From the NCBI GenBank assembly GCA_951406725.2, contig OX597827.1:21266001-21330000 (forward strand): a stretch of DNA of 64,000 nucleotides. The letters are read 5' to 3'. A model generated the notes under the pieces. The model did no database searches, was not told the origin of the DNA, and saw only the letters and a program-made list of their open reading frames with translations. A program made the translations under genes and the position numbers. Positions 1-64,000 of the stretch are shown piece after piece; within the stretch, counting starts at the first letter, position 1, and each line of letters opens with the position of its first letter. This DNA comes from Octopus vulgaris (Eukaryota).

Positions 1-42
1 ACCATTATCATAGAATGTGAAGAAAAACAGAACCAATCTTAC

Positions 43-156
43 CCAATTTAAGAGCCAAATTCTTCCAGTTTGGATGGCGACCAGCAGCATTTAACTTGTC
101 TAGACATAAGAAGCGTTCAAAATGAATGAGATGACAGTCAAATCCTTTCTTATTAC
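43..156 (-). CDS. Coding exon 3 of CARD + death-domain protein (CNKKGFDCHLIHFERFLCLDKLNAAGRHPNWKNLALKLG), start of death domain; gene continues beyond the left edge
   Basis: Acceptor ctcttctaccattgcag at 158-157, 114 nt, phase 1 to phase 1 and compatible with the previous exon, donor GTAAG at 42. LDxLN...NWKxLAxKLG matches death-domain helices 1-2. Confidence 0.8.
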
Positions 157-1091
157 CTGCAATGGTAGAAGAGAAAGGAATTTAGTCAGAATACACACAC
201 ACACCCATTTTCACCACTCAACCCATTCCCCTTCTCATCTCCCTCTCTGCCTCCCACTCTCCTCATTTATTCTTATTTGTTTATTTTTATTTACTCATTC
301 ATTTATTTGGATCACCTACACTTATGATTGTGATCAATTAAATAAATAGACATAATTGCATGTTTACAGGCTGATGTTTGTCGATTGTTTATCCTCTCCA
401 TTTTCTTATTTGCCTTATATATATATATATGCATATAAGGCGTAGGAATGGCTGTGTGGTAAGTAGCTTGCTTACGAACCACATGGTTCCGGGTTCAGTC
501 CCACTACGTGGCACCTTGGGCAAGTGTCTTCTACTATAGCCTCGGATTTGGTAGACGGAAACTGAAAGAAGCCCATCGTATATGTGTATATATATATATA
601 TATATATGATTTCAACAATTGAGGGTAAAATTAATTAATTATTAATTAATTTCACCAAGTGTTCAGTATGCAAAGGGACTTTCGTGAGTTGAGTTGACCA
701 AACACTATACGAGAGAGATTTTCTTTAAGTATTAGAAATGGTTTTTAAAAAAGTTTTTTAGCTGCTATTTCTAATGAGTTCAGTATGCGGCAAAGTAATT
801 TATTTTACTAAGCCCTTTTATATATTATATATATATATGTATATGTATGTGTGTGTATATGTTTGTGTGTCTGTGTTTGTCCCCACAACATCGCTTGACA
901 ACCGATGCTGGTGTGATTACGTCCCCGTAACTTAGCGGTTTGGCAAAAGAGACCGATTGAATAAGTACTAGGCTTACAAAGAATAAGTCCTGGGGTCGAT
1001 TTGCTCAACTAAAGGCGGTGCTCCAGCATGGCCACAGTCACATGACTGAAACAAGTAAAAAGAGTAAAGAGAATATGTGTATATATATATA

Positions 1092-1139
<48 letters not shown>

Positions 1140-1192
1140 TATATATATGCGTATATATATGCGCATATATATATATATACACGCACACACAC

Positions 1193-1243
<51 letters not shown>

Positions 1244-1519
1244 TATATTGTTCACTGATATTTTTTCCTGACATGTCTGTAATGCATTTGTGACTATTCA
1301 GTGGTACAGAAGTATTTTTCACTTCTATCTTTTAGCGATGTAGGTGCTCATGTAGTGCTCTTGTGTATATATATACATACCTAATATTGTATGTATATAT
1401 TTTGTCAATTTGCCTGTACGGTTGATAATTCACTTGCCACTCGTGATAGTATTTTAATAATACCATCCCTATATTTATTTATACATATATATCTTTCCAA
1501 GTGCATATTACTAATTTGG

Positions 1520-2210
1520 TGATAAAATGCAGATGGCTAGCTGGATGGATTCTCTGAACTTTCAGAACAAGAGAGAAGGAGACACTGATGGTCCTTTGGA
1601 AAGCATTCATCCTCAGCTGCTTGGACTACTGCTCCCAACTATGGTCACCACACAATATAAAGCTAACAGCAGAACTCGAAGCAATTCAACGAAGCTACAC
1701 TAAGAAGATTGTCTCAATGCAACATATCAGCTACTGGGAAAGACTGAAAGTATTAAAACTCTTCTCCCTGGAGTGAAGTCGGGAGAGATATGCAGTGATA
1801 TACATCTGGAAAATCCTGGAGGGTCTTGTCCCAAACTTTGGCATTCAAAGTTACCCCAATCGCAGAACGGGGTGCCACTGCATGGTAACAAAGATTCCAA
1901 CATCACCATCAAAATACAGGACCAGATACTGCAACAGCTTGGGTTTCAGAGGACCACAGCTCTTCAACATCCTCCCTAAATGCCTGAGAAACCTGCATGG
2001 TGTGGATGTGGGTTTCTTTAAAACTAAACTGTATCTCTTCTTGTCGGGGGTCCCAGATGAACCTACCTCTCGGCAGGAAACACAGATGCGGGCAGCAGCA
2101 TCGAATTCCCTTGTTGATCAAGTGCCACATATCAGAAGTGGTTTCACATACTAGTGTAGCTCATTCAACGGCGGTGCCCCAGCATGGCCGCAGCCTTCAG
2201 GCTGAAACAT
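1520..2210 (+). mobile_element. CR1/L2-group LINE 3' fragment (C-terminal ORF2 plus 3' tail)
   Basis: Translates as LWKAFILSCLDYCSQLWSPH...LEAIQRSYTKKI...YWERLKVLKLFSLE*..R, the typical C-terminus of CR1-group ORF2, with an internal stop. Confidence 0.85.
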
Positions 2211-2998
2211 TTTTAAGGATTTATATATATATATATGGTTTTGGGTTCAGTCCCACTATGTTGTACCTTTGGCAAGTGTCTTCTACTTTAGCCTCGGGCC
2301 AACCAAAGTCTTGTGAATGGATTTGGTAGATGGAAATTGAAAGAAGCCTGTTGTGCATATATATATATGTATGTATGTATGTATGTATGCATGTATGTAT
2401 GTATGTATGCATGCATGTATGTATGTGTGTGTTTGTGTCTGTGTTTGTCCCCCACCATCATCATTTGACAGCCGATGTTGGTTTGTTTCTGTCCCTGTAA
2501 CTTAGCAGTTCAGCAAAAAAGACCAATACAACAAGTACTAGGCTTACAAAGAATAAATCCTGGGCTCAATTTTTTCGACTAAACCCCCACCCTTGAAGGT
2601 GGTACTCCAGCATGGCCGCAGTCAAATGACAAACAAATAAAAGAATATATATATATGACAGGCTTCTTTCAGTCTCTATTTACCAAATCCACTCATAATT
2701 CTTTGAGCTGCCCAGGCCTATAGTAGAAGACACTTGCCTCACAGTGTAACAACCTGGAACAATATGGTTGGAAAGCAAATATTCTTCCCATACTTTTGAC
2801 AATATATAACACAATACATAACACAAAACATGGATTATGTGATACATATGAACATGGGTCCAAAGTGCAGTGCAGTTGGATCGAACCTGAAATTGTGGAG
2901 TTGCAAAAGAAACTTCTTAAGCACACAGCCATACAATACACTTTTCCTCTGTTTTTCTAAATCTACTTCTCACTCTACCTCTCTAACGTTATACTTAC

Positions 2999-3164
2999 AA
3001 ATCCATTGGCTGAATTCATTAGCAATAGCTTTCTTATTTATGGCATTAGATCTCAATGCTTTCACCAAATTACAATCCCAATTGTCAAATCTAGGAAGTT
3101 CTCTTATAAGTTCCATCATGCCCAATTTACGGCCGCGTCTGTCAATTGTGCATTCTATTCCTTC
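2999..3164 (-). CDS. Coding exon 2 of CARD + death-domain protein (EGIECTIDRRGRKLGMMELIRELPRFDNWDCNLVKALRSNAINKKAIANEFSQWI), second half of CARD
   Basis: Acceptor tctttttcacag, 166 nt open frame, donor GTAAGT at 2998 (phase 1). The ELxxxLPRxxxWxxxLVxALR pattern is typical of RIG-I/MAVS-type CARDs. Confidence 0.88.
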
Positions 3165-4116
3165 CTGTGAAAAAGAAAGACTGATGATATAAAATAGGCA
3201 AGAAATGTTGGTGTCGTAGTTGTTGTCATTATTATTAAGAAGGCAGAAAGCTGGGAGAATAGTTAGCATGACACACAGTCTACCACCAGCACACAAAATA
3301 GAATTGATAATCAACAGGAAGAAACAAAACAAGGAAGTAATTAAAAGAAAAACAAAAAAACAAATGGCTAACTTTTATACCAAGCGTAAACAACAACAAC
3401 AAACAAAAAACACAAATTAACAACATCTGCAGGACTTTTTCCTTCCATAGGAAACACAAAAGGGGAATTCAGAAAAGCCAAATTCTTCAGAACAATGTCA
3501 CAAACATTTCAAATGTTTCATTTCTAACAAATGCAACTTTGACTATTTCTGCCTCAAACAAATGAGTTTCTACGACTAAACAAATGGCAATGTCTCACTA
3601 AACCATTTTTTTTTTTTTGGTATCAACCAGTCTGAGACCATTCCTGGTTCTCTGACACAAACTTCATTGTTTTAAAGAGATCTCTAAGTTAAAAAAACCT
3701 TCCATCATAAATTCATGTTAGTATTCCAAACACCATCCATATGTGGACTCTACAGCAAGTCACCTTACATCTGTTCCCTCAACAGCTTTCAACAGGCACA
3801 AACTCACATGCTCAATAATACTCCATCCCTCCCAGTTCAGGGGGTTCTTGCCTTGCAAGGTATTTGCTTATCTTGCTGGTGCCACACAAAAAAAGCACTG
3901 GCAATCATCATCATCATCATTTAGCATCTACTTTCCATGCTGGCATGGGTTAGACAGTTTGGTTGAAACTGGTAAGCCAGAGAGCTGCACCAGGTTCCAA
4001 TCTGATTTGGTTTGCTTTCTGTGGCTGGATGCCCTTCCTAACACCAACCATTCCAAGAGTGTAATGGGTGCCTTTTACATGCTACTGGCACAGGTACCAA
4101 CTATGATTTCTCTTAT

Positions 4117-4290
4117 AGGGAAAGTTTATGAAAAAAACAAAAGGCGAAGACAGGTGGTGTACAAAACAAACAGATGTATTAGTATAACACTCAGGAATAG
4201 AAAAAGCCTTTTACATTTCGAGCCTATGCTCTTCTACAGAAAGGGACACAGAAAAAACAAGGAGAGAAAAAAAGGAGAGAAGAAAAATGT
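4117..4290 (-). mobile_element. Short Penelope-type terminal element carrying a hammerhead-like motif; homologous copy at 15741-15858(+), related copy at about 8370-8520(+)
   Basis: 4117-4233 is the reverse complement of 15741-15858 with substitutions; contains GAGC-xTAG-GCTC-GAAA. Confidence 0.6.
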
Positions 4291-4850
4291 GTGTAGTGGC
4301 TAATGATCTATCGCTTGATGTGTCTTCTCAAGTATGGCACATCGTTAAAAGTCTCCATCACTTATCTCCTCCACAAAGCCTAATGTTTGAAAAGTGCTTT
4401 TCATGTGCCACCGGCATGGTTGCCAGTCACATGACATTGGCACCAGCCATGACAGGTCTTCTCAAGCACAGCATATTGCCAAAGGGCTCGGTCACTTGTC
4501 TTTGCTTCCAAGAGGTTCAACATTCAAAGATCATGCTTCACCACCTTGTCTTATGTCTTCCTGGGTCTACTTCTATCACAGTTAGAGAGTGAGACTTCTT
4601 TACACAGCTGTCCTTGTCCATATGCATCACATGACCATACCAACGCAGTCATCTCCCTTGCACACCACATCTGATGCCTCTTATGCCCAGCTTTTTTCTC
4701 AAGATGCTTACACTCAAACATGCACACTGACATTATCCATCCAGTGGAGCATACTGGCTTCATTTCTTTCAAGCCTACACATGTCCTCAGCTGTCACAGC
4801 CCATGTTTCACTCCCATGTGGCATGGCTGTTCACACACAGGCGTTAGTGA
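4290..4850 (-). mobile_element. RTE-clade LINE 3' fragment
   Basis: Decayed C-terminal ORF motifs (L.EK.GIRGIRCG...L.WYGHV...RPRKT..VVKHDL). Confidence 0.75.
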
Positions 4851-4859
4851 CTTCAAGCT

Positions 4860-5910
4860 ACTAGCACAAAGGATTCCATGAATCAAGCCAGTTTGGAAAA
4901 GAAGGATATGGAAGTTTAAGGATCTTTCGAATAGTCAGATTTAGAGAAGTCCTAACTGAAGCATTTAATGAGAAGGAGAAGGAGTTACAGAGTGGTAAAA
5001 TAGAGGATAACTGGAAGTTCCTATGCAACAACTTGTTGAGAACTACAGACCAAATCTGTGGTTGGTGTAAAGTCCTGATCAGGCTTGGGGTGACGTGGTG
5101 GTAGAACAGTGTAGCTGACAGGACCATTAGAACAAAGAAAAAGGACTGGAAGGGTGGCATTAGCAAATAGTCAAACAGAAAGGAAGAAGTTTGCCAATGT
5201 TCTACAGCACGAGGACCAGCAGCTTGAAGTGTTTTAGTTTGCGAGTCAGTGTGCCAGGAAAAATTGTGATGTTGTTGGAGAGAAGTGTGTTTACATGGAT
5301 GATGGCTTACTTGCAGGTAATGGCTCTGCAAAAGAAGAGGCTTGGCAGTGCCACTACAAAAGGCTACTAAATGTAGAGAACTCACGAGACAAAGAGTCTG
5401 CTTATTGTGGATCCAACTGAGGGACCAGCAATCCGAATAGACAGTAGCATGGTAGATAAAGCCATGAAGGATATGAAGACCAGCAAAGCCGCTGGTCCAT
5501 CAGAAATCACCTCTGAGATGCTTAAAATATCTGGCAGTGTGGATTAGGGTTTAGTTACCTGTATAGTTAATCAGGCTGTATGCAAGGGATTCGTACACAA
5601 TGACTGGTGTAGCAGTACCATAGTCAACTGCTACAAAGGTAAAGGTGATGACCAAGTAATTAGGGAGAGAGTTAGTCTAGATGAGATGCAGTTTGGTTTT
5701 GTGCCAGGGAGAATCACCACTGATGCTATATTTCTGGTAAAGCTGCTGCAGAAGAAGTACTTAGCCAAAAATAAACCTCTTTCATTGACTCCCTTATCTG
5801 GTGATCAATGCAGAAACTAGGGATAGATAAGTGGTTGGTGAGACCTGTACAAGCCATGTACAGGAATGCTGTCCGTAAGGTGAGGGTTGGCAACAAGTAT
5901 AGCGTTGAAT
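4860..5910 (+). mobile_element. RTE-clade LINE internal (RT) fragment, decayed
   Basis: KAAGPSEITSEMLK, YKGKGD and LDEMQFGFVPGRxTTDAIFL RT motifs with stops and frameshifts. Confidence 0.8.
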
Positions 5911-6149
5911 TAAAAAAAAACACTGTCCTGGAGCCACATACAAAGCATTGATGGTGCCATGTATAAAGCACTGGAAAACAGTCAGTAAGTCACTGAAGTA
6001 TTTTAGGTCTGTTATTTCAGAAGAGAGCAAGGAATAAATACAAATAATAACAAATATCAATGGCAGAGATACAGTTAATAACACAGTTAGGAGAGAGAGA
6101 ATGAGAGAGAGAGAGAGAGAGAGAGAAAGAAAGAAAGAGGGAGACTTAC

Positions 6150-6245
6150 ACTAGTCATAGGATTTAAACCTTTTAGTTCGCTCAGCAACTGTCTAGCGTC
6201 GACTTCACTCACCAGCCTTTGAGCAATCTTCTCAGGTATTTCCAT
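6150..6245 (-). CDS. Coding exon 1 of CARD + death-domain protein (MEIPEKIAQRLVSEVDARQLLSELKGLNPMTS)
   Basis: Acceptor ttccttttag at 6259-6258, in-frame TAA just upstream of ATG 6245, 96 nt (32 codons), donor GTAAGT at 6149, phase 0. Joins in frame to the exon at 3164. Confidence 0.85.
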
Positions 6246-6339
6246 GATTTCTTAAATCTAAAAGGAAATAAATAAATCTATAAACCATGGTTTAGTTAGA
6301 TAAGCAAATATTTAGCTTATCTACCAAAATCACATCACC

Positions 6340-6445
<106 letters not shown>

Positions 6446-7026
6446 TTTGTATGTGAAAAGAGCTTGTGAAATGAGACCTAGAAAGATATGGAACAAATTA
6501 GTGAAAACCTAGCACGAAACTTTGAACATCATGGAGGAGATAAGAAAGGATCAAGGTGACTGATGTTAAGTAGTGCATTTTGGTGAATCTGCTGTTCTGG
6601 AATCATAATGTATACATACACAACTGGGACCCGAGCTCAATTAGCTTGTCAAGCCTTCCCTCGAATCCTCTCATCTTTCACTGATCCCTCCATCACTTGC
6701 TTAACTGCTGCTGTAATAATATGAGGGCAAGAATGCGTATTTCATCATCATTTTTTTCTGTAATATCTGTTAAGGAATATGGTGATGAATACATAAAATT
6801 ACTACTATCATCATCATCATCGTTTAACGTCTGCTTTCCATGCTAGCATGGGTTGGACGGTTCAACTGGGGTCTGGGAAGCCAGAAGGCTGCACCAGGCC
6901 CAGTCAGATCTGGCAGTGTTTCTACAGCTGGATGCCCTTCCCAATGCCAACCACTCCGTGAGTGTAGTGGGTGCTTTTTATGTGCCAGACGAGGCTGGCA
7001 AACGGCCACGATCGGATGGTGCTTTG

Positions 7027-7570
7027 ACACCTATCACAGCTGGTCTGGTATGTCCTTCCCATCACCTAAGTAACTTTGTTGACATCTTTTTGAAACCATT
7101 CTTTACCCATATATTGAATTTCATTTGGGATTTCATATCACATCTACCTAAAACACGGAAACTGAATGTTATTGGTTATTTTTCATGCAGTAAGCCTTTA
7201 AACAAATATTCCACATAGTTTAGAAATAATTGTAAACATAAACAAGCAATCCCAAGTATATTCACCATAGACTTTTAATGGAAATAACTACAAAGATAGA
7301 GGTACAGTGATGGGAACAAATTTTGCTCCAGTTTATGTAAACTCAGTAATTGGATACTAGGGACAAAACTGTATGAAAGATTAAAAAAAATATTAAAGGA
7401 AATATATAGAGGGCACATGGAAAGAACATCTTGATGATTGTTTCCTAATTTGGACAAAATTGTAGATACTTTGAAAGAACTCCATGTCATTTTGAACAAT
7501 CTACATCTAACTCTGAAAGTCATAAATTAGATGAGCAACACAAAATTACCCTTTCTTGATATAATGGTAA
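7027..7570 (+). mobile_element. Penelope-like element reverse-transcriptase fragment
   Basis: Decayed PITAGxxCPSHHLSNFVDIFLKPF, TNIPH, MGTxFAP, LDDxF and ILNNLH...KLPFLDI motifs. Confidence 0.75.
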
Positions 7571-7571
7571 T

Positions 7572-8302
7572 GTTTTCCATGCTAGCATGGGTTGAACGGT
7601 TTGACCAGGGTCTGGGAAGCCAGGAGGCTGCACCAGGCTCCAGTCTGATCTGGCAGTGTTTCTACAGCTGGATGCCCTTCCTAACGCCAACCACTTCGTG
7701 AGTGTAGTGGGTGCTTTTTATGTGCCACCGGCATAGGAGCCAGAGGAGGCTGGCAAACAGCCATGATTGGTTGGTGCTTTTTACATGTCACCGACACAGA
7801 CACCAATCAGACGGTGCTGGCATTAGCCATGTTTGGATGGTGCTTTTTACGTGCCACCGGTACGGGTATCATAAACTACAATATCCATTTGATTTTTATT
7901 TTGATGTTGACATACTTGACTCAATAGGTCTCCTCAACCACAGCGGGTCACCCTACAATGAACTCACTTCATTTGTCAAGTCTTCGCAGTCACAGCATAT
8001 CTCAGATGTCTCGGTCTTTAGTCATTTCCTCTGTGAGGCCCAACATGCCACCGGCATGGGTATCACAACTACAATACCCATTTGATTTTTATTTTGATGT
8101 TGATGAACTTGACTCAACAGGTCTCCTCAAGCACAGCAGGTTGCCCTACGATCCAAGGTTAGCACAGCAGGCTGTCCTGCGAGCCATGAACTCACTTCAT
8201 TTGTCGGGTCTTCGCAGTCACAGCATATTTCCAGAGGTCTCAGTATTTCGTCATAGCCTCTGTGAGATCCAATGTTTGAAGGTCATGCTTGACCACCTCA
8301 CC
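7572..8302 (-). mobile_element. RTE LINE 3' end (ORF end plus repeat-containing 3' UTR), with internal duplication
   Basis: GEVVKHDLxTLxLTEAMT ORF end followed by GTGCC-NNN-GGCAC units and the conserved terminal block. Confidence 0.75.
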
Positions 8303-8546
8303 CCTTATATATACATATATATGTACACACACACACGCATATATATGTGTGTGACCGCGTGTGTACCGTTGGTGATTTTTTTCCTCTGTCTTCCCTTCTC
8401 TGGATCTTTCCTTCAGAGCTCTGCTCGAAACCTTAAACCTTTCCTGAGCGTCCAATAATACTATATTTGTTCCACGTCCTCGCGTTGTTATTTTTTGTGC
8501 TTTCTTGTTTGGATTAACTTTATATACATACATATATAGGTACATG

Positions 8547-8585
<39 letters not shown>

Positions 8586-8769
8586 GTACATATATACATA
8601 CATTTATTTTTTTATTTATTTGTTTCAGCCAAGTGGCTGTGGTTGTGCTGGAGCACCACCATGACTTTCCCTCCTTATGCTGTGCTCTCTGCACATTCCT
8701 TGCATGGCTCTTCTCCACCACCTGATGTAGTCCAATTAAGACTTTCAATGGTACATCTGGTGTATAAGA

Positions 8770-8948
8770 GAATTTGACATCAACTGTGTCTCATTTCGAG
8801 CCATCGGTTCGTCTGGTATCGTGGATAGGAAAGTGTCGAGTTTTGTTTTGAAGACCTCTATATCAATGTCTTACAGGTCTCTCGATTGTTTTGGCAGGAC
8901 ATTAAAATGCTGAGGTCCTCTGAAACTGAGGCTGTTGCAGTACCTTGT
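8770..8948 (-). mobile_element. Second 3' fragment of a CR1-like LINE
   Basis: Reverse complement resembles about 1925-2100 (tactgcaacagc...tttcagaggacc...gatgaacc). Confidence 0.65.
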
Positions 8949-9608
8949 AAGGAAGTAACGCTTAGCAATAAGAATAAAGAATATATTACTAAAATGAATG
9001 TTTACGTTCTAAGGCAGCAAGCTGGCAGAGACATTAGTGCACCGGGCGAAATGCTTAATGGTATTTCGTCTGTGTTTACACTTTGAGTTCAAACTCCACT
9101 GAGGTCGACTTTGCTTTTTATCCATTTTGGATCTGTTCAATTTGACATACAGATTATTTAATTAATTTTTTTTACCTAAACACTTTGAAACATCTGACAC
9201 TGGTACTATGCGTCACATACAACAGGGTTTACTTTTAACATTTTTGACAAAATTTTGTATTTTAGAAGTTATTTCGTTACAAGTTACAGAGTGACAATGG
9301 ACAAATTCATGTTTGATAAGTGCCAAAACTTGAAACTCTCAGCTTTTGACTTACTCTCTAACTTCTGCAATGATATATATGCATATTATACATATATGTG
9401 TAAAAAAGTCTCATCACGTAATCAAACCAATGAAAGAGCCTCTACCTGGTCGCTCGACATGCTAAAAATAGCAGCCAATGTATCCCCCTACCCAGTATTT
9501 TATAAGGTAAAATCCTAAATTTTTAATTGACACATTATTAATTATCTTATAACAACAATGCCTGGAAAAATCATGGATTACATCGAAAAATGCGAGCATG
9601 AAAAGTAA

Positions 9609-9736
9609 TATTACTGTGTGTTAAAGCCACACACTTTAATGGGACTCTAAAGTCAAACAACTTCAATAAGTATACACATGTATACTTATTGACTTTAGAG
9701 TCCCATTAAAGCATGTGGCTTTTACACACTGTAATA
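9609..9736. repeat. Palindromic element of about 128 bp (MITE-like hairpin)
   Basis: CTTTAATGGGACTCTAAAGTCAA pairs with TTGACTTTAGAGTCCCATTAAAG; inner arm TAAGTATAC/GTATACTTA. Confidence 0.85.
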
Positions 9737-9742
9737 GCCTTT

Positions 9743-10213
9743 GATATTATAATGTATTTAATGTATAAAAGAAAAAATTTAATACCTTGTATTAATTTTT
9801 TTTCCTTAATTGGTTTACGCACTGGCTACTCAATAAAATCTTGTATAGATTTTAGCCTTTTATTTTATATATTTATGCAGAATGCTCGTGTAATTAAGGA
9901 ATTTGTATCCAAACCATTTCGTTTCGGTCCTACTGTGTTGCAACTTGGAAAATACCTTCTTCTGTGATACACGATCCCTATTGATCGTTTCTTTTTCTTT
10001 CCCTTTTACGATCCCTTCTGATCAAAAACCTACCCCACTTTTTTCTCCCCCAAAAGAAAAGCTCTACTTTGTAATCTGTCCCATCTGTGTTCAGCCCTGT
10101 GTGACTAATAAAGAAACATATTATAGCCCCAGCTAGCCAAGCCTTTGTGAACAGATTTGGTAGATGAAAACTGAAAGAAGCCTGCTATTATATATGTATT
10201 ATATATGCATACA
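9743..10213 (+). repeat. Local direct duplication; second copy at 16974-17374
   Basis: Near-identical sequence from atattataatgtatttaatg to gcatac; the second copy lacks about 65 bp between two AAAGAA motifs. Confidence 0.92.
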
Positions 10214-11289
10214 TGTGCTTGTGTGCTCTTGTATTGACACTTTGCAACGGTTCACAACATGCATCACTATCATGTAAGCAGTATTGTTAATTTCTAATCT
10301 TCTGTAAAAACATGTCTGGCCATAGAGAAATATTATCTTTCTTGGAAACAAGTGAAGGCATTTGATCATAGAAAATTGGCCTCAATGACTTTCTCCTGAC
10401 CCATGTAAAATGGATATTAATATGATGATATGAAATATACTGAGGTGTAGTCAAAATTCTGAAGAAAGAAAATTTAACTCTATTACATTGTTATTATTAT
10501 ATTCTCCTTAATAAAGGTTAACATTTTGCCGTTTAATTCCATTCATTGTATGTATCTCTGTTTTGATCACAATTTTGGTGAGAAAAAGTGTGTACTAAAC
10601 ATGGAGGTTTATAATAGGTTTTGAAAAGTTCCCACTGCATGGCACTTTGGGCAAGTGTCTTCTACTAAAGCCTCAGGCTGACCAAAGCCTTGTGAGTGGA
10701 TTTGGTAGACGGAAACTGAAAGAAGCCCGTCGTAAATATATGTATGTATGTATGTATGTATGTAAGTGTTTGTGTGTCTGTTTGTGCCACCAACATTGCT
10801 TGGCAACCGATGCTAGTGTGTTTACGTCCCTGTAACTTAGCGATTCAGCAAAAGAGACTGACAGAATAAGTAATAGGCTTACAAAGAATAAGTCCTGGGG
10901 TCGATTTGTTCGACTAAAGGCAGTGCTCCTGCATGGGTGAAGTCAAATGACTGAAACAAGTAAAAGAATAAAAGAATATATATATATATAAAAACACACA
11001 CACACACCTATACATATATACATAAATTCACATTCCAGGGTGCAGACATCCATTGACTGGCCAATGTCCACACCTCCACATTAATCACTTCTGATTCTTA
11101 TGTGCAAAGTATGTTAAATCCATCCTTCAATATCGTCTCCATCCATTTCAGTTTGGCTTCATACTGTAGAAATTTATTTACTTTGAGTTGATTTATGATT
11201 CCATATCAACAGATTCGTACAGCGACAAATACAGATTTATGCACACAAACACACACAATGTATATGAATATATTTCACATCTAAAGAAG

Positions 11290-12400
11290 TTTCAAATGTG
11301 GAAATAAGGTCTGGAATCTAAGGACCTTAGGGTTAATTTAGCGAAAATCAAAGTCCTAGTTACTAGGAAAACAGATGAGTCACAAATCCCTGCTCAATAT
11401 GTAAGAAGGATGTTGGTAGAAACTCAATACGTTGCAGCCAGTGCAGACTTTGGATCTTTTCGGTTTGAACAGCAGTTTTTAACATAATTTCTAAGTAACT
11501 AAAAAATTTAAAACTTCGTATACTGGTAGAATGTGTTTATAAAACATATTTTTTCTCTTGGCTTTATTGAGAAAATTCTATAGTTTGTAAGATATTTGTT
11601 GTTTTTTTTTTTCTTCAATTTCTGCAATTTCAACCAATCAGTGACATCCATCAAGGTAAAAAACATTCTGTGCCGTATGAATATGTCCCTCGTTTAAGAA
11701 ACAGATTGGGTTTATTTACATTTGTGAAGAAAAAAAGATACCCTTCCCTCCACCCCTAACCCTAACCCTAACTAAACTTAATCCTAAAACAGATAGAAAT
11801 GCAATAGATCGATACTATGGTCATAATTATGGGTGACAATTTCATATGACACCGCTAGAAAAAACTGCTGTTCAAACCGAAAAGATCCCAGGCTTTGAAC
11901 AGATAAGAAGTGTAGTGGTATAACAGGAAGGTTGATGGAGAACAGAGTCTTTGTGTGTAGCAAATGTCCAGACAAAATAAGCAGCAAGAATGTTCAGCAG
12001 GGGAACATTAGAAATAGTAGATAGCTTTTGTTACCTAGGAGAGCAAGTTAGTAATGGTGGAGAAAGTTCTGGAAGTGTGGTTGCTAGGATAAGAACTAGC
12101 TAGGCAAAGTTCAGAGAGCTTCTTTGTTGGTAACTAAGGACCTCTCCCTCAGAGAGAAAGGCAATTTGTTTGATGCATGTGTACATACAACTATGTTATA
12201 ATAAGGACTTTGACTACAGAGGTTTTGAGAAGACTTGAAAGAAATGAAGCTAGCCATGCTCCACTGAATGGGTAATATCAGTGCACATGCACAACAGCAT
12301 GTAAATGAGTTAAGAGGAAAACTGGGTACAAGGGGCATCAGGTGTTGTGTGCAGGAGAGAAGACTGCACTGGTTTGGTCATGTGATGCATATGGATGAAT
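11290..12400 (+). mobile_element. RTE LINE fragment interrupted by a MITE at 11452-11888
   Basis: LRVNLAKxKV, SICxKxVGRNSIRCSQC, EIVDSFCYLG and LHWFGHV motifs continue across the MITE. Confidence 0.8.
11452..11888. mobile_element. MITE family A (TIR GGATCTTTTCGGTTTGAAC..., 8-bp TSD, internal CCCTAA repeats)
   Basis: TIRs of about 29 bp; TSD cagacttt / caggcttt. Confidence 0.9.
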
Positions 12401-12424
12401 ACACGCCATTGATTGGTTGAAATT

Positions 12425-12711
12425 TTGTTGTTTGTTCCTTCTCGAGCCATGCCTGGTTTCATTGGCGTATAGATTCCCCACCTGGACGGGACGCCGGTCC
12501 GTCGCAGGTGAGCTGCAAGATGCAGGAGGAAAGAGTGAGAGAAAGTTGCGGCGAAAGAGTCAGCAGAAGTTCACCATTACCTTTCGCCGAAGCCGCGTGG
12601 AGCTTAGGTGTTTTCGCTCATAAACACACACATCGCCTGGTCTGAGATTCGAACACGCGATCCCTCGACCGCGAGTCCGCTGCTCTAACCACTAGGCCAT
12701 GTGCCTCCACA
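12425..12711 (-). mobile_element. Young GC-rich tRNA-derived SINE inserted into a family-A-related MITE remnant (about 12397-12896)
   Basis: A box TGGCCTAGTGG, B box GTTCGAATC, A/C-rich tail, 13-bp TSD attggttga(a/c)att at 12412-12424 and 12712-12724. Confidence 0.85.
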
Positions 12712-13697
12712 ATTGGTTGACATTACCGAAATACAACAACTTTAACACGAAATAACTTTCAAAATATAAACTTTTCTCAACAACACTAAGAGTAAAAGAT
12801 GTTTTATATGACACATTCTACCAGTGTCCGAAGTTTGAAAGTGTTTAGTTACAAAAAATTAATTTCTCGATCTGTCGTTTAAAGGGAAAAAGATCCTTAT
12901 CCTTACACCCATCCATACTTACCCCACCCCCATATGTGTGTATATATATATATATATATTTAACAGATGTATATACATGACGTGTAACGGCGCTTCAGTG
13001 CCCCACACATTGACTTGGTTCCCTCATAATTTCTGAAAATAAAATTTTGCAGAGATACGTTTTTCTGCCTATCAAGCAATTTCTTTGAAGGTACCAGGTG
13101 TAAAACATGAGTAGGTGTAGAAAAAAAAGAAAAAGAAAAGAAGTCGGAGTTTGGGATAATTTTGCTTCCAACTCGCATGACAGTATCCATAACTTGATCG
13201 TTTTTTTTTTTAATTGTTTCTTATCAGATTTCTATGTTTGAAGCATCAACTTTACATAATCCACACCCTTGAAAAGTTTCATTAGTAAATATACATTTTT
13301 CAGAAAGTTATGAGGAAACAAATTTGGCGGGGCACTAATCTGTATTTATGCCTTACATTAGATAGTAAGCGAGACTGATAGCAACGGATATATACATATA
13401 TAATTGCTGTAACTTACTGGTCAGCACAGGGAATTCTCGATCGACGATTATAGTCCCTATCAGTTTGTATGTATACAATTATGTGCGTTAACTACAGCAG
13501 TAAAGCATTTTAGCTCTTATTTCTAGCAATCTAGGTGTTTCTTACACCCTAGCCATATTTAATCACGATTATAGCTTCCCTTTTTTGTCAAAACATTGCA
13601 CACCGCTGTCTGTATTAATTTTCAGTGAGTGTGTGAATGGGTGAGAAGTGATGTACATATATTGTACATTAAGTAAGCGGAGAATGTTGGATAATTG

Positions 13698-13953
13698 GGT
13701 ACTACTAGCGAATAGTGGTCCCGGTGCGCGCACACGCGCTAGCTAGACGTAAGTAGTCGATCCTAAATAATTTGTTAAAATAAGTAAATAAATTATTTTT
13801 ATAAACAAACTAAGGTGAGGGTTGGGGTTATGGTTAAGGTTAGGGTTTAAAAATTAGGGTTAGGGTTAGGGTTAAAAAGTCGTTGTAGGATCGACTACTT
13901 ACGTCTAGCTAACACGGATGCGCGTACCGGGACCACTGTTCACTAGTAGTACC
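13698..13953. mobile_element. MITE family B (TIR GGTACTACT..., 9-bp TSD GGATAATTG, internal TTAGGG repeats)
   Basis: Imperfect TIRs of about 65 bp and a perfect 9-bp TSD at 13689-13697 and 13954-13962. Confidence 0.9.
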
Positions 13954-15350
13954 GGATAATTGTTCATTAGCGCTTTCGTCCTGAGCCAACAGGTCTTGTT
14001 TGCCCGAATTCTGTCTCCCCTTCGTTTCATGCCACATCTTAAGTATCTGGCCACCATCTTTGGGTATTATATAAAAACCAATTGGCTTTAAGCACGTAAC
14101 TTTTTAATCTTTTCTTTTACTTGTTTCAGTCATTTGACTGCGGCCATGCTGGGGCACCACCTTTAGTCGAACAAATCAATCTCAGGACTTCTTTGTAAGC
14201 CTAGTAATTATTCTATCGGTCTCTTTTGCCAAACCGCAAATTTACGGCGACGTAAACGCACCGACATCGGTTGTCAAGCGTTGTTAATGGTGGCGGAACA
14301 CACACGCACACATATATATATACGACGGGCTTCTTTCTTTTCCGTGTACCAAATCCACCCGCAAGACTTTGGTCGGCCTGAGGCTATAGTAGAAAACACT
14401 TGCCCAAGGTGCCATGTAGTGGGACTGAACCCGGAACCATGAGGTTGATAAGCAAGCTACTTACCACGCAGCCACTCCTTTGCGGAAATTTTCAGAAAAA
14501 TTTTTGCGAATTCACACGACTATGAAAATTTTTTTTTCAATCAGTTTAAAATACAGGCAATCCGAAGTTTTGGCTTAAATCTCAGCAGTAGACCATTAAA
14601 TGTATTTATGGGGAGAAAGATATTGTAAAATAAGTCAGAATGACAAACAAACGAAGAGGGTATGAGTCGGTCGTGATATGTTCTGAAAATTTTTTTTTTG
14701 TTTTTTGCTTAATCGTATGAATTTCCGTGTGTAAAATCACTTTCTGGGAATTCCAAAATATATAAAATTTATGATGAATTATATAGCGTGCTTGAAGCAG
14801 AATGCTGCCAAACAACCTAACATTAAATCGAAGAATTAATCAATACTTTTTAATAAAATACATATTAACTTGTACAAGGAACTTTTTACAGTACTTTCAA
14901 CATTTCAGTTTGACTAAAATTACACAAGATCGGCAAATTTTAAAAGCTATTAACTATTTATTGATTTAGGGCAAAAATGAATTTTATTTCCATAATTAGC
15001 ATACAAAACTATATCAATACACCAAATTTGGAATCACTTGGAACAAAAGTGAACAAGCTGGAACTTCTAAAGTCACCGTCGATTGTTTCTTTGTAAAAAT
15101 TAACAAACATACCCACACAAGGGCAGTAGGAGTAACTGAGTGGCCAAAAAATACTCTTCGTAACATTGACGTTCTCGGATTGCGTCTAGCGAGTCACCTT
15201 GCCGTAGCATCGGGTCAATGTGATATATTCGTCGCCCCGGCAACCCTCGAGCCGGCCCTGCACACATGCACGCGCACAAATATTTTTGTGGCATGTAATG
15301 GATCTAATTTCATTAGACACGCCCTTGTGATGAAAAATATGTAGTTAATG

Positions 15351-15505
<155 letters not shown>

Positions 15506-15857
15506 CGTCTGGGGAGTCATTCTCTTTTAGTGCCAACGACTATTGAAAAGGTTGCAAGACACAACGAAAATTTTAAATAAATAAATAAGTGGAAACTTTA
15601 CCGGTGAATGTATTAAATAATAAGGCACTAAAAGAGAATGACTCTCCCCAGACACAACAAAATATGCTTCAACACACGAACTCACGTAAAGAATCTTGCA
15701 AACCAAATCCCAAAACAAAAATAAATAAATATATATATAAAAAGAGCGTAGGCTCGAAACGTTAAAGACTTTTTCACTTCCCGAGCGTTAAACTAATACA
15801 TCTGTTTGTTGTCCACACCACCTGTCTTCGTCTTTTGTTTTTTTGTGAATTCTCCCC

Positions 15858-16045
15858 TTATATATATATATATAAACACACATATATATATACACATATA
15901 CATACATATATAGATACATGTATACACACACATATATATACATATATAGATACATATATATACACACATATATATATATACACATATACATACATATATA
16001 GATACATGTATACACACACATATATAAACTCATATACATATATAG

Positions 16046-16102
<57 letters not shown>

Positions 16103-16539
16103 TATATATATATACATATATATAAACACACATATATATATACATACATATATATAAACACACATATATATATACATATATATATATACACATATATCGA
16201 TACATGTATACACACACATATATAGAGAGAGAGATACACATATATATACATATATAGATACATATATAGTTACACATATAGATACACATATATATACATA
16301 TATAGATACATATATAGTTACACATATAGATACACATATATATACATATATAGATACACATATATATACATATATAGATACACATATATATACATATATA
16401 GATACACATATATATACATATATAGATACACATATATATATACATATATAGATACACATATATATACATATATAGATACACATATATATATACACATATA
16501 GATACATATATATATATACACATATAGATACATATATAG

Positions 16540-16596
<57 letters not shown>

Positions 16597-16600
16597 TATA
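15858..16600. repeat. Compound (AT)/(AC) micro/minisatellite including a 24-bp unit (catatatagatacacatatatata)
   Basis: Visible periodicity; it produces the spurious [10 protein letters not shown] ORFs. Confidence 0.95.
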
Positions 16601-17462
16601 TAAGAAACAGCTATAAGTTAATGAAGATCACAAATTAGTGATGTATTCCTTAGTCATTCCAGTTTCTTGCTACAGCTCTGCCCTCGACTAATGCTTTGTT
16701 CTGAAACATGTATATTGAGTCCTAACACCAGGTTATTAGTATAGGTAAGTCTAAACAAAATATTGGCATCAAATTGTGGCACAAAGCCAGTAAGTTCACG
16801 AGAAAGGGCTTAATCGATTCAAGCGACCCCAGTATTCAACTAGTGCTATGCCATCGACCCCGAAAGGATGGATGAATGGCAAAGTCGACCTTGACGAAAT
16901 TTGAACTCAGAACGTAAAATGACGGAATACGGCTAAACATTTTGTCTGGCGTGCTTTGAATCCTGCCAGCTAAATATTATAATGTATTTAATGTATAAAA
17001 GAAAAAATTTGATACCTTGTATTAATTTTTTTTCCTTAATTGGTTTACGCACTGGCTACTCAATAAAATCTTGTATAGATTTTAGCTTTATATTTTATAT
17101 ATTTATGCAGAATGCTCGTGTAATTAAGGAATTTGTATCCAAACCATTTAGTTTCGGTCCTACTGTGTTGCAACTTGGGAAAATACCTTCTTCTGTGATA
17201 CACAATCCCTATTGATCGTTTTTTTTCTTTCCCTTTTACGATCCCTTTTGATCGAAAACCCACCCCACTTTTTTCTCCCCCAAAAGAAAAGCTCTACTTT
17301 GTAATCTGTCCCGTCTGTGCTCAGCCCTGTGTGGCTAATAAAGAAGCCTGCTATATATGTATCATATATGCATACGTAGATAGGTATAATTAACACACAC
17401 ACATACATACATCTGTATATGTATCTTTATGGCGTGTGAGAAGAGAAAGAGAAAATCATTAC

Positions 17463-17660
17463 CTGTTGAATTTAAAATAAGTTGACTCGGATAAACAAAA
17501 AAAGTGAACGTCAGGAAAATAGAATATATTTTCAACCGGGTAAAAGTAAGATCTATAATTAACGAACAAAACTGTTACAAGTGTCTCGGTTTAAGCGCAG
17601 GCAACAAGGAACTGAAGTAGAGTTACTTCCTTTGACAGCGAGAGTTCGACGAAGTTGTGT
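17463..17660 (-). promoter_or_regulatory. Probable non-coding first exon and promoter of the CARD-DD gene
   Basis: CAG|GTAATG donor at 17462 beside non-repetitive, CpG-enriched sequence (about 17480-18120). The 5' end is not determinable. Confidence 0.5.
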
Positions 17661-19784
17661 TCCTGTTCCTATCTGTTGCTGCTCGTATCTCTGAGTCCGA
17701 CACCATTCCATTCCCACCAAAGATCATATATATTAAACAAGCCACTGTAATTAATTGGTATTTTTTGTTCTTTACGAATCTCTTGAAGGATAGAAAGTAA
17801 ATCTCTGGTGAGATTTAAACTCGGAATAAGGACTTGCATCTCCCTCTGCCCGATACTAATCCTCTTCGTGCCGAATTGGCCGGTCTTGTAAATATATTTC
17901 AGTCGTGTAAGTGTCGGAAAAAAAAATGTAAGTGGGGGAAAAAAAATGTTTACGAAGTTGACAGCAAAACCCCGTTTTACTTGCAGTTTCTCTTCATAAT
18001 TTACCCGGCGCTCTAACATTTCGGCCAGTTTTACTGATTTCGTTCACGTTTCCGGGAACCAGGAAGATATAGAAAAGAAACGGCAAGGAAAATAGCCCGT
18101 TTTGTCAACTTTGCGAACATACAATTTCTGGTAGATACATCAGAAGAATGTACCCACAAAAACGGTAGTTCATATGAAAATAATTTACTATCGGACACAG
18201 GAGGATATAAGTCCTTTAAAACAACCTGGTAGGAGTAGTGAGGGAAAGTAGGAGTTACTTTAATCATCAAACCCCTTCTAAGTTGCAGGCCTTGTGTCTG
18301 TCAGCATCGTCATTATTCTAATGTCTACATTTCCATGTTTGTGTAAACTGCAGGAAACTCGGAGAAACAGATTCTCTACAGTTGGATGCTCTTTCTATCC
18401 CGAACCCTAACCTGCTTTCAAACATGGTAATATTTCCCCCTGTCCTTCAAACATGAACAGTACAACGGCCAGGCATGTTTTTGCAGAAGATTAACAGCTA
18501 AACCACTTGCAAGGTATGATGTTTGCTTACAATTATCCTTCATTGTCATAACAAAGTGACACACACACACACACATATTTATTTATTTATACACACACAC
18601 AATAGCAGGCTTCCTTCCGCCTCCGTCTACCAATCTATTGAAAAGGCTTTAATCAACCTGGACCTGTGCCATACAGTGGGATAGCACCTGAAATGACATG
18701 GTGGAGTAAGAAACTCTTTAACCTCCTATGTCTGCATCTTATGTCTTCCTTCAATTATCTTCAAAATAATCTGCAATTTACTGGTGTTTATTATAGAACC
18801 ATTTTACATTTATTTTCTTAAGCTGGTGTCAACAGGTGCCATGCAAAAAGTACTGGTGCTCGTGCCACGTAAAAGGCACTGGTGATGGTGCCACATAAAA
18901 AAAACCATCCAGTACACTCTGTAAAGTGACTGGTGTTAGCAAAGGTACCCAGGTTTCATAGTCTGTCGAACCATCCAACCCATGCCAGCATGAAAAAACA
19001 GACGTTCAATGACGATGATGATCCTGATATCAACATTAACAAAAAATTACTGGCATATTAACCCTTTAGCAATTAAAGCAGCCGTTTCTGGCCAAAATAT
19101 TCTACTTGATTTATCTTCTGACCGACCAGATCTTGCCTCTCACACTTACCCTACAATATCATTCTAAAAGTAGACACGTCATTTGAAATCTCAAAGCTAC
19201 ACAGTAAAGCATGACTAGTTCAAATCAATGTAAATAAATAAGCATTCGATCTGGCCCACAGTGGCCTTCTCTTCGCTTCGTACATTATGTCATTTTGTTT
19301 GCAAGAAATAGACTGGATGTAAATTGCCATTCTTCAAACTCAGTGAAGTAAAACAAGTTAGGACATGTCACATGCAAGAAATTATGAAAAAAAAAAATAC
19401 AGTGAAATGTCAGACAATAGCTAAGTTATAAGAAAAGCGGAAATCGCTGACTATTGAAGAGCTTTGTGAGTCACTTAACCTTCACATGTCATTTGACACC
19501 CATTGCGTTATATGTAAAGCAATTCAATGGGCAGGTAAGAAAGAGCAGATAATAATAATAATAATAATAATAGTTTCAAATTTTGCCACAAAAGCAGCAA
19601 TTTTGGGGGAGGGGATGAATCAATTACATTGACCCCAGTGCTTGACAACCACTTATTTTATTGACCCCCAAAATGACGAAAGGCAAAGTTAACCTTGGAG
19701 GAATTTGAAGTCAGAATGTCAAGGTGGATGAAATGCCGCTAAACATTTTGCCCAGCACGGTAAGGATTCTGTCAGCTTGCTGCT

Positions 19785-19819
<35 letters not shown>

Positions 19820-19821
<2 letters not shown>

Positions 19822-22800
19822 TTTCTTTATTAACCACAAAGGGGTTTACATAAAAAAGAAAACCTTATGGAGAAAACAGGATAAATACAATGCGGGGTTA
19901 CATGAAAGTTGAGTAAACAATGGAAAACCTTAACATTAATTGAATATAACAACAAAATTCCCCCAAAGAGGGTTTACCTCCTAGAACTGCTTGTGAAAAC
20001 CCCACAAGTCCACAACAGTTCTGACCACTAGGGTAAGTGCCCTCTTCGCTTTGTCTACAGCCATATGCTTAGAGTAGGCTCACTCACTTGGGCCATTCTT
20101 GCAACGTTCATCCACCTTTTGAGAAAATTACTGCTGGGGGCAGAACATCTCTCTCCACCCTCACTTTTCTTTTCAAGTGAAATTTGAAAAAGTTAATGAA
20201 GGTTTGGCCAAAGAGGAAAGTATCTGTCTTCAGCTCACACAACCTCTTTCACTAAGGCCACCAGGCAAAGAAAAACAGCCTGCCCTTCCTACTCATAGGA
20301 AGGCAGCAGGACTGTCTTCACAATGGACTCAGCCGATAGCTGGATTCGTCCTACACACGACAGCAGGTGTTCGACATAAACCCACAAGTCAGAAATACTA
20401 AGGCACCAGATGAGAGCATGCAAAATGGTTGCGTCACTTTGTGCGCATCTCGGGCAAGCCTGGTTGAATACACTTCCATACCTGTAGAGCTTATCTGAAA
20501 CAAGCAGTGTGCCCTGGTAGCACTGCCAGGCCCAGGATTTCTGGAAATTATCATTAGGTCCCAGCCCAGACCAGCCAACTTGTTCTTATTGACACCCAGA
20601 GTCTCCCCGAGAAATCGTTGCATTTACCCACCCTCTAACCCTCCATAGAACGCCACAATAGAATGGACAGCGACCACATTGCCTGACTGACAGAAGAGCG
20701 TGAGCACCTGATGACACTCTAGGTGCCAGGTGCCCTTCCTTGGTCTACGCTTGATCTAGGGCTGCAGCTCAGTTGTGGGAAATCGCATCTGACAAATAGT
20801 GACCACACTGCTCACCATCTTGGAAGTGCTGGAGATGTCACAGCCTCAGCGCATATCTGTGCATTAATAGCCAAGGCATGCCCAGCCCTCCATTTAATGG
20901 GTGTTGACAGCAAATGGAATGCCTGACCAATGGAATGCATCTCTTCCACAGAAAGCAAAATGGTAGGTGCTCCAGTTTGGCCAGACTTGAACTGGGACAG
21001 GGCACAATGGTAAGCCAGTAGTAGATGATGGATACAATGTAAGCATTTGCCACCTCCACCCAACCTTTCAGGGATAGTTTTCTCTCAGCCCATTTCTGGA
21101 TGAGATTGGCCACCCTGCTTGCTACCTTGTCCTAGTACTTCTCCACCTGGAGATCTGGACCGAACCAGACCCCAAGTAATTAACAGGTCCTTCCATCCAG
21201 CATCCCATGATGCTGTTGGAAGGCATGGACTTGCCTCTCTAGTTGCCAAGTTGCAGGCCCACTGACTTCTGATTAATTTCTGCTCCTGTCACCACTTTGT
21301 ATTCTTTTAGAACAGTGCCAACCAGATTTATGAGCTTAGTGTTCAACACTATGACATTGGCATTGTCTGCATATGCCGACATGGTTTTCCCACATCCTAG
21401 TTTGCGCAGGATGCCTCTCAACGCTTCCAATTTCTGCAGTAATGGCTCTAGAGCCATCACATATAGGAGAGATGAGAGGGGATACTCATGATGGACTGAA
21501 AGCATGATGCTGAAAGGTTCCGATCTGGGTAACTGTTCACCCAATCTACCAAACAGATGTCACTGTACATTGCTGTAATCCACCCATGGAAAATGGGATC
21601 AAAACTGGTTGCCATGAGGATGGCCGCCAAGTATTGGTGGTCAACTCTATCAAAGACTGATCTAAATTGATCAACACCCCACTCATGCCAGCTTCATTCC
21701 CTACCCTGTCTATGATGTATCACATGAGGTGGAGGTTGTCATGGATGGATCTGCTTTAGGATGGTGCATGTGCATCACCAATCAGTTCTTTAATGACAGG
21801 CACCAACCTCTTCACTAGCGCCTTGGCCAAAATTTTGAAGTCTGCATTGAGCAGCATTATAGACCGAAAATTTTCTATTTGATCCATCTTGTTTTGGTCC
21901 TTTTTAAGCAGTTCCATCACTTCTTGGCTCACAGAACTAGGAATTTTCCCATTCTGCTGCCAGTTGCAGTAGGCATCTGCTATGAGATCATCAAACAAGT
22001 CTGGCATATAATAGTAAAGACCATCCAAGCCAGGTGATTTACCTGCTGTGCAGCAGCCCATCATCGCATCCTGTATTTCTGCAGCTGTTATTGTCATTTC
22101 GCAACACCTTACCCCACTTGATGAGAGTCATTGCATGCCATCAAAGTAGGCACTAAAGTCCATCCTGCGTTCCGGATTGCCACTCGTCCCAAACAGTTGA
22201 GCGAAATGCTGCACACATCTGCTTGGGCTCAAGTATTGTGCACCCACCTGGGTCCACCAAAAACCGAATTGTGGCTTTGTTGCCATGTTGAGCCTCAACC
22301 ACTCAGGCACTTCAAGCAGTTTTAATTCCCTCATTTCTTAGAGCACATACCTTAACTCTGACAATTCATCTTTCATGCTTAGTGGTGAAGAATTAGTCAA
22401 GGACCAATCTTGCCGCCTGCACATCAGTTGCAATGCCTCTCCTAAGTCCTTAACTAGCTTTCCTCCTGTTTTATTTTTTTCTATCACTAATGCCTTGCTA
22501 ATCCTAACTGGTTCCATTCTAATTGCCCTTTTCAGGGCGTACAACCATTTATTGTTAAGTAGTGACCCTGTTAATGCTCACTTAACTAATTCGCTAATCC
22601 AGTCTCTGTAAGCTTGGCACGCTGGGAATGATGTGTTCAGCTTCCAGTAATTGGGTCCCTGCCTACCTAGCCTATCTAAGTTGACCATGCAGATCACAAA
22701 TTTGTGGTCTGTGTTATTCTGTCCTCATCGATATCTGTGGCTGTTTCCACGAGCAGTTTCTTGTACAGTCTTTTGTTGATATCTTTCCTGAAGGCCCCAG

Positions 22801-23960
22801 CTCCTTCAGTATATTTTGTTTATATTTTGCTGTGTTTTATGATGTTAGCAGGAATTTTATGAGCGGCAGTCTGGTGTTTGTGATGAAATCAGTATCTGTG
22901 ATGTGTGTATGGTTGGATATGTGTGCATTAAATTCTTTATTGTTTATGTTTGTTGTGTTGCTGGTGTTGGGGTGTGTAGGCTGTGAGTTGTATGTGTGAA
23001 CTGGGTTGTGCTTGTGGTGGTGGTGACGTCGCTGATGGGGATGCTGTTGTTGTTTACGGCACTGGTGTTGTTGCTAATGGGGAAGATGTTTGTGTGTTTG
23101 TTTTGTGATGTGCCTGCTCCCTGTCATCATACCTGCCAGGTTTTTGTGTTTTACTTGGTGTATTTTTGTTCCTTTTTCTTTTAGATCTGGCGACTTGTTG
23201 CCATTTAGGCTCTTTTCCTCCTCCGCCATGCTGGACGTGTGAGTGTTTGGGGAAGGGTAGAGACAAATCTTGTGGGGCTTTTTGGTTGTGCTTTGTTGAT
23301 AAGGTTGTTGTTTTTGTTGCTGTTTGGTGTGTGGAAAGCATTACTGTTGGTGAGTTGTTTATTTTGTTTGCTGTTGTTGCTGCTCCAGTGACCACCTCCC
23401 TCTGCTGGTGCTGTTGCTGTGGTTGTTGTGCTGGTGGTGTCTGCAGCAGTGCTTTTTTTTTCCTTTTCATTGTGTATGGCAGAAAGCCCTTAAGTGGTTT
23501 GTTTGGCCACAAATGTGTCATCTGGGTTTCCTGCCCTCTACCACTACAAATGATTTTGAACCTCCACAAAGCTTGATGATATCTGGGATCTCTTGTGCAG
23601 TTTCAAAATCTGCATGCAATAAGATTTCCATCCCAGTACCATACCAATTTTCTGTTTCCTTGTTTCAAGAATTCTACATCTCCTCTTCTGTGCCGTACAA
23701 TACAGCTGCTGCCAATAAGATGTCTACTTCTGGTGGAACCTCTGCTACCTTCACTCTGACAACTCTTTGACCGAGGTACATGGGAATCATATGTAATTCC
23801 TCAATCTTCAGAGTTGTCATGGCATCTTCTTTGGCTAGTGGTTCTCTTGTGAATCTCACCTCTACTGCGTCAAAGCTTTTACTACATGTGACACAAGACT
23901 TTTGGTTCCAAACAGGTCTCAGCCATTTTTCAACCTAAGCCTGCATGGCTCTTTCTATCT
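19820..23960 (-). mobile_element. Decayed L1/Tx1-like LINE (ORF1 remnant, end of endonuclease, RT, C-terminus, 3' tail next to a (TTA)n tract)
   Basis: KSPGLDGL, FRSIMLLNADFKILAKAL, PLSSLLYVMALEPLL, SAYADN and LSLKG...VAN motifs; many stops and frameshifts. Confidence 0.85.
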
Positions 23961-24139
23961 TGCACATATTCAACGATATACATCTATATATAATGGTGCT
24001 CCTCCATGCTGCTTCCTGCACTTTCTCTGGTATCAGGATTGTGTTAAAGCAGAGAAAAACAGCTTAAGGTGGTATGTAGAAAATACTGTGGACCTATTGC
24101 TGAAGCGTGAAGGAGTCTGGTATCGTCAAAAGTGATAAT

Positions 24140-24860
24140 TATGTAAAGAAAGAGAAACTTAGAGGGGAAAAACACAGAAAAAATGTAGTTAGTTTTGAAG
24201 AGATGCAAGAACCAAGACAAATACAGAAGATTGGTGGTGATGGATGTGGAGGAGTGACTTGAAGATAGGAACAGAAGCACTTAGAAGCATTGAGGATGGA
24301 TTGTATGAAGTACAGAATTGATAGTACAACTGAGGATGACAAAGGCAGAATGTGTGGTGAGAGGGATGAAATGGTATGGCACATTATTAGGGAATGCCCG
24401 AAATTGGCAGAACACAGTTACAATAGACCACGACAATGTGAAAAGAATGATCCATTAGGAGCTCTGTGAAAATTACGGCCCACAAAGAAGCAAAGATGTG
24501 GTATGACCAAATCTCAGAAGGAGTTAATGAGAATGAAGATTGCAAAATCCTGGGGGATGCACTGATTCAGTTTGACCATCAGATCAGACATTGGAAACGC
24601 GACATTGTTGTGGTGAACAAAAAGGAAGGAACTTGCATTATAATCGACAAAGCATGTCCTGGTAGAACAGGTTCGAAGAGAAAGAAGAACAAAAAGTGGT
24701 TGAATTCATGTGGGAAATATGCAGGCTGTGGGCAATGAAGAGAGTAGACGTGATAGCAATAGTAATTGGTGCACTTGGAACTATCAGCAATCAACTACCA
24801 ACAAGGCTGGAAAAGATGGGTGCAAGTGTGAAGGTAGAACAAGAGTTCTTCACAAGGTTC
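24140..24860 (+). mobile_element. Restriction-like-endonuclease LINE (R4/Dong-like) C-terminal fragment
   Basis: Decayed CCHC knuckle (RMCGERDE..WHIIRECPKLA) followed by DIVVVNKKExTCIIIDxACPG and RLWxMKRVDVIAIVIGALGT. Confidence 0.75.
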
Positions 24861-24904
24861 TTGAAGCATGACCAGTAAACAAGTGTCACCTTAGTCTGCT
24901 GGCT

Positions 24905-25740
24905 GTGGGCAACGAACACTTTCCATCATACCCAGCAAATGTGGTGTTATCAAGTACTTGCCAGGAAAAGAGTTTAGCCCCCAAGGACATTCATGGTGAC
25001 ATGCTTGCTATGTTAGAGGATGTCACTCTAGCTTTATCAACAGTGCACAAGTGGGCAACTAAAGTTTGGAGGGAAAGAGAGAGTCTTGAGTATAACCCAA
25101 GGTCTGGACATCCTGCAACTGCCACCACTGAGTAAAACATTAGTCATGATCACCACATGCTGATGGATGACAGGCGATTGATTATAAATCAAATAGCCAA
25201 TGCTATTAGCATATCCCGTGACAAAGTTGAGAATATTCTGCACTGTGAACTTGGCATGACAAGGTTTCTGCTTGGTTGGTGCCACATCTCACACCTGATC
25301 AAAATTGCACCAGGCTGATCACATCACAGGAAAATCTGACACCGAGGCAGATCCAGCTGGTTTCTTTGAACATTTCCTAAGCCAGAATGAGTGTTGGCTT
25401 CATCACTTTGAGTTGGAGACAAAGTGACAACCCATGCAGTGGAAACAGCCCTCCTCATCTGCTCTAAAGAAGCAGCAGGCAAGGTGATGGCCTCAGTTTT
25501 TTTGAGATGCAAAAGGCATTGTGTTTATTGACTATCCTCAAAAGGGCCAAACCCTCAAATGGAAAGTACTATGCCAACTTGCTGAGGCATTTACGAAAGG
25601 CTTTCAAGACCAAAGGCCTAGGGAAACTGACGAAAGGGATCTTGTTTCATCGGGACAATGTTCCAGCACACAGGTCCTTGCTTTCAATGGCCGCTGTGCT
25701 TAGCTTGTGGCTTTGAACTGGTTGATCACCCTCCCATACT
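24905..25740 (+). mobile_element. Decayed mariner (Tc1/mariner) transposase
   Basis: HTH STVxKW...RESLExxPRSGxP, WVP motif, KVMASVF.DAKG, YYANLLxxLRxA, LFHxDNxPAH and HPP. Confidence 0.85.
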
Positions 25741-26259
25741 GGCATGGACTATGGACGTTATTATACATTACACACATGTATACACACACATGCAAAGTGC
25801 TGTTTCATTAGGGTCAATTAGTTTGCTACCACCTCAACAGGAGTGATTATCTGTACCCTTCACAATGAAAGCAAAAAATATTTTGGAGTAACTTCAGTGG
25901 TTTACATCATAACCACTGCAAAAATACAAACAAGGATAAGGGTTAATATGTAAAGCAGTCAATTCAAGGCCAATGATAGACTGATTGTTAAATCACAAGA
26001 CGGATACAGTAGCTGATAATTGATAACTGAGTACAATGATAAAGAGAAAGGGTAAGATAGATAAATACAAACTGATTTATGATCAGTCGTAAACTATGTG
26101 GCTAGATTAACGATCTGTGAACGGTGAGGAGGAGAGGTTGGAGAGAAAAACTTTCTTGAAATATTGCTTACTTGAAAGACTGACGATAACATACATAAAT
26201 ATTAATCATAAATTACAACAAAAACTTCTATTAATTTTTCCGAAATATCTAACAATATA

Positions 26260-26715
26260 TAGGCATAGGAATGGCTGTGTGGTAAGTATAGGCGTAGAAG
26301 TGGCTGTGTGGTAAGTATAGGTGCAGAAGTGGCTGTGTGGTAGGTAGCCTGCTTACCAACCACATGGTTCAGGGTTCAGTCCCACTGTGTGGCACCTTGG
26401 GCAAGTGTCTTCTACTATAGCCTCAGGCCGACCAAAGCCTTGCGAGTGGATTTGGTAGATGAAAACTGAAGGAAGCCTGTCGTATATGTGTATATATATG
26501 TATGTTTGTGTGTCTGTATTTGTCCCCCCAACATCGCTTGACAACCGATGCTGGTGTGTTTATGTCCCCGTAACTTAGCGGTTCGGCAAAAGAGACCGAT
26601 AGAATAAGTACTGGGCTTAAAAAGAATAAGTCCAGGGGTCGATTTGCTTGACTTAAAGGCCGTGCTCCAGCATGGCCACAGTCAAATGACTGAAACAAGT
26701 AAAAGAGTAAAGAGT
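26260..26715 (+). mobile_element. tRNA-derived SINE family 1 (CR1-type tail), representative copy with a triplicated head
   Basis: Head TGGCTGTGTGG...GGTTCAGTCC, internal (TA/TG)n, tail CCAGCATGGCCRCAGTC..TGACTGAAAC. Other copies at about 439-1070(+), 2238-2645(+), 10627-10977(+), 14113-14478(-), 37068-37382(-), 37825-38205(-), 47245-47530(-) and 63711-64000(+). Confidence 0.9.
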
Positions 26716-26727
26716 AACAACACAATA

Positions 26728-29114
26728 CAAGCATACCTTGGCTGAAGTCGTTCTTGATTATATGTCAGTTTTCAAAAATAACATATGGAAAAATAAAAAT
26801 CAAGTAAAGTCATTTTACTCGACTGCACGTCTGTCTGCCACAAATATTGGAATTGTAAAATCACTAGAAAACTGTTAAAAGCACATAAAATGATGTTACT
26901 GCACAATAAATAAGAATAAAAGCATATAAAGTTATATTAAAATGCATAAAGTAAATGTTAAGATACACACCATAAAGTAGGGTAGCTTAGTGAATGAAAT
27001 CATGAAAGTTGTCTTATTTATCGGTCTTTCAGGGCTCATATTGCACTGTAGTTCCAATATCTACTGTTAGGCGTTGTCACTCGTGATTTCCGCAATTGTT
27101 TTGAATTCAAATTTATATCTGTTTATTGGCTTCTTTCTGATTCTCATTCATTTGTGACTTCATTTTCTGCTTCCATAGCTCCTAAGAAAATTCATAGTGA
27201 AAGTGCTAAGCACATGCTATAACACTGGAAGATAAACTGGCTGTGATAAAGTGCTATGAAAAAGGTGAAAAAGTGGTGGCAATTGCACAATCTTTTGGGA
27301 TGAGTCAGCAACTGTATCGATGATTGTACATAATAAGGACAAGATTTTAGTAGATATGAAATCTGAAGCCCCAGGCATGAAGAACACTGTCATCAATAAG
27401 AGGCAAAATCGTTGAAGAAATGAAAAGTTTTGTTTCTCTTTAGATTGTTAGGTTGAATTGTCAGAGTGTTAATATTAGTCAAGAAATCATTCAAGAGAAA
27501 GCGTTGTCTTTGAGGATCTGAAGAAAAAATATCAAGATGAGAAAGATGTAGAGTTCAAGACAAGTCAAGGATAGTTCATGAGATTTAAAGAGCAAAGAAG
27601 TTATCACTCCATTAAGAAGCAAAATAAAAGTGCATCAGCTGATGAACAAGCAGCAGCAGAATTTCCTAATGTATTAAAGAAAATGGGTTTCTTCCTGAAC
27701 AGATTTTTAACATAGACGAAACTGGATTGTATTGGAAAAAATTGCCAGACCGTTCATTCACTTCCAAGGAGAAAATTCCAGGCTACAAGGTGTCAAAAGA
27801 ACGTGTGACCATTATGTTGCTAAGTAACTGTGCAAGAGATTTTAAGTTGAAGCCATTGCTTATGTATCATGCACACAACCCCTGTGCTCTGAAGAACATA
27901 CCCAAGGCATCTCACCCTATTATATGGATGGCTAGTTCAAAAGCATGGGTTACTGTTGTTGTTTTTGAAGACTGGTTCTTCAATCATTTTATCCAAGCAG
28001 CAGAGAAGTACTGTAAGGAGAAGAGGATTCCGTTTAAGGTTTTACTTATCTTAGATAATGCTCTTGGCCACCCACAAAACATTGTAGATTTTGACCCCGA
28101 CGTTACCATCATACGCCTCCCTCTGAATAGCACGTCTCTTCTGCAGCCAATGGATCAGGGAATAATTGCTATCTTCAAGCGTTACTATATGAAGCATACG
28201 CTGTGGCAAGCAATAGCTGCAACTAATCTTGATGAGTCCATCACACTTTGTGACTTTTGGAAGAGATATGATATCTACAAGGCTGCACAGAACATAGCAG
28301 CAACATGGGATGAGGTACAGAGCACGGCTATGAAGGGTGTACAAAAGAAGCTATGCTCGCAATTCGTGAATGACTTTAAGGGGTTTGATAATGTTGCCAT
28401 CAACAAAACGTTAGTGACTAAGAGCAAAGAACTGGAAACGGATTAGGAGGAGGAGGATTTCACAGATTTATTTGAAAAAGACAAGCAGCCCCTGACAAAC
28501 CAGGATTTGATAGAGCTTCATGAGTAGCAAAATAAAGAAGAGGAAATCGAACCTGAACCACGTCACTTTACCATTAAGAAAATGTGGCAAGCATTTGCAT
28601 ATATTGAAAAAGGTCTTTTTATGTTCGAAGATATGGATCCAAATGCTCAATGCTTTTCCAAGATTATGGGGGCTTGTCACGAAGCTTTTGCTCCTTATAA
28701 TGTAATCCTTGAGGAAAAGAAGATTTAAAATTTAAAATAATTTAGTCTCTTTTTCTAATATTGCAAAATAATAACTACTGCATCTGTTTAAGCTTTAAAA
28801 AGGCTTTTATTTTACCATTTCTTATTGCAAACTGCATTCATAAATAAAGTGTCTGTTAATGTACAGTAAACACCGCCAAATTGTAGTCGTAAATTCAGAT
28901 TAATTTCTGTTTTACTGTACTGTATTAAAAAAATAAAAATTATTTGTTTATAAACTTAAAATAGGTTTTTACTAACCATGTATCATTGAAAATGCATTCA
29001 TAAATAAAGTATAGAACTGGGAATGGTTATTATCGGTTTAGCTTAGAGACAAGTAAATTCAACTTGAGTTGTGTCTCCTGGAACCAATTAACGACGTAGG
29101 GTGAGGTATGCTTG
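26728..29114 (+). mobile_element. Full-length decayed Tigger/pogo DNA transposon (about 2.39 kb); transposase remnant about 27175-28725
   Basis: 25-bp imperfect TIRs CAAGCATACCT...GTCGTT, TA at the left flank, CENP-B-type HTH and DDE_1 motifs (FNIDETGLYWKKLP, LLILDNA, TSLLQPMDQGII). Confidence 0.92.
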
Positions 29115-29524
29115 TGTAATGGAACTGGTTAATTCTTCACACTGTTTGGGTGCAACCAATTTCCTTTCCTTTTGTTTCTAGAAACTACCAGTCAGGAACA
29201 AAACGCAACTTAAAAAATAAATATGATTCTTTATTCTCTTATTTACAAATGAAGCACATTGGTAACCACTTGGTTCAATATAGCAAGGCTGAATTTTAAC
29301 ATTTGTAAGATTCTTACAACAAATTCAGCAGCAACAGAGTAGGTCAAATTCTAAGCATCTGGGACAGGAGAATGGCTGATCACACGTTAAATACGTCTTT
29401 TCGCTTCAATAGCTGTGTCTCAAGTCAATGACGCTAAACAAGGAACGCGATAGAATTTTCTTCCCCAGTCTCTAGCGCATGTGCATGAGGGAACTTCCGT
29501 AGGCCTTTCCAGAAGGTTCCAGCC

Positions 29525-29609
29525 CCGCACACGCACACTGAAGAATTACGTTCCGCACACGCACACTGAAGAATGACGTTGCGTGTGCACACACTGGAAA
29601 ATTACGTCA
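29525..29609 (+). repeat. Three 28-bp tandem units (ccgcacacgcacactgaagaattacgtt) in a CpG-enriched island
   Basis: Two near-identical units plus one diverged unit. Confidence 0.8.
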
Positions 29610-31053
29610 CTACACTTGTATATGGCAGAGCAAAATGTGCAGCAACAAATAAGGGCAAAGAAGCAATGTTAATATTATCTTTATTTTTCTAAGAAATAGA
29701 GTTACGAGAGTTTAAGTGGTTTCCATGTGAACATGTCAGAACCCATAGTACCAATTCCTTGGGATGTAAAAGAAGTCACTGACACCAGTCTCTGCTTAAG
29801 ACTCCCACTTCTCTATCAATCATCATTTCAGAAGATGCTCAGATAAGAAATTTTATCTTCTCGTTCATCTACTCTATTTCTGCACAGATCATAAACCCCT
29901 TATTAGTTCTTTTCAATATTCTATCTATTTCATTACCATGTAAACATAGTTTCAATAGTTTCATCTTCCTTGTTATTGTTTTAAGATAAACTCAAGTTCA
30001 TGCATATTCGTTTAATCGTCACATATTCATTTATTCGAGTTTTTCACATCGTCACTTTTTCTCTAATTTTGTCACAGATTGGCTGACCGAAAATTCTAAG
30101 ACTTTTTAATTCTATTTCACTATTATTGGCATTTGCTGTTTCATTAAATTATGTGACCCAAAATCCCAAAGAATATTTTTCTCCCCTCATGTTCTGTGAC
30201 CATCCTAACTCTGACCCCCTCTCTCTCTCTTTCGATTACCACTTGTTTCGCCAATACCTCCTCCTCCTCCACCCCACCCTATATAAACTAGCACATGCAC
30301 TTGGATTCCTCTACTCGATTTTTAATGACTACCCTGAAAGGGTACAAATCCAGAAGATGCTCTCGTCTGATTTTGCTAGCTCGCAAAATCAAATTCGATA
30401 ACAGCACCGCATGACTGGCATCCATACTAGTGGAGCGCTAAGAGCACCATCGAGCATGATCGTTACCAGGGCCGCTTACTGGCTCCCGTGCCGGTGGCAC
30501 ATAAAATGCACCACCCAAGCATGATTGTTACCAGCGTTGCCTTACTGGTACTTGTGCCGGTGGCACGTGTAAAACAACATTAGATTGAGGTCGCTGCCAG
30601 TGCCGCTGGACTGGCTCCTGTGCAGGTGGCACATAAAAACACCATTTGAGCGTGGCCATTCTCAGTACCGCCTGACTGGCCCTCGTGCCAGTGGCACGTA
30701 AAAGCGCCCACTACACTCTCAGAGTGGTTGGTGTTAAGAAGGGCATCCAGCTGTAGAAACCTTGCCAGATCAGATTGGAGCCCGGTGCAGCCATATGGCT
30801 CGCCAGTCCTCAGTCAAACCGTCCAACTGATGCCAGCATGGAAAGTGGATGTTAAACGATGATACCTCAAACTATGAAAATAAAGTCTGTACATGGTCAC
30901 CTGATTAGCTAGATACAAGAGCCAAATATCCTTCAAAGGTTGGGTGATGAATTGTCCAGCTGGTTGTAGATGAAACATAACAGGTCTAAGTGACTGGTCA
31001 ACATTAACAGACTGAGCTCAATGTACAATGTACTTTAAAGGAGAACAAGATAT

Positions 31054-31439
31054 GGATCTTAGCGGTGTCATATGAAATTGTCACCCATAATTATGACCCT
31101 AGTATCGATCTATTGCATTTCAATGTTTTAGGGTTAGGGCTGGGGGGAAGGGTATCTTTTTTTCTTCACAAATGTAAATAAACACAATCTGTTTCTTAAA
31201 CGAAGGACATATTCATATGGCACAGAATGTTTTTTACCTCAATACACGTCATTGATTGGTTGAAATTGCAGAAATTGAAGAAAAAAAAAACAACAAATAT
31301 CTTACAAACTATAGAATTTTCTCAATAAAGCCAAGAGAAAAAGAGGTTTTGTAAACACATTCTACCAGTATACGAAATTTAAGATTTTTTAGTTACCTAG
31401 AAATTATGTTAAAAACTGCTGTTCAAACCGAAAAGATCC
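31054..31439. mobile_element. MITE family A copy with partly deleted left TIR
   Basis: Near-identical to the reverse complement of 11452-11888. Confidence 0.85.
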
Positions 31440-32379
31440 AAATCTAGAAAATAAGACACTCTCATCATCATCATCTTTTAACATTCATCAGGGGTTGGAC
31501 AGTTCGACAGGATCCAATGCGTCTGAGAGCATTGTGTTCAGATGGCAGGGTTTCTGTGACTGGATCACCTTTTTGAAGCCAATCTCTTTACTAAGAGAGG
31601 TTGCCTTGGGGGTTACAGTAGAGGGAGAGGAAGCTTTATGCTAGGAGATGAGAGATTAAAGCATGAAAGAATGGTTCAGAATAGAACAGGCAAAAAACTG
31701 TTGCTCAGGTAAGTTAAGGGAAGTAACTCAGTAAAAACAGCTTAATGGTAGTCATCACAGTGGTGGTAGCAGTGGCAACGCCGGTGATGTAGTAGCAGCA
31801 GCCCAGATGTGGGAGTACGTCCCCATTAGTGAATGTTATGGATGGTCGGTCAGTGTGATGTGCTATGTCCAAGATTGGATGACGTCTGTGTAGAAAAGGT
31901 TGACGAGGAACGAAGGGTTCGTACAAAAATGAGTGAAAGCAAATAAGCATGTTCATCATCATCATCATCCTCATCATCGTTTAACATCCGTTCTCCATGC
32001 TAGCATGGGTTGGACGGTTCGACCGGGGATCTGGGAAGCCAGAAGGCTGCACCAGGCTCCAGTCTAATCTGGCAATGTTTCTACAGCTGGATGCCCTTCC
32101 TAACGCCAACCACTCCGTGAGTGTAGTGGATGCTTTTTACGTGCCACCTGCACAGGTGCCAGGTGAGGCTGGCAACGGCCACGGTCGGATTGGTGTATTT
32201 TATGTGCCACCGGCACGGAAGCCAGTCGAGGTGGTGCTGGCATCGGCCACAAGTCGGATAGTGCTTTTTACGTACCACCAGACCAGGGATCCTGGCTGGT
32301 TCAATTCGGTTTCGATTTCGCTTGCCCCAACATGTTATAAGAGGAAAAGTATAGGTGTATATTTTATCATCTCTAGACA

Positions 32380-32770
32380 CAGGCCAAGTTTGTGTTAAGA
32401 AACTTGCCTTCCCAACCTCCTGGTTTTCGGTTCAGCACCATGGCGGCTGTCTTCTACTATGGCTCAAGCTGACCAAAGCCTTGTGAGTGGATTTGGTAGA
32501 TGGAAACTGAAAGAAGCCTCACGTGTGTGAGTGTGTATATGTTTGTGTATGCTTGTACCTGTTTTTTTTTTTTGACATCACGTCATAGATGTAAATGAGT
32601 GCCACTGTCATATAAGCAGTGTCATTCATTTCCAATATTCTGCAGAAATCTTTTTGATCATGGGAAAAGATTTTATTTGGAAACTGGCAAGGATTGGTGA
32701 CATGAAGGTCATTGAAAATCTGCCTCAAACTGTCTGACAATAGGAAAATTGATCCAAGCAGGATGTGAAT
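32380..32770 (+). mobile_element. SINE with family-1 head and a different body and RTE-type tail; other copies at about 10120-10430(+), 18305-18720(-), 37430-37820(-), 40920-41250(+) and 62315-62705(-)
   Basis: Same head up to ACTGAAAGAAGCC, then a different body. Better-preserved copies end in CCCATG...ATGGA...(GAT)n, like the RTE 3' ends. Confidence 0.7.
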
Positions 32771-32859
32771 CCAAATATTTTTTTTTTAACTGGACCAAGT
32801 CATTGGACTGACCAAGCTGGGGCACCATATTTTGGGGTTTTAGGGAACCTGTGAAAGAG

Positions 32860-33360
32860 GTAGTCCTAGGAAGACCTGGGCTGAGGTGGTGAAGCACGAC
32901 TGTTGAACGTTGAGCCTCATGGAGGCAATGACAAGTGACAGACCTTTGGAGATATGCTGTGTATGAGAAGACCCGGTAAGCCAAGTGAGACCATAACTGT
33001 GGCCTGTGCCAGTGTCACATAACCGGCCCTTTTTAGAGTACCCTTCAAGCATTGGGCAATAAACTGTGCTGGCAAAGACCTGTTGAGTCAAGTGAAGTCA
33101 TTGTTGTGGCCAATGCCAGTATTACCTGACTGGCACCTGTGCTGGTAGCATGTAAAACACATCATACGAATGTGGTCAACGCTAGTGCTGCCTGACTGGT
33201 CTCATGCCAGTGGTATGTAAAAAGCACCCACTACACCCTAGGAGTAGAACCCTTACCAGATCAGACTGGAGCCTAGTGCAGCCTCCTGGCTTGCTAGTCC
33301 TCAGTCAAACCGTCCAACTCATGCCAGCATGGAAAGCAGACGTTAGACAACAATGATGAG
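32860..33360 (+). mobile_element. RTE LINE 3' end (ORF end plus 3' UTR plus GAT tail); 3'-UTR-only copies at about 3905-4095(-), 6808-7025(-), 18835-19022(+), 30410-30863(+), 31955-32300(-), 41605-41785(+), 45277-45720(-), 53918-54240(-), 55451-55606(-) and 56127-56530(-)
   Basis: PRKTWAEVVKHD...LWRYAV.EKTR* followed by the shared terminal block CCAACYCATGCYAGCATGGAAA and (GAT)n. Confidence 0.85.
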
Positions 33361-33496
33361 TCAGTTTTATCAAGCCCAGCATCTTTGCCCAGTACTTTTA
33401 TTAACCATCAGCTCATCTAGTTTATTTCGTAAAATTTCACTCACGGTATCTGTAAGCACAAAGCAATGATACATGATACTTGCCCTTGGTGCAGCA

Positions 33497-33532
<36 letters not shown>

Positions 33533-33810
33533 AAGAGAAAGAAACAGTTATTACTTTATTAGTAAAAAAATATGGCAAAAATGTGTAGCGAGAGCACTAA
33601 CTGACATCTGAAGCCCATAAAATATGTATAGAGGACTAAGTGCAATATAGATTCAATCTATATGGAATATATAGACAGGATTGAAAATGTAGTATGTTGA
33701 CAGTGTGTGTGTGTGTGTATGTATATATATGAACACATATACAAGTGCATGTCTGTCTATAACACAGTGGAATAAAATTTTGATGTTTTTTTGTCTTTGG
33801 TTTTAATAAG

Positions 33811-34134
33811 TGTTATTTCCTATTTGCTTCTCTCCAGAAATCAAAGAAAATAATTGCTATTCCCTTCAAACTTTGCTTTTGTGACTTGGACGTTGATGTT
33901 CTTAAACTCACCTATTTTCCATTATATTCTAGACAGATTCAGCACTGAGTTGCTCAAGCAGAAATATCGTTATGGCAAATATTCTGCTCAATAGCACAGA
34001 TCTGCTTGAACGTAACCACTTGAGCATGTCCTCAGTGGCTGACAACGTATGCAGCTCTGATGATGAGCAGGTTTGAAGGAAATATTAACCATTTTTCATA
34101 CTTTTTCCTAGGAGTCAGCAAATAGGAAATAACA
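33811..34134. mobile_element. MITE-like element with TIR TGTTATTTCCTATTTGCT
   Basis: 18-bp perfect terminal inverted repeat that extends imperfectly to about 60 bp. Confidence 0.6.
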
Positions 34135-34354
34135 GTTGCTACCAAATGACAAAAATCATATTGCAATGTAATCTAAATGGCAGAAATCTACCAGAAGAAA
34201 AGAAAATCTTCTGCTCTCCAATTTTTTATTTTTTTTTATTTTCTTACAGAAGATCTGACATTTGTCATAAGTTGAGGGCCCAGAATGGTTCTCTCTAAAG
34301 ATATTCTGATTCAAAATTTAATCACAAAATCAAACAAAAAACATTATATATATT

Positions 34355-35497
34355 CTAGGTAATAGAGACTTTATTTATTTGTTGTGAAGAGCTAGCAATG
34401 ATATAGTTATCATTGTCCACTGTACCTGTGCAGGGCCTCACTTTCAAGTGTCTCTTCATGTGTCGGTTAAGAATACTGTTGAGGGCAAATTTCTTACCAC
34501 AGACTTTACACTCATACAACAATTCTCGGGTGTGTATTTTTATGTGGATGTTACAACTACTGTTTCGAGAGAAGCTCTTACCACAGATATAGCAGCTGTA
34601 GGGCATTTCACCTGTGTGGGTGCGCAAATGGCGCTTCAGGATACTACTGACAGTAAAACTTTTCTCACACACTTCACACTGATAGGGTCGCTCCCCTGTG
34701 TGACTTCTCATATGCACGCGTAAGTTCCCTTTGCGAGAAAACCTCTTCTTGCACACCTCGCATTCATATGGGGTCTCCTTCGTGTGAACGCGCCAATGAA
34801 GCTTCAGTGTGCTGTCACGAGAGAAACTCTTTTCACAGAATTCACAATGGTAAGGTGTCTCGCCTGTATGTACCCTCATGTGGCGCTTTAATAGACTGCT
34901 GACAGAAAACCTCTTTTCACACACTTTGCAGCCGTATGGTTTCTCCCCCGTGTGTGTTCGCATGTGTACATTGAGGCCATTTTTGCGGACAAACTCCTTT
35001 TCACAAATGTTACATTTGAACATCGTACGATGTGTATGAATCTGAATGTGGCGATTAAGGGCAGTGTTCTTAGGGAAGCTCTTGTTACAAATTCTGCAAC
35101 GATATGGTCTTTCAAATGGATGCTTTCGACCATGCTGCCTTAACAGGTTACCATCTGGAAACTTCCCATCACCAGCATCTCCCGTATGTGATGCAAGGTG
35201 TATTCTCAAAAGAGCCCGGCAGGGAAACTCCTTTTTACAACGTTCACAAGTGTTTACTCGTGTGTTTAAAATGTTATCTGAACTTTTATTTTCAGTGCTA
35301 GACTTACATTTATTTGTAAAAGGATCATCTCTTTGGCCAACAAAATCAGTGATTTGGTCAAAACCTTGTTCTGCATTTTCTTTCGCACCAATTTCTTCTG
35401 TGTGAGTTCGAAGATGTTGCTTCAGAAACAATCTTTGAGAAAACTGTTTCCCACAAATATCACAGGAAAAAATGAGTTTTCGGGACGATTTCACCAT
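34355..35497 (-). CDS. C2H2 zinc-finger protein, 380 aa, 10 intact fingers plus one degenerate finger
   Basis: Repeated CxxC-12-HxxxH with TGEKPY-type linkers. Acceptor ttctctgacag (35508-35507) lies 9 nt before the ATG. Confidence 0.95.
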   Translation of the reverse strand: MVKSSRKLIFSCDICGKQFSQRLFLKQHLRTHTEEIGAKENAEQGFDQITDFVGQRDDPFTNKCKSSTENKSSDNILNTRVNTCERCKKEFPCRALLRIHLASHTGDAGDGKFPDGNLLRQHGRKHPFERPYRCRICNKSFPKNTALNRHIQIHTHRTMFKCNICEKEFVRKNGLNVHMRTHTGEKPYGCKVCEKRFSVSSLLKRHMRVHTGETPYHCEFCEKSFSRDSTLKLHWRVHTKETPYECEVCKKRFSRKGNLRVHMRSHTGERPYQCEVCEKSFTVSSILKRHLRTHTGEMPYSCYICGKSFSRNSSCNIHIKIHTRELLYECKVCGKKFALNSILNRHMKRHLKVRPCTGTVDNDNYIIASSSQQINKVSIT

Positions 35498-38400
35498 GAT
35501 TCTTCACTGTCAGAGAATGAGAAAAAAAATAAAAAATAAAAAAGAAATACTACTACTACTAATAATAATCTTTTACTGGCCACAAAAGCCCAAGACATTG
35601 ATTACTGTACAAAGACGAAATAGAAAAGGAAATGGTAGTAGGCTTACACTGGGTCAACAAAACAAGGATATTCATTTCTTTACTACCCACAAGGGGCTAA
35701 ACACAGACAGACAAAGGGATTAAGCCGATTACATCGACCCCAGTGCGTAACTGGTACTTAATTTATCAACCCCGAAAGGATGAAAGGCAAAGTCGACCTT
35801 GACGGAATTTGAACTCGGAACGTAACGACAGATGAAATACGGCTACGCATTTCGCCCGGTGTGCTAACGTTTCTGCCAGCTTGTCAACAAAAGGATATTA
35901 GTAAACAAATAATAAAAACAACAACAAAAACCTAAGAAGGGAGGATCAAACAAGCAAAAGAGCAACAGAATGAGGTGAGTTATATTTGTGTCAGCACACA
36001 ATCTCAGATGATTTGAACACAGCAAAAGTAGAGGAAATACCTTTTCCCAATTATTGCTGCCAGTCTCTAGTACCATATTTCTTCAATTAAATTTTGAAAA
36101 TAATAAAGCATTTATCAAAATAACTGTCCATTATTAAAATGCTATTCTTTTTCTCTCACTAAAGCAGGCAGTGTAGTCTTAGCTGAAAGCCAATTCCATT
36201 CTGCAAGTGGCAGTTGCTGTTTGACATCAACACACAAATCAACATTGCAGGAACACAAATGGTTTCAGTATCCTGCAGGCATCTTGGACATAAGTCTTGT
36301 GTGGGTCAAACCCAAAAAGATCTTATGCTAAACAGCTGAAACCTTACTTCCCCCCCCCCCCACCACCACCACCAATAGAGAATACACTGCTCTCATCTAC
36401 CTCCAGAAGTACTTCTGGGCTCTTGTCATGCATATCATTCCTAATACTTTACACAATGTGAGGCCAGACTTTCTGCTGACCACATAGTCCAACTGGTAGA
36501 GAGTAGTGTGTCTAGCAACACTTTAGATGCTTAACACCCAACACTGGTCAGTACCTTCACTCAGAATCATAGCTCAATCAAAGAGATGAGCTGCAAACAG
36601 CACAGTAAGCGTTACCAATTCACCAATTTCCAGGAACCTCTGCGTATCAGTCACAACATCTTGAGACCCTTATGTAGTGGGAGAAACAGTAAATGGACTT
36701 CTAGACCAGCAAAGCTTGACTCTTTTACACAAAAAGAGTGTATGCCCTGGTCAGATGTCTCCTGAGACAAGGCCTGATCTTCAGGCTGTGGTGCATCACA
36801 AAAATACTCACAATTCTGTATAACAAAAATAATAATGCTTCATCATTGAAGAAACTTTTGGCTCATGCCCCATCTGGTGTAGGCCTGGCTGTGTGGTTAA
36901 GAAGTTTGCTTCCCAACCTCGTGGTTTCTGGTTCAGTTCCACCGCACAGCTCCATGGACAAATGTCTTTTACTATGCCCGTGGCTGAGCAAACCCTTGCA
37001 GGGAGATTTGGTACAGACACTGAAAGAAGCCTGCCGTATGTATGCATGTGTGTGTGTTCTTGATTTGATTTACTTGTTTCAGTCAGTTGACTGTGGCCAT
37101 GCTGGAGCACCGCCTTCAGTTGAGCTAATCGACCCCAGGACTTATTCTTTGTAAGCCTAGTAGTTATTCTATCGGATTCTTTTGCTGAACCGCTAAGTTA
37201 TGAGGACATAAACACACCAGCATCGGTTGTCAAACGATGTTGGGGGGTCAAACACAGACACACACACACATATAACAGGCTTCTTTCAGTTTCCGTCTAC
37301 CAAATCCACTCACACACACACATACACAACAGGTTTCTTGGGCAAGTGTCTTCTACTATAGCCTCGGCCCGACCAAAGCCTTACCTGAGGATGGTAAGAA
37401 GTTAATCTTTAAATAAACGACTACACACTCATCATTATCACTTCCACTTTTCTCTGCTCACATGGATCAAACAGAATTTATTGAGGCAGATGGACGATGC
37501 CCTTCCTGTCACCAAGGAAGGGTCAAGATTTCCTTCCCCATGGCCAAACATGTTTTCAAGGAAGAATGGAAACAAAGTACGTAACCTGCATGACAATGGC
37601 ATTTGTTAACCGTCACCCAATGTCAACATTAGGAGAGAGAGAGAGAGAGAGCAATAAACACACCAGAAACTTGTTTTTAGTTTCCATCTACCAAATCCAT
37701 TCACAATGCTTTGAGTGGCCCTTAGTGAAGAAGTCTCTTGCCCAAGATTCCACACAGTGGGACACAACCCTAAACCATAGAGTTGGGAAGCAGCCTTCTT
37801 ACCACACAGCCACACCAGCACCTCTTATTCTTTTACTTGTTTCAGTCATTTGACTGTGGCCATGCTGGAGCACCGCCTTGAATGGTTTTAGTCAAAGAAA
37901 TCGAATCCAAGACTTATTCTTTGTAAGCCCGTTACTTATTCTATCAGTCTCTTTTGCCGAACTGCTAAGTCATGGGGACGTAAACACACCAACTCCTGTT
38001 GTCAAGCAGTGATGGGACACATAGATATATGCATACATACGTATATATACACACACAACAGGTTTCTTTCAGTTTCCACCTCCCAAGTTGTGGTCGACCC
38101 GGGGCTATAGTAGAAGACATTTGCCCAAAGTGTCACGCAGTGGGACTAAACCCAGAACTATGTGGTTGGGAAGCAAGCTTCTAAACACACAGCCACTCCT
38201 GCGCCTATATATTATGTACACACACACACATCCAACGTGTCTTCTTCCTCTTTTCCTCCACTTCTCTTCCGAGATTAGGATTTCTATATTTTGATTTAGT
38301 AAAAGCTCTTCCAAAAGTCAGTGAAAAGTTTCCAACTTTGTGTGAGATCTGTTCTGTTGTTGCCAGGCGATGGAACAAGCCTCCTCCTTCGTTTCAAGTG

Positions 38401-38953
38401 CAGAAGGTAGCTGCAAACCAGCTTGTTTTCTCTGCCAGTCTGCCTGTGATTCCACCACATCTCATGTGTCCATAGCTTACAGTGCGTACAGCTTATGGAG
38501 TCCAAACTGATTTCTTTTCTGCATATCGAACAAGTCAATTTCCCTGATGCTACCAGCGGTTTTTTCTTATTGATATTTCAGTAAATTGAAAGAAAACGGA
38601 AAGCATTGTGGTTCCAATAGGGCAGAACACTGTCTAGACATGGTTTAAGCCGAAAAAAATTATAAATGCGTATCTAAAAACATGACTTTCAAATCTCTAA
38701 TATTTTAAAAACCACATGGCGGCCTTACTATAAAGAAAATTTAATATTTCTTTCCATAAGGAATCTTTTCGGATTTCAGGGAAACAGGGAAAAGCCGAGC
38801 CACTGACGACAGGATTTGTGTGAGGAGGACCGAACTAAGTGCATGGAGGCTGCAAGAAAACATCGATTGCTTCCAAAGGGTGTGTGTGACATGCCCCTGT
38901 ACTGGCCCCTCTCTGTGTGGGGCTCACATTCCATTAACAGATAGAACCTTCAG

Positions 38954-38984
<31 letters not shown>

Positions 38985-39177
38985 GATGCATAGTGACCCA
39001 TCAGGAGCAATAACAATACAACCGCAAATAAAATAGATGTACGTTGATCTAGTCTAAATTCAAAAGTAAACTTTGTTATGAAATGTCATTACTACTACTA
39101 CTACTACTACTACTACAACCATTATTATTACTATTATTATTATTGCAGCAGCTGCTGCTGCTGTTTTTAACACTTAC

Positions 39178-39245
39178 CTTTTTGGCAGACGTCGACAGAG
39201 CTCGAGCGAAGCGCAAGACGGTGACGAAACAAAAAGTCCCCAATA
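39178..39245 (-). promoter_or_regulatory. Predicted non-coding first exon of ZNF 34355-35497
   Basis: AAG|GTAAGT donor at 39177 and a short CpG-rich unique stretch (gacgtcgac...ctcgagcgaagcgc). Confidence 0.55.
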
Positions 39246-39335
39246 GAATAACATTCCACTAACGTCTAAGCATTGAATGTGTTCAATATTGAGCCACGTT
39301 CAAATTTCACCGAAGTCGACTTTGCCGTTCATCTT

Positions 39336-39742
39336 GGTACTACTTGAGAACATTGGGCCCGGTGCGCGCACTCGCGCAAGCTAGTCATGACTAGTCGATC
39401 CTTACTTTGTTTTTGTGTGTTATTTACTTTGTGTTTTTGTGTTTTATTTACTTTAACAAAAATTATTTATTTTGTTTTATTTACTTTGCTACGGGCGAAC
39501 CTTCGGTGGAAGTACCGGATGCATTTCAAAAAAGTGGGGTTTTTTTTATATATGGGGGGGGGGGTAGGATTTGTGGTGGGAGAAAAGGTTTTCTGTTATC
39601 TTCAGAAATGTAAACAAAGTCACGTGTGTACATATACCGAAGCATCGCCTTGTTACGTAGTCGTTGTAGGATCGACTAGTCACGACTAGCTAGCGCGGAT
39701 GCGCGACTACGCGCACCGGGACCACTGTTCTCAAGTAGTACC
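39336..39742. mobile_element. MITE family B copy inserted in a SINE
   Basis: Same GGTACTACT/AGTAGTACC TIRs; degenerate 9-bp TSD gttcatctt / tttcatcgt. Confidence 0.85.
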
Positions 39743-42700
39743 TTTCATCGTTTGGCGGGGTCGATGAAAAAGTACCAGTTGAACACTGGGCTCGATGTAA
39801 TCGATTCACTAATTTCCCAGGATTGCTGGCCTTGTGCCAACATTTTAAACCAGTATTTCCCGAAGTACAAGTCGCACCAAGAGAAAGTCAGTTATTCGAT
39901 TTATTTTGTGATATAGTATAAATAATTCCATCTTTTTATTAATTAGAAATAAGGAGTGAAATCGTTGATTGAACCTATCTCAACATGTAGTGTTAATTTA
40001 CAATTTAGAAAGAAGAAGAAATCCGTTCTGTTTCATATTAACTCGGTTAACTCAGACCCAAAATTGACGTAGGAGATTAAGTGACATTCATACTTTTCCA
40101 AGATTACTGACGACTCTAAAGTAATAAATTTAGAAAATCGAAAGGCAGAATTTACAGCATTTGGCTCTGAATTTATTTCAGTCAGACACCAAGACCCAGA
40201 TTTATAAAGCAATACTAACTGTATAGAGTGAAGTTCGTGGTTCCATTCTGATTCGTCTCGTGATTAAAGATACCTATTCATCGGTCTTTATAATGTGACT
40301 TTTTATGAGACACATGATTGATTTCATGGTGAGAATATTGATTATTGAACAGACTTCAATAGATTCCCAAACCCATGGGAACAGATTGGTCTGTTGAATA
40401 ATGAAGGTTTATCTTGGCGATACTTCATTATAACTCCAAATTTCAAATTGAAACAAAATAAATGAACAAAAAAAAAACAAACAAACACTAAGACTGAAAA
40501 TTTGTTTGAATATATATATGTACAAATATTTGAACACTTTCTCAATTATTTCTTCCAATATACAGTTTTCAAAGAATGTATTCTTTCTGAAAAATATTTC
40601 TCTGCTCCAATCTAACCCGAATCTTAATGCTTAGTTGAAGACAAATTAATAATTCCAAGAGGTGAAGTATTTCACGACAAACTACGTATTGTTAAATGGC
40701 TTGAATTCTTGAAATCCATTTCATAATAAATCCATGTTCTTTAGCTCAGGCCACTGGTTCGCAAAAATTTACTCTTAGACAACACATCATGCTATATAGT
40801 TAAACAATTTTGTAGATGAAAATTTAATTATTTCAATATTTGAAATATGCAATAAAACAAATATAAGTTCATGAGACACATTTTTATCTTTTAAATGGAT
40901 TCTGTATTTATCAATCACAGACAGCAGAGTAGTTAAGATCACTTCCCAACCAAGTGCTTCTAGGTTCAATCTCCAGGGTGGCAGCACGTCGTCTGCTACA
41001 AAAGCCCCTAACTGACCAAAGCCTTATGAGTGGAAGCCCACCATATACATGTGTTTCTCCTTGTGAAAGTTGTAAAGGAATATCACTGTCACACATTTCC
41101 AATCTTATGCCAAAATCATGTCCAGTCATTGGGGGGGGGAGCAGATGAGGGTTAGCTAACACGAAATGCATCTTGCTGCAGAAAACCTGCCTCAATGAAT
41201 TTCATCTCACCCATGATGAAAGCATTGAAAAGAGGATGTAAAGATGAAGAGGAGGCAGTCGGTTCCCTGATTATTTTCTACAGGCAATGTGATCCAAGCC
41301 AGACTAGGAGCAATCTTCATGCAAGCCACATATACTCTGGTCATTTTTTCTAAGCTATGTTGCAGCATTGTTCACCATGAACTCAAAACCTACCAATGCA
41401 GGGTCATTGCTAAAACAGTCTCTGAAAATTGTCCCAACCTAGTGATTACTGTTAATAAAAAATAATACATTGGGCCAATACTGAATTCCAGACTGTGAAA
41501 TGCTAAATTGACCAAAGCTAAACAATAAAACTGTATGCAAGGCTTAGTCTATTGTTTAACAATTGAAATCAGGAAAGCAAACCAACTTGTGAGTATTGTA
41601 AAGTCTGGTGCCAGATGAAAAGCACCAAAGTCCACTCTGTGAAGTGGTTAGCATTAGAAAGGGAATCCAGCCATAGAAACTAGGTCAAAGAGAGACAAAT
41701 GGAACCTGGTGTAGCTCTCTGGCTGGTCAGTTCCTGTTGGACAGTCCAACCCATGCCAGCATGGAAAACAGACGTGTGATGATGTACTAAGTCTCATTCA
41801 AAGTTGAAATTTTTAAAAAATTATTCTTGGAGTTACGAAAGTAGAGCAATGCTAATGATTCCACAGGCTCTCTGAGACTAGCAGGAGGGCAAGGAGGAGG
41901 AAGGGCATTCTCAAACTGAACATTAGGCCTGAAAGCAACAGAGTGGACTCTGCTAAAGTCATCTAAAGTGCCAAGTGGTGGCATTAAACCAAGGGATGTA
42001 TTAAGTCCACAACTCCACATGCAGTTTGGTAGTCTAGTCTGCTGAACTACATCAGCTGAACAAACCACTCTACTACTACTACTACAAAATGAGACGATGC
42101 CAGAAATTAAAAGAAATTTGACTTCCTGGTCCTCAAAGATATAAATGGAATGAGAGATGCTTGTTATATCCAGAGCCTTTGCTCTCTATGTAGAAATTAG
42201 ATTCATCCACTGTGTTTTATATATCAGTCTACCATTTGTTGAGATGTGTCTACGTTTATTATGAGGCAACGTCACTCACAGAAAATATAAATTCTATGTT
42301 TTTTGGTTGATAATAATACCATTACGAGAATGACTGTGAAATTTAATTACAGTTAAAGGATTAAATCTACCCCTATCCAAAGAGGCAGCTCTCAGCCAGA
42401 TACAACCTGACAACCATCATTGGAGTAAAATTTGTGCTCAGCCCATCATGGAATCATAGTACCAACATCTCGGAATGAGTTTCATGATGGCTAGTCTGGT
42501 TAGATCTCCCACTTTCTGAAATGTCTGATTAATTGCTGACTATAAACAGTTACACAGTAAATCTACAGACAAACGAGGATAAAACGAAATACTTACTGAG
42601 AGTTTTAAGATGATTTATTATTAAGTCAACAGGTAAAAGAGGCTTTCAGTCACATGTGAGTTCTTCAGAGACCATCAACCCATGGGTCAAGAGTTCATAT

Positions 42701-43159
42701 CCAACATAAGTAGTTTGTTGTGCCAAAGAAGAGCAGATCCTAGTTTTCTTCCGGAAATGTAAACTGTGAGAAGCCGACGTCATATTAAGAGGAAATTTTA
42801 TTTCATATTTGTTTGATGCCAGAGACTAAAATGAAACATTGGAACCAACGGGTTGCAATGAAGAGATTAAACTATTTACTACAGCTCACTTATGTTAGTT
42901 ACTGTTACACTGTATCAATTAGCATCATGTTAATATCTCCACTCTAGAATGATCAATCACTTAAATCAATAGATCTTGTGATAAATGCATCACCTTCACA
43001 GTACTCGACACAGCCGTACCATTTCCAGATTGAAATGAGATGAATCAATAATATATTTCTGTGCAAATAATCATCAAGTTTTAGGATTTAGAAAACACCT
43101 TTTTTTAAGTTAGGAGATGATTACCACTTGTTACATTTTGTCTCCAACAGGAGAGATGG

Positions 43160-43687
43160 TCATCCATGGTTAGTGTATTCTCTGCTACAGTAATCACTGA
43201 AGCCATTGACAGGTCTTTTCATCCTTGACTGCAGCAGAAATTTACGTTTAAAATGCAATTTCAAATGCAATTTTAGAAGTAGCAGCTTTGAGAAGTTCTG
43301 TTCACATTTTGGACATTGAAAAGTTTTCTTTCCGTGTAATTTTTTGTGTTTCACCAAACAGAAGTCATTCAGAAAGTCTTTATCGCACACTTCACAGTGG
43401 AATGGCTTTTGTGTTGAATGTAGAAGTTGATGTAGTTTTAATGTAAAATCTGAGACAAAAGTCTTGTCACATGACGTACAATTGAACTGTTTTGAATTCT
43501 CCATTGCAGTATGTGAAGCTTTGTGCATCTTCAGGTAGCTGTTGTTTAAGAAATCTTTGTTACACACATAACAATGAAATGACTTTGGTTTGTGATGGAA
43601 ACGTTGGTGAACTTGTAAGGTGAACTCCGAGACAAAATCCATCTGACACATAAAGCAATGAAAAGATTTCTTTTCAGCTAAGTTCAT
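43160..43687 (-). CDS. C2H2 zinc-finger protein, 175 aa, 5 atypical fingers
   Basis: Five CxxC-12-HxxxH motifs. Acceptor tttttgcag at 43694-43693 followed by a Kozak-like GCC-ATG. Confidence 0.88.
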   Translation of the reverse strand: MNLAEKKSFHCFMCQMDFVSEFTLQVHQRFHHKPKSFHCYVCNKDFLNNSYLKMHKASHTAMENSKQFNCTSCDKTFVSDFTLKLHQLLHSTQKPFHCEVCDKDFLNDFCLVKHKKLHGKKTFQCPKCEQNFSKLLLLKLHLKLHFKRKFLLQSRMKRPVNGFSDYCSREYTNHG

Positions 43688-46600
43688 GGCAGCTGCAAAA
43701 AATAAAAATAAAAATAAAGAAATGGTTTTGTATCAAAATATCAAAGATTGCAATAAAAGACATCATTAAAATATAGGAACGAGAATATAAAACCATTTTA
43801 GTTGGAAAACTACAAGTTTCTTGACCATCATATAGTGTGCCCTGAACAAGGCACTGATAAATTGTCACTTTTAATCATCAGTCAACATAAATAAGGAAAG
43901 AATAAAAAGCTTTTAAAGGAGCCAATTAAATGGGCCTCACCCCTGTCATTTTGACTTGCTAAATATATAAGCTAAACCTAACTTCTAAATAAGTAACAAA
44001 AAAAAAACAAAAAAACTCTACACCCAGTGAAAGGTCAACTACTTAAATGGTGACCTCATGACATTTCTCATGAGCCTCTTGTCTAGAAAAATCCATTTAC
44101 ACCCAAACAGCCAATAGTTATTTAAACAAAACTTTTTGGATGTGTGGAAGTATAAATTTATAAAATAGCAGCAACCCCAGGGACTCAAACAGTCTAAACT
44201 TTGAAAGTTCACACAAAGCAAAATAGAAAATTACTTTCTCGTTCAAACCCAAATTTCTCCAATTCTACTTATATATATTTTTTTTAAACTCCATCCACCT
44301 ATTTAATATGCGCTAGCTTCAAGGTGGTACCCCAGCATGGCCACAGTCTAATGACTGAAACAATTGATATACACACACACAGGTGGGCACCGTTAATTGA
44401 AAAGCTAACTTCGTTAATCTCTTAATTCTTTGAAAATTTAACTGATGTTCACATTAACTTTTATTGAAAAAGGCATAACTATGGTTTAATACCCCACCGA
44501 TTTTGTTGCATAATTTCCAGAATATTAGATACTTTTTAATGAAATTCACCAAATAATTGCTTATACCCTGTAGATTGAGTGTATGTAAAGATTTATAAGA
44601 AAAAATTTCCAAAAGGTTGGAGAGAGGAGTTTTGGAAAATTCACAGGACCCAACATTTTCCCCCTCAAAACTTTCTGAAAAATAGGTATTTTTTACTGAA
44701 ATTTTATACAAATACCTTTCAAAAGGTGTAGATTATGATTACAAAGAAATTTGTAGGCAATATTTTTGAAAGGGGGCAAGGGGCGGAGTTTCTGAAAAAC
44801 GATGTTTCGGATCAGATGGCCCACATAAGTTAGAATTTCTCCATTTTGACAGGGATTTTTCCAATGCTTTTCAACGAAGTCTTCAGAATGATTGAAAGCA
44901 TCTTTTCATATAAAAAAAAAAAAGAAAGAAAATATTTTCAAAAAAATTTTTTTCCCCCACTCCAAAACGATTTTGGCCATTTTTTTTTTTTCACTTTGCA
45001 CTTAAAACCCGTGAGAAAAACATTTTCGGTTTAAAAACAAAAAAAAATTTAATTTCTGAGGAAAATGTGTGATTTAAGGGAGATCTGGCTGTTGTTTCTA
45101 GCATATCCCAAAACCTCCCTCCTCATTTCTTTCTCATTCACACAACTATTGATATTTTTCAATATTTTTCTACCCATAAACAAATTTTATGGAATGATAT
45201 CAAAGTAACTCACATGTAGTCCTAACTAAGTGAGACCATGTTATGTGTGTGTGTGTAAGAAAAAAAACACCTTTAATCATCATCATTTAACGTCCGCTTT
45301 CCATGCTAGCATGGGTTGGACAGTTCAACTGGGGTCTGGGGAGCCCGAAAGCTGCACCAGTCCAGTCAGATCTGGCAGTGTTTCTACAGCTGGATGCCCT
45401 TCCTAACGCCAACCACTCCGAGAGTGTAGTGGGTGATTTTATGTGCCACCGACACAGGTGCCAGACGAGGCTGGCAAACGGCCACGCTCGGATGGTGTTT
45501 TTTATGTGCCACCGACACAGGTGCCAGACGAGGCTGGCAGACGGCCACGCTCGGATGGTGTTTTTATGTGCCACCGACACAGGTGCCAGATGAGGCTGGC
45601 AAACGGCCACGATCGGATGGTGTTTGTTACGTGCCCACAGCACGGAGGCCAGTCGATGCGGTACTAGCTACGGCCACGTTCGGATGGTTTTCTTGTGTGC
45701 CACGTGCCACCGGCACCACAAAGATACAAATTCCATTGATGTTCATCTATTTTGATTTGTTTTGATTTTCACTTGCCTCAACAGGTCTTCACAAGTGTCA
45801 CAAGAAGGAAGGTAAGCACAGGTGGACTGACTACGTCCCAGGTAAGGGCCAATGTTCATATTAATCTGTCAAATGTAATGCTTATTTGTTCATGTTAATT
45901 TGAATTATACACGTTCCACAATATTTGTTTGTAACTTTGTAAATTTTTTACATAGATTTGAAATTTTGTCAGTGGGTGCTTTATATACCACTGGTTTATA
46001 GTTATGTAACTTTAGCTGATCATGCTGAGTAAATTTGACTTTTATGGGCAGGTAAATTTAATTAACAGGTGTAAAAGCAATAACATTATTGGATAAACAC
46101 TAAAATTAGATTTCTTAATGCATCTTACCAGTTTGATTTGTTACTAAAATTATCCCAGGTGGTAACCGACAAAAATTTTGCCACTTTTGAAGATGAGGTA
46201 CATTAATTTGAATTAATTAAAATACAGGAATAATCAGTACAAGATTTTATTCTTTCGGTAAATATTTTGTACCTCGGTGTGGAATAATTTTTTTCCACAG
46301 TTCTTTTTGCAGGTGCATTCAACGTATCTGATCTCCAAACACATTGCAAGCTACTTTTTTTCCAAAAAAGAAAGATAGGAGGGATGGCAGGGACCTCAAA
46401 GTTTCCCCACCAAGGGGCTTTTGTTTCGCGCGTCTTTTCCAGGTTATTTTGTACGCTTTCAAAGAATGTGACACCGAAATCACGCGTAAACAGCTCCTTT
46501 TTCCAGAAAAGGAAAGATTTAGCTGCTATTTCTAGCATGCCCTGCTACCACGTAACGGCTATTTGTGTTTACACAGAAATATTTACCAACTTTCTTCCTT

Positions 46601-47980
46601 CCATTTATTTTTTCCACTTTATGGAAGTCAATATTTTCTCTGTTGACGTCCAGCTCAGTTAATTTTGTTTTTTTGCCAGTTCTGTGTTTTCTGAAAGAAA
46701 ATCCCTCACATTATCTCAAAGCTACAAGAATTCACTAATGTGATTTGTTTATTTCTTTAAAAGATTCATCCATAGATACAACAGGTACCAAAAGTACCAA
46801 AATTGTAAAATCAACTTTTTTAGCCTTTTTTAAGGGCTTTAGAAACCAAAAACTTTTTTTTTGTTTAGAGTTAAAAAATGTGCAGACTGAATCTTCCCCC
46901 TCAACTTCTTCACGACTTTTTTCCGCAACACTAACCCGAAAACCGTAACAGTAAGTACAAAAATGTTTTGAAATTTTTATCCGAATCTTGATGGGTGGTT
47001 TGGGCGGATGTCTTGCCAATTCTTTTTTGTTGAAAAATTGAAATTTTACAAAGACTCCGCCCGTCCCCTCCCATTTGTGTCGAAAAAAAAAGAAATTTTT
47101 AAGGGTGGTTTTGGGGGGACGGGCAGAAGTCTTGCCCCCACCCCGCCCACTTTAAATTTTTTTAACAAAAACCCACGTTTTCGTAAAAATGAAAAATTTA
47201 TGAGTTTAGCACGTGTATACATCGTAACTCTGCCAACGTACCTCTCTTTTACTTGTTTCAGTCATTTAACTGCGGCCATGCTGGAGCACCGCCTTCAGTG
47301 GAGCAAATCAACGCCAGAACTTATTCTTTTTAAGTCTAGTACTTATTCTATCGCTCTCTATTACCGAACCGCTAACACACCAGCATCGGTTGTCAAACGA
47401 TGTTGGGGGGACAAACACACACACACAAGGCACTGGTCGGCCCGAGGCTATAGTAGAAGACGCTTGTCCAAGGTGTCACGCAGGGCGAGTGAACCTGGAA
47501 CCATGTGGTTGGTAAGCAAGCTCCTGCGCTTGTAAGATTTCATTTTTTTAATATAATTGAGGAAACAAAGTTCGTGGGACACCAAACTGTAATTATAACC
47601 AAATATGTCTTTTAGAAAAGTTAACGTTTAATATTCTTCGTAGTATTTCGTCGTAGTTAAATGGCGAAATAGCGTGCGCCAACAAGTTATAAACATTTAT
47701 TGGAAGGACTCAATGATTTTAAGAAAAATAGATTTCAATGATTCGGGGACACAAAACTTAACATTTATTTATATTAATAATAAAATAACAACAACACGCT
47801 AATTAATTAACGGAAAGCATTTTTCACAGGTACAGTAAAGTCTTTTAGAGTATTTGTAAAATATATCCTTGTAATTATTTAAAGTTTACAAAGAAAGTAT
47901 AAAATTGCTCTAGTAATTATACGGGAAGAGCGACATTCACAAAAATTAGCAGAAAACCAAATTATTAAATAATAATTTAC

Positions 47981-48110
47981 CTTAAAAGTTGAGTAATAGA
48001 CGTTTCTCTATCCAATGTCTGCGTAAACAAAAACAACGTCGTCAATGAATGAAGCACGTGGAATGAACTCACCATGGCCACGTGCTTACATTAATATATA
48101 TACACCGCCG
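47981..48110 (-). promoter_or_regulatory. Predicted non-coding first exon and promoter of ZNF 43160-43687, with paired CACGTG E-boxes
   Basis: AAG|GTAAAT donor at 47980, CpG-enriched, and an inverted 10-mer AAGCACGTGG (48052-48061) / CCACGTGCTT (48078-48087). Confidence 0.5.
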
Positions 48111-48262
48111 GTGAACTTTAACTTAATGCCTACGTCTTCGTTTAGTCTGATCCATTCCTGAAAAGGCAAACCCAGAGACGCAGTTTAATTCTTTAAAAAT
48201 GAAAATAAAAATATATATTATGGATATTATTTTATTTAATGAATTTTTTTCGGATCCATCCC

Positions 48263-49459
48263 GGATCTTTTCGGTTTGAACGGCAGTTTTTAACATAATT
48301 TCTATGTAACTAAAAAATTTTAAACTTCGTATACTGGTAGAATGTGTTTATAAAACATCTTGGATCTTTTCCTTTTGAACGGCACTTTGTAACATAATTT
48401 CTAGGTAACTAAAAAGTTTTAAACTTTGTATACTGGTAGAATGTGTTTATAAAACATCATTTTCTCTTGGCTTTATTGAGAAAATTCTATAGGTTGTAAG
48501 ATATTTCGTCTTTAATTTCGAGCATTTCGGCAATTTTAACCAATCACTGACGTCCATTTAGGTAAGTAACATTCTGTGCATAATGAATATGTCCCTCATT
48601 TAAGAAACAGATTGGGTTTATTTACATTTGTGAAGAAAAACAGATACCCTTCCCCCAACCCCTAACCCTAAATCTAAAATATATTGAAATGCAATAGATC
48701 AATACTAGGGCCATAATTATGGGTGACATTTTTATTTGACACCGCTAGAAAAAAATCCCATTTTCCGTAGCGGTGTCACCCATAATTATAACCCTAGTAT
48801 CGATCTATTGCATTTCAATCTATCTTAGATTTAGGGTTAGGGGCGGGGAAAGGGTATCTCTTTTCTTCACAAATGTAAATAAACCCAATCTGTTTCTGAA
48901 AGGAGGGACATATTCATTATGCACAGAATGTTATTTACCTAAATGGACGTCAGTGATTGGTTAAAATTGCCGAAATGCTCGAAATTAAAGACGAAATATC
49001 TTACAACCTATAGAATTTTCTCAATAAAGCCAAGAGAAAATGATGTTTTATAAACATATTCTACCAGTATACGAAGTTTAAAACTTTTTAGTTACCTAGA
49101 AATTATGTTACAAACTGCCGTTCAAAAGGAAAAGATCCAACATCTTTTTCTCTTGGCTTTATTGAGAAAATTCTATGGTTTGTAAGATATTTGTTGTTTT
49201 TTTTCTTCAATTTCTGCAATTTCAACCAATCACTGACGTCCATTGAGGTAAAAAACATTCTGTGCCGTATGAATATGTCCCTCGTTTAAGAAACAGATTG
49301 GGTTTATTTACATTTGTGAAGAAAAAAAAGATACCCTTCCCCCCACCCCTAACCCTAAAACAGATTGAAATGCAATAGATCAATACTAGGGTCATAATTA
49401 TGGGTGACAATTTAATATGACACCGCTAGAAAAAACTGCCGTTCAAACTGAAAAGATCC
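48263..49459. mobile_element. MITE family A outer copy, interrupted by a nested fold-back element
   Basis: TIRs at 48263 and 49459; the sequence resumes at 49139 after the insertion. Confidence 0.88.
48362..49138. mobile_element. Nested fold-back MITE (two family-A-like halves in inverted orientation), 8-bp TSD AACATCTT
   Basis: Arms about 48362-48747 and 48768-49138 are near-perfect inverted copies; perfect TSD at 48354-48361 and 49139-49146. Confidence 0.9.
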
Positions 49460-49842
49460 AATTTTTTTCTCATAGGCGGAACTTGTAGAGGCTGAGTTGA
49501 TAAAAAAAGTCGAACTTTGAACTTGAGCAATTCAAGGTTCATATTGCTATCAACCTCACTGCCGTATAATTGTTCCGTTTATTTGTATAATTGATGAAAA
49601 TTTTCTTAATTTACAAGGTTGAGTTAAAATCTTTCCCTGGCGGTCCTTTTCTTCGAAGCATATTTTGGCTGGACGGTTAACTTGCCTCAAGAAAACTTGT
49701 AGTTCTGATCGTGTCAAGTCTTATGCGGTCTTTCTATTATTATAAGAGAAAACGGTTTTATTTCACTATTTCAATTGAAGCAATATATAAATTCAACACA
49801 AGTGTATCACTGTACCATCATATATATATATATACATATATT

Positions 49843-50036
49843 GGTACTACTTGAGAACAGTGGTTCCGGTGCACGCACTCGTATAGTTGCGCATCCGTGC
49901 TAGCTAATCATGAGTAGTCGATCCTACAACGACTACCTAGCAAAGTAAATAAAACACAAAAACACAGTAAGGATCGACTAGTCATGACTAGCTAGCGCGG
50001 ATGTGCGCACCGGGACCATTGTTCTCAAATAGTACC
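49843..50036. mobile_element. MITE family B short copy
   Basis: GGTACTACTTGAGAACA...TGTTCTCAAATAGTACC TIRs in a TA-rich site. Confidence 0.85.
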
Positions 50037-50213
50037 TATATATATATATATATCATTATCATCATCATCATCATCATCGTTTAGCGTCCGTTTACCATGC
50101 TAGCATGGGTTGATATATATATATATATATCTAATGTAGGATTAAATTTTTTCAAAAAAAAATTTATCAATGGTCAGCATATTAAAAAATACCTTTAAAG
50201 GTTAAATTTATAA

Positions 50214-50568
50214 ATAACTTATAAAATAAGGGCAAAAGAAAAATTCAAATGCCAAACATGCAGAGACTAGACAAAATTGTTGATAACCATTATAATTTAT
50301 GCGTCTCAAAAGCCGATGGAAATTTCTAAAAAATTCTATTATTACTGTATTGGTCCCAATTTCAGAGTTAATTCATAAGAATTTTCTCCTCCACAGCAAT
50401 AAATACATAAGACATAAATGAAATACTTACTCATACTCATGGAAAAAGCAAGCACTAAGTCCTCGGCTTGTTTCGAGATGCATAAAATATAATGGTTATT
50501 GACAATTTTGTCTAGTCTTGGTATATTTGGCATTTGAATTTTTCTTTTGCCCTTATTTTATAAGTTAT
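50214..50568. repeat. Inverted repeat with arms of about 100 bp (about 50214-50315 and 50463-50568)
   Basis: ATAAGGGCAAAAGAAAAATTCAAATGCCAAA matches TTTGGCATTTGAATTTTTCTTTTGCCCTTAT. Confidence 0.85.
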
Positions 50569-50975
50569 ATATATATGCTTTATTTTATACATATTTTTCT
50601 GTATTTTGCCTTTTACACTGTTTTTTTTCTTGTGCATGTGCGTATACAGACGTGTATATGAACTTTTTTTGTGTGTGTGCTAGCGTGTGTGCAGGTATGT
50701 ATATATTTTTTGGCGAATGTGTGGGTGAGCATGTGTGTGTTTCAAGTTACCTTTTACTCCCTCCCCTTATTTAGCGCTCATTCTAATAGCTCTTTTGTCT
50801 TAATAATGGTCAATCACATAGTAATTTCCTTTTGTTTAACGGTCATTTTCATAACATTTGATGGCTCGATAACTGAAGAGATGCCAGTGCAGGTTTCCGC
50901 CCCGACATCTGAAACTCGGAGCTTTATCATGGCTACCGAATAATTGTCACATATATTTACAGATATATTTACAGA

Positions 50976-51013
<38 letters not shown>

Positions 51014-51025
51014 TGTATGTATATA

Positions 51026-51143
<118 letters not shown>

Positions 51144-51264
51144 TAATATAAGGGTAAATAATTATTAATTTTAAAAGCCAACAATTATTTCCGAGTAGAT
51201 TTCGGTATGGAAATATAACCATTATTGGTAGGAACTTTTCAAAAAAAGTTTTATATATATATAA

Positions 51265-51384
51265 ATAAAAGGGCAAGCAACAGGTTGCTTAGCTACATAC
51301 AGAAAAATTAGAAATAAGCAGTTTTTGACTGTTATTTCTAATTTTTCAGTATGTGGCTAAGCAACCTGTTGCTTGCCCTTTTAT
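51265..51384. repeat. Near-perfect palindrome of about 120 bp in a TA-rich site
   Basis: ATAAAAGGGCAAGCAACAGGTTGCTTAGC...GCTAAGCAACCTGTTGCTTGCCCTTTTAT. Confidence 0.9.
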
Positions 51385-52683
51385 ATATATATAGATATAG
51401 GTATAGATCAAAGCAGTACTCTGACCCAAATGGCTGAAGACTGCAACACACTTGAAACTCTGAGTACCAAGGAATTTGAATCAAACTGTTTTTCATCTAT
51501 ACATGTGTGGTGGCTTCATTTGGGCACAGAGTAGATTCGAACCTGAATCTGCCAATTTCCTTTAACTTTTTGGCAGCACTTTTCTAACGGTAAAACAATA
51601 GTAACAGCAGTTACATTTACCATATGGCTTTGCCAAACCAATTTATGTCTTTGTCACTTGACCCTTTCTCTCACTGGATGCAGAACTTTTTTTGTTGATC
51701 CTACAAATAATGGCAAAATAAACTCTATATATTTGTGTATTAGGGTGGAGCGAAAAAGATCCTTTTTACACAGATCTTCAAAATATGTTTTCAAGAATAT
51801 TTTTATTACGAAATCCTTTAAAAACAATTGTGTTAAAATCTGAAGTTCTTAAATTTACATCTTCAGGTTCTGCAGCCCATTCAAAATCAATTTATAACAT
51901 GTTTGCCGTTCCTCATTTTATTTTTTACATTCTTTGTTATAAATTGATTTCGTTTTGCTAAATCCTTTAAAAACAAAAGTGTTAAAATCTGAAGCTCCAA
52001 AATGCACTTGAAATTATCTCTGTATATATAAACGGCATAATGTCTGTGTGTATGTCCTTTATACAAATCCACAATTTTTCAGTTAGAGGACTCACACTTT
52101 CTATGGTCATTCAAAACCGTCCAAGGGTGGTCGTGCACATCTTTACATTTCCCCAGTCACCCCGCAAAGCCATTAAAAAAATCAATAGAAGTGACTTTTT
52201 TGTGAATTTTCTATCCAAAACCCAATCAAAATGCCCGAAACTTGATACACCAATTGAATGCCAGCTAGCTGTATGTAATTGGTCGGAGATTGGACAGTAC
52301 TCGCGTGTATGTGCGCACGCACGCAGCTGTATATCCATGCACTAGCAGTATGACCTGAACATATGTGTTACGTGAGATCTAGATTATACGCACATTAAAA
52401 TAAAATTATGTGTAAACCAATTTTTGCTTCTTGACACATTTTGGTGATAAAAATAATTAACATTTTCAATTAATTCAAAATAATTCCATGTAACCAAATA
52501 ATCAACCTCTGAATGTTCTGTTTCGATACCGCTTGATCTATTCCACCAATGATCCTTTTTTCATTTGTCTGTTGATCCTGTTCCCTCTGGCACCTTTTCT
52601 GTCTCTACTGCAACTGCAGTTTTTAAAGGAGCTGCACTTGCAACAGGAAATGTCAAATAAATCTTTTGTTCCATTGTTTTTAA

Positions 52684-52902
52684 CCCTTTAGCGTTCAGAT
52701 TATTCTATCAAACATAATGCCTTTTGATTCCCATTGATTTGAATTAATCATGCATTATCTCATATCTTCATGATCTTGATGGTGTAATTACTTGATGTAG
52801 AATAACATTGTAGGGTAGGTGTGAGAGCCTGGATCTGGTCAGTTTGAACATAAAACAGAGTAACTATTTTGGCCGGATATGGCCGGTTTAATTACTAAAG
52901 GA
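52684..52902. mobile_element. piggyBac-like MITE (TTAA sites, CCCTTTAG TIR); related fragments at about 19060-19250, 45850-45910 and 54343-54570
   Basis: TTAA-CCCTTTAG...CTAAAGGA-TTAA. Confidence 0.7.
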
Positions 52903-54623
52903 TTAAATACATTACACATTGTTTGAAATGGTAACACATTTTTTTCTATTTTCCACATATTTTAGTAATGCTTGGTACTTTAGATAAAAGTTTAAGATTT
53001 TTGCTTTAACTGATTCAATCATAACACAAGGGTTGGATGCCTTTTGCCAAAGAAGAATTATCTTTTCTGCTAGAATCTTGACAATTTGTTTAATTGAAGG
53101 ACCTTTCTTAACTACATTCTTTTCTTTTTCTCATTAAAATAAAACACATTTTAGCACGTCCTTGTAAGCTGGCAAAACCCGCTAAGATCACACTGAGCAT
53201 CAAATATTGGGCATTCAATATCATGACGCATTACTGCTATATGAGTCATCACTAAATTTAACACAATCACTGATATTAACAGAATGGTCTAAAGTCAAGG
53301 TACAAAGCAGATAACTTCACACATGTACAACATACGTCCACGCGTAACAACCGTTGCAGCGGCACTGGAAAGTTCACACACCCATTCTATTTATAGTCAA
53401 TGAGGAACCTCAAGATATTTGTCAATTGTATTGAAACTTGGTATGCAACCTCCTAAGGGGACTATATTTACCGTTTTGCATTCTGCTATGTAGAAATATG
53501 TATTTGTTACGACTTGTAATCCTTGAAATCCAAAACTTGACCAAAAATAGCAATTTAAAAAATTTTTGTGTTGCAGAGCCTGAAAATAAAAAAATAAATA
53601 ACTGCAAAGTTCTTTGTGCACCATTCTTTTAACCCTAATTCACAACAAAATATTGATTCTTGGTTACCAATTTTGAAAGTTGCATTTTTCGCTCCCCCTC
53701 CCCAATGTGCATGTGTACTGTTCTCTCAACATCACATGACAATAGCTGTAAATGAATACCACCGTCTTACAAGTAACTCCCTGGCACAAATATCAGACAC
53801 CAGAAGAGAGTTTCCAATTAAAAAAATATTAAATATCTAATTTTAGATGGTTAAATGAAGCCAATTTTGAAAAATAGTGAAATTAAAAAACTTAATTAGC
53901 AGACATGGATTAAAATATTCATCGTCATCATCCTCTTTCCATGCTGGCATGGGTTGGACGGTTTTACTGAGGGCTGGCTATCCAGAAGGCTGCATCAGGC
54001 TCCAGTCTGATCTGGTGGACTTTCTACAGCTGGATGCCCTCCCTAACGCCAACCACTCTGAGAGTGTAGTGGGTGCTTTTTACGTGCCACCAGCATGGGA
54101 GCCAGTCAGGTGGCACTGGCAACGACCACGCTTGAATGGTGCTTTTTACATACCACTGGCAACGACCATGCTTGAATGGTGTTTTCTACATGCCACCAGC
54201 ACTGGCATCGACCATGCTTGAATGATGCTTTTTATGTGCTTTGAAAGAGGGAGAAAAAACAAATCTCCTCAACCAAACACCAATTATTTTTAACATATTT
54301 ATGCATCATCCGACACGGTTATGTCATAACCCGATGTTCTTGAACCTTTTAGCATTCAGATTTTTCTGTTAAATTCGATGCTTATTTATTCACATTGTTT
54401 TGAATTAATCTTCCAGTATCTCATAGCTTCAAGATTTTGATATGATTTAAAAAAATTTTCTGAATGACATTGTAGGGTTGGTGAGAGAGGTCAGATCTGG
54501 CCAGTTTGAGCATAAAACAGGTAGGATACTTGTATTGGACATAGTCAATTTAAATGTTAAAAAGTTGAGGAAATTATTGAATTGATTGCTTTTCGTACAG
54601 GACAACAAATTGTTTTAATTTAA

Positions 54624-54843
54624 CCCTTTCGTTACCAACCCAGCTGAAACCGGCTCTGGCTCTGAGTATAAATGTCTTGCTTTCATAAGTTTTGAATTAA
54701 AATCTTCCAGCAAACTTTAGTCACAATTTATGCTCCTAATACTAGCTGAATGATAACTAAGTTATTTCACTAAATTCTTTCTTTATTTAAAATTAATTGA
54801 AAGAAACACAGAGCATCTCAACATAAATACAGTAACAAAAGGG
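54624..54843. mobile_element. piggyBac-like MITE (TTAA TSD), followed by an internally deleted mini-copy at about 54875-54923
   Basis: TTAA-CCCTTTCGTTAC...GTAACAAAAGGG-TTAA. Confidence 0.8.
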
Positions 54844-55637
54844 TTAAAATATATAATAGAGAAACAATTCTTAACCCTTTTGTTACCAAAAGCATCTCAA
54901 AATAAATACAGTAACGAAAGGGTTCATGAAACAAACATATTTACTTCTGTTGTGATTTGAACCCAACTTGAATAATATAAAAAACCAAATTCAGTAAAGA
55001 TTTGATTTGGTATTTAACATTTCCACCACTCGTGATCAATTCACCAACAAGCTGAAATATATTTCTGGCTTCAAGAATTAAAAACACTCATTTTCTTGCC
55101 AGTTAGTAAAATGGTAACCCCCACCCCACACCACATGTAAAATATACAAGAAAAACAACAATTATCACCATATTTTCCCAGTAAACTCAATAAAATCATA
55201 TAAAAATCCAAATGAATTTATTAGTTTGTACCTTGTCTAGGATTTAATTAACTTTATTTTATACATAAATTAGTGACATTGATTAGAGAATCTGATAGAT
55301 TTTAGTGGGGAAAAAACCCAATCAATACAAAACTGCCATTGTTAATATTTATATACACCTTAATACAATTGCTGTTCTCCCCTAATTTGTTTTATGTGTG
55401 TGTATGTTCATGCATACATGTGTTTGTACATATGTATATGTCTGTATGTATCATCATCGTTTAACATCCGTTTTCCATGCTAGTATGGGTTGGATGGTTC
55501 GACCGGGGTCTGGGAAGCCAGGAGGCTGCACCAGGCTAGAGTCTGATCTGGCAGTGTTTCTACAGCTGGATGCCCCTCCTAACGCCAACCACTCCGTGAG
55601 TGTAGTATGTTTGTAAATATACACACACGCACACACA

Positions 55638-55939
55638 TAGTGGAACCTTGGTTTCTGAATGCCTCTCATTATAAACAAATCAGTTTATGAAGAATTTTTC
55701 AAACACAAAACATTACGGGTGATGAACACACAAACCCAGCATCAATGGCTGGTGACAAACTGGGAATGTCATCAAGAGAGCATCAGCTGTTGCCAGGCTT
55801 TCACTCAGTGCACTTCCCTGCTCCAATTCCCCACACTTTCTCTGAATTTCCAAAGAGGAAAATAATTTCAGTTTACAAATATTCTGGGTGATGAACAGTC
55901 TTCAGAAACAAACTAAATTGGTAAACCAAGATTCCATTG
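55638..55939. mobile_element. Tigger/pogo-like MITE
   Basis: Imperfect TIRs TAGTGGAACCTTGGTTT / AAACCAAGATTCCATTG. Confidence 0.6.
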
Positions 55940-56542
55940 AATGTATACGTGCATATACACACACGTTTTTATCATTATCTAAAATAAAATCCTTCATCTT
56001 TTAATACTTCCTCTTATGGGTTGCTTTATCACAAGTCTTGCTTGGCCGACACATCTGAACACTTTCCATCATCAGCTCACAGCCTTTATTATTATTTTTT
56101 GGCATTCAACATCAATCATCTATCTTCATCATCATCATTTAACGTCCGCTTTCCATGCTAGCATGGGTTGGACGATTTGACTGAGGTCTGGCGAACCAGA
56201 CTCCAATCTGATCTGGCAGAGTTTCTACATCTGGATGCCCTTCCTAACGCCAAGCACTCCAAGAGTGTAGTGGGTGCTTTTACATGCCACCGGCACAAGG
56301 GCCAGTTTGGTGGTATTGACAACGGCCACATCCAAATGGTGCTTTTTATGTGCCACCTGCACGGGAGCCAGTCCAGCGGCACTGGCGACGACCTCACTCG
56401 AATGTTTCATGTGCCACCAGCACAAATGCGAGTAAGGCGACGCAGTAATGATCACGCTCGAGTGGTGTGTTTAACATGCCATCGGCACAAAGGCCAGCTT
56501 GTTGCTCCAGCAACGATCTCACTCGTATGGTACATTTAAAAG

Positions 56543-57399
56543 TGAGACATGAATCGGTGAAGAAATATCCGAAGTAATAAAACACTATGACAAGAGAAAG
56601 AGGAAAATAATCTTAAATAAAAGTAAGCTTTGGAAGGCTTGTGAGAAATGCTGAACTCAATACAAGGAAAGTTGGGTCTCACAACTGATGACAAGATTTA
56701 GCCATGAACAATCATTGTTCTGCAGACCCAGCCATCAGGCGATAACAGAAATATCAATGTTAAAATGATGTCTCAAAATATATTTCGGTTTATCACACAG
56801 TTTTTTTTTTTTAATTATTTATTTTGTTTTCTTCTTTTCTATATTTGAATATTCAGAAATGAGAAACTCTCCTTTCTTGATCCTGGCAGATAAATGTCTG
56901 CAACAATATAACACTAGACAAAGAAGTTCCTGCTCTTCAAAAAATTTTACCTTTTATGTAAAATGGATAGTAAATAACATCAATTTTGCTTATGGTTCAA
57001 CTCAGATAATTATGTTTAAGGCCAGCTTTAAACATGTTTCAATCATGTTTGAAGTTAGCTTTGTGAAAAATGTATAAAGCATCCAAATATTCATCAGAGA
57101 CGACGAGATGTTTTAATTAGTAAGACATGAACATTTTTCTTCTTTGTGATAAACCGAAATATATTTTGAGACATCATTTTAACATTGATTTTTCTGTTAT
57201 CGCTTGATGGCTGGGTCTGCAGAACAATGATTGTTCATGGCTAAGTCTTGTCATCAGCTGCGAGACCCAACTTTCCCTGTATTGAGTTCAGCATTTCTCA
57301 CAAGCCTTCCAAAGCTTACTTTTATTTAGGATTATTCTCATCTTTCTCTTGTCGTAGTGTTTTATTACTTTGGATATTTCTTCACTGATTCATGTCTCA
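56543..57399. repeat. Long inverted repeat with 255-bp arms (56543-56797 and 57145-57399)
   Basis: Manual arm comparison shows about a dozen substitutions and no indels. Confidence 0.95.
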
Positions 57400-57548
57400 T
57401 TTTTTTCTTTTAGGAAGCTATTATTTCAGTTTTATAATCCCAAATCACAATTATCTCTAAAAAATGATTTTTTAATTTATCAATAAAATATTCTGATTGA
57501 TCCCCAGCCATATAATCAATTATTACATGTGTAGAAAGCAAGTAAAGC

Positions 57549-58424
57549 TCACTCATAGACCACATCAGGAATATGAGTTCGTCTGTGTTTGGCAAGAGTA
57601 CTTCTATCAGTAAATGCTTTTTCACAAACATCACATCGATGTGGTTTCTCTCCACTATGAATAAGTTTGTGATCATTTAGATTACAATTGAACGCAAATC
57701 CTTTACCGCATATATCACATTTATAAGGCTGATCGCCACCATGCAGTTGTGTATGGCCAGTTAGGTGCGCTCGCTGGGCAAAAGTCTTGCCACAGACATC
57801 ACAACGATATCTCTTCTCTCCCGTATGGATTACTTTATGAGTATATAAGTGACTACTTTGGGCAAAAGTTTTGCCACACGTCTCACAGCGATAGGGTTTC
57901 TCACCCGTATGCAGTCTTAAGTGACTTGGTAAATGTGTACTCCGAGAAAACTTCTTACCACAAATATTACAACTGAATGGTTTTTCTCCCGTGTGTGTTT
58001 TTATATGGGTTGCTAAGTCATTGTTCTGAAAAAACGACCGACCACAGACTTCGCATTGGTACGGCTTATTTTCTGTGTGTATTTGTTGGTGACGAGCCAA
58101 AGCATATTTTTCATAGAATGTATTTCCACAAGTTTCACAGTGATATGTCTTTTTGTTTGTATGTCGCAGTTTATGCCTGTTCAGTCCACTCTTTTGAGCA
58201 AACTTCTTATCACAAAGTTCGCAATGGTAGGGCTTGTCTCCCAAATGTGTTCTTTGGTGACTATAAAAACCACTGCTGAAAGCAAAAGATTTTCCACAAA
58301 CATCACAGTGGTAAGGTTTCTCTCCCGTATGCGTCCGGCTGTGACGTATTAAATCACTGTTGTAAAGAAATTCTTTACAACAGTATTCACAGTTGAATAT
58401 TTTTTTCTTCTTTTCTGTTTTCAT
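57549..58424 (-). CDS. C2H2 zinc-finger protein, 291 aa, 10 tandem fingers
   Basis: Ten canonical fingers, mostly with TGEKPY/F linkers. Acceptor cctctttag at 58522-58521 with in-frame stops in the 96-nt UTR part of the exon. Confidence 0.95.
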   Translation of the reverse strand: MKTEKKKKIFNCEYCCKEFLYNSDLIRHSRTHTGEKPYHCDVCGKSFAFSSGFYSHQRTHLGDKPYHCELCDKKFAQKSGLNRHKLRHTNKKTYHCETCGNTFYEKYALARHQQIHTENKPYQCEVCGRSFFQNNDLATHIKTHTGEKPFSCNICGKKFSRSTHLPSHLRLHTGEKPYRCETCGKTFAQSSHLYTHKVIHTGEKRYRCDVCGKTFAQRAHLTGHTQLHGGDQPYKCDICGKGFAFNCNLNDHKLIHSGEKPHRCDVCEKAFTDRSTLAKHRRTHIPDVVYE

Positions 58425-59794
58425 TTTCTGTTGGACTCCTCGGTTATTTCTTCTAGAATATTCCCGAAAGAAATATCATCAAAGATTCATCAGTAATTTC
58501 TCTTCTTATGATTTCTTTCCCTAAAGAGGAACAAGGAAAGAAATTTGTAGAAATACTATAAAACATATGACCACAGAACAACAATGCATAATAATGTCAT
58601 CTAATAACTTCAATTAACATTATTAATTAATCTATTTACTAATAATAATTAGCTAATCTACTTAATAATCCTTTCTACTATAAGAACAAGGCCTGAGATT
58701 TGGAGGAAGGGGGCAAGTCGATTATATCGACCCCAGTGTGTAACTGGTATTTATTTAATCAACTACAAAAGGATGAAAGGCAAAGTCAACCTTGGTGGAA
58801 TTTGAACTCAAAATGTAGTGATGGGTGAAATACCTATTTCTTTACTACCCACAAAGGGCTAAACACAGAGGGGACAAACAAGGACAGATAAACAGGTCAA
58901 TTACATCAACCCCAGTGCGTAACTGGTACTTAATTTATCGACCCAGAAAGGATGAAAGGCAAAGTCGACCTCGAAGGAATTTGAACTCAGAATGTAACGG
59001 CAGACGAAATACAGCTACGCATTTCGCCTGGTGCGCTAACGATTCTGCCAGCTTGCCATTTTGTTAATCTACGTAATAATAATAATAGATACTAAGTAAC
59101 TTGTTTTTTTTTTTTATCAGACTATCCCTCTTCATGACCATTTCTACTCACTCTTGGAAATGGAAAAGCAATAGGAATGGCGAAAAAAAGCAAGTTCAAA
59201 TAGAAACAGTAGAAGCAGCAAGGATATTTCGCCAGATACAAGAGAATAGCTTTTCTCTAGTGAGTTGTTGTTTAGCTGTGATGTGCTGGAGGAAGCATAA
59301 CAGGTGGTGGTGAAATGAAAGAGATTATGATTGGTTGAGGAGGGGAGAGGGTGAAAAGATCAGGGAAATGGAGGAGGGAAGGTGGGTAAAGGTAGATAGA
59401 TGAGGATGAACAAAGACAGTCTCTGATGTATGCATGGGTGTAGTAACGGATGGAGGAGGTGGAATGATGGTGAAGGAGGGGGTCAAGTGGGCAAGGCCAT
59501 TCATGGTTTGTAAGCTTCACTAAGTGGTGAGCACTCATACCCCTTGTATCTGAGATGGAGAGGCAGGAATGAGAGAGGAATGTGATGATTGATGTGGATA
59601 GGTGAAAGAAGGAAGGTGATCAACAGGTAGATCAGAGGTGGGGGTTCTCGGGTGCAGAGGTGAGAAGAAAGTATAGACTAAGCGGTATCACAGTTGCATT
59701 CGCTTTGAGTAAGAAGACTTTGTTGCCAGCAGAATAGCTCCATCAGTTTTTTTCTTTTCCAATCTGTCCTTGCCGTGGGTATTTTCAGAACACT

Positions 59795-60100
59795 ACTATG
59801 ACACCTAGGTATCAGAAGCTATCCACTACTTCTAGCGAACGAAACAAGCCTTTTTCTGATGTGTATTGACGCTTACAGCCTCATTCTATCTGCCACACAC
59901 ACAATCTTTCTTCTTTGTTAATCTTCCGGGGATTCCACTATTCCTCTTGTGTTTCCATTGCGGGTAAGCATAAATTCGTTTTCTGCAAATCGAATAAAGC
60001 CATTTTCCTGATGGCATCAGGGTTCTAGCTTGTTTCCCACATACTAACAACCTAGTCTTAGCTAAGTTTACCTTGAAGTCTCGTGATTCGAAGTTCAATC
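59795..60100 (-). mobile_element. RTE LINE fragment; a similar fragment lies at about 38405-38560(-)
   Basis: KVNLAKTRLLV...SICRK...HKRxSGIxGRL...LEVVDSFxYLG. Confidence 0.7.
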
Positions 60101-60171
60101 ACTCGATCCGCTCAAAATAACACCCACAGCTCCCTGTAACCATACCCTACAGTCTGTCTTAAAAAAACAAA

Positions 60172-60583
60172 GGATCTTTTCGGTTTAAACGGCAGTTTTT
60201 TTCTAGCGGTGTCATATGAAATTGTCACCCATAATTATGACCCTAGTATCGATCTATTGCATTTCAATGTTTTAGGGTTAGGGTTAGGGAAAGGGTATCT
60301 TTTTTTCTTCACAAATGTAAATAAACCCAATCTGTTTCTTAAACGAGGGACATATTCATACGGCACAGAATGTTTTTTTTTTAACTCAATGGACGTCATT
60401 GATTGGTTGAAATTGCAGAAATTGAAGAAAACAACAACAAATATCTTACAAACCATAGAATTTTCTCAATATAGCCAAGCGAAAAAGATGTTTTATAAAC
60501 ACATTCTACCAGTATACGAAGTTTAAAATTTTTTAGTAACCTAGAAATTATGTTAAAAACTGCCGTTCAAACCGAAAAGATCC
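60172..60583. mobile_element. MITE family A copy
   Basis: GGATCTTTTCGGTTT...AAACCGAAAAGATCC; TSD aaaacaaa / aaaccaaa. Confidence 0.88.
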
Positions 60584-60896
60584 AAACCAAAACCTAGATA
60601 CATTATGCTTAAAGGGGGGATGGTCATAATAGGAATATCGTTGATCAGATGTCTACTGAGTGAGAGATGGGTTAGCTGTGGTGAATGTTTATGTTTTTGT
60701 CAGAAAAAAACAAAAACACACGATAATATTTACCTATTTGGTCAATATTTTCGTGTATTGTTTCTTATCCTAGACACATTAAATATAGTTTCTATCAATG
60801 ATTGAATAGAAGACCCAGTGTATTACTGGTATTCAGCCGGCGAGAGAGAGAGAGAGAGAGGAGAGTCATTGATGTTGTACAAATACATAAACTTAC

Positions 60897-61155
60897 CGAC
60901 AGGACTCAGATATTGTCTCTATTTTCAAGACAACCGACAACGATGTGTCTTCTACTTCGTTTGCTTATTAAATCATTGACGAAATTAATTAATAATTAAG
61001 AAAAAACACAAAATTAATTAATAATTATGAAAGGTATAAAACAAAATAGAAACCAACGAAGAAATGGCGGAAGTAGCGGACTAACTAAGCGATCCATACC
61101 GGAAGTTGTGATAGTCTAAACTAAGCCAATAACAAGAGGCGGCCCGCGAGGGGAG
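60897..61155 (-). promoter_or_regulatory. Predicted first exon and promoter of ZNF 57549-58424 (YY1-, ETS- and CCAAT-like motifs)
   Basis: CG|GTAAGT donor at 60896; AAATGGCG 61062-61069, CGGAAGT 61068-61074, CCGGAAGT 61099-61106, CCAAT 61126-61130, GC-rich patch about 61138-61153. Confidence 0.6.
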
Positions 61156-61976
61156 AATTGTTAAGGAATCGGTCTAATATTTTGTGGAATTGATTGCTAT
61201 TCTTTATATTTGGTTTCGTCTGCGGTTGATAAATACTCGTGAAATACTGCAGTAATCTTTCAAACTTTCTCCATATGCAACAAAATGAGAGTAACCGAAA
61301 GAAAACAAATAAGAATAACTACAGTTTAGAGCCCCACCCAATTCATTCCCTGGTGAATTTCTCTAAGATGAATATTTTTTACTACTGAAATTTTGCAAAT
61401 AAATTTTCGAGAGCACAGATTACGATTGTTTTCACAGTATTAACGAAAATTTGGAGGACTTTCAGATATTATTTCTCTATTCTCGACTTTGTTTCCTCAT
61501 AATTCTCTTTTAAATTATATTTTGTAGAAAAACATTTTCGAGAATGTTTATATTTCACACACAAAGTAAAAAGAGAAAGAGGCTAGAGATATAGTAATTA
61601 GTGGTGGTGGTGGGTCTATCACCCCACCTCCCCAAAATTTTACCAATATATTCCTAAATCACTCCTTTGAAAATGTCCCTCTGCAAAATTTTGTCAAAAA
61701 ATATGCCTTTTTCAGAAAATTATGAAGAAATAAAGTTAGAGGCACTAAATTGCAGATTTGGCAACAAGTAATCGCTGTAGACTGGTGACCCTGATCGAGA
61801 TGATAGATCGGCAAAGGCAGTCCATCCGTAACCACCCCAGATTTTCCCATATTCTTTCGCTTCTGCCTTGCACACTTTAGTCGTACAAATCAATCGCAGT
61901 ACAAAGTTTGGTACTTATTCTATCGGAAGGTTTCTTGTTTTTTCTGGGTTTTTTTTTACCGAACCGATATATTACG

Positions 61977-62204
61977 CGGACGAGCTGGCAGAAACGTTAG
62001 CGCGCCAGGCGAAATGCTTAGAAATATTTCGTCTGTCGTTACGTTCTGAGTTCAAATTCCGTCGAGGTCGACTTTGCCTTTCATCCTCTCGGGGTCGATA
62101 AATAAAGTACCAGTTTCGCACTGGGTCGATGTAATCGACTTAATCCGTTTGTCTGTCCTTGTTTGTCCCCTCTATGTTTAGCCCATTGTGGGTAATAAAG
62201 AAAT
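61977..62204 (+). mobile_element. tRNA-derived SINE family 3; other copies at about 9012-9125(+), 16770-16970(-), 19575-19780(-), 35672-35882(-), 39260-39850(+), 58670-58830(-) and 58836-59056(-)
   Basis: GAGCTGGCAGAA...GAGTTCAAATTCC...GTCGACTTTGCCTTTCATCC core; tail TTAGCCC.TTGTGGGTAATAAAGAAAT. Confidence 0.85.
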
Positions 62205-64000
62205 ATAGATATATTACGCGGACGTAAGTACACTAGTGTTGACTGTTAAGCTGTGTTGGGTGGGTGGGTGGGGGTAAGAACTAAGTTGCGCACGCGCGCA
62301 CACACTCATATATCGTCCTTGTTTTAACATTCACTTTTTCCAGCTTGCATGGGTCAGACGGAATTCACCGAGGCAGATTTTCGAGAGCTGGATACCTTTT
62401 CTGTCACGAAGCATCACCTGTAATCAAGCGAGTTAATAGTTTTCCCGCTGGCTAGACATGGTTTTGCAGGATACTGGAAATGAACGACACCGCTTGTATG
62501 ACAGTAGCACTCATTTACAACCAAACCGCAATGTCAAGTCAAGGCAACACGAACACACACACATGTGTATTTATATGTGTGTATATATGGCAGTCTTCTT
62601 TCAGTTTTTGTCTACGAAATGTACTACAAAGGCGTTGGTCGTGTTAAAGGAGAAGACATTTATCCAAGGGGCTATACTAACTGAGCCCTAGACCATATGG
62701 TTGCAATTTGAATATATCTGTAGGGTTCAATAAAATGTATGCTCAAGGATTGTCAAGACACGAAATACTTACCCCCCAAAAAAAATTTGTTGTTATTCAA
62801 GATTATTTAGCTTACTTTCAGTTTGTCTACATCTTGACTCTGGTTCTACAAGTGTTTACCACTGAGCTGGCACACACAAATAAAGAAGTGCTTGTTCAAG
62901 TTTTTGATACTCAATAACAGTAATAACACAAACAGAGTTGATTTTAGGCACAAGATACCAATTAAATGCTGAGTGGAAGTTCATACAAATCATCCCAAAC
63001 TATTTTTCACCCAACTATTTGTCTTCATATTCTCACTCATGCATTCCAGTAAATATACATTATGGAATTGTCAAATGAAATTACCAGAAGTTTCTTTATA
63101 AATTCTCAGACATTATTTGCATTCGACAGATATTTGTCCTCATCTTCTTTGTTGTTAACTCAACATTTTGGCTGATATACCCTCCAGCCTTCATCAGGTG
63201 TCTTGGGGAAATTTTTCAATAATGTTGTTGTTGTTGTTATTATTATTATTCAGGTCACTGCCTGGACTCGAACTTGGAATAATTCCTCATCTCTCAAATA
63301 TAGAACTGTATTCTAACAGATCTTTTTTCTTTTTGAAAACAGCTTACTGACAAATATAGAAACAGATGAAAGAATAAGAAATGCACAGCAGAAAATCCTA
63401 CTTACTCTTCTTAAAAAGTTCCCATATATTTAACATGTAAGAAAAGAATTTCAAGATGCTACAGAGCCTATGACATAATCCTATGTAATTCAGCTTTGAT
63501 TGAAAATAATGCCTGACAATGATAACAGCCAAAGCATTTCAGACTTCTGTTAAATACACTTTCTTAGAGGCTGCTGATACATTTGTGTAACAATCTCCTG
63601 CGTGTGGCTGTGGAACAAACTTCTTAACAATAACAGTGAAGCTTGCACCCATTTATTTGTCAAACAATCATCATCATCATCATGATTTTCATTTAAGATA
63701 TGATTTTCTTGAGTGGCTGTGTGGTAAGTAGCTTGCTTACCAACCACATGGTTCTGGGTTCAGTACCACTGCATGGCACCTTGGGCAAGTATCTTCTACT
63801 ATAGCCTTGTGAGTGGATTTGGTAGACGGAAAGAAGCCCGTCGTATATATGTATATATATGTGTGTGTGTGTGTATGTTTGTGTGTCTGTGTTTGTCCCC
63901 CCAACATCGCTTGACAACTGATGCTGGTGTGATTACGTCCCCGTAACTTAGCGGTTCAGCAAAAGAGACCGATAGAATAAGTACTAGGCTTACAAAGAAT

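Follow-up and report, generated by a model that had tools for sequence, protein, structure and literature searches.

Which gene do three small exons at the left end of a 64,000-nucleotide stretch of Octopus vulgaris DNA (hereafter the window) belong to, and does it encode an antiviral adaptor of the MAVS type? The initial annotation had described a hidden, spliced gene for a CARD followed by a death domain. We asked whether this gene structure holds, to which family the protein belongs, and what role it might have.

The three exons are part of a four-exon gene that encodes a 393-amino-acid protein. The minus-strand coding exons in the window (6245-6150, 96 nt; 3164-2999, 166 nt; 156-43, 114 nt) have GT-AG boundaries and intron phases of 0, 1 and 1, and they splice into the same 126 residues that were originally described. 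The donors of exons 1, 2 and 3 are GTAAGT, GTAAGT and GTAAGA, and the acceptors are AGs in a pyrimidine-rich context. Exon 1 (6150..6257, minus strand) contains the ATG at 6245, and its 5' bound had to be corrected: the exon begins at 6257, downstream of an acceptor AG that ends at 6258. It encodes residues 1-32, the first half of the CARD, up to a phase-0 donor after 6150. Exon 2 (2999..3164, minus strand) encodes residues 33-87 plus one base, the second half of the CARD, and exon 3 (43..156, minus strand) encodes residues 88-126, a short linker and the first helices of the death domain; both end in phase-1 donors. The start of intron 3 (1..42, minus strand) crosses the left edge of the window toward coding exon 4. 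Looking further left, as the initial annotation had advised, recovered this exon 3.4-4.2 kb from position 1, outside the window (G000:C14:21261768-21262573, equal to L002:5768-6573, minus strand). Exon 4 encodes the rest (and most) of the death domain, a disordered linker, and a C-terminal anchor of hydrophobic residues that ends in a short basic tail, and it has a stop after residue 393. The gene was counted as single-copy in the octopus genome.

The gene is not hidden: it is already annotated in O. vulgaris, as uncharacterized. The spliced peptide is identical to residues 1-126 of the deposited protein CAI9732581.1 (P0002), a record that is probably not independent of the present assembly. 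Orthologues are found in O. sinensis, O. bimaculoides and Argonauta, every one unnamed in the databases, and those of these three other octopods align through the exon junctions. Because of the identical deposited protein and the alignment of the orthologues through the junctions, the gene structure is more than chance. Exon 4 words were present in 20 of 24 sequencing runs listed by a run search, with no RNA run among the matches listed.

A second deposited model from the same locus (P0003, 402 amino acids) has the first CARD helices replaced. It uses a putative upstream exon of 23 nt, bounded by AG and GT (17463..17485, minus strand), that is likely a 5' leader. A putative first exon (17981..18019, minus strand) opens with an upstream ATG at 18019 and ends at a GT donor; its joining to exon 1 is possible and would give a putative 36-codon upstream ORF that stops at 6211 and overlaps the main ATG out of frame. 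The P0003 model raises the prospect that actual splicing differs from that described here, with another isoform as the dominant product or with a silent gene. We consider this highly improbable, as the intact CARD start is shared by the Argonauta protein and by the RefSeq models for two further Octopus species, and all four exons have open frames and canonical splice sites.

The CARD is of the RLR/MAVS type, as had been proposed from its helix pattern. The full-length protein (P0002) matched Pfam CARD_2 (PF16739) at 29.2 bits against a cut-off of 28.2, a thin margin, and the O. bimaculoides and Argonauta orthologues had no CARD_2 match. There was no match to the PF00619 CARD family at E<=10 (P0001) or E<=1 (P0002). 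Among single exons, only exon 2 matched a Pfam family, below the cut-off. A CARD_2 search of the octopus genome (13 matches, 18 candidates) missed the gene because introns split its CARD, and further intron-split CARD genes may have been missed as well.

Structural comparisons placed the CARD closest to that of MAVS. The predicted structure had a pLDDT of >90 across the CARD, and the best match was the MAVS CARD (4p4h_I; Z 14.1, rmsd 1.4 A, 89 residues), followed by RIG-I CARD2 (Z 12.4) and an Apaf-1/caspase-9 entry (Z 11.9). This better model was built with bivalve MAVS rows and may lean toward them; in a model from octopus-only rows MAVS was tied with Apaf-1/caspase-9 (Z 8.7-8.8). Foldseek returned no row at E<=0.001. 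Profile searches of the PDB with the CARD matched MAVS, RIG-I and MDA5. Searched against PDB sequences, three Octopus rows gave nothing below E 0.1, and four octopod rows gave the FADD death domain (E 0.01) and the MAVS CARD (E 0.11). Solved MAVS entries include mutants of R64 and E26; as we read the alignments, the octopus CARD retains the residue corresponding to R64, and Gln stands at the position of E26.

The death-domain signature pointed out in the initial annotation belongs to a death domain directly after the CARD. Pfam Death (PF00531) matched P0002 at 25.5 bits (cut-off 22.6), and in the predicted structure residues 94-186 matched the death domains of MyD88 and of FADD (Z 10.6-10.8). 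The linker between the two domains is unusually short, as had been remarked: between two fixed landmarks the spacing is 57-58 residues in three octopod proteins versus 76-94 in four scallop-type proteins.

A CARD followed closely by a death domain is also the order in CRADD/RAIDD, and the protein could in principle be a CRADD-like or other apoptotic adaptor that recruits an initiator caspase and resembles MAVS in fold only. The short linker, the tie with Apaf-1/caspase-9 CARDs in the octopus-only model, and the first feature match in the ESM Atlas, a CRADD cluster at 0.84, all favor such an adaptor. That score is below the 0.9 threshold and, with 152 shared features, is a lead only; a MAVS-like cluster was at rank 22, and the whole-protein Atlas search gave no usable match. 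PF00619 is found in 75% of the Atlas CRADD cluster and not in the octopus protein, the PDB profile matches of the CARD are to MAVS, RIG-I and MDA5, and the octopus death domain is followed by a 190-residue linker and a membrane tail. The CRADD CARD was absent among the PDB and fold matches listed, an absence that does not in itself speak against CRADD. Taken together, we regard an apoptotic adaptor as improbable.

The closest relatives of the protein outside cephalopods are scallop-type CARD-death-domain proteins, in line with the MAVS affinity first suggested. A profile search of 1.84 billion proteins gave seven matches at E<=0.001. Two of them were named proteins from cephalopods, four carried no name, and the one named protein from outside the cephalopods was a CARD_2 and Death protein from Pecten. 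The next round added MAVS of Azumapecten farreri, likewise defined by CARD_2 and Death. BLASTP against A. farreri MAVS gave 24% identity over 219 columns (E 2e-8), and profile-profile comparison gave a probability of 97.3% (E 2.3e-11) spanning both domains. With a bivalve CARD profile, the octopus CARD scored 33.1 bits, compared to 15.1 for CARD2 of the octopus RLR and 7.7-11.5 for six C24 CARDs. In the reverse search with the scallop MAVS CARD against the octopus genome, in which six candidates were scored, exon 2 was the first of two matches, at an E value (2.08) that is weak and not significant alone. A CARD tree (98 columns, 17 rows) joined octopod and bivalve rows at only 79/79; it included 6 of the 11 C24 CARDs and left out vertebrate, CRADD and RLR CARD1 rows.

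Several of these matches would also be expected of a cephalopod-specific RLR offshoot, in which a duplicated CARD acquired a death domain and a tail and converged on the MAVS layout. The CARD_2 family spans RLR and MAVS CARDs, RIG-I CARD2 was second in the fold search, the summed score of the RIG-I tandem CARDs led one PDB profile search, and domain grafting is frequent in lophotrochozoan RLRs (PMC8998645). Against this, the similarity to scallop MAVS is collinear through both domains, and the intron positions differ: CARD2 of the octopus RLR lies within one exon, and the intron in CARD1 of that receptor is in phase 1, some four codons upstream of the place where the phase-0 intron of the gene described here falls. 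We judge an RLR offshoot to be very improbable. Based on these sequence comparisons, we conclude that the gene is probably the cephalopod orthologue of bivalve MAVS. By the same comparisons, the protein is a divergent member of the bivalve-type MAVS family and new to it, the CARD-death domain-TM type of MAVS being already known from bivalves. We found no paper naming a cephalopod MAVS, and nothing on one in PMC10844198, PMC11252417 or the PMC4199593 supplements (2 files).

The C-terminal region has the features of a tail-anchored adaptor. About 210 residues follow the death domain, of which ~190 (9% Pro in the linker) precede the tail. The predicted TM anchor takes the form of a hydrophobic segment at 371-387 with a hydropathy peak of 1.85, called by simple hydropathy rather than a dedicated predictor, and a six-residue tail of net +2. 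Anchor and tail recur in the proteins of O. sinensis, O. bimaculoides and Argonauta, the segment is a helix in the predicted structure, and 10 of 11 proteins examined have a C-terminal hydrophobic segment with a tail of net +2 to +3. Between sister octopus species, 1 of 187 linker residues differs, versus 6 of 88 in the CARD.

A candidate for the TRAF-binding motif that had been anticipated was found. The linker contains PIECT at residues 251-255 (exon 4), and a Px(Q/E)x(T/S) motif (PIECT or PIQCS) is at the same place in all four linkers close to the octopus protein; the pattern also matches 42% of shuffles of the octopus linker, which has other conserved islands. The TRAF6 motif PxExxZ was not found in the octopus linker, and a pLxIS-like motif had no match in the octopus linker or in four scallop-type proteins. 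The octopus Px(Q/E)x(T/S) motif resembles the TRAF-binding peptide of TANK (PMC6125299).

Potential pathway partners are encoded elsewhere in the octopus genome. There is a separate RIG-I-like receptor on contig C2 with two CARDs, helicase motifs and a C-terminal domain, and IRF matches at three places mark three IRF genes; by Pfam, the CARD-death-domain protein has neither a DExD/H helicase nor an RLR C-terminal domain. C2H2 genes are common in octopus. Those that the initial annotation had placed next to the gene are real, but they lie 28-52 kb from the start codon, and we set them aside as distant and of a common kind.

The predicted tail-anchored MAVS orthologue would probably relay signals from the octopus RIG-I-like receptor at the mitochondrial outer membrane, a location that we infer from the tail and from oyster data. 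If the protein works as MAVS does in human and oyster, double-stranded RNA of a virus would free the CARDs of the receptor, which would nucleate self-assembly of the CARD of the octopus protein. Once clustered, the death domains, together with the PIECT motif, might recruit death-domain partners and TRAF2/3/5-type ligases, and IKK/TBK1-type kinases would turn on NF-kB and IRF targets. MAVS of oyster has the CARD-Death-TM layout and interacts with TRAF6 and with the CARDs of RLRs, and knocking it down increases mortality from virus (PMC5557890). By this analogy we think an activating role in antiviral signalling likely, and hold it less well supported than the orthology.

A MAVS descendant could instead act as a brake or modulator that binds RLR CARDs and represses antiviral genes at rest or steers cells to death. 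Nematostella CARDIB is MAVS-like and represses at rest, so that similarity to MAVS need not imply orthology or activation (bioRxiv 10.1101/2025.11.22.689925), and oyster MAVS in human cells did not activate reporters and dampened TRAF6- and IRF-driven ones (PMC5557890). The lack of a detected pLxIS-like or TRAF6 motif and the Gln at the E26 equivalent, though the R64 equivalent is kept, fit a brake as well. On the other side, the octopus protein, unlike the CARD-only CARDIB, has the complete series of CARD, linker and tail seen in signalling MAVS, and knockdown of oyster MAVS lowers IRF expression and survival (PMC5557890). We consider a brake unlikely and favor an activating MAVS.

This identification fills a gap and does not reveal a new kind of system. 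Molluscan MAVS has been described from oyster and scallop, and it is reported to be lacking in Aplysia and in five abalone proteomes (PMC11103948, PMC9334734). With a cephalopod copy at 24% identity that automatic naming missed, MAVS would therefore predate the bivalve-cephalopod split, and the gaps in gastropods would therefore be losses or detection failures. The gene is also a candidate adaptor for the response of the squid RIG-I pathway to symbiont RNA, proposed in the available part of PMC7665748 with the adaptor unnamed. It is conceivable, although we are doubtful, that cephalopods keep a working RIG-I-MAVS alarm in which the adaptor has a compacted CARD-death-domain head that changes fast under an arms race with viruses, with damping by the putative overlapping upstream ORF. 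If so, one could test whether the extreme A-to-I editing seen in octopus RNA serves, among other things, to stop self RNA from firing the pathway. ADAR1 guards against self-RNA sensing in mammals, and the gene offers a knockdown target for asking whether cephalopod RNA editing does the same.

Comparison with known systems sets the protein closest to bivalve MAVS. CRADD is a short soluble protein that ends at its death domain. The octopus protein differs from it in having a CARD_2-type rather than a PF00619 CARD and in the long linker and membrane tail. Vertebrate MAVS (IPS-1/VISA/Cardif) has in common with it the CARD fold, the predicted tail anchor and a candidate TRAF2/3/5-type motif; the octopus protein is shorter, its CARD is followed by a death domain where vertebrate MAVS has a proline-rich region, and it has no detected TRAF6 or pLxIS-like motif. 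The initial annotation had matched two introns to vertebrate MAVS. In a gap-free alignment, the octopus phase-0 intron behind residue 32 falls at residue 39/40 of human MAVS, the presumed place of the human mid-CARD intron. Published data back the other match: mammalian MAVS has an exon boundary just after the CARD, at residue 97 (PMC5536018), about five aligned positions later than in octopus. We found no literature source for the mid-CARD intron, and nothing on intron positions or motifs in PMC4565553 or PMC3697994. CARDIB also has a MAVS-like CARD in an RLR-bearing invertebrate, but it is CARD-only, adjoins an RLR gene and represses at rest (bioRxiv 10.1101/2025.11.22.689925); the octopus gene encodes a death domain and a tail and is on contig C14, with the RLR on C2. 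Relative to MAVS of Azumapecten (Chlamys) farreri (UniRef A0A9E8G2Y9), the octopus protein has a CARD-death domain spacing ~20-35 residues shorter and two inserted residues ahead of the final CARD helix. Its death domain is missing the tryptophan that four scallop-type proteins retain in helix 4, and its Px(Q/E)x(T/S) motif has no counterpart in A. farreri MAVS. Crassostrea gigas CgMAVS (PMC5557890) was considered by its description, its sequence being outside these comparisons. At ~24% identity, the octopus and scallop proteins share a single CARD_2 CARD, then Death, a long low-complexity linker, and an anchor with a basic tail.

The spliced gene is real, and the initial annotation assembled it correctly. 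In the window (contig C14, positions 21266001-21330000), its three minus-strand exons (6257-6150, 3164-2999 and 156-43, with the start codon at 6245) show the GT-AG boundaries and the phases 0, 1 and 1 that had been proposed. The acceptors are rich in pyrimidines, and together the exons encode the same 126 residues. Exon 2 matched a single protein among seven candidates, LOC115219089 of O. sinensis (P0001), whose cluster includes two O. vulgaris models. Residues 1-126 of one O. vulgaris protein, P0002 (CAI9732581.1, 393 aa), are identical to that peptide; this is not independent evidence, because the record probably comes from the same assembly as the window. Independent orthologous proteins were found in O. 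sinensis (97%), O. bimaculoides (66%) and Argonauta (30%); databases name the octopod proteins "uncharacterized" or "death domain-containing". The remainder of P0002 comes from a single coding exon (C14:21262573-21261768, minus strand) that lies outside the window, 3.4 kb to its left. The present locus was the only match when the genome was searched with exon 2 and with the beginning of exon 4.

The second deposited model, P0003, uses two putative leader exons (18019-17981 and 17485-17463, minus strand). Spliced to exon 1, they would create a 36-codon, out-of-frame ORF that overlaps the main start (region 6211-6257); upstream ORFs overlap the main start of human MAVS likewise. In P0003 this ORF is spliced to the later half of the CARD, and the encoded protein lacks the first CARD helices. 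The palindrome TTCCCGGAA, which we take to be a STAT GAS-like motif with an ETS core also inside, lies at 18050-18058, 30 bases ahead of the upstream ATG. Because the window has two such sites, it is only a lead toward a possible inducible promoter. Elsewhere in the window are three minus-strand C2H2 zinc-finger ORFs (34355-35503, 43160-43732 and 57549-58475; two were checked against Pfam), and broken reverse-transcriptase-like (LINE) pieces with a DDE transposase-like ORF (21239-22127, 27670-28446 and 1777-2154), called by inspecting translations by eye; the single LINE-like piece tested had no Pfam match.

Very likely the gene represents the bivalve-type MAVS family in cephalopods, with a function that we infer. 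The CARD and death domain recognized in the initial annotation were both recovered by Pfam in P0002, as CARD_2 at residues 1-88 (29.2 bits, cut-off 28.2) and a death domain at about 95-184 (25.5, cut-off 22.6); PF00619 was not matched in this search. A better structure model, built from 12 rows that included bivalve rows, had block pLDDT of 92-97 for the CARD and 72-94 for the death domain; pLDDT was mostly <50 across residues 187-366, and there was a helix at the C-terminal end. A candidate for the anchor, suggested earlier as something to look for, lies within the last 23 residues, where residues 371-387 are hydrophobic and are followed by a short tail with a net charge of +2. The same two features close 10 of the 11 proteins compared, all except the Pecten model; mitochondrial tail anchors typically have short basic tails. 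The CARD-death domain linker is short, as had been noted, with landmark spacing of 57-58 residues in three octopod proteins versus 76-94 in four scallop-type proteins; spacing in the related protein P0009 is 65.

TRAF-binding motifs had also been suggested as something to look for. Among the few islands of the long linker conserved between Octopus and Argonauta, PIECT/PIQCS fits the Px(Q/E)xT motif for TRAF1/2/3/5; neither a TRAF6 motif nor a pLxIS-like one was found in the linker. The pattern alone is weak, appearing in 42% of linker shuffles. PIECT/PIQCS resembles the TRAF-binding peptide of TANK (PMC6125299).

Substitutions between the sister species O. vulgaris and O. sinensis were concentrated in the CARD. 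Differences numbered 6/88 in the CARD, 3/96 in the death domain and 1/187 in the linker (Fisher p 0.005 for CARD versus linker, a test picked after the data were seen), and 7 of the 11 substitutions between P0002 and P0001 fell within residues 1-89. Against O. bimaculoides, the folded part was conserved no better than the linker (p 0.14). Positive selection is common among antiviral adaptors, and the CARD divergence may be a lead to it here.

We searched 1.84 billion representatives with a profile of three Octopus proteins. The seven matches at E<=0.001 were the O. bimaculoides and Argonauta proteins, two pieces close to the octopus gene, P0008 (CARD_2, Death, tail), P0009 (CARD_2, tail, reduced death domain) and a Pecten protein (CARD_2 and Death). 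Adding these to the profile gained 5 of 7,999 scored candidates, including the scallop A. farreri MAVS, and the alignment of octopod and scallop-type profiles spans both domains (probability 97.3%, E 2.3e-11). Among the octopus CARDs compared, a bivalve CARD profile gave the present one 33.1 bits versus 15.1 for the second CARD of the octopus RIG-I-like receptor and 7.7-11.5 for six CARDs on C24; P0009 and P0022 received only about 6 bits. In the reverse search of the 2.8-Gb genome with the scallop CARD, exon 2 was the best match at a non-significant E of 2.08, and in the CARD tree support for uniting octopod with bivalve rows reached just 79/79. P0009 and P0022 (364 aa) have a CARD_2-like CARD below cut-off, with the octopod two-residue insertion, and a tail; their death domain is much reduced, with no Pfam Death match, and this lineage may be losing it.

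Among 48,161 solved chains, the first match of the 12-row model was a MAVS CARD (4p4h_I; Z 14.1, 1.4 A, 89 residues) and the second CARD match was RIG-I CARD2 (Z 12.4); its second domain resembled the MyD88 and FADD death domains. With an octopus-only model, MAVS and Apaf-1/caspase-9 tied in the fold search, and MAVS CARDs took the top two places in Foldseek (E 0.18 and 0.63). The Atlas feature search placed a CRADD cluster first, at 0.84, below the Atlas's own lead threshold. A CRADD-like adaptor fits less well than a tail-anchored MAVS-type adaptor, and we consider it improbable.

We believe that the octopus protein would act as a tail-anchored adaptor whose CARD, nucleated by activated RIG-I-like receptor (RLR) CARDs, would polymerise and recruit death-domain partners and TRAFs, and that these would switch on NF-kB and IRF targets. 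These steps are modelled on oyster MAVS (PMC5557890) and vertebrate MAVS (PMC6723221). Oyster MAVS self-associates, binds TRAF6, binds RLR CARDs only with the tail present, and protects against herpesvirus. The same oyster study reports that it activated no reporter in human cells and did not bind TRAF3, and the Nematostella CARD-only protein CARDIB looks like MAVS yet represses (bioRxiv 10.1101/2025.11.22.689925); a modulating role is therefore conceivable for the octopus protein, if unlikely.

CARD-Death-TM MAVS is known from oyster and scallop and reported missing in abalone and Aplysia (PMC11103948, PMC9334734). The literature searched, mostly outside subscription journals, named no cephalopod MAVS, and four identifiers of the octopus gene and protein were absent from the matching papers listed. 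An O. vulgaris hemocyte paper (PMC4199593) includes MAVS in a present/absent figure; no MAVS entry was found in two of its supplements. A supplement of the CARDIB preprint covers 1,055 UniProt CARDs and could include an octopus one.

The genome has an RLR gene of about 206 kb (contig C2, 137543386-137749140, minus strand; loci L013, L026, L028-L045, L049-L052) with two CARDs, helicase motifs and a RIG-I C-terminal domain; only one intact match to that domain was found genome-wide. Three IRF genes (C1:51093188-51096516, C10:37529530-37545193 and C25:8934847-8936531) each have the DNA-binding domain across two exons. Eleven CARD-coding exons form an array over 206 kb (G000:C24:38852643-39058600, L014-L024); they fall into two groups by sequence, are found in either orientation and each have an acidic leader ahead of them; in one copy (L022) the frame is broken ahead of the CARD. 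Six were placed in the tree, and none grouped with MAVS-type CARDs.

Intron positions bear on the origin of the gene. The second CARD of the RLR lies within one exon, and the first is interrupted by a phase-1 intron (its first exon, a weak profile match at E 0.68, was accepted on donor site and frame). The mid-CARD intron of the octopus gene is phase 0 and differs from it in place and phase, which counts against a simple RLR offshoot; that origin fits less well than a tail-anchored MAVS-type adaptor, and we find it very improbable. The mid-CARD intron aligns to residue 39/40 of human MAVS, where we take the human gene to have a phase-0 intron. Mammalian MAVS has an exon boundary after residue 97 (PMC5536018), and the octopus post-CARD intron lies about five aligned positions before it.
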